Source: a virus (taxonomy: Duplodnaviria > Caudoviricetes). Taken from it: a stretch of 31,378 nucleotides of DNA. The notes under the pieces are model-generated. The model did no database searches. It was not told the origin of the DNA and was given only the letters and a program-made list of their open reading frames with translations. Position 1 is the stretch's first letter; the number at the start of each line of letters is the position of its first letter. Below, one piece after another: positions 1 to 31,378 of the stretch. The stretch covers positions 1-31,378 of IMG/VR virus record IMGVR_UViG_3300021124_000025. The stretch is one strand, 5' to 3'. Both the position numbers and the translations under genes were made by a program.

Positions 1-16
1 GGGGGGGGGGGGTGTG

Positions 17-883
17 ATGGATAGCAACGACCCCGCCCTGGACTTTGGAGCGATCCCGACCTTTGCGTGGCTCCCCCTCGAGTCGCTGGTCATTGACGAA
101 CGCTATCAGCGGAAAATCTCCCAGGATGGCGAAAGTATGATCGCCCGCATCGCCCGCAATTTCAGCTGGTCGAAATTCTCGCCCCTGACCGTCACCGGCC
201 CGGATGCCTCCGGCGATTATCCGGTGATCGACGGTCAACACCGGATGTGTGCCGCCCGACGCGTCTCCATAACCAAGCTTCCTTGCTGGATTGTTGAGGC
301 GAAAGATCTCTCCCGGCAGGCCAACACCTTCGTGGCCGTGAACAAGGAGCGGATCTCCGTCTCTCCGATCTCGGTTTTCTGGGCGCAACTGGTGTCGAAA
401 GATCCCAAGGCGGTCTGGGTAAAATCAATTTGCGACCAGGCCGGAATCCGGATCGGACGCCATAGCTGCGGCGATCAGCCGCCACTGACCATCATAGCGA
501 TCTCCGTCATTAACCGGCTGCACCCCCTGGGCGACGAACCGATCATCGCCGGTCTGAAAATGATCGCCGGGGCATGCCCGGACAGCCGATCCGCTTTCCG
601 CGCGCCGGTGGTTGCCTCGGCCGTCCGGATCATGGCTCTTCTCCAACCGATCGACTGGACCCGCCTGGGCCGGGTCTTTGCGGACATGGATCCGCCCGAC
701 TGGATATCGAGAGCCAGGGCTTTCAAGCGTGAGTTCGGCGGCAGCATTGACCTGTCATTCTATTCGCTCATTGCGCGGGCCTACAACCGCAACCTCCGCT
801 CCACCATGCCGCTTCCCGATTCACTGCCGCCCATTCCATTCAATAGCGGGTGGAAGACCAGAAACAAACCGCTTGAGGATTAA
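17..883 (+). CDS. ParB/Srx N-terminal domain protein (DUF6551-like)
   Basis: Motifs IDERYQR and YPVIDGQHR; typical of phage early regions. Alternative GTG start at 14. Confidence 0.8.
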   Translation: MDSNDPALDFGAIPTFAWLPLESLVIDERYQRKISQDGESMIARIARNFSWSKFSPLTVTGPDASGDYPVIDGQHRMCAARRVSITKLPCWIVEAKDLSRQANTFVAVNKERISVSPISVFWAQLVSKDPKAVWVKSICDQAGIRIGRHSCGDQPPLTIIAISVINRLHPLGDEPIIAGLKMIAGACPDSRSAFRAPVVASAVRIMALLQPIDWTRLGRVFADMDPPDWISRARAFKREFGGSIDLSFYSLIARAYNRNLRSTMPLPDSLPPIPFNSGWKTRNKPLED

Positions 884-888
884 AACCG

Positions 889-1176
889 ATGACGCCGTTT
901 TCCCAATGCTTTCTTGAGGCTGATGTCGCGGCCATGGCGCTGGTGGCGGTGCTTGGCCGAACCGATCGCGCCCAGCGGATCCGCGAGAAGATCAAAGATC
1001 TGCGCTCGGCGGCCGGCCGCCTGCAGCTGGCCGAATTGGCCGCTCATCATGACCAGATCGATCCCCCGGACGCCGTCCGATTGGTAATCCAGGCGGCGTT
1101 GGCTGCCGGCATGGGGTGGCCCGACATCGCGGCGATTTTCAACAACACCGCCAGCGAAGCGCGGAGAGCGCAATGA
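889..1176 (+). CDS. Hypothetical phage protein
   Basis: 95 aa ORF filling the gap; its stop overlaps the next ATG (ATGA 1173-1176). Confidence 0.6.
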   Translation: MTPFSQCFLEADVAAMALVAVLGRTDRAQRIREKIKDLRSAAGRLQLAELAAHHDQIDPPDAVRLVIQAALAAGMGWPDIAAIFNNTASEARRAQ

Positions 1177-1646
1177 TGGCCGACAATTCAAAGATTGAAT
1201 GGACGAATGCGACATGGAATCCGATTACCGGATGTTCTGTCGTCTCGGCAGGCTGTAAGAATTGCTACGCGATGAAGCTGGCAGGGACGCGGATGCGGCA
1301 CCATCCCAGCCGGGCCGGCCTGACCGTAAAGACGAAGGAGGGGCCGGTCTGGAATGGTCAGGTGCGCCTTAATGAAGAATGGCTTAATCTGCCCCTGCGG
1401 TGGAAGAAACCTCGCCGGATTTTTGTTTGCGCCCATGGCGATCTGTTTCATGAGAACGTGCCGGATGAAGGGCTCGACTGGGTGTTCGCCGTCATGGCGC
1501 TGGCGCGGGCGGATGGCGTGATAAGCCATGGACACGCCCAAGAACACGGTGGCGTTGGCGTCAAAATGGACCTAACCGGCAAGAAAAATGCCGGACGGCT
1601 TCTGGATGGCGTCGAACACAATGGTTTTCCTCAGGAGTGGGTATGA
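1173..1646 (+). CDS. DUF5131 (phage Gp37/Gp68) family protein, apparently internally deleted, possible pseudogene
   Basis: N-terminal SKIEWT..TWNPITGC..VSAGCKNCYA and RRIFVCAHGDLFHE plus C-terminal KKNAGRLLDG are present; the usual central part is missing. Confidence 0.8.
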   Translation: MMADNSKIEWTNATWNPITGCSVVSAGCKNCYAMKLAGTRMRHHPSRAGLTVKTKEGPVWNGQVRLNEEWLNLPLRWKKPRRIFVCAHGDLFHENVPDEGLDWVFAVMALARADGVISHGHAQEHGGVGVKMDLTGKKNAGRLLDGVEHNGFPQEWV

Positions 1647-2074
1647 TGCCCACTCCCGACCCCCACCGCAAAGCCCTGATCGCGAAAATCCATATCGCCA
1701 AGGCCCAGCTCGGCCTGGACGAAGAGACCTATCGCGCCATGATCGAGCGGATCACCGGCTATCCCAGCACGAAGGATGCCGCCACAACGTCATTGATCAA
1801 TGTGGTCAACGAACTGATCGGCAAGGGCTTCCGGGACACCTCCGGCTTTCGCCCCAGCAGCCGATCGGAGGTTCGCAAGATCCATGCGCAGTGGGGTGAA
1901 CTGAAGCGGCGCGGCGCTCTCGACAGCCCGACCCGCAAGGCTCTGCGCGTCTTTTGCGCCAACCGGACCGGCGCGGCCGGGGCGGAGAAAGACCCGGAGC
2001 ATCTGACCGTGGCCGAATGCCGGAAGGTGATCGAGGCGCTGAAGGCCTGGATTGAGCGGAAGTCGGCGCCATGA
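1643..2074 (+). CDS. gemA: Mu GemA/gp16-like regulatory protein (DUF1018)
   Basis: RKALIAKIHIAKAQLGLDEETYRAM...STKD and C-terminal KVIEALKAW signature; sits upstream of a Mor-like gene. Confidence 0.9.
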   Translation: MMPTPDPHRKALIAKIHIAKAQLGLDEETYRAMIERITGYPSTKDAATTSLINVVNELIGKGFRDTSGFRPSSRSEVRKIHAQWGELKRRGALDSPTRKALRVFCANRTGAAGAEKDPEHLTVAECRKVIEALKAWIERKSAP

Positions 2075-2478
2075 GCGACTCTTTTGATCTCCCGCCTTTT
2101 CTCGCCCAAATCGCCGCCATCGCCGGGACTGCCGCCGCCCTGAAGCTTGCCGCCGCCAAGGGTGGCACGGCGACGTATATCCCTCAGCCGGGATTTCTGA
2201 CCCCTGAGCATTGGATTGTCGAGGCGGTCGGCTATGACGCCGCGGTCAAAATCGCCAAAGAATTGGGCGCCGGCAAGGTCGAGATTCCCCTTGGTCCCTG
2301 GGGGGGTAACAGAGGTAAGGTTTGGGCGGCGATTCAAAGGGCATTGAATGATGGAAAAAGCTTAGCCACAATCGCGCGTCTGGTCGGAGTCAATCAACGG
2401 ACTATCCGGCGGCACAAGAACGGGTATAGCGGGCACCCGGGCGAAGACGAGCGCCAGCCTGATCTGTTCCGACGATAG
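2071..2478 (+). CDS. Mor/C-like late transcription activator (C-terminal HTH)
   Basis: IAAIAGTAAALKLAAAKGGTATYIP dimerisation-like N-terminus; HTH GKSLATIARLVGVNQRTIRRH; lies between gemA and lysis genes. Confidence 0.8.
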   Translation: MSDSFDLPPFLAQIAAIAGTAAALKLAAAKGGTATYIPQPGFLTPEHWIVEAVGYDAAVKIAKELGAGKVEIPLGPWGGNRGKVWAAIQRALNDGKSLATIARLVGVNQRTIRRHKNGYSGHPGEDERQPDLFRR

Positions 2479-2498
2479 CCATCTTCAGGCCGTGGGTG

Positions 2499-2517
2499 GG
2501 GCAAATGTCCGGGTTCT
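2499..2517 (+). promoter_or_regulatory. Putative activator-binding dyad of the lysis promoter (copy 1)
   Basis: GGGCA-AA-TGTCC-GGGTTCT; 16/19 identical to 10559-10577; intergenic. Confidence 0.65.
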
Positions 2518-2543
2518 GAAAAATGCCCGGAGAACACATCCTT

Positions 2544-2574
2544 CGCGTCACTGATTTTTAATTCAGGTGACGCG
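2544..2574 (+). promoter_or_regulatory. Hairpin covering the endolysin Shine-Dalgarno
   Basis: CGCGTCAC (2544-2551) pairs with GTGACGCG (2567-2574), plus TGA/TCA; the SD-like AGGTGA (2565-2570) is in the 3' arm. Confidence 0.55.
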
Positions 2575-2576
2575 CC

Positions 2577-3038
2577 GTGCCCGAACAAGACTCCATTCAA
2601 GGCTGGATCGATGGCCTTTCCGACGATGAGCTGATGGCTCTCACGCTTCTTGCCGAAGCGCGGGGTGAAGACACTGTCGGTCGCCAGATGGTGGCCAGCG
2701 TCATCGTGAACCGCCGCAAATTCTCGCTCGAATGGCGTGCGACGCACAATACCGAGTGTTGGTGGGGCGAGACGATCCGCGAGATCATCCTTAAGCCCTG
2801 GCAGTTTTCGTCCTGGAATGAAAACGATCCGAACCGGGCCAAGATGCCTGATTTCATTCACCACCCGCTCTATCCCGAGTGTCTGACGATCGCGACGGCG
2901 GCGATCAGCGGCAACGCTGAGGATTTCACGAAGGGCGCGGTCAATTACCTCAATCCGCAAACCGCGAGTCCGCAGAAATGGGCGACGCCCGACAAACTGA
3001 CGGTCAGCCATCTCCACCACGATTTCTATCGGCTATAG
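2577..3038 (+). CDS. Endolysin, SleB-like cell wall hydrolase (Hydrolase_2)
   Basis: ALTLLAEARGE (catalytic Glu), VASVIVNR, KPWQFSSWNENDPN, GAVNY, HDFY. Confidence 0.9.
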   Translation: MPEQDSIQGWIDGLSDDELMALTLLAEARGEDTVGRQMVASVIVNRRKFSLEWRATHNTECWWGETIREIILKPWQFSSWNENDPNRAKMPDFIHHPLYPECLTIATAAISGNAEDFTKGAVNYLNPQTASPQKWATPDKLTVSHLHHDFYRL

Positions 3039-3047
3039 GGGTCTTTC

Positions 3048-3518
3048 ATGAAGGGTTATCGCACCATTGCCTTTTCGATCGCCGTCATCCTGCTGGGGTT
3101 GGCCGGAAAGCATGTCAAACCGGACCTGGTCAACGAATATCTGGATGTGATCTTTGCCGCCATCGGCCTGGGCTTCCTGGTATTGCGCCTGATCACCGAT
3201 ACACCGTTCGGCGCCAAGGTGGCTGCCGATCTGGGCACCACGCCGGCCGATCTCAAGCAGCTGCTCTCCCGGCTCGATCCCGACATGCCGCAAAATCTCT
3301 CCCAGGCTGTGACCGAGTTGCGTCAGTCGATCAGCCTCCTGGCCGCCCATGCGCCGGCCCAGTCCGTGGCGCTGGACAAGCTGGAGGGCCTGGTTTCGGC
3401 TCTCGGCGAGGTCGCGTTTGCCCCTGCCGAAACCGACGAGGTCAAGGTTGCCGCCGATCCGGATCCCTCCCCAACTCCGGTTCCGGTTCCGTCCCCGGCT
3501 CCAACCCCCGTTCAGTGA
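3048..3518 (+). CDS. Holin-like membrane protein
   Basis: MKGYRT start, two N-terminal hydrophobic segments, helical middle, Pro-rich tail; follows the endolysin. Confidence 0.6.
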   Translation: MKGYRTIAFSIAVILLGLAGKHVKPDLVNEYLDVIFAAIGLGFLVLRLITDTPFGAKVAADLGTTPADLKQLLSRLDPDMPQNLSQAVTELRQSISLLAAHAPAQSVALDKLEGLVSALGEVAFAPAETDEVKVAADPDPSPTPVPVPSPAPTPVQ

Positions 3519-3525
3519 GGTCAAA

Positions 3526-3852
3526 ATGAGATTCACGGTCCTCTGCAATTTCGCCGCTCTTTCTTTGGTTGCCGGCATGCTCGGCGCCTGCAGCACCAAG
3601 CCGGAAGATCTGGCCGCCGCGATCGCCGCCGACCCGGCCTCGGTCTCCGTCCATCAGGTGATCCAGGGGCCGATGTGGACGATCACCACGGACATTACAC
3701 GCGTCAATTCGAGCAACACCGCATCCACGGCCAATGGCAATGGAACCGCGGTCAATGTTCCGACCGGCGCCACCGTCAATCCCGCGCCGCAGAAGCCGCA
3801 AGGCGGAACGACCTTGACGCCGGGTTCGCCCGCGTCCGCGCCCGGACAGTGA
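3526..3852 (+). CDS. Lipoprotein (possible outer-membrane spanin-like)
   Basis: RBS GAGGT 3517-3521, ATG 3526, signal peptide ending in lipobox LGAC. Confidence 0.7.
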   Translation: MRFTVLCNFAALSLVAGMLGACSTKPEDLAAAIAADPASVSVHQVIQGPMWTITTDITRVNSSNTASTANGNGTAVNVPTGATVNPAPQKPQGGTTLTPGSPASAPGQ

Positions 3853-3877
3853 TGAACGGTGATCGGAGTCGAGAGAC

Positions 3878-4102
3878 ATGAGCACCCCCTTTGACGCGGC
3901 GAAGCTCGGAAAAAGATGCGGCCGGTATCGGTTTAATACCGATCCCGACGCTATCGCCGACTCCCTTCGCGAGATGGCGGACGAGATCGAGGCGGGAAAT
4001 ATTCATGTGCTGAAACTCCATAGCGCCCAGTCCATCGCCGACTGTGATTTCTCAGCGAGATCAGTGGTCATTCGCTACATTTCAAAAGAAGAAGAGTCAT
4101 GA
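3878..4102 (+). CDS. Hypothetical protein
   Basis: 74 aa ORF; ATGA coupling to the next gene. Confidence 0.6.
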   Translation: MSTPFDAAKLGKRCGRYRFNTDPDAIADSLREMADEIEAGNIHVLKLHSAQSIADCDFSARSVVIRYISKEEES

Positions 4103-4590
4103 TCAATCTGCAGTTTTGCGGCTTCGACAGCATCCTCGCCCGGGGCATCTCGCGCTTTACCGACCCATCCGGTACCGGCATCGGTCATGTCGATGCAGTC
4201 ATGCCTGACGGCTCACTGCTCGGCGCCCAGCATGAAGACGGGCTGGGCGGCATGCCATCGGGCGTCCAGATCCGCCCGGCCGATTATGGCGACAGCTGCG
4301 GAATGACGAACAGGCGTCGCGTCGCGCTTCCCGCCGGTGACGATATGACGGCCGCATTTTACGCCTTCCTCCGTGGCCAGATCGGCAAGCCCTACAATAC
4401 CGCCGCGATTGTCGCGTTCATCACCGGGACCAATGCCCAGACGGAGGGTGGCTGGTTTTGCAGTCAGCTGCAGCGGGTGGCGCTGGAGACCTGCCAATTT
4501 TTCGTTCCCCTGTGGATGCCCGCGAACAAAGACACCCCTGCCGATCTTTTGCAGGTCTGTTCGGCCTTCGCGCCGGTGCTGATCGATTGA
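4099..4590 (+). CDS. Permuted papain-like (YiiX/YebB-type NlpC/P60) enzyme
   Basis: His motif GHVDAV comes before QIGKPYN and the Cys motif WFCSQL. Confidence 0.7.
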   Translation: MINLQFCGFDSILARGISRFTDPSGTGIGHVDAVMPDGSLLGAQHEDGLGGMPSGVQIRPADYGDSCGMTNRRRVALPAGDDMTAAFYAFLRGQIGKPYNTAAIVAFITGTNAQTEGGWFCSQLQRVALETCQFFVPLWMPANKDTPADLLQVCSAFAPVLID

Positions 4591-4596
4591 TGGGTG

Positions 4597-4803
4597 ATGA
4601 CTGACGTTATCGACCTCGCCTGCGAGCGAGAGGAACAGTTTCGAGATGACGCGCTTGACGCTTTTCATGCGCATCAAAGGCCAAGCGGTGAAAGCGCCGC
4701 CAATTGCAAGTCCTGTGGCGATCCCATTCCCGAGGAGCGCCGCCGGGCCGTGACGACAAACCACTGCGTTGACTGCGCCGGTCAAATGGAGAGAGCACGA
4801 TGA
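4597..4803 (+). CDS. TraR/DksA C4 zinc-finger protein
   Basis: DVIDLA...CKSCGDPIPEERRRA...CVDC. Confidence 0.9.
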   Translation: MTDVIDLACEREEQFRDDALDAFHAHQRPSGESAANCKSCGDPIPEERRRAVTTNHCVDCAGQMERAR

Positions 4804-5207
4804 TTGCCACAAATGACTGGCCTGGATGGGTTGAACTGATTTTCCGGTGTCTCGCCGCGATCGGCGGTCTCGCCGGCCTGGTCGGCGGCCTCGCCATGGC
4901 CCTTGCGCACCGCACGTTCGCGACCAAGGACGAGGTCCTGCGGAACTTCAGGGATCACGAAGAACAGCATGAGGAGATCGGGCGGCGGCTCGGTACCGGC
5001 TCGGCGGAGTTCGCTACGATCAAGGCCGATATCGCGCACCTCCCCAACAACACCGATATCGCCGCGATGATGAGGAGGATCGGTGCCGTGGAGGGTTCGG
5101 TACGGGCACTGGAGGCCACGCTCAAGGGGATCGAAGAGGTCCTGAAGAGGGTCGAGCGTCCCTTGAATCTCCTGGTTGAGCATCATTTAAGGAGGAATGG
5201 AGATTGA
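4800..5207 (+). CDS. Mu gp25-like membrane-anchored coiled-coil protein (DUF2730)
   Basis: N-terminal TM segment, IAHLP motif, coiled coil, LLVEHHL end; position before gp26/gp27-like genes. Confidence 0.7.
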   Translation: MIATNDWPGWVELIFRCLAAIGGLAGLVGGLAMALAHRTFATKDEVLRNFRDHEEQHEEIGRRLGTGSAEFATIKADIAHLPNNTDIAAMMRRIGAVEGSVRALEATLKGIEEVLKRVERPLNLLVEHHLRRNGD

Positions 5208-5503
5208 CCACCTTTCGTGATGACTGGAACGCCTCGCGTCGGCTGTTCCTCCTGCGCCTTCTTGTCGAGGTGCGCCAGGCCAATGAGAGCGTGCTGTACA
5301 AATCGGCCGCGAAGGGAGGCTTTTCCAGCGACACCCGCAACGACATCCGGGAGGACCTCGACCATCTTTGCAAGACGGGCTGCGCCAAACAGGAGTTTCT
5401 CAACGACGTACTGAGGGTGATCAGCATTACCGAACGCGGCGAGGATGCGGCCTATGGACGCATCGCGGTTGCCGGCGTCGAACAAACCCCGTGGGATCGC
5501 TGA
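5204..5503 (+). CDS. Mu gp26-like winged-helix protein
   Basis: RRLFLLRLL..ANESVL...ITERGEDAAYGR..VAGV; TTG start after the AAGGAGG RBS. Confidence 0.8.
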   Translation: MTTFRDDWNASRRLFLLRLLVEVRQANESVLYKSAAKGGFSSDTRNDIREDLDHLCKTGCAKQEFLNDVLRVISITERGEDAAYGRIAVAGVEQTPWDR

Positions 5504-5506
5504 TCA

Positions 5507-6100
5507 ATGTCAAGGCCGTCCAAAATCGATCGCCTGCCACCGGAAATCCGGGAAGAAATCGGATCGCTCCGCGAGCGCGGTTACACCATTGATGAGATCC
5601 TCGGGCATCTGCGCGCCTTCGAGATCGCGCCGCAAGATCGGCCCTCGCGCTCGGGATTGCATCGGCATATTCAAGGTCTCGACAAGATATCGGAACGCCT
5701 GATGCGCAGCCGGTCGGTTGCCGAGGCCCTTGTCCGCAAGCATGGCGATGCTCCGGAAGGCCGCCAGGCGCGCCTTAATATCGAGATCATGCATTCGATC
5801 GTCATGGATCTGCTGATGGCCGCCGGCGATCAGGACGGCGAGGCTGCCGAGTCGGGCGCCGTCACCTTCGATCCTCAACAGGTGAGCTTGCTGGGGAGAA
5901 CGCTGCGCGACCTGTCGTCGGCATCAAAAACCGATGCCGACCTTATCACCAAGCTTCGCGAGGAACAGCGCAAGCTGGCTGAGGCGGAGATGAAAAAGAG
6001 GGTCGATGTCGCCATGGTCGCGGTCGGCAAGGAAAAGGGTCTGAGCGCCGACACCATCGACATGATCAAAAGTCAAATGTTGGGAATTCGGGGCGGGTGA
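5507..6100 (+). CDS. Terminase small subunit, Mu gp27-like (DUF3486)
   Basis: RPSKIDRLPPEIRE, SRSGLHRH, and GLSADTIDMIKSQMLGI terminus. Confidence 0.88.
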   Translation: MSRPSKIDRLPPEIREEIGSLRERGYTIDEILGHLRAFEIAPQDRPSRSGLHRHIQGLDKISERLMRSRSVAEALVRKHGDAPEGRQARLNIEIMHSIVMDLLMAAGDQDGEAAESGAVTFDPQQVSLLGRTLRDLSSASKTDADLITKLREEQRKLAEAEMKKRVDVAMVAVGKEKGLSADTIDMIKSQMLGIRGG

Positions 6101-7692
6101 TGGGAAATCCCGTCTCAAGGGAGGAATGGGAGAGGCTGCGCGCGGATGCGCGCTTTGTCTTGCCTGACCATCTGACCGGGGCACGTCTGCCCGACGTACT
6201 TCTTCCCTATCAGCAGGATCTGCTGGCCACCACGGCGGCGTCCAGGGTAACCGTCGTCGAGAAGTCGCGCCGCACCGGCTATACCTGGGGCGTCGGCTCT
6301 GACGCCGTTCTGACCTCGGCCGGTTCCCGATCGGCTGGCGGCATGGACACTCTCTATATCGGCTATAATCTCGACATGGCGCGCGAGTTCATCGACGTTT
6401 GCGCCATGTGGGCCAGATCGTTCAACCAGGCGGCCGACCAGGTGGCTGAATTTGTTTTCAAGGACAAGGAGGATGAGGGTAAAGAGCGGGATATTCAGGC
6501 TTTCCGCATTCGCTTCGCCTCGGGTTTTGAAATCGTCGCACTTTCATCGCGGCCTCGATCGCTGCGCGGCCGCCAGGGCTATGTGATCATCGACGAAGCT
6601 GCGTTTCATGACGATCTGTCCGGTCTGATGAAGGCGGCGCTCGCTCTGTTGATGTGGGGCGGCAAGGTCCTGGTGATCTCAACGCATGACGGTGATTCCA
6701 ACCCCTTCAATGAAATTGTCGAGAACATCAAAAAGGGGCGCGTGCCCTACATCCTTATTACGCTTGATTTCGACCAGGCGCTGAAAGATGGGCTCTATCA
6801 GCGGATCTGCCTGGTCACCGGCCAGAAATGGTCGCCGGCGGCCGAGGCGGCGTGGCGAGAGGAGATTATTTCCTTTTATGGCGACGCGGCCGATGAGGAA
6901 TTGTTTGTCATTCCCTCCAATGGCTCCGGAACCTATCTGCCGTCCCTGCTCATCGAGCGGGCGCAAAAGCCCGGCATTCCCGTGGTGCGATGGGAATGCA
7001 ACAACGACTTCGTCCATCTCTCGGATCATGTTCGCGAGGCGGAGGCCCTGGCCTTTTGCCGAGAGAAGCTCGACCCTGTTCTTGATCTGATGGATCGGGG
7101 CCTCAAAAGCCATTTCGGCGAAGACTTCGCGATGTCGGGCGATTTGACGGTGATCATACCGATCCAGATCCAGCAAGACATGAGCCGCCGCCCGCCCTTC
7201 GTGCTGGAGCTGCGCAACACGCCTTATGCCCAGCAGCGCCAAATCCTTTGGTATATTGTCGATCGGCTTCCGAATTTCCAGATGGGTGCGATGGATGCGA
7301 CCGGCAATGGCGCGCCGCTGGCCCAGGAGACGGCAACCCGTTACGGGATGAGCAACGTCATTGAGGTCAAGATCAACGAGGCCTGGTACCGGGATGCGGC
7401 ACCAAAATATAAAGCCGCCTTCGAAGACGGTTTGTTCACCCTTCCGCGCGACATCGACATCTACAACGATCATCGTCTGATCAAGATTGTGCGGGGCGTG
7501 CCCCAGATCGACCGTGCGCCACAGGTGCATGGCCGGGGCGAAGATGCCGGCAAGGGCGGCAAGAAGAAGCGTCACGGCGATTCGGCGATCGCCGGAATGT
7601 TGGCGCATTACGCCACGCTGCAATCCCGCGACGACGGGATTATCGAGTTTTACCGCCGCCAGGTCGCGGCATCAAAAGGGGAGCGCACATGA
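6100..7692 (+). CDS. terL: Terminase large subunit, Mu gp28-like
   Basis: LLPYQ, Walker A VEKSRRTGYT, Walker B VIIDEAAFH, ISTH, nuclease motifs GEDFAMSGDL, MDATGNG and HGDSAIA. Alternative GTG start at 6097. Confidence 0.95.
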   Translation: MGNPVSREEWERLRADARFVLPDHLTGARLPDVLLPYQQDLLATTAASRVTVVEKSRRTGYTWGVGSDAVLTSAGSRSAGGMDTLYIGYNLDMAREFIDVCAMWARSFNQAADQVAEFVFKDKEDEGKERDIQAFRIRFASGFEIVALSSRPRSLRGRQGYVIIDEAAFHDDLSGLMKAALALLMWGGKVLVISTHDGDSNPFNEIVENIKKGRVPYILITLDFDQALKDGLYQRICLVTGQKWSPAAEAAWREEIISFYGDAADEELFVIPSNGSGTYLPSLLIERAQKPGIPVVRWECNNDFVHLSDHVREAEALAFCREKLDPVLDLMDRGLKSHFGEDFAMSGDLTVIIPIQIQQDMSRRPPFVLELRNTPYAQQRQILWYIVDRLPNFQMGAMDATGNGAPLAQETATRYGMSNVIEVKINEAWYRDAAPKYKAAFEDGLFTLPRDIDIYNDHRLIKIVRGVPQIDRAPQVHGRGEDAGKGGKKKRHGDSAIAGMLAHYATLQSRDDGIIEFYRRQVAASKGERT

Positions 7693-7976
7693 CCACCCGT
7701 CTTATGCCGCCGGCAACCGGCGCAACCACTATCACCGTCCATGGCCGAACCTACAGCTGTGCTGTGGGAAACACCGTCGACGTTCCGGATCAGGACGCCA
7801 TTGTCATGACCGCCAACGGCTGGAACGCCGTCGCCGGCGGCGGCGCCGTCGGAACCACGGCGCAACGCCCGGCTGTTCCGCGCCCTGGCGTCGAATATCA
7901 CGATACAAGCCTGGGGAAGACCATCATTTTCGATGGGAAAGTCTGGCGTGATCCCGCCAATGGAAGCAGCGTTTAA
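7689..7976 (+). CDS. Small putative virion protein
   Basis: ATGA coupling; GTTAQRP...G.EYHDTSLGKTIIFDGKVW motif resembling fibre/decoration modules. Confidence 0.7.
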   Translation: MTTRLMPPATGATTITVHGRTYSCAVGNTVDVPDQDAIVMTANGWNAVAGGGAVGTTAQRPAVPRPGVEYHDTSLGKTIIFDGKVWRDPANGSSV

Positions 7977-7985
7977 GGGGGTATT

Positions 7986-10286
7986 ATGGTCGGGTTAATC
8001 GAGCGCTTCGCCCTCGCGGCGCGCTACGCCATTACAGGCGATGCGTCGGCGGCCGCGCAATGGTTTGGTCCACACCAGCCACTTGACCCGACCGCCCCCC
8101 CCGCCGTCGAGGGAAGGCGTTTTGATTTCCGGGCGGGCATCAATCTCGCCTACCGGCCGGGCGATGACGAAGGCATCGACTTCGCGCAGCTTCGCGCCCT
8201 TGCCGACAACTTCGGATTGGTGCGCCTGGTGGTCGAAACGCGCAAGGACCAGTTGGCATGGCGGGAATGGGAAATCCGTCCCCGCAAGGGCTGCGCGACA
8301 CGGCCCGACGATCCAGCCATCACGGCAATCACCAGCTTTCTCGAAACCCCCGACATGGAGCATGACTGGGAGACCTGGTTGCGCGCCCTGGTGGAGGACA
8401 TGCTGGTTATCGACGCCGCGACGATCTTCCCCAGGCGGACCGGCAATGGCGAGCTTTACAGCCTCGATCTTATTGACGGGGCCACCATCGGCCGCGTCAT
8501 TGACCCCTGGGGGCGCACGCCGACACCGCCCGCCGCGGCTTATCAGCAGGTCCTCCATGGTCTCCCGGCGGTCGATTACGACGCCAAAAGCCTGCTTTAT
8601 CTTCCGAGGAATTACCGGACCAACCGGATCTATGGTTTCAGTCCGGTCGAACAGATCCTGGTGATGATCAACATCGCGATGCGTCGCGAAATGCACAAAC
8701 TGGAATATTACACCAGCGGTACCGTTCCGGATGCCCTGGCCGGGGTTCCCATGACCTGGAATCCGGATCAGATCGCCGACTTCCAGGAATATTTCGACAC
8801 TCTTCTGAGCGACAATTTGGCTCAGCGGCGGAAAATTCGCTTCGTGCCGGAAACGATCGCCAAAGCGTTTGTCGAGACCAAGGGGGCCGTGCTCAAGGAC
8901 GATTTTGACGAATGGATTGCCCGTTTCGTCTGTTACGCCTTTAGCGTGTCCTCTCAATGGGCGGTCAAGATGATGAACCGTTCGACCGCCGAGAGCGCGG
9001 CGCAGCAGGCAACCGAGGAGGGCTTGGCTCCGCTGCAGGGATGGGTGCGCAACGTCATGACCCGCACGCTGCGCGATGCATTTCTCCGGCCCGATCTTGA
9101 ATTTTGCTGGAAGGAAGATCAGGCCGTTGATCCGGCCGAACAGTCGGAAATTGACGACAGGGACTTGAGAAATGCAAGCCGCACTCTCAACCAGGTGCGC
9201 GCATCTCGCGGCGATGACCCCGTGCAAGGCGGCGATGAGCCCTTGATATATACGGCGGTCGGCGCGGTTCCATTGAAGGATGTGCTCAATCCACCGGCTC
9301 CCACGCCAGCCACCCCGGCGGTTGCGGGACCAGATCCGTCGCCCGACGGCGATGATGATGGCCGTGGTGGCGGAAAAGGACCGGGCGGAGGCGGCCGGTC
9401 TTCCGGAGGTTCCGACAACATGAGCAAGGCCGCCGAAGGTGAGTCTCCCGAACAAAGCCTTGAGATGGCATGGGCGGATTATCTGGGAGGGCAGGCCGGC
9501 CAGGCGAATGGTTTTTTTTTGACCTTGGCGGCGCGAGGGGAAGACCCCAACAAAGCGGCAATCTCCGCTGCCGCTGATCCCTCCGCTCTGGCCGAGGCGG
9601 CGATCGACGCGGCGGCCACCGCGATCGAGCGCCGCCAGCTGGTGGAGCGCACCGCCCGGATTCTTCTTTCCAGCGCGACGGACGCGATTAACGAGGGATT
9701 GGGGGCGCTGGAATCCACCCTCGGCAATGGCGGCGCCGAAGCCGGCATCGTCATGGGGCCGGCCGAGGTCGCCGACATTACCAACCTTGCCCATCCCGAG
9801 GCGGTCGAATATGCCGAGACGCGTGCCGCCCAGTTGGTGTCGCGGATCGATGAAACGACCCGCAATCAGCTCAGAACCCTCATCGCCAACGCTCAGAAAG
9901 AGGGGTGGAGCGCCGATCGCCTGGCCGGCGCGGTTCACGATATGGGCGGCTTCGGCCCGGTCCGGGCGGAGATGATCGCCAGGACGGAGCTGGCCGCCTC
10001 CTCGATCCGCGGCAATCTCGCAGCTTGGACCGCTGCCGCCAATCGGCTGGGTCTGGGCATCAGGAAGCGCGTGATTTTAGGGATCAACGAACAGCACTGC
10101 GCGGCCTGCGAGGACGCTGTCAGAGAGGGTGCAATCCCTCTTTCCGATAGTTGGGGTGTTGGTTTCGCGCCCCCGTTCCATCCTCGCTGCGGGTGCGATC
10201 TGGTACCTGAAGTTATAAGGGACGAGGAGGGACGCCTCGAGTCGAGGAATTTCCCACCACGCGAACGGCATGGAGAACGACCATAA
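7986..10286 (+). CDS. HK97-type portal protein fused to a Mu gpF/SPP1 gp7-like minor head domain
   Basis: Portal motifs (FAQLRALAD, YGFSPVEQI, TLNQVRA..G.DP), Pro/Gly linker, then IDETTRNQL, RAEMIARTE and HC..C...PPFHPRCGC. Confidence 0.9.
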   Translation: MVGLIERFALAARYAITGDASAAAQWFGPHQPLDPTAPPAVEGRRFDFRAGINLAYRPGDDEGIDFAQLRALADNFGLVRLVVETRKDQLAWREWEIRPRKGCATRPDDPAITAITSFLETPDMEHDWETWLRALVEDMLVIDAATIFPRRTGNGELYSLDLIDGATIGRVIDPWGRTPTPPAAAYQQVLHGLPAVDYDAKSLLYLPRNYRTNRIYGFSPVEQILVMINIAMRREMHKLEYYTSGTVPDALAGVPMTWNPDQIADFQEYFDTLLSDNLAQRRKIRFVPETIAKAFVETKGAVLKDDFDEWIARFVCYAFSVSSQWAVKMMNRSTAESAAQQATEEGLAPLQGWVRNVMTRTLRDAFLRPDLEFCWKEDQAVDPAEQSEIDDRDLRNASRTLNQVRASRGDDPVQGGDEPLIYTAVGAVPLKDVLNPPAPTPATPAVAGPDPSPDGDDDGRGGGKGPGGGGRSSGGSDNMSKAAEGESPEQSLEMAWADYLGGQAGQANGFFLTLAARGEDPNKAAISAAADPSALAEAAIDAAATAIERRQLVERTARILLSSATDAINEGLGALESTLGNGGAEAGIVMGPAEVADITNLAHPEAVEYAETRAAQLVSRIDETTRNQLRTLIANAQKEGWSADRLAGAVHDMGGFGPVRAEMIARTELAASSIRGNLAAWTAAANRLGLGIRKRVILGINEQHCAACEDAVREGAIPLSDSWGVGFAPPFHPRCGCDLVPEVIRDEEGRLESRNFPPRERHGERP

Positions 10287-10296
10287 GGAGAGAAAA

Positions 10297-10490
10297 AAGC
10301 AAGAATGACCGATGACGCGTTCGCAAACACCGCCCCCTCGTCTACCCGGCGACATCAAAATACCGCTATTTCCGCCTGGGACCCGTTTAGAATCGAATTT
10401 AAAACGAGTCCCGGCATCGAGATGACCCAGAGGGGTAAACTCGCTTCCACGGGCTAAAAATCGGCTCCTTGGAATCGGTGTATCATGCTT
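10297..10490 (+). other. Intergenic nested inverted repeats, candidate structured RNA
   Basis: Hairpin 10374-10415 enclosed by CCCCTC/GAGGGG, ACCGAT/ATCGGT and AAGCA/TGCTT. Confidence 0.4.
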
Positions 10491-10558
10491 CGCTTGCGGC
10501 GGCGCCGTCGCCGTGGCACCCTGACCACCTCCCATCCCATCCGAAAGACCAATGGTCA

Positions 10559-10577
10559 GGACATCTGTCCGGGTTCT
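10559..10577 (+). promoter_or_regulatory. Putative activator-binding dyad of the head-gene promoter (copy 2)
   Basis: Perfect dyad GGACA-TC-TGTCC followed by GGGTTCT; flanked by AAAGACCAA (10544-10552) and TTGGTCTTT (10578-10586). Confidence 0.65.
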
Positions 10578-10663
10578 TTGGTCTTTTGACTCCCCTTATT
10601 TTCCGGATCTCACGCGGTCATGCGCCGCAGTTGGTCCCAGGACAAATAGGGCGGTCACAATCC

Positions 10664-11977
10664 ATGCTGTTCATTCCCCTGCGCAAAGTCGACTCAGGAC
10701 GCCGTATCGTGATCGCCCGTCTGGACGAGACTCCCGATCGCGCCGGCATGGTGCTGGATTACGAATCCAGCAAACCGGCCTTCCAGGCATGGTCGGAAAA
10801 CATGCGCAAGGCTACCTCCGGCCTGTCCCTCGGCAATGTGCGCGAAATGCACGGACTGCGGGCGGTAGGCCGGGTGACCCGCATGGATTTTCTCGATGCC
10901 GAGAAGGCCATTGAATTCGAGATCGAGGTCATCGACGACGATGCGATGCTCAAGATCGAAACGGGCATCCTGACCGGTGTTTCGCAGGGCGGCAAATATG
11001 GCAGGCGCTGGCATGACGGAATGTTCAAGCGCTACACCGCCGGCGCGGTGCATGAGCTTTCCCTGGTGGATTATCCCTGTATTCCCGACGCGACCTTCTC
11101 GATGATCAAGGCTGGCGGCGCTGAGGAATCAATCAGTCTGGTCGGCAGCGATGATGGTCGGATCCGTTATGTCGCCGATCTGCTGGTCGACAGCGAAGAC
11201 CTGACCGAATATCGCGACATCCTCCTGGCGCAGCCTTCAGTGATGCTCAAAGCGCTTTTTCCCAAGGACGGTCCCGAAGGGATGCAGACGCGGGATTTCG
11301 ATCCGGCCGAGCGCGATCAACATGCCCAGAAGGGCGACGCGCTGCAAGACGGCTCGTTTCCGATCGTTGAGGCGTCCGACGTGGCCCATGCGGTTCGGGC
11401 TATGGGCCTGTCCCAGGAAGCCGACATGGTCAAGGTCCATATCATCGCTCGCGCCGAAGCGCTGGGCGCGACCGATCAGCTTCCTGCCGGTTGGATCGCG
11501 GCGGCCGCCACAACCACGGAAGAAGCCGCCGGGGCGCCCCCCAGCGCCGAGGATATGGCCAAGGCCTCGCTTGCCGAGGATATGGCCAAGGCCGGCGCCC
11601 GGAACAGTTCCGCCGACCTCTCCCACATTCAGGCCATTCATGACCACGCCCGTGAGCTTGGCGCCGTTTGCGGAGACGAGGACGCCGGCGGAACGACGAT
11701 GGTTAAACTTGCCGGTGAGCTGCACACTTACAAACACCAGCTCGGCAGCCTTCGGGCCGAAAACACGGCGTTGACGAAGAGGCTAGCCGAGCTTGAGCGA
11801 ACTCCGCTTCCTGGCGGTCCTGTCCGCACCAATGTGGCGATCCACAAGAGTCAGGACGGGCACACGGGCGCCAGTCTGAAAGAAAAAGCGGCCGCCGATT
11901 TAGCTGCCATTAACGCGATGCCGGACGGCCAGGAAAAGACGGTCGCCCTGGTCCGCCACACCATGAAATTTCAGTGA
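10664..11977 (+). CDS. Prohead protease-scaffold fusion (HK97-type protease, middle helical domain, coiled coil)
   Basis: NVREMH, LTGVSQGG, ELSLVDYPCIPDATF. Start moved to ATG 10664 because the upstream extension covers the regulatory region. Confidence 0.85.
   Translation: MLFIPLRKVDSGRRIVIARLDETPDRAGMVLDYESSKPAFQAWSENMRKATSGLSLGNVREMHGLRAVGRVTRMDFLDAEKAIEFEIEVIDDDAMLKIETGILTGVSQGGKYGRRWHDGMFKRYTAGAVHELSLVDYPCIPDATFSMIKAGGAEESISLVGSDDGRIRYVADLLVDSEDLTEYRDILLAQPSVMLKALFPKDGPEGMQTRDFDPAERDQHAQKGDALQDGSFPIVEASDVAHAVRAMGLSQEADMVKVHIIARAEALGATDQLPAGWIAAAATTTEEAAGAPPSAEDMAKASLAEDMAKAGARNSSADLSHIQAIHDHARELGAVCGDEDAGGTTMVKLAGELHTYKHQLGSLRAENTALTKRLAELERTPLPGGPVRTNVAIHKSQDGHTGASLKEKAAADLAAINAMPDGQEKTVALVRHTMKFQ
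11546..11593 (+). repeat. 21-bp direct repeat, period 27 (AEDMAKA x2)
   Basis: GCCGAGGATATGGCCAAGGCC at 11546-11566 and 11573-11593. Confidence 0.95.
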
Positions 11978-11988
11978 GGAGTTCTTTG

Positions 11989-13515
11989 ATGCGTAATATT
12001 TCCGGTGTTACCAACGATACCCTGGACATGCTGATGCGTCCGGGCGCCAGCACTGAGGACATGATTAAAGCCTGGTTTGCCCCGACGGGCGCAACCACGG
12101 GCATCCAGAACTATTCCCTGATCAAGCCGGCCCTCAGCCTGTTCCCGGTGGTAACGCCGATTGTGAACGGTCTGTCCTTCGATGACGCCGGCGGCGGCAT
12201 TCAAAGCAATTGGCACGCGATCACCGGCGTCAATACCACCGGCATCTCTCCCGGCCTTTCCGAAGGCAATCGCGGCGCCGCCATCACCACGGCCACCGCC
12301 GATTATTTCGCCAGCTTCAAGACATTCGGCCATGATGACTACGTGACCGACGAGGCACGCGACGCCGCAACCGATTATATGGACTTGCTGGCCCGCGCCC
12401 AGTCCAACCTGCTCTTCACCTCGCGGATCAGCCTTGAGCGTGTCTGCCTGGGCGGCCTTGGCACCTATTCGCTGCCGGCGCCGACGGCTCCGACGCTCGC
12501 CACGGCGACGACGGGCGGGGCGCTCCCGGCCGCTACCACCTATTCGGTAATCTGCGCGGCTCTGACCAGCAACGGGTACCGCAACGGGTCGGTTGTCAAT
12601 GGCGTCCCCGGTCAGGTCAGCCGCACCAACATGGATGGATCCGTCGATGCCTATGGCGGCGGTACCGGCCCGCGGTCGGCCAACACCACGATCCTTACCG
12701 GCGCCGGCGGCGCCAACTCAATCACCGCCTCGACGCCGCCGATCGCCGGTGCGGTTGCCTATGCGTGGTTCTGGGGCGCGGCCGGCGCAGAACTGCTCGG
12801 CGCGATTACAACGATCAATTCCGTGGCAATCACCGCGGTGGCAGGGGGAACTCAAACGGCCGTCTCGTTGGGCGCCGCCGCCACCGACTATTCCAAGAAC
12901 GCGCTGGAATGCGACGGGCTCATCTCCATCAACAGCAAGGCTGGAATGGGCACATATACCATGCAGCAGGCGACCGGCGTGGCCGGAGTCGGCACGCCGC
13001 TGACCGCCGATGGCGTCGGCGGTGTCGCCGAACTCGACACCGCCATGAAATGGATGTGGGACAATCTCCGCATTGGCCCGAGCCGAATTTTCATGAGCAG
13101 TCAGGAGCAGCTCAATATCACCAAGAAGGTTCTCCAGTCCCCCGGCGGCAGCGGCGCTCAGCGCTTTATGATCCAGGCCAACCAGGGTTCGGTTATCGGC
13201 GGTGATCTCGTGGTGGGCTATCTCAACAAATTCGGCAACAACTATGCCGGCGTTGCCGGACAGTCGGCCAAGTTCGTCCCCTTCGTCATTCATCCGGATC
13301 TGGCTCCGGGAACGATCATCCTCGACACCGAGGAACTGCCCTATCCGCTGAACGATACGCCGAACGTCAAGCGCTTCCTCGCCCAGGAAAACTGGCATGC
13401 GACGCTCTGGCCCCGTGTCCGTCGCCGCTATGAATACGGCGTCTACCTGCGCGGCGTGTTCCAGCACTTCTTCCCGGCCTCCACGGTCGTGATCTCGAAC
13501 ATCGCCAACGGCTGA
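11989..13515 (+). CDS. Major capsid protein with inserted beta-rich domain
   Basis: RBS GAGGAG 11976-11981; follows the protease/scaffold; LSEGNRG, FVIHPDLAPGTI and RYEYGVY...VISNIANG fit an HK97-fold capsid. Confidence 0.8.
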   Translation: MRNISGVTNDTLDMLMRPGASTEDMIKAWFAPTGATTGIQNYSLIKPALSLFPVVTPIVNGLSFDDAGGGIQSNWHAITGVNTTGISPGLSEGNRGAAITTATADYFASFKTFGHDDYVTDEARDAATDYMDLLARAQSNLLFTSRISLERVCLGGLGTYSLPAPTAPTLATATTGGALPAATTYSVICAALTSNGYRNGSVVNGVPGQVSRTNMDGSVDAYGGGTGPRSANTTILTGAGGANSITASTPPIAGAVAYAWFWGAAGAELLGAITTINSVAITAVAGGTQTAVSLGAAATDYSKNALECDGLISINSKAGMGTYTMQQATGVAGVGTPLTADGVGGVAELDTAMKWMWDNLRIGPSRIFMSSQEQLNITKKVLQSPGGSGAQRFMIQANQGSVIGGDLVVGYLNKFGNNYAGVAGQSAKFVPFVIHPDLAPGTIILDTEELPYPLNDTPNVKRFLAQENWHATLWPRVRRRYEYGVYLRGVFQHFFPASTVVISNIANG

Positions 13516-13540
13516 CAGCCATTCCTGACAGGAGGATGAC

Positions 13541-13897
13541 TTGACGAAAGAAATGCGTTCCCTGACCGGCCACACGTCGGTCCATCATGACCAAAAGCTG
13601 TACCACCCAAACAAGGAGGGAGTGTTCCTGGTTGAGGACGGGCATGTCGACGCGCTCAAATCGCACGGGCTGCTTCTTGTGGACGAGGCCGACCTGGTCG
13701 CCCAGGCCGAACTGACAAAACGCCGGACCGATGATCTTGAGGGCGAAAATGCGCGGCTCAAGGCTCAGTTGGCGGAAAGCGCCCTTGCCAAGGAAAATGA
13801 AGAGCTTCGCGCCCAGCTCGCCGCCCTGCAGACCCCGGATCCGGCGGCCGGCGAAGGCAAGAAGAAGGCCGCGAAAGCCGACGGGACGGAGGGCTGA
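13541..13897 (+). CDS. Hypothetical head-associated protein with coiled coil
   Basis: Strong AGGAGG before the TTG start; directly after the capsid gene. Confidence 0.7.
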   Translation: MTKEMRSLTGHTSVHHDQKLYHPNKEGVFLVEDGHVDALKSHGLLLVDEADLVAQAELTKRRTDDLEGENARLKAQLAESALAKENEELRAQLAALQTPDPAAGEGKKKAAKADGTEG

Positions 13898-14098
13898 ATG
13901 CTGCTCAATGTCCCTCCCGGCATTACCCAGGTTGTTGACGACGCCGGCAATGCGCTGACCGTCGTCGGCGGTCAGGTGCATGTCGAGCCCCATCTGGTCG
14001 CAGGTCTTCTGGCCCAGGGTTTTACGGTCGCCGCGACCGATGCCACCACCGCTGATTCGCCGGAATTTACCGGCGATACACAGCTTCCGTCGGAGTAA
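13898..14098 (+). CDS. Small hypothetical protein
   Basis: Abuts both neighbours; GGAGGG upstream. Confidence 0.65.
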   Translation: MLLNVPPGITQVVDDAGNALTVVGGQVHVEPHLVAGLLAQGFTVAATDATTADSPEFTGDTQLPSE

Positions 14099-14103
14099 GC
14101 GGA

Positions 14104-14661
14104 ATGCCGGCCGGCGATCTCACCACCCTGGCGAATGTCGAAGGGTTTCTCAAGCTGCAGGCGGGCAATGCCGACGAGGCGTTGCTCTCCCGCTTGATCA
14201 CGGCCTCTTCGATCTTCGCGCAGAGTTGGTGTAATCGCCAGTTCGCCAGCCAGTCCTTCTCCGAGACGCGGGACGGCACCGGATCAAATCGAATGGTTTT
14301 TGGCAACCCGCCGGTGAGCGCGGTGACGTCGGTTGTGATTGATGGCTGGTCTATTCCGATCGGCGATGCCGTCTCGGCGCCGGGTTATTATTTCACGCCG
14401 AGGCGGCTGATGCTCAACGGCTATCGGTTTTCGGTCGGACTGGGCAATGTCGAGCTGTCCTATGAGGGCGGTTTCGCCGCAATTCCTGACGATATCGAGC
14501 AGGCCGTGATTGAGATTGTCGTGCATGCTTACAAGGAGCGGGATCGCATCGGGCACTCCTCCCAGGCGATGGCCGGCGAGACCACGTCCTACATCGTCAG
14601 GGACATGCCGCCGCGCGCGGAGTCGATCCTGCGAAATTACAAACGCGTGGTGCCGATATGA
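14104..14661 (+). CDS. Head-tail connector/adaptor (gp6-like)
   Basis: DLTTLANVEGFL, LLSRLITASS...CNR, IPDDIEQAVIEIV, ILRNYKR. Confidence 0.85.
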   Translation: MPAGDLTTLANVEGFLKLQAGNADEALLSRLITASSIFAQSWCNRQFASQSFSETRDGTGSNRMVFGNPPVSAVTSVVIDGWSIPIGDAVSAPGYYFTPRRLMLNGYRFSVGLGNVELSYEGGFAAIPDDIEQAVIEIVVHAYKERDRIGHSSQAMAGETTSYIVRDMPPRAESILRNYKRVVPI

Positions 14662-15167
14662 GCGGCATCGGCATTGAGCAGATTGGACTCGAGTCCGTCA
14701 CCATTCAGCTTCGATCGATGCCCGATCGGGTGCGCCAGGCGCTGGAACGCGCAGTGGAAACGGAGGCGCTCAATCTCGTCCGTATCGTCAAAGAGGATAA
14801 ACTGTCCGGCCAGGTTCTGGGTCAGCGGACCCACCGCCTTCGGGATTCGGTCCATATGCTCGCCCTTGAGTCCGACGCGGACACGGTCGAGGCGGCGGTT
14901 GGCGTCAACCTGAAAGACGCCAAATACGCAGCTTTCTGGGAGTATGGGTTTACCGGCATCGAGCAGGTGCGCGAACACACCCGGAAAATAACCCAGGCAT
15001 TCGGCCGCCCGATTGATGAGCGCACCATTCTGGTCCGCGCCCATGCGAGGCATGTCGATCAGCCGCCGCGATCCTATCTGCGCTCAACGCTTGGTGAGGA
15101 GGCGGACGGGATCCGGGCGCGCCTGCGGGCCGCCGTCGACCGCGCCGCCGCCGGAGGCGCCGCATGA
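14658..15167 (+). CDS. Neck/tail-completion protein (HK97 gp10-like)
   Basis: LSGQVL..RT.RLRDS, KYAAFWEYG, PPRSYLRSTL. Confidence 0.8.
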   Translation: MSGIGIEQIGLESVTIQLRSMPDRVRQALERAVETEALNLVRIVKEDKLSGQVLGQRTHRLRDSVHMLALESDADTVEAAVGVNLKDAKYAAFWEYGFTGIEQVREHTRKITQAFGRPIDERTILVRAHARHVDQPPRSYLRSTLGEEADGIRARLRAAVDRAAAGGAA

Positions 15168-15595
15168 TCCGCGAGACCTACTATTCCGCATTGTTCGCGG
15201 TGCTGCAGACCCTCCAGGGGTCGGCTTTCTCACTGGTGTCGCGCAAACTCCTTCTTATCGGCAACATGAACAGCACCGATTTCCCGGCGCTTTTCATGGT
15301 GGTTCACAACCAGGTTACCGCCGCCGGCCCGATCGGCCTGCCCGGCAAGCGCACGCTCGGCGCCCAACTGTTCATCTATGTCTCCAATCCGGATGCCACG
15401 GTGAGCGCGGATCCGCTGCTCAACACACTGATTGATGTGGTCGAGGCCGCTCTCGCGCCGTCGCCGATGAGCGGAACCCAGACACTGGGCGGCATCGCGC
15501 AGCATTGCTGGATTGACGGGGTGACCGAAGTGTTCTCCGGCTCGAACAGTCAAAGTGCCGCCGCCATCATTCCCGTCAAAATCCTGGTCCCCTGA
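15164..15595 (+). CDS. Tail terminator-like protein
   Basis: Position and size; FPALF and QTLGGIAQHCWIDG. Confidence 0.65.
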   Translation: MIRETYYSALFAVLQTLQGSAFSLVSRKLLLIGNMNSTDFPALFMVVHNQVTAAGPIGLPGKRTLGAQLFIYVSNPDATVSADPLLNTLIDVVEAALAPSPMSGTQTLGGIAQHCWIDGVTEVFSGSNSQSAAAIIPVKILVP

Positions 15596-15606
15596 AAGGA
15601 ACCACA

Positions 15607-15876
15607 ATGGACGAAGCAGCTTCGCCTTCCGGCAACCCCATACCACCCCCAGAGAGCGAGCCGACCATGTCGGCCGCCGGCGAGGCTTCAGCGACCTCGC
15701 CGGCGCCTTCGGGGTCGGTCGGAATTTCCGATGAGGTTGAAGATCCGATCGACGCGCTGGATGCCTGGTTTCATCAGCACATTCACGACTCGGTCTACAG
15801 CCGCAACACCTTGGTCTACAACCGCATTGTTTCCGCCTATTCGGTCATCAGGGCGGAGTTGATCGCTCTGGCGTAA
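15607..15876 (+). CDS. Hypothetical protein
   Basis: RBS AAAGGA; low-complexity N-terminus, helical C-terminus. Confidence 0.6.
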   Translation: MDEAASPSGNPIPPPESEPTMSAAGEASATSPAPSGSVGISDEVEDPIDALDAWFHQHIHDSVYSRNTLVYNRIVSAYSVIRAELIALA

Positions 15877-15896
15877 TTCGAGCAACGGAGTTTCTC

Positions 15897-16676
15897 ATGG
15901 CACTCGCAGTTTTCGGTCCCGGTTCGCTTTATGTCACGCGAAACGACATTCCAAATCAGACGCCGATCAACGTCGGATATTGCAACGAGTTCTCGTATGA
16001 CGAGTCGGCGGAATCAAAGGCGCTTTATGGCTCATTGCAATACGCGCTCGCCGAAGCGCGCGGAACCATCAAGGCGACGGGCAAGATCAAGGCGGCCAAG
16101 TTGTCCGGCATTGCACTTAATGCCGTGTTTCATGGCCAGTCCTTCGCGGCCGGCTCCCTTGTTATGAGCCAAACGGAACTTGGCACGCTGCTGACGAACG
16201 CTGTGACCGTCGCCAACGCGGCGCATTTCGACACCGATCTCGGGATCATCTACGCCTCCGGCGCGTCGGCGGGGCTGCCTTTCCAGAAAATGCCCCCGGC
16301 GACCCCCCAGGCAACGCTGACCGTTGGGCAGTACACTGTCGCCGCCGGCGTTTATACCTTTTCGACAGCCGATCAAACCGCCCAGGCGGCTGCCGGCGCA
16401 ACCCCGCTCGTCGGGATTACCTATGTCTTCACATCGACAGCCGGGCAGTCTTTGACGGTGATGAACACGCCGATCGGCACCACGCCGACCTTCCAGATCG
16501 ATTACGCCACCACCGATAATGGGCAGGCTTACTACGGCCGCTTCTTTGCCTGCGTATCGACCAAGCTCTCGAAGGCATTCAAGCTTTCTGATTTCATGAT
16601 GCCTGAGATCGATTTCGGCTTCTTCGCCAACGCGGCCGGCCAGGTCTACAAGGCCGGTTATTCCGAGGTGTCGTGA
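15897..16676 (+). CDS. Major tail tube protein
   Basis: GGAG RBS; 259 aa beta-rich protein ahead of the chaperones and tape measure; no sheath gene. Confidence 0.75.
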   Translation: MALAVFGPGSLYVTRNDIPNQTPINVGYCNEFSYDESAESKALYGSLQYALAEARGTIKATGKIKAAKLSGIALNAVFHGQSFAAGSLVMSQTELGTLLTNAVTVANAAHFDTDLGIIYASGASAGLPFQKMPPATPQATLTVGQYTVAAGVYTFSTADQTAQAAAGATPLVGITYVFTSTAGQSLTVMNTPIGTTPTFQIDYATTDNGQAYYGRFFACVSTKLSKAFKLSDFMMPEIDFGFFANAAGQVYKAGYSEVS

Positions 16677-17023
16677 TGAAGAAGACTCAGATCACGATCA
16701 CGCTGGGCGGTGTCGATTATAAGGTCCACCAATTCTGTGTCCGGCAATATCGCGAATTTGATATGAGCGCAGCCCGCTACGCGCAGGCCTCCAAATCGGA
16801 TGATGCCGAGGCGCGGGCGGCGGCGTACTGGGATCGCGTGGGAGAGGTGGTCGCAATTGCCCTTTCGCCGGATTATCCGGAACTGTCGCCGGATGTCCCC
16901 AAAAGAATCGTTGCCGATGATGCTCGGGTGGCGATGGGTGAGATCTTCAATTTCCTCGGACTTGTGCCGGTGGGGGAGCCGGTGGCGGCGGCGTCGACTG
17001 GGTCTTTGTCTACGGACGCTTAG
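16676..17023 (+). CDS. Tail assembly chaperone (gpG-like)
   Basis: Between tube and tape measure; ITLGGVDYKV start; G-run near the 3' end. Confidence 0.75.
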   Translation: MKKTQITITLGGVDYKVHQFCVRQYREFDMSAARYAQASKSDDAEARAAAYWDRVGEVVAIALSPDYPELSPDVPKRIVADDARVAMGEIFNFLGLVPVGEPVAAASTGSLSTDA

Positions 17024-17253
17024 CCGCCGGCTGCGGGTACACGCCGTCGCAGATCGACAAGATGTCGCTGCCTCAGGTCCTTGAGCAGTTCGATTATTGG
17101 GAGTCCCAGCCACCGGTCCACGAACTGGTGGCTGCCTATCTCGGATATGAGCGCCCGAAGACGGTAGAACAGCAATGGGCGGAAGGCGCGATGGGTCCGG
17201 CGGAGTTCGCGGCCCATTTCAAACAGACCGGCGGAAAATTGGATAAGTCATGA
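16972..17253 (+). CDS. Frameshifted chaperone extension (gpT-like, -1 frame)
   Basis: The -1 frame is open 16942-17253 (DWVFVYGRLAAGCGYTPSQIDKMSL...YW...PP); slippery G-GGG-GAG at 16972-16978. Confidence 0.65.
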   Translation, partial: GGAGGGGVDWVFVYGRLAAGCGYTPSQIDKMSLPQVLEQFDYWESQPPVHELVAAYLGYERPKTVEQQWAEGAMGPAEFAAHFKQTGGKLDKS

Positions 17254-20126
17254 ATGATGATGCGGTCCAAATCAAGATAACGGCAAACTCCGCCGATCTT
17301 ACCGCTCAGATCGCCAAGGCTGAAGACGCGTTAAAGCGCCTGTCAACCTCCGTTCAGGGCACCACCTCGGGCCTGGCGCCCCTCAACAACGCAACCGCCG
17401 AATTCATTCGTCAATATGACCGTGCGGCGGCGACGCTCGATCGGTCGCGCGCCGCCTTCAGCCACGTCACGGACGCACTGGCAGCCAATGAGATGTCGGG
17501 TTCCCAGGCCGCCCGGGTGATGGGTCTCATTGCCAGCGAGGCCGATCGCGCGGGGGGGGCTCAGGCCAAGCTTGGACATGGAACGGCTGGAACGACCCGG
17601 GAATTTATCGTTCTTGGGCATGAGGTTGTCAGCGGAAATTTTAGCCGCATTCCCGGCTCCCTGATGGTCCTGGCCGAGCGTTCCGGCAATTTGTCGGGAA
17701 TCATGGGCGCGCTCGGATCGACCACCGGCATGCTGGCGATCGGATTCGCCGCCATTGCCGCCGTGTTGTTCGAAGTCGCCAGTTCGTCCGTGCAGGCCAA
17801 CGAGGCGCTCAACAACATCCAGTTGACCATGGCCGCCATGGGACGTGGCGCCAGTTACAGCAAAACGTCGATCCAGCAAATGGTTGTGTCCCTGCATGAG
17901 GTGACGGGCGCGTCCAGATCCGATCTACGCGAAATGTATGATGGCGTTATGTCGATTCCCCGCGCCGCCCAGACGACGCGCGACAGTCTGGTCCGGTTGG
18001 GGCCGGCCTTTGCCGTTGTCACCAAAAAAGACAACAAGGAGGCCGTGGAAGAGCTTTCGAAGTCGTTCTCATCCTTCGGCGGCCTGGAAAAGCTTGCGGA
18101 TCAGTTCACGCTTTTCGGAGTCAGCGAAACAGCCGCGTTCAACGACGCAAAGAAGCTGAATGACATCTGGAAAGCCCAAGACGTCGCCCTTGCCGCATTG
18201 AACCGGCGTTTGCTGGGCACACAGGACGCCTACACCAAGGCGTCTCAGCAATCGGATGCGTTCCAGCGCTTCATGGCTGGCGGTGAGATCCGTCAGGCCA
18301 AGGGGCGTGGCCAAGGGTCTGTCGCGGTTCACCCCCAGACTGGCGAAGGTCCCAGCCAGGACGATCTGAAGGCTATCGACGCCCAGTCCAAAATCGCGGC
18401 GGACACCCAACAGAATGTCGACAAACTGACCGCGTCCTGGCATGGCGCCAAGTCCGATCTGGATGCAACGATCGCGCAGATGTGGGCCGATGCCGTCGCC
18501 AAATACAAGCTCGGCGGCGATACATTGCTGGCCCTCCAGCGCCAGCAACAATCCGCGATGCATACCGCGCAAGACGCGGCCAGTCATGAATCTGTCCAGC
18601 TCGCAGCCGCCGCCCTTGCTGAAAAAACCGCTAAAAGCAATCTCAGCCGCTCCCAGGAGCTATCCGCGCAGATTTCGTCCGACAAGGAGCTGCTGGCGAG
18701 CACCAAGCTGACCTATGAAGATCGTCAGCAGGTCGCGCATGATTTGATGATGGCGGAAGGCAACCTGGTCAAGGAAGGTCAGCGGGTCAAGATGCAGGCC
18801 CTCCAGGAGGGGCTTATCCTCGCCAGGGCCGGGAGTCAGGAGCGGATCGCCGCAGCCGAGAAAGAGCTGCAGTTTGTAACCGCTACCTATGGCAAGGAAT
18901 CGGCGGAATACAAGGCTGCCCTCAAGGAAAAGCAGTCGGCCCAGCGAGAATTTGCCCAACAGCAGGAAGAAATATCGCGGATCCGCCTCGATTCTGAAAA
19001 CGAGGTCAGCCGGATTGACCTGCAATCCTACAAAGACCAACTGGACGCCAAGGTTGCCGCCGGTCAGATGTCGGCCGCGAGACGGTTGCAGATCGAACAG
19101 GATCTTACCCAGCAGATGGCGCAACAGGAAATGGAGCGCCTGCAAAATGCGATCGCCGCCGAGCAGGAAGGCGGCGCGGCCTATGAAAAGCTTTATGGTC
19201 AAATTCAGGTGTTGGTTGCCAGGACCGGCCAGGAACTGAGCAAGCTGGACGCCCAGATCGCCGAGGGGCTGAAAAAGTCGGCGGATAAAGACGACGGGCA
19301 GTTCGACAAGCTCTTCCAGCCCATGGGCCGCGCTTTCGATCAGATGGTCTCCGGCGTGATGATGGGGACCCAGTCCATTCAGCAGGCGATGGCCAGGGCC
19401 GGAATGAACATGGCCACCGCGTTCGCGGCCGATATCCTGAAAATGATTGCCCAGGAAGCGGCTTTCGAGGTGTTCCATGCGCTCGCCTGGAACAAAATGG
19501 CGACAGCCGTACAGGCCGACAGCAGCAAGTCGGCCATGTCCTTCATTTTTGGCAAGACTGAGGAAACCGCCGCCGTCACGGGGGCAACGGCGGCGCAGAC
19601 CGCCGCGGTTACCACGGGAGCCGCTACACAGGCCGCCGCCGTCACCGCCGGTCAAACTGCCCAGTCGGCCGCCGAGAGCACCGGCATTCTGAAACATGCC
19701 GGATCGGCCGCCGCCGCCGTCTATGACGATGTCGCTCAGATCCCCTACGTCGGGTGGATGCTCGCGCCACCGGCCGCCGCCGCGGCTTTCGCCGCCGTCG
19801 CGGCCTTTTCGGCGGAAGGAGGCATGGGCAACGTGCCCTATGACAACGCGCCATTCTATTTGCACAAGCGCGAAATGGTGCTCCCGGCCTCGATCGCGTC
19901 GCCGCTGCGGACCGCCATCCAGAGCGGGTCATTCAGCGGTTCATCGTCGTCAGTTTCATCCATTTCCGGCGGTAATCACACCATCAATGTCAGCATTTCC
20001 GGCGGGGGCAACATGACCGCCGCTCAATTGCTGCAAAATGGACGGGCCGTCGCGCTGTCTATCTCGAACGAACTTCGGAACCTGAATGCCGACCTGATCA
20101 GCGGTCTGCGGAGGGCTGTCGGATGA
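17250..20126 (+). CDS. Tail tape measure protein
   Basis: 958 aa, Ala/Gln-rich and helical; lambdoid-like N-terminal block; C-terminal AEGG...LHKREMVLP. Confidence 0.93.
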   Translation: MNDDAVQIKITANSADLTAQIAKAEDALKRLSTSVQGTTSGLAPLNNATAEFIRQYDRAAATLDRSRAAFSHVTDALAANEMSGSQAARVMGLIASEADRAGGAQAKLGHGTAGTTREFIVLGHEVVSGNFSRIPGSLMVLAERSGNLSGIMGALGSTTGMLAIGFAAIAAVLFEVASSSVQANEALNNIQLTMAAMGRGASYSKTSIQQMVVSLHEVTGASRSDLREMYDGVMSIPRAAQTTRDSLVRLGPAFAVVTKKDNKEAVEELSKSFSSFGGLEKLADQFTLFGVSETAAFNDAKKLNDIWKAQDVALAALNRRLLGTQDAYTKASQQSDAFQRFMAGGEIRQAKGRGQGSVAVHPQTGEGPSQDDLKAIDAQSKIAADTQQNVDKLTASWHGAKSDLDATIAQMWADAVAKYKLGGDTLLALQRQQQSAMHTAQDAASHESVQLAAAALAEKTAKSNLSRSQELSAQISSDKELLASTKLTYEDRQQVAHDLMMAEGNLVKEGQRVKMQALQEGLILARAGSQERIAAAEKELQFVTATYGKESAEYKAALKEKQSAQREFAQQQEEISRIRLDSENEVSRIDLQSYKDQLDAKVAAGQMSAARRLQIEQDLTQQMAQQEMERLQNAIAAEQEGGAAYEKLYGQIQVLVARTGQELSKLDAQIAEGLKKSADKDDGQFDKLFQPMGRAFDQMVSGVMMGTQSIQQAMARAGMNMATAFAADILKMIAQEAAFEVFHALAWNKMATAVQADSSKSAMSFIFGKTEETAAVTGATAAQTAAVTTGAATQAAAVTAGQTAQSAAESTGILKHAGSAAAAVYDDVAQIPYVGWMLAPPAAAAAFAAVAAFSAEGGMGNVPYDNAPFYLHKREMVLPASIASPLRTAIQSGSFSGSSSSVSSISGGNHTINVSISGGGNMTAAQLLQNGRAVALSISNELRNLNADLISGLRRAVG

Positions 20127-20806
20127 CACAACCCTTCCCGACGCTGGCAGGCCAGGACATTTCCATCACCCGGACATCCGAGTTCAAGACGCGGAAACCG
20201 GTCGCGATCAGCGGAAAGGAAACCGCGATCGCCGACTGGAAATACCCGCGCTATACCTGGGAACTCAAAGTCAACCTGCTCCGCCAAGGCTTTTTCCTCG
20301 GCGCGACCTGGCTGGAATTCCAGGAGCTGATGGGGTTCTATAATGCCCGGAATGGCGGTTTTGATACATTCCTGTATCAGGATCCGGATGATTATCAGGT
20401 CAACGGACAGGGGATCGGGATTGGAGACGGCACGCCCCGCTTCTTTCAGCTGGTAAAGAGTTTCGGTGGTTTTGTCGAGCCGCTGCTGGCCGTAACGGCC
20501 GTCGACATCTATTTCAATGGCACCGCGATTTCGACGGGTGGAACAAATTACGGCGGCACCAATTATGAGTGGGCATGGATGGGTTATGACGGCCTCCAAT
20601 ATCCCGGAGGCGGCGTGCTGCCGATCGGCTGGTCGTCAACGCCAGGTCAAATCTGGTTTTCACCGTCGGTTCCCGCCGGCGTCGTTATCACCGCCGACCT
20701 TACCTACAGCTATCCCTGCCGATTTGTCGAGGATCAGTGCCAGTTTGAGCGATTCACGCAGGGCGTCTACGCCGTAAAAAAACTCACCTTCATGTCGGTG
20801 AAATAG
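20123..20806 (+). CDS. Distal tail protein, DUF2460 family
   Basis: ISGKE...W.YPRYTWEL, FYNARNGGFDTFLYQDPDD, IGIGDG..RFFQLVKSFGGFVEP, YPCRF. Confidence 0.88.
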   Translation: MTQPFPTLAGQDISITRTSEFKTRKPVAISGKETAIADWKYPRYTWELKVNLLRQGFFLGATWLEFQELMGFYNARNGGFDTFLYQDPDDYQVNGQGIGIGDGTPRFFQLVKSFGGFVEPLLAVTAVDIYFNGTAISTGGTNYGGTNYEWAWMGYDGLQYPGGGVLPIGWSSTPGQIWFSPSVPAGVVITADLTYSYPCRFVEDQCQFERFTQGVYAVKKLTFMSVK

Positions 20807-20807
20807 C

Positions 20808-21059
20808 ATGAAGCTCTGGTCATTCATTTTCACCAGCCAGACCCACACTCTCCAGAGTGCGAGAGTTGCCGCCCCAAACCAAAGCGAGGCCTGTGCTCAA
20901 ATACAGAGCCTGCTGCCGGACGCCCCCCTGACATTCGGTCCCCGCCCGGCAAGCGAAATCATTCTGAGCTGGATGGGCGAGATCGATGTGCCGAAGGCCC
21001 ATATCATTTCCGTCGTCAGGCGGGACGGCACGACCCTTCATAACGGGGGTGTTTTGTGA
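20808..21059 (+). CDS. Hypothetical protein
   Basis: 83 aa ORF exactly filling the gap; GTGA overlap with the next gene. Confidence 0.55.
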   Translation: MKLWSFIFTSQTHTLQSARVAAPNQSEACAQIQSLLPDAPLTFGPRPASEIILSWMGEIDVPKAHIISVVRRDGTTLHNGGVL

Positions 21060-22216
21060 AACCCATCAGCCCGGAACTGCTCGCATTGCTGGCCACCCGC
21101 CAGTTTTTCGCCGCCGACCTGTTCACGCTCACCCTGCAATCGGGGGTCTCGCTTTATTATTGCGGGGGCGACGCGGATATTGTCGCGAACGGCATTACGT
21201 TCTCGGCCGGCGGTCAAACCGGGCCTTATTGGGACCGCACAGACAACAAGGCCAAATGCCACTGGAAAGTCGGCGTTGACGTTGACAGCCTGGTTATCGA
21301 TGTCATTCCGGGATCGGCCACCATCCTCGGCGTTCCGTTCCTGACGGCCATCCGCAACGGCGTTTTCGACGGCGCCGAGTTCACTCTCGACAAGGTGTTC
21401 ATGCCGACCTACGGCGATACCAGCCGCGGCTTTGTGCGCTATTTCGTCGGGCGGGTAGCACAGATCGACGCTGGCCGCAGCGTGGCGACGTTCAACATCA
21501 ACAGCCATCTTGAGCTTCTCGACGTTCAGATGCCACGCAACCTCTACCAGCCGGGCTGCGTCAATAATCTCGGGGATGCCAGCTGCGGCGTGGATATTGC
21601 CAGCTTCAGCGCCGCCGGGACCGTCGCCGCCGGCTCTTCGGTGGCCATGGTCCTGGGCGCGATCGCGGGAACCCACCAGGCCGGCTATTTTGATCTCGGC
21701 ACCATCACCTTTACCAGCGGCGTGCTGAATGGCCAGAGCTTCACGGTCAAGCAATGCACATACGGCAGCCCCTCGACCATTTCCCTGATGGGCTTTTCGA
21801 TCGCGGCGCCTGCCGCCGGCGACACTTTCACGATCTTCGCCGGCTGCAACAAGAACTGCGACCTGCCGATCAGCGTGCAGGGCATTATGACGGCGGGGCA
21901 GAACAATCTGGTCCTGGTCAATGGCAGCAACGGGGGCGCCGTGCAGATCGGCGCGACGATCACCGGCTATGGCGTGCCGGCCGGCACCACGGTGACCAGC
22001 TGGGAGCCGGGTTCGGGCACGATCGGCGGCTATTCGACAACCGGCAATCTCTACGTTTCCAACAATTTCACCGCGTCATCGAGCAATGGAGCGTCATACA
22101 TCTCCCATCCCTATGTCTGCACATCAACCGGCGTCATGAACGGGTGCTCGAAGTTTGCAAACCTCGCGAACTATCGCGGATTCCCTTATGTGCCACTGCC
22201 AAGCACGGCCTCTTAA
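21056..22216 (+). CDS. Baseplate hub protein, DUF2163/BR0599 family, with C-terminal insertion
   Basis: GVFDGAEF, PRNLYQPGCVNNLGDASCGVD, GTITFTSGVLNG, GDTFTIFAGCNK...CSKFANLANYRGFPYVP. Confidence 0.9.
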   Translation: MKPISPELLALLATRQFFAADLFTLTLQSGVSLYYCGGDADIVANGITFSAGGQTGPYWDRTDNKAKCHWKVGVDVDSLVIDVIPGSATILGVPFLTAIRNGVFDGAEFTLDKVFMPTYGDTSRGFVRYFVGRVAQIDAGRSVATFNINSHLELLDVQMPRNLYQPGCVNNLGDASCGVDIASFSAAGTVAAGSSVAMVLGAIAGTHQAGYFDLGTITFTSGVLNGQSFTVKQCTYGSPSTISLMGFSIAAPAAGDTFTIFAGCNKNCDLPISVQGIMTAGQNNLVLVNGSNGGAVQIGATITGYGVPAGTTVTSWEPGSGTIGGYSTTGNLYVSNNFTASSSNGASYISHPYVCTSTGVMNGCSKFANLANYRGFPYVPLPSTAS

Positions 22217-22687
22217 ATGACGATTCAATCCGAACGTCAGGCAATCATAAGCGAGGCGGCCTCCTGGGTCGGGACGCCCTACCATCATGCCGGGCGGGTC
22301 AAGGGCGCCGGTGTCGACTGCCTGACATTGCTGGCCTGTGTTTTCGAGAATGCCGGGATGATTCCGCCTGTCGACATTCCGCATTACCCCCCCGATTGGC
22401 ACATGCACCGGAGCCAGGAGCTTTATCTTGGCGGCCTGCTCGAATATTGCGCCGAAGTCGAGGGGCCTCCGGAGCCGGCCGACATAGCGCTGTGGAAATT
22501 CGGCCGCTGCTACAGCCATGGCGCGATCGTCATCGCCTGGCCACTGATCCTCCATGCCTATATCGGCCATGTGGTCGGCCAGGAGAATGTAACCGAGGCG
22601 CGATATCTCTCTTATGTCGGCGAGCCGGTTGAGGGCTGCGGCAATCCACGCCCACTGAAAATCTTCCGTCTGAAAAGGTGGATGTGA
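22217..22687 (+). CDS. Tail-associated NlpC/P60 peptidase
   Basis: WVGTPYHHAGRVKGAGVDC, SHGAIV, ILHAY. Confidence 0.92.
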   Translation: MTIQSERQAIISEAASWVGTPYHHAGRVKGAGVDCLTLLACVFENAGMIPPVDIPHYPPDWHMHRSQELYLGGLLEYCAEVEGPPEPADIALWKFGRCYSHGAIVIAWPLILHAYIGHVVGQENVTEARYLSYVGEPVEGCGNPRPLKIFRLKRWM

Positions 22688-25600
22688 TGTCGGGAATTTT
22701 TGGCGGCGGCCAAAAAAATACACCCCCATCCTATACCAGCCTCGCACTCAACACGTCCGCCTACGGCCTGCCGATCCCGCTGTACTTCGGTTGCACCCGG
22801 GCGGCTCCGAACCTGCTATGGGATCAGAACTTTCAGTCCATCGCCCATCAGTCGAGTTCCGGCGGCAAAGGCGGCGGTGCGACCGTCTCAAATTACACCT
22901 ACACCTCAGACATCATTTGCGGCCTGTGCGAAGGCCCGATCACCGGCATCAATAATATCTGGATTTCCGGGAACGACTCTTCGTCCACGCTGGCCGCGCA
23001 GGGAATGGGTCTGGCGCTCGGCAATTATGGTCAGGCGCCATGGAGCTACCTCGCGGCAACCTATGCCAACCAGGCTGTCCCCTATAGCGGGATCGCCTAC
23101 ACCTATTCCGAGGCCTACAATCTCGGTCAGTCCGCATCTCTGCCGAACTGGGGCATGGAAATTCAGGGCTTCCTTTACGGAACCGCCCCAAATGGCATGG
23201 ATGCCGACCCGTCGCAAGTGATCGCGGGTCTTTTGACGAATCCGCATTGGGGCGGTGGTTTCCCATCAAACCGCTTCGGCACACTCGCGGTAGCGTCTGA
23301 GGTCCACACAATACCTCCGGCCGCTCCCTATCAAGTCACGGTCAACGAATCGTCGATCTATGCGTGGAATTTGGATGTCACGTTCCTCGGCGTCCCGCTG
23401 ACATGCGTTCCCGGCGCGCCGGGGCCTGGTCAATACAGTCAGAACGGTGCCGGGCTCTATACGTTCAATTCCGGCGGCGGCACGGTCACGATCAACTATG
23501 CGACCCGGACTCCCGCACTTCCGGCCTATCAGGCCTACACCCTGTCACAGGGGCTGTGGATCAGCCCGGGCTACACCAGTCAAACCGCTCTCGCATCCAT
23601 GCTGACCGATATCGCGACCTTTACCAATTCGCGGCTGGTCTTCTCATCGGGCGTTTTGACGGTCGTCCCCAACGGTACCGTCAATATCACCGGAAACGGT
23701 TACACCTATACGGCCCCGAGCGCTCCGGTTGTCAGCTTTACGGAGGATGATTTTCTCCCGAACCAGGGATCGGCCTCGTCTTCGGTGACGGACGATCCTG
23801 TTCTCCTGACGCATCTTCGTCCCGCCGATCAATATAATGATATCCAAATCGAGGTTCTTGATCGGAACAACCAATATTCCGCCTCGATCTGCGAGGTCCC
23901 AGACTCGGCGTTGATGAACAAATTCGGCCGCCGCTCGCAGGGAGTGCAGGCCGCGCATCTGTTTTCCGACGTTGTGGCCGGAAATACCTCGGTCCAGCTT
24001 CTTCTTCAGCGCCAGCATATTCAAAATAAATTCAGCCACACCGCGGACATCAGATTCAGCTTTCTCGATCCCGCCGACGTTGTCGCGCTGACCGAACCGG
24101 ATATGTATCTCTCCGATCAGTGGGCGGCGATTCTTGAAATCCAGGAGAATGATGACGGGACACTGTCTTTTATCACCGAGGAATTTCCGACCGGTACCGG
24201 CGCGGCCGCGACCTATGTCGTCAACAATTCAACGGCGATTCAACAGAACTATAACGCCCCTTCTCCCGACATCAACACGCCCATTATTTTCTGCCCTCCG
24301 GTGGCGATCTGCCCGTCGAACGGCCTGGAGGTGTGGGCGGCCGTCAGCGGCCTGTCGAGCAGCTGGGGCGGCTGCAATGTGTGGCTCAGTCTCGACGGCA
24401 GTTCATATAGGTTGGCGGAAACGCTCAACGGCGCTTCGCGCATGGGGGTTACAACCTCCGCGCTGCCGATCGGCGCCGATCCGGACACGACGAATTCGGT
24501 TGGCGTCAATCTGTCGGTGTCGAATGGCGAGCTGGCCGGAGGCACGGCGGCCGACGCGAATCAACTTGTCACCCTCTGCTATCTGGATGGCGAATTTATC
24601 AGCTATCAGTCGGCCACGCTGACTTCGGCCAACAATTATACCCTCGGCACGCTCCTCCGGCGCGGCCAGCACGGATCAGCGCCGGCGGCTCACGCGATCA
24701 ACTCGCCCTTTGCGCGGCTGGATGAAAATATTGCCAAGATCCAAATCAATTCGCTGCAGGTCGGGCAGACCGTCTATGTGAAGTTTCAGAGTTTCAACCT
24801 TTTCGGCGGAGGAGTTCTGCCGCTCTCAAGCCTGACCGTGTATCCCTTCACGATCGAAGGTGCTCCGAATAACTACCTGGTCAGCAGCATTGCCGCCGCC
24901 CCGGGATTTCAATCGGTCAATCTGACCTGGTTGAATCCGCCCAACGCCTTGACCGCCTTGGCAGCGGTCGAGGTCTGGCGAAACACCGCCAACGACATAA
25001 CCACAGCCACCCACATCGGCGACACGGCTCACCAATCCGCAGTCTATGTCGACAGCGGCCTGACGACAGGAACGGCCTATTATTATTGGGTGCGGGTCCG
25101 CGATATCGCCAGCAATGAGGGGCCTTGGTCCGAGTCCGTCAGCGCGACGCCGATACAGGTAGCCGCCAACGATATAGCGACAAGCGCGGTCGCCGGCGCG
25201 GTCGCCGACGCCAATTCGATCCAGAACAATTTCGTCTTCGCGGGTCCTACCGGCAGCGTGATGCAGGCGGCGCAGCCTATTTCGGCGATCAGCGTTTCAA
25301 CCCCGGAAGGGACCGGCGTTGTCGATGTAACCGCGCTTGCGTTTGAGTCGGGGTCGGTTCCGGGATTTGTGGCCAACCTTGCCACCACGGTTGCCACAAA
25401 TTATCTGGACAAGGCGAGTGCCGCCGCCACTTATCTGACCCAGACTGACGCCACCGCTACCTACGCAACCGCATCCTCCCTCGCCAGCTTGTCCTCGATT
25501 TATCTGGGGATATCGACGGCATCCGCCACGTACCTGACCCAGACAACGGCCGCCGCCACCTATGCGACGGCGAGCAGCCTTGTATCGCTGGCCTCGTCTT

Positions 25601-27552
25601 TTGGGGTGACCGCCTCTCAGGTCTCGACCCTCAACAGTGCGGTGTTGTCGAGCATTGGGGGCGGCGGCAGCTTACAATCCCAGGTCTCCGCGCTGAATTC
25701 GGGGTTGGCTGGCATCCCCGGCACCTATGCGGCGATCACCAGCCTCAACAACACCAGCACGACCGCCGGCGCGGCGGTGGCGGCGGCCGCTGCGACTGTC
25801 GTGGCCGCCAACACCAATGGCTATGCCACGATCACCACAATCAATTCGACCATTGCCGGAGCGACGGGAACCGGGGCGACATCCCTGACGGCGCTGGCGA
25901 CTGCGGTCGGTGCCCAGGGCGGAAACATTTCGACGCTCTCGTCCTCAGTCACCAGTCTGGCGGGGATCACGACGACTCAGTATGGCGTGACCCTCACAAA
26001 CATCGGCTCGGGCGGCGTTCAGGCGGTCAGCGGATTCCAGCTGTTGAATGGTGGATCATCGTCCAGCTCCTTTAACGTCAATGCCGACGCATTCAATATT
26101 TACTCTGCGACCTATCCGCTCGCCGCTGCGTTCGCGATCGGCTATGACGGCACCATCGGTGCCCACGGCGCAATGGTGGTCACCAGCGCGGGTATCGGGA
26201 CGGCAGCGGTCCAAACACACCATGTCGGCGCAAATCAGATCAACAGTTCCCACATCGCCAGCATCAGTGCTTCGGTTATTAACGGCTTGACACTTATTGG
26301 CAACACCATCGAAACCGCTGCGTCGGGGGCTCGCACCGTAATCAGCGCAACGAACAACGCGCTAACCAGCTATGACTCCGGCGGTAACATAGTTGCACAG
26401 GTCGGAAGTGGAACAGGGTGGGCGGCTGGACAGTTTTGGGTGCCAAGCGGAAATCCCGGTGGTTTAATTTCCTCGTTAAATGCCTTCAGCCAGGTTTCGA
26501 CAGTGCCAGCGTTGAACGTCGGCGGCTGGATTCAGATGCAGATGCAGGGGGGCGTCAATAAAATCACGGACATGTCTGGTAATGCCACCATCTCTCTGGG
26601 TGGTCAGGCATCGTTCGGCTCTTTGGTCCTACCCGGTACGACGACAGCAAACATAACCGGCGCGTATAACATCACGGCATCGAACAACATCGCCGCCGGG
26701 TATTTTTCATCATCAGGGATCTCATCGTTCTCACAGGTCGATTTCTCCTATCTTGCATCCTATCTGGGCTATGTCTCGCCGGACCCGTACATCGCCTACG
26801 ACACAACCGGTCATGTTATCACGGTGCACGGCGCCTCATCCTCTGCCGGGTACTCGTTTCAGGTGCTTGGGCAGTCTGGAAAACATGCCTTCATGGGGCA
26901 GGCGTTCAATACGGCGGGAACGGCAGCGGTCGGCGCCGGAATGGTGGGATTCTATGTCAGCGACACCTCCGGGTACGCCTTCAAAGCTATGGCGGGAACG
27001 GCGGGGCCGTTCACCGGCTCTCATGATGCCCTGATCCTCAAAACCGACACGCCGCCCGTTCTTGGGGACATCGTTGTTGGAACGAGCATCGTCAAACATG
27101 GCGACATCTCAAATACCGTCGCCCAGATTACAAGATCTGTGACGCCCAATGACAAAAGGGCGATCGGGGTGTTTGTCTCGTCGTCCGGACTGACCGACCA
27201 GAACGTTCCGGTCCCATATCTGGCCCCGATAACAGTAACGTCGATCGCTCCGGATGGAACCGAAAGTACGACAACAAAATTTGTCGTGACCGACGATTAT
27301 ACATCCATCGAAGCGACCTACAACGTCTGCCTCATCAACGCGTTGGGTGAAGGTCAGATCAACGTCGTCGGAGAAGGTGGGGACATCGCCATCGGCGATC
27401 TGATTGTCACCTCCAGTACTCCTGGTAACGGCATGAAACAGGCCGATGACATCGTGCGGAACTACACCGTCGCGAAAGCCCGTGAGGCTGTGAGTTTCGG
27501 GGGTACGACGACTGTACCGCAGATGATCGCCTGCATTTATGTCTGCGGCTAG
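22687..27552 (+). CDS. Central tail fibre / host-specificity protein with FN3 domain and C-terminal intramolecular chaperone-like domain
   Basis: TSAYGLPIPLYFG, GLCEGPI, WGGCNVWLS.DG, LRRGQHGS, YVKFQSFN; FN3 about 24868-25152; C-terminal FTGSH...LGEGQINV...GDLIVTS..PG.GMKQ. Confidence 0.88.
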   Translation: MSGIFGGGQKNTPPSYTSLALNTSAYGLPIPLYFGCTRAAPNLLWDQNFQSIAHQSSSGGKGGGATVSNYTYTSDIICGLCEGPITGINNIWISGNDSSSTLAAQGMGLALGNYGQAPWSYLAATYANQAVPYSGIAYTYSEAYNLGQSASLPNWGMEIQGFLYGTAPNGMDADPSQVIAGLLTNPHWGGGFPSNRFGTLAVASEVHTIPPAAPYQVTVNESSIYAWNLDVTFLGVPLTCVPGAPGPGQYSQNGAGLYTFNSGGGTVTINYATRTPALPAYQAYTLSQGLWISPGYTSQTALASMLTDIATFTNSRLVFSSGVLTVVPNGTVNITGNGYTYTAPSAPVVSFTEDDFLPNQGSASSSVTDDPVLLTHLRPADQYNDIQIEVLDRNNQYSASICEVPDSALMNKFGRRSQGVQAAHLFSDVVAGNTSVQLLLQRQHIQNKFSHTADIRFSFLDPADVVALTEPDMYLSDQWAAILEIQENDDGTLSFITEEFPTGTGAAATYVVNNSTAIQQNYNAPSPDINTPIIFCPPVAICPSNGLEVWAAVSGLSSSWGGCNVWLSLDGSSYRLAETLNGASRMGVTTSALPIGADPDTTNSVGVNLSVSNGELAGGTAADANQLVTLCYLDGEFISYQSATLTSANNYTLGTLLRRGQHGSAPAAHAINSPFARLDENIAKIQINSLQVGQTVYVKFQSFNLFGGGVLPLSSLTVYPFTIEGAPNNYLVSSIAAAPGFQSVNLTWLNPPNALTALAAVEVWRNTANDITTATHIGDTAHQSAVYVDSGLTTGTAYYYWVRVRDIASNEGPWSESVSATPIQVAANDIATSAVAGAVADANSIQNNFVFAGPTGSVMQAAQPISAISVSTPEGTGVVDVTALAFESGSVPGFVANLATTVATNYLDKASAAATYLTQTDATATYATASSLASLSSIYLGISTASATYLTQTTAAATYATASSLVSLASSFGVTASQVSTLNSAVLSSIGGGGSLQSQVSALNSGLAGIPGTYAAITSLNNTSTTAGAAVAAAAATVVAANTNGYATITTINSTIAGATGTGATSLTALATAVGAQGGNISTLSSSVTSLAGITTTQYGVTLTNIGSGGVQAVSGFQLLNGGSSSSSFNVNADAFNIYSATYPLAAAFAIGYDGTIGAHGAMVVTSAGIGTAAVQTHHVGANQINSSHIASISASVINGLTLIGNTIETAASGARTVISATNNALTSYDSGGNIVAQVGSGTGWAAGQFWVPSGNPGGLISSLNAFSQVSTVPALNVGGWIQMQMQGGVNKITDMSGNATISLGGQASFGSLVLPGTTTANITGAYNITASNNIAAGYFSSSGISSFSQVDFSYLASYLGYVSPDPYIAYDTTGHVITVHGASSSAGYSFQVLGQSGKHAFMGQAFNTAGTAAVGAGMVGFYVSDTSGYAFKAMAGTAGPFTGSHDALILKTDTPPVLGDIVVGTSIVKHGDISNTVAQITRSVTPNDKRAIGVFVSSSGLTDQNVPVPYLAPITVTSIAPDGTESTTTKFVVTDDYTSIEATYNVCLINALGEGQINVVGEGGDIAIGDLIVTSSTPGNGMKQADDIVRNYTVAKAREAVSFGGTTTVPQMIACIYVCG
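25402..25599 (+). repeat. 99-bp (33 aa) tandem duplication within the central fibre
   Basis: YLDKASAAAT-YLTQTDATAT-YATASSLASLSSI followed by YLGISTASAT-YLTQTTAAAT-YATASSLVSLASS. Confidence 0.85.
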
Positions 27553-27567
27553 AGAGGTTTTTTGATC

Positions 27568-28200
27568 ATGGGACTGCACAACCTCGCATCAATGACGACG
27601 CCAACGATTGGTACCGGCGTCATCACGCTCGGCTCTGCGACAACCGGGGCGCTAACGTTTGCCGCCGCCGGTGTCGTCAACGGTGAGACCGTGAGCTATG
27701 CCATTCGGGACGGCAACAATACCGAGTGCGGAACGGGCGTCTATTCCTCCGCTGGCACAACCCTGACCCGATCTCCGGTGAACTCGTCCAGTGGTGGCGC
27801 CCCCATCAATTTGAGCGGGTCCGCCGTGGTATTCCTGGTGACGCTGGCTTCGGACGTCGTGACCCCGGCCCTGTTGGCCGGCGGCACACTGCCCATTGGC
27901 GCGTCCAATATCGTTGAATCGTACAGCAAACTCGTTCCAACGACGGGCTTCGCAATCACGCTGGCGGCACGGCGGACGATTCTCAACCCGGCAGCCACCC
28001 TTGCGGCAGGCACAATCACGATGCCGCCGACGCCTGTGGATGGGCAGGTTTGCACGGTCACATCGACAAAACAGGTGACCGCCCTGACCGTCAGCCCAAA
28101 TAGCGGGCAAGCCGTCGTCTGTGCGCCGACCTTTCTGTCGGCCGGCACTCCGTTTTCGATGCTGTTCCAGGCGTCATCAAACACATGGTTTCCAACATGA
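27568..28200 (+). CDS. Short tail fibre/adaptor protein
   Basis: N-terminus NLASMTT.T.GTG.ITLGSA...ECGTGVY...TLTR...INLSGSA resembles fibre-anchor domains of alphaproteobacterial phages. Confidence 0.7.
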   Translation: MGLHNLASMTTPTIGTGVITLGSATTGALTFAAAGVVNGETVSYAIRDGNNTECGTGVYSSAGTTLTRSPVNSSSGGAPINLSGSAVVFLVTLASDVVTPALLAGGTLPIGASNIVESYSKLVPTTGFAITLAARRTILNPAATLAAGTITMPPTPVDGQVCTVTSTKQVTALTVSPNSGQAVVCAPTFLSAGTPFSMLFQASSNTWFPT

Positions 28201-28214
28201 TGAAGGTTCGCGAA

Positions 28215-31200
28215 ATGCAGAAATTGATTGCTGCCGGCGCATTGGCGCTTATGCTGCCTTGCGCCGAGGTCTCGGGGCAGGTTGGCAATGTGAGTTGCCT
28301 CGGTCTGCCCGCGCTGACCGGCGACACAACAACAACGGCGGGCAACTGCGCGACCAGCACAACCAAAACCGGCGGCGTCTCGTTCGCCCCATCTGCCACG
28401 ACGGACACGACAAACGCCGTCAACATCACAAGCGGAACGCTGCCGGCTACCCGTTTGCCGACCCCCACGGCATCCAGCCTGGGCGGCATCGAGAGTGTCA
28501 CCAACGCGAGCCATCAGTGGCTCTCCTATATTGACACCTCCGGTGTGCCACATCTTTCCCAACCGGCTTTTGCCGATCTTTCCGGCGCGATCGCCTCCGG
28601 CCAGGTCTCCGGGTTGTACACCGGCATAACCGGTGTCGGAACTCTGACGGTTGGCATTTGGAATGGTTCAGTGATTGGATCGTCCTACGGTGGCGCCGGG
28701 ACAACCAGCGGCATTATGAAAGCGAATGGCGCCGGGGCTGTGTCTGCCGCCGCGAGCGGCACGGATTACGCGCCTCCAACATCCGGATCCGCAATTCTGA
28801 AGGGGAATGGTTCAGGTGGGTTCAATTCCGCCACCGCAGGAACCGATTATCTGTCGCCGACAGGCAGCGGGGCGTCACTGACGGGAATTCTCTGGTCGCA
28901 GATAGGGTCTGCACCAACGACGCTATCTGGCTACGGAATAGCATCGCCCCTCCCTGCTAATCAAGGTGGCACCGGGGAGGCTGGCACTGTCACAGGTGCG
29001 TTGAAAGGTAACGGTACCAGTCCCGTTACACAGGCGGGCTGCGCTGACTTATCAAACGGAGCAACCGGGTGCTCTACGGTGGTTGGGACAGCCGCAACCG
29101 CAAATACGGGGTCCAGCGGCTTAACCGTTCCATACCTGAACGGGAATAACACTTACTCAGGAACTTCCAATTTCACGGGAACATTTCAGGTCGGTGGAAA
29201 CGTAATGACGTTCCCAGGTTCTCCGGCCGCATTGCTCGCAACGAATGGAAGTGGTGCATCGCTCACAGGGCTCACCTGGTCGCAGATCGGGTCGACGCCG
29301 ACGACATTGAGCGGATATGGTGTCGGCAGCGTCCCCAACGGCAATCTGGCCTCCCAGACAGCTAACACTGTTCTTGGGGCTCTGACAGCGACCACGCCAT
29401 CCGGCCTGTCGGTGCCGCCTTGCTCTGGCGCAACGAACGCCCTGACATGGACATCTGGGACTGGCTTTGGCTGCAACACTATCTCAGCGGGGGCCACGCT
29501 TGGGGCTAATACGTTTACTGGAAAGCAGACCACAGCAGCTTCAGCCACAGGTGGGGCTGGATTCAATCTACCGGCAGGCACAGCCCCAACCTCACCAGTA
29601 AATGGTGATGTGTGGACAACTTCCGCAGGTATGTACGCCCAGATTAATGGCGCAACGGTAGGCCCGTTTGGATCGGGTGGGAGTATAAGCTATCCAACAA
29701 CCGCCCCTTCAGGCTCATCTTCAGCGCCTGCTTATTCCTTTTCCTCATATACAGGCGAGGGGATGTGGGACAATTCTGGTGTCTTGACTTTGCAGGGCTG
29801 GACCTCCGCATCTCCAGTCCCTTCTGGGGCTATAACTATAGTCAGTGGCACCAATTCAAGTACAGGAGCGACTGGAAATATCAACATTGCAAGCGGTGCC
29901 CAGAGCGGTGCTTCTGGCACAGGGGTATCAGGCAATGTTTCAATTACCACAGGGGCATCATCCCTTGGTAACACCGGAGCCGTCACGATTAACACGGCTT
30001 CTCCGACAACAACCAGTTTAAGCGCCGGATCAATCACTGTTCAGCCTGGAACTACGGCTACGGGGTCCGGCGCGACGACGAATATTTATAGTGGTGCCTC
30101 TTCGGGCACAGCAACCTCTGGGCAGGTCAACATTTCAAGTGGCGCGAACAGCAGTTCCGGTGGCACTGGAAACGTGGTTATTACTACGGGGACGTCAACG
30201 TCCGGCGGCACGGGAGCTGTAAACATCTTGACCGGCACCCCAACGAGTACCTCTCAGTCTCCGGGTAGTATTCAGTTCACCCCAGGATCGACCGCTACCG
30301 GAACAGCGGCATTTACAACAATCTATGCCGGATCATCTACAGGAACAGCAACGGCTGGACAGTTGTCGCTCCAGGGAGGATCAAACTCCTACGCTGGGGC
30401 GGGTACGGCTGGGGCGGTGCTCGTTGCAGGTGGAGGACAATTAATCGGGTCCGGTAGCGGAAATGGCGGAGCGGCCAGCGTAACCGGAGGGGGTGTCGCG
30501 GGGTCGGGGACCGGAGGTGCGGTGACAATAGCCTCTGGATCCAGCTCAGGCACGGGTACCTCTGGCACAGTCACAATCAAAAGTGGAACCTCGATAAGTG
30601 GGTCCACCGGGCCAATAGCCATAAGCACATCAAACGCGGCGTCAAATAAGACCGCTGGATCTATTACGATCTCAGTCGGCTCATCCACCGGAGTATCCGG
30701 GACGGCTGGTACAATAAGTCTGACTTCTGGATCGTCGGCTAGTGTTGCTGGGGGCGGGATTACACTTACAGCGGGTACCGGAGGTACTGGCGGGGGTGCC
30801 GTAGGCATCACAGGTGGTTCTGGCGGAAGTAGCACAGGGGGGACCGTTACGCTGACGGGGGGAGCCAACACAGGCGTTTCAAACGCCGGGGGGGTAAAAC
30901 TTCAAGGTGGAAATGCTAGCGGCATAGGTGGTAACGGAGGTTCGGTCACCCTTCAACCCGGCACATCCTCCTCCGGAACAGCCGGGAACGTCGCCTTTGC
31001 CAGTGCGACAGGAACAACCATGTTTACTGTAAATGCCTCTGGAGCCATTCACGCAGTGACCACTGTAGGAGCATTGCCGACCTGTAATGCTGGTGCTCAG
31101 GGGGCTGTTTGGGTGGTGACCGACGCCAGTTCCCCGACATGGAATGCCACGCTGACGGGGGGTAGTTCCACGGTTTGTTTGGCGGTTTGTAACGGCACAA

Positions 31201-31217
31201 ATTGGACGGCCCATTGA
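28215..31217 (+). CDS. Gly/Ser/Thr-rich fibre/adhesin-like protein with putative signal peptide
   Basis: AAGGT RBS then MQKLIAAGALALMLPCAEVSG-Q; PTTLSGYG fibre motifs; long beta-solenoid-like repeats. Alternative coupled ATG at 28197. Confidence 0.8.
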   Translation: MQKLIAAGALALMLPCAEVSGQVGNVSCLGLPALTGDTTTTAGNCATSTTKTGGVSFAPSATTDTTNAVNITSGTLPATRLPTPTASSLGGIESVTNASHQWLSYIDTSGVPHLSQPAFADLSGAIASGQVSGLYTGITGVGTLTVGIWNGSVIGSSYGGAGTTSGIMKANGAGAVSAAASGTDYAPPTSGSAILKGNGSGGFNSATAGTDYLSPTGSGASLTGILWSQIGSAPTTLSGYGIASPLPANQGGTGEAGTVTGALKGNGTSPVTQAGCADLSNGATGCSTVVGTAATANTGSSGLTVPYLNGNNTYSGTSNFTGTFQVGGNVMTFPGSPAALLATNGSGASLTGLTWSQIGSTPTTLSGYGVGSVPNGNLASQTANTVLGALTATTPSGLSVPPCSGATNALTWTSGTGFGCNTISAGATLGANTFTGKQTTAASATGGAGFNLPAGTAPTSPVNGDVWTTSAGMYAQINGATVGPFGSGGSISYPTTAPSGSSSAPAYSFSSYTGEGMWDNSGVLTLQGWTSASPVPSGAITIVSGTNSSTGATGNINIASGAQSGASGTGVSGNVSITTGASSLGNTGAVTINTASPTTTSLSAGSITVQPGTTATGSGATTNIYSGASSGTATSGQVNISSGANSSSGGTGNVVITTGTSTSGGTGAVNILTGTPTSTSQSPGSIQFTPGSTATGTAAFTTIYAGSSTGTATAGQLSLQGGSNSYAGAGTAGAVLVAGGGQLIGSGSGNGGAASVTGGGVAGSGTGGAVTIASGSSSGTGTSGTVTIKSGTSISGSTGPIAISTSNAASNKTAGSITISVGSSTGVSGTAGTISLTSGSSASVAGGGITLTAGTGGTGGGAVGITGGSGGSSTGGTVTLTGGANTGVSNAGGVKLQGGNASGIGGNGGSVTLQPGTSSSGTAGNVAFASATGTTMFTVNASGAIHAVTTVGALPTCNAGAQGAVWVVTDASSPTWNATLTGGSSTVCLAVCNGTNWTAH
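28863..29324 (+). repeat. Dispersed 26-aa repeat (28863-28940 and 29247-29324)
   Basis: GSGASLTGILWSQIGSAPTTLSGYGI versus GSGASLTGLTWSQIGSTPTTLSGYGV. Confidence 0.9.
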
Positions 31218-31344
31218 GGTTAATTTCGTGCCTATCCGCTTAACGCACACACCTACTAGATATTGCGGCCTGAAAACTGCGCCCCTGACACCAATGCCAC
31301 ACGTTCCTCAGCAGAAAATGTGAGGTCAGTTTTGGGGTACAGGA

Positions 31345-31367
31345 TGACAAATGTCCGTCTAAAAATG
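31345..31367 (+). promoter_or_regulatory. Putative activator-binding dyad (copy 3), for a gene beyond the window
   Basis: TGACA-AA-TGTCC-GTCTAAAAATG, resembling GGGCAAATGTCCGGGTTCTGAAAAATG at 2499. Confidence 0.55.
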
Positions 31368-31378
31368 ATCGCCGATCT

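Follow-up and report, generated by a model that had tools for sequence, protein, structure and literature searches.

By the established view, tailed phages complete their particles in the cytoplasm. The window analysed here, a stretch of 31,378 nucleotides from an uncultured Mu-like siphophage, carries as its last tail gene, and the last gene of the contig, the gene of a fibre-like protein (P0001) that begins with a predicted export signal (Table 1). The locus raises the question of where such a protein would fold and whether it would become part of the virion.

Table 1 Features of the tail module and of P0001 (positions in the window)
Feature	Coordinates	Strand	Basis
Tape measure, DUF2460, phiJL001-gp84-type hub and NlpC/P60-like genes: non-contractile, GTA-type tail tip module	17250..22687	+	Family matches
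1624-aa leaderless tail-tip/central fibre protein (Phage-tail_3, Rcc01698_C, fibre-J-like)	22678..27552	+	Family matches
212-aa leaderless stub, ATG at 27568; putative docking partner	27562..28200	+	Stub-domain comparison
P0001 gene, 1000-aa fibre-like protein	28215..31217	+	Open reading frame; 0 matches to Pfam and PHROG, 0 to PDB sequences at E<=1
Predicted Sec/SPase I signal peptide, residues 1-21, cut before Gln22	28215..28277	+	Rule-based
Mosaic fibre-shaft modules (approximately residues 57-131, 149-222, 370-428, 432-488) with three local Cys pairs	28278..29678	+	Modules common to annotated leaderless fibres
About 26 Gly/Ser/Thr-rich beta-strand repeats (G-x-V/I-x-I/L-x-x-G), period 14-19	29826..31049	+	Pattern count
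C-terminal beta domain of about 50 aa, conserved Cys957/Cys992 pair and extra Cys988	31062..31214	+	AF2 model with alignment

Predicted export of P0001

Signals were called with our own tripartite rule (basic n-region, uncharged h-region, small residues at -3 and -1), which in a calibration on E. coli proteins passed 17 of 20 exported ones, against 2 of 41 from the cytoplasm and 2 of 14 from membranes. The N-terminus of P0001 satisfies this rule with a predicted cut at G21|Q22, in agreement with the export signal proposed in the first-pass annotation, and it does so from the start at 28215 as well as from 28197. Position 28200 is a further in-frame alternative; 28215 is favoured because of an AAGG at 28203-28206. 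None of 928 internal windows of P0001 passed the rule, and among the other 35 open reading frames of the window a single one did (3048-3518). The signal is less typical than those of the relatives: its c-region contains Glu and Cys, position -1 is Gly, and the best 19-residue hydrophobicity is 1.45. The consensus of the lipobox recognized by SPase II ends in Cys, and none was found in P0001, where Cys16 is preceded by M-L-P. Beyond the signal the sequence likewise shows no transmembrane segment (19-residue scores reach 1.18 at best), and it contains no outer-membrane barrel.

Shuffling of residues 2-36 yielded 450 passes in 5000 (9%), and the rule has false positives. Both observations speak for an alternative in which the N-terminus is merely signal-like and P0001, as an ordinary fibre, stays in the cytoplasm and acquires its disulfides in air once the cell has lysed. 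Virion proteins linked by disulfides have precedents, and oxidation that occurs spontaneously has been proposed as a route to them (PMC13576161). The survey of homologues argues against this alternative. Among 240 mosaic protein relatives of P0001, 129 satisfied the signal rule; in viral loci 33 of 122 relatives passed, in comparison to 27 of 479 normally charged long open reading frames of the same loci. The signal-like ends of 125 distinct relatives diverge in sequence while their pattern is constant: the first 20 residues are only 25% alike (72% in the stub domain), which fits signals and not a docking motif. Ala at -1, present in 120 of the 125, was excluded as evidence since the rule itself scores it. 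Two features that the rule does not score point the same way. Gln occupies position +1 in 54 of the 125 signal-bearing relatives against a background of 3%, and even Cys counts outnumber odd ones 104:23 in signal-bearing relatives versus 40:52 in the others (Fisher p 4e-9, computed on relatives that are not independent). We therefore regard a purely cytoplasmic fibre as very improbable.

Cysteines and the site of folding

The cysteines of P0001 lie at positions 16, 28, 45, 276, 286, 403, 420, 957, 988 and 992. Of the pairing noted earlier, the local pairs 28/45, 276/286 and 403/420 stand, while among the three C-terminal cysteines just 957/992 corresponds to the pair conserved in the family. 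Cys988 is additional to it, so that the predicted mature protein has an odd count, nine, with one cysteine unpaired. Signal-bearing relatives contain 1.17 Cys per 100 aa versus 0.31 in the others, spaced with a median gap of 16 within pairs and 90 between them.

Cysteines alone do not require export. The leaderless 1624-aa tip protein of the same phage has 12, the leaderless fibres of phage KT1 have 14-16, and the virions of Agrobacterium phage Milano are disulfide-linked (PMC10811340). Disulfides thus occur in virion proteins, receptor-binding proteins included, as in Milano and in gp39, a tail tube protein from a siphovirus (PMC10811340; PMC13576161). The terms "signal peptide" and "periplasm" do not occur in the Milano text (PMC10811340), and the gp39 paper suggests either host DsbA or oxidation by air, with no route of export (PMC13576161). 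The C-terminal domain speaks against an ordinary cytoplasmic fibre oxidized after lysis, as its leaderless versions lack one or both cysteines. In the leaderless protein P0282 the N-terminal domain of the stub is fused to a C-terminal domain of the P0001 type in which neither cysteine of the pair is present. The predicted signal and the paired cysteines together imply that P0001 likely folds outside the cytoplasm, and predicted Sec export with disulfide folding is, on these sequence comparisons, highly probable.

Fibre modules, repeats and trimer model

P0001 has a low charge, with only 24 charged residues in 1000, and the motifs PTTLSGYG (at 234 and 362), LKGNG (195 and 263) and GTDY (182 and 209) are present, all as first described. 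The shaft modules recur in annotated leaderless fibres, e.g. Paso gp46 and the StenR_269 fibre. The repeats are real as well, with a unit of 14-19, mostly 15-17, residues instead of the 13-15 reported at first: the strict pattern G-x-V/I/L-x-V/I/L/F-x(1-2)-G matched 19 times in residues 535-945, whereas shuffled sequences gave 1.0 match on average and 6 at most (2000 shuffles). Among 8000 scored candidates the repeat region had one relative, the leaderless P0364, which has such repeats. AF2 applied to residues 535-1000 without an alignment gave an unusable model (pLDDT 38.6), and a trimeric beta-helix for the repeats is offered as a lead only. The ESM Atlas also returned leads only, namely viral hypothetical clusters and HylP at 0.86, all with TM < 0.5.

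With an alignment, the C-terminal domain was modelled at pLDDT 86-92 as a small soluble Cys domain; a profile of this domain gave two matches, both at chance level. A trimer model of residues 690-1000 scored 0.36 (best control 0.00) and passed a mark that 21 of 30 solved pairs attained but none of 23 single chains, a calibration that does not extend to three copies. Contact agreement was 86% at pLDDT 51-52, and the confident contacts fall in the C-terminal domain. A homotrimer is predicted with moderate confidence. The fibre nature of P0001 is supported by the modules shared with leaderless fibres, the gene slot and the trimer model. The reading of the first-pass annotation is backed in part: export and disulfide folding are well supported by the comparison of relatives. 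P0001 is no one-off and belongs to a large class.

Gene neighbourhood and candidate docking site

P0001 shares with classical tail fibres the slot in the tail module and the shaft modules, but not a leaderless N-terminal virion-binding domain. The domain of about 100 residues that heads leaderless fibres forms the beginning of the separate upstream stub, and P0001 bears the signal at that end. The N-terminal stub domain heads nine module-sharing proteins, all of them leaderless, and none of 119 stub relatives passed the signal rule. The arrangement of stub and exported fibre is not conserved. Downstream genes were present at 48 stub-domain loci; at four of these a signal was called among the next four genes, with one fibre-like case at most. 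The whole stub as a single query retrieved 0 viral loci, and a profile of its domain matched just one protein, a cyanophage neck fibre, at chance level (E 0.48). Neither an S74 nor a chaperone gene was seen.

A frameshift or assembly error between the stub and the fibre was ruled out, given the absence of indels and joints in four runs and the conservation of the stub end in P0245. Contigs from three of these runs, possibly the source of the window itself, span the P0001 gene with 0 differing letters, indels or joints, and the fourth covers 22 of 30 bins with 0 differences. No RNA holder is listed.

The scanned neighbours included a family for head, packaging, neck, tail or ejection at 20 of the 32 signal-bearing loci; nine lay in head/packaging and 11 in tail regions, so that the slot does not fix the docking site. 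In two loci (L042 and L079) the signal-bearing gene follows the baseplate wedge genes, and in a third (L267), a relative by its tail tip, a different signal-bearing protein with 6 Cys occupies the slot of P0001. A common N-terminal domain of the slot proteins of L267 and L269 was not significant (E 0.27). Ten signal-plus-domain proteins of 133-139 aa are encoded just before the head-tail adaptor gene and, where checked, after the major capsid gene.

Fate of the exported protein

We propose that P0001, a mosaic fibre-like protein, would be sent out by the host Sec pathway and cut before Gln22. Host-catalysed disulfides 28-45, 276-286, 403-420 and 957-992 would form in the periplasm, where the protein would fold as a disulfide-bonded trimer. 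When lysis opens the inner membrane, P0001 could bind the particle built in the cytoplasm, most likely at the leaderless stub or the tail tip. It may then act as an accessory long fibre for a first, reversible contact, with the leaderless tip protein responsible for committed binding. Given export, docking at lysis is in our judgement the probable outcome; towards the complete route, by which an exported, disulfide-bonded trimer presumably joins the virion at lysis, we lean slightly. No description of such lysis-time joining of an exported fibre in tailed phages was found in the literature searched.

P0001 could also be exported and disulfide-folded yet never enter the particle, as a free trimer, released at lysis or periplasmic, whose role would be to mask receptors, keep out competing phages or loosen the capsule. 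The cultured myophage Bm1 has a full set of three leaderless fibres plus chaperone, and its signal-bearing relative gp99 lies outside the structural block among small non-structural genes. The lack of a conserved stub partner, the location of PBR31 gp35 between tailspike and holin, and the pectate-lyase-like beta-helix or sugar-binding domains of several relatives, which could work freely, also agree with a free protein. The 20 loci among virion genes, some within head or baseplate blocks, and the ten small proteins adjoining the head-tail adaptor gene count against it, and long shafts would make more sense on a particle. A free trimer is thus rather unlikely, and docking on the virion is preferred.

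The first-pass annotation had further considered a host-surface adhesin, which in a lysogen would be a moron at the prophage end that reuses fibre modules. The end of a prophage is a common slot for accessory genes, P0001 is the last gene of its contig, and the Mu-like genes suggest a temperate phage. The MAT proteins of Bdellovibrio are described as signal-bearing, phage-like, mosaic surface fibres (PMC10769870). This is nevertheless the weakest of the options named there, because P0001 has no membrane anchor, lipobox or barrel, the stop of the stub overlaps the ATG at 28197 (ATGA), and 0 sigma-70-like promoters were found in 26500-31378 versus 2.3 expected, a weak test. Moreover, relatives occur in Bm1, a virulent phage (PMC12003559). 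An adhesin of the lysogen therefore appears very unlikely.

A fibre that joins at lysis would, if confirmed, extend morphogenesis to a second compartment and bring in a step of oxidative folding by the host; the secretion and Dsb proteins of the host would then govern host range, and "hypothetical" genes with a signal that lie in virion modules would be missed receptor-binding proteins. Should the proteins stay free, they would represent a class of adhesins or decoys, secreted by phages, that has gone unrecognised. Evenly balanced, in our view, is the broader proposition that many tailed phages export fibres, spikes and small head ornaments via Sec, fold and cross-link them in the periplasm and collect them at lysis, P0001 being one such protein and the C-terminal domain (leaderless and Cys-free versus signal plus Cys pair) recording the switch of route. 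The idea is directly testable in the cultured phages PBR31 (gp35) and Bm1 (gp99), and no proteomics was found in the available portions of their papers. Both PBR31 gp35 and a 687-aa ORF of QDWS combine a signal with a shared module within the tail block.

Comparison with known systems

Prophage-encoded trimeric autotransporters (Eib, YadA-type adhesins) have a signal peptide, short beta repeats and a trimeric structure; P0001 differs in having no C-terminal barrel anchor and no Pfam YadA match. In filamentous phages, the virion protein pIII binds the receptor, is exported by Sec and contains disulfides; it is anchored in the membrane and added while the non-lytic phage is extruded, whereas P0001 has no anchor helix and stems from a tailed phage with an endolysin-like gene. 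The Bdellovibrio MAT (mosaic adhesive trimer) proteins share with P0001 the signal peptide, the chimeric phage-like trimeric fibre and diverse tips, but are chromosomal predator surface proteins with a conserved domain of about 130 aa after the signal (PMC10769870); P0001 belongs to a phage tail operon and matches no solved chain among PDB sequences. Among the leaderless mosaic fibres of tailed phages, Rhizobium phage Paso gp46 and the StenR_269 fibre share a shaft module with P0001, and these two and Bm1 gp39-41 also share the slot at the end of the tail operon, the low charge and the predicted trimer. Such fibres lack a signal, contain 0-4 Cys and come with either a virion-binding domain at the N-terminus or a chaperone, whereas in P0001 the signal takes the place of the anchor.

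Gene setting and sequence of P0001

The window is a single contig of 31,378 bases, read on the + strand, and constitutes a partial phage genome. Domain-family matches identified Mu-type genes (GemA, a late-activator family and the Mu gp27 small terminase), and the contig further encodes an endolysin-like hydrolase, terminase, portal, head-tail genes, tape measure and a GTA-type non-contractile tail tip (DUF2460, phiJL001-gp84 hub, an NlpC/P60-like gene and a 1624-aa tip protein). The layout is hybrid: alongside Mu-type regulatory and small-terminase genes it has a Phage_portal (PF04860) protein that bears a fused head-morphogenesis domain, and its siphophage tail tip is of the GTA type; no transposase was found in this partial contig. 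The 1624-aa tip protein shows 32-38% identity to its counterparts in Brevundimonas, Pseudomonas and Acinetobacter phages, a resemblance that makes a Gram-negative host likely. This protein, which is leaderless, exceeds its nearest viral relatives (1013-1020 aa) by about 600 residues; it contains 12 Cys, and its C-terminal part is long and low in charge. The sequencing runs listed as holding the window DNA are freshwater metagenomes, three of them possible sources of the DNA itself.

The fibre-like protein P0001 is a real feature. Across 26500-31378, four runs revealed no differing letter, indel or joint where this region was covered, and a recount bore out the ORF, composition, ten Cys and motifs named in the first-pass annotation. 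Gly, Thr, Ser and Ala make up 64% of the protein, which has 24 charged residues per 1000. The repeats it had described exist far above chance, with 19 strict matches in residues 535-945 against a mean of 1.0 and a maximum of 6 in 2000 shuffles; their period, given as 13-15 aa, measured 14-19, mostly 15-17. The predicted mature protein (cut between G21 and Q22) retains nine Cys, six of them in three local pairs and the other three in the C-terminal domain.

Positions of features in the window and in related loci
Feature	Position	Strand	Remark
Hybrid layout	1637-10286		
Second signal-bearing ORF of the window	3048-3518		3' side of endolysin-like gene
Tip protein gene	22678-27552		
Stub ORF	27562-28200	+	212 aa; after tip protein gene
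Stub second half	27940-28200		residues ~124-208
P0001 gene	28215-31217	+	last gene on contig, after stub ORF
Small C-terminal-domain protein	L258:7749-8150		
Small C-terminal-domain protein	L237:5028-5429		
Small C-terminal-domain protein	L253:7896-8159		
Fibre ORF with out-of-frame signal	L257:5900-8168		
120-157-aa protein	L225:1630-1992		
120-157-aa protein	L081:8167-8574		
120-157-aa protein	L093:8137-8610		
120-157-aa protein	L221:1767-2171		
Gene with hidden signal	L142:7782-9845		OK094664

Signal peptide and relatives

Signals were called with our own tripartite rule, which, applied to two annotated E. coli regions, accepted 17 of 20 exported proteins, 2 of 41 cytoplasmic ones and 2 of 14 membrane ones; we assigned the class labels ourselves from product names and background knowledge. 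P0001 passes from either proposed start, 28197 or 28215, consistent with the export signal suggested earlier. None of 928 internal windows of P0001 passed; among shuffles of its N-terminal residues, 450 of 5000 did. One of the 35 other window ORFs passed, and it is likely a holin or spanin. For P0001 alone the evidence for a signal is good but not overwhelming; together with the family comparison, the sequence-based case is strong, and a non-functional signal appears improbable.

Relatives were drawn from a protein search (278 among 8000 scored candidates, the best 120 taken) and a profile-library search (150 of 5059 taken). They form a patchwork, with common short modules within the first 500 residues among the matches listed. 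The proposed survey of homologues proved positive, as 129 of 240 distinct retrieved relatives pass the rule. Two viral-contig module scans (best 80 of 517, plus 60 loci) yielded 140 loci, of which 122 were kept after duplicates, 5'-open and unmapped ORFs were dropped. The P0001 relative passes in 33 of these, a count in which L004 and L089 look false and from which some true signals are lost behind long in-frame extensions; other long ORFs there pass in 69 of 705 cases (27 of 479 in the normal-charge subset). Low-charge other ORFs pass in 29 of 75 cases in signal-bearing loci versus 13 of 151 in the remaining loci, and signal-bearing low-charge genes therefore cluster.

Several observed correlates lie outside the rule's scoring. 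Signal-bearing relatives contain 1.17 Cys per 100 residues versus 0.31 in the others, and even:odd Cys counts of 104:23 versus 40:52 (zero counts excluded); their median spacing is 16 residues inside successive Cys pairs and 90 between pairs, and the predicted first mature residue is Gln in 54 of 125, against a background of 3%. Because the relatives are non-independent samples, p-values overstate the certainty of such comparisons. Exported proteins tend to even Cys counts, and a processed-end Gln can cyclise. Over their first 20 residues, signal-bearing relatives are 25% alike, against 72% for relatives of the stub, the leaderless protein encoded directly upstream of P0001.

P0001 thus belongs to a large class of signal-bearing, cysteine-paired, fibre-like proteins of phage virion modules. 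Classical tail fibres are leaderless; P0001 works like a fibre but carries a predicted signal. Filamentous phage pIII, Eib and YadA serve as comparison systems. The class is apparently undescribed: a word-matched literature search, with most subscription papers outside it, returned no paper describing tailed-phage fibres that carry a signal. Related papers concern the phiCbK head filament (PMC3556154), MAT (PMC10769870), Milano (PMC10811340) and tail-tube disulfides (PMC13576161); PMC3426561 and PMC12946066 have no bearing on the topic.

Stub and C-terminal domain

Of 362 module-sharing proteins, 9 begin with a stretch that matches the first ~100 residues of the stub, and every one of these is leaderless; the signal rule is passed by none of 119 relatives of the stub. 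In leaderless fibres this domain thus occupies the position that the predicted signal has in P0001; it presumably binds the virion. Leaderless P0282 (320 aa) joins it to the C-terminal domain of P0001, without either Cys. Among 72 distinct stub-domain loci, 48 have downstream genes, and a signal call falls within four genes in 4 of these, with at most one fibre candidate (L201). Such sparseness argues against a fixed partnership of stub and exported fibre. In QDWS, L105, L109 and L137, signal-bearing genes do follow short leaderless fibre-like genes that belong to other families. The second half of the stub matches a module that PfAn1, ct76p945 and LPKP23 carry in leaderless proteins.

A six-sequence alignment of the C-terminal domain matched 28 viral and 3 genome loci, leaving 23 after removal of 7 duplicates and one false match. 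The domain lies at the very end of all carriers, which span 87 to 1119 residues. Twenty of the 23 have a signal (L245 from a later start); the others are one 5'-open, one leaderless and one with a signal-like stretch in another frame. Both conserved Cys are kept in 20 of 23 carriers; of the 20 carriers with a signal, 19 have both, and leaderless L254 lacks the first. The search patterns were biased towards Cys-bearing forms. In L257, an assembled genome, a signal-like stretch lies upstream of the fibre ORF and in another frame, possibly reflecting a frameshift or assembly error.

Ten carriers of 133-139 aa stand directly before the head-tail adaptor gene in podophage-type genomes, and in L258 the genes on either side proved to be those for the major capsid protein and the adaptor. 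Signal-bearing proteins of 87-139 aa with little beyond the C-terminal domain occur between capsid and adaptor genes in L258, L237, L253 and similar loci, one of them a Paraburkholderia saeva prophage; they are candidate exported capsid ornaments.

AF2 with a 24-row alignment predicted a compact beta structure for the domain, at pLDDT 86-92 across its final 52 residues. A trimer model built from residues 690-1000 scored 0.36 versus 0.00 for the best control and cleared the set mark, which 21 of 30 solved pairs but 0 of 23 single chains attained; runs agreed in 86% of contacts at pLDDT 51-52. Confident contacts were confined to residues 896-1000 and include 986-989, so that Cys988 may, as a guess, sit near the trimer axis.

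Proposed mechanism and cultured phages

The most likely reading, which we hold to be somewhat probable, is export, periplasmic folding and joining of the virion at lysis. P0001 would be co-expressed late with the tail genes, exported by Sec and cleaved before Gln22, would fold with disulfides and trimerise in the periplasm, and would attach, as an accessory fibre, to the completed particle when the cell lyses. What the analysis shows are sequence features and correlations within the family, from which export, trimer formation and docking are predicted or deduced. Such joining of the virion, if shown, would be categorically new.

For 32 of the 33 signal-bearing loci, 99 neighbouring genes were scanned. 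Families of head, packaging, neck, tail or ejection proteins lay near 20 of these loci (11 on the tail side, 9 on the head/packaging side); the other 12 showed lysis only (one), a methyltransferase (one) or no named family (ten). In the slot directly 3' of the tip gene, the tail-tip relative L267 encodes a different signal-bearing protein with 6 Cys and L269 a leaderless one, and two other tail-tip relatives end early; cultured Polewnik, KT1 and Effie have no signal-bearing protein directly after the tip gene.

Burkholderia phage Bm1 gp99 (1001 aa) has the signal and the C-terminal domain and lies among small non-structural genes. In the same phage, gp39-41 are leaderless fibres with a chaperone (PMC12003559). 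Bm1 makes the strongest case for regarding these proteins as accessory and perhaps not part of the virion, and it favours a free decoy or adhesin, which we regard as rather unlikely for P0001; an adhesin on the lysogen surface seems very doubtful.

Xanthomonas phage PBR31 gp35 (269 aa), with a signal and the residue 370-428 module, follows a leaderless tailspike; in the main text of the PBR31 paper, as far as available, 'gp35' is absent and a signal is noted only on esterase gp40 (PMC10975493). A signal-bearing low-charge protein of 120-157 aa often occurs just before the long signal-bearing one or after capsid genes, possibly as a docking or helper subunit. The QDWS record contains a 687-aa signal-bearing ORF whose start is missed in the annotation. 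In L142 (OK094664) the annotation places an ORF on the opposite strand and begins the true gene 800 bases too late, which hides the signal; OK094664 and OP650936 are equal in length (47,902) and carry the same match, with two very different stated hosts.
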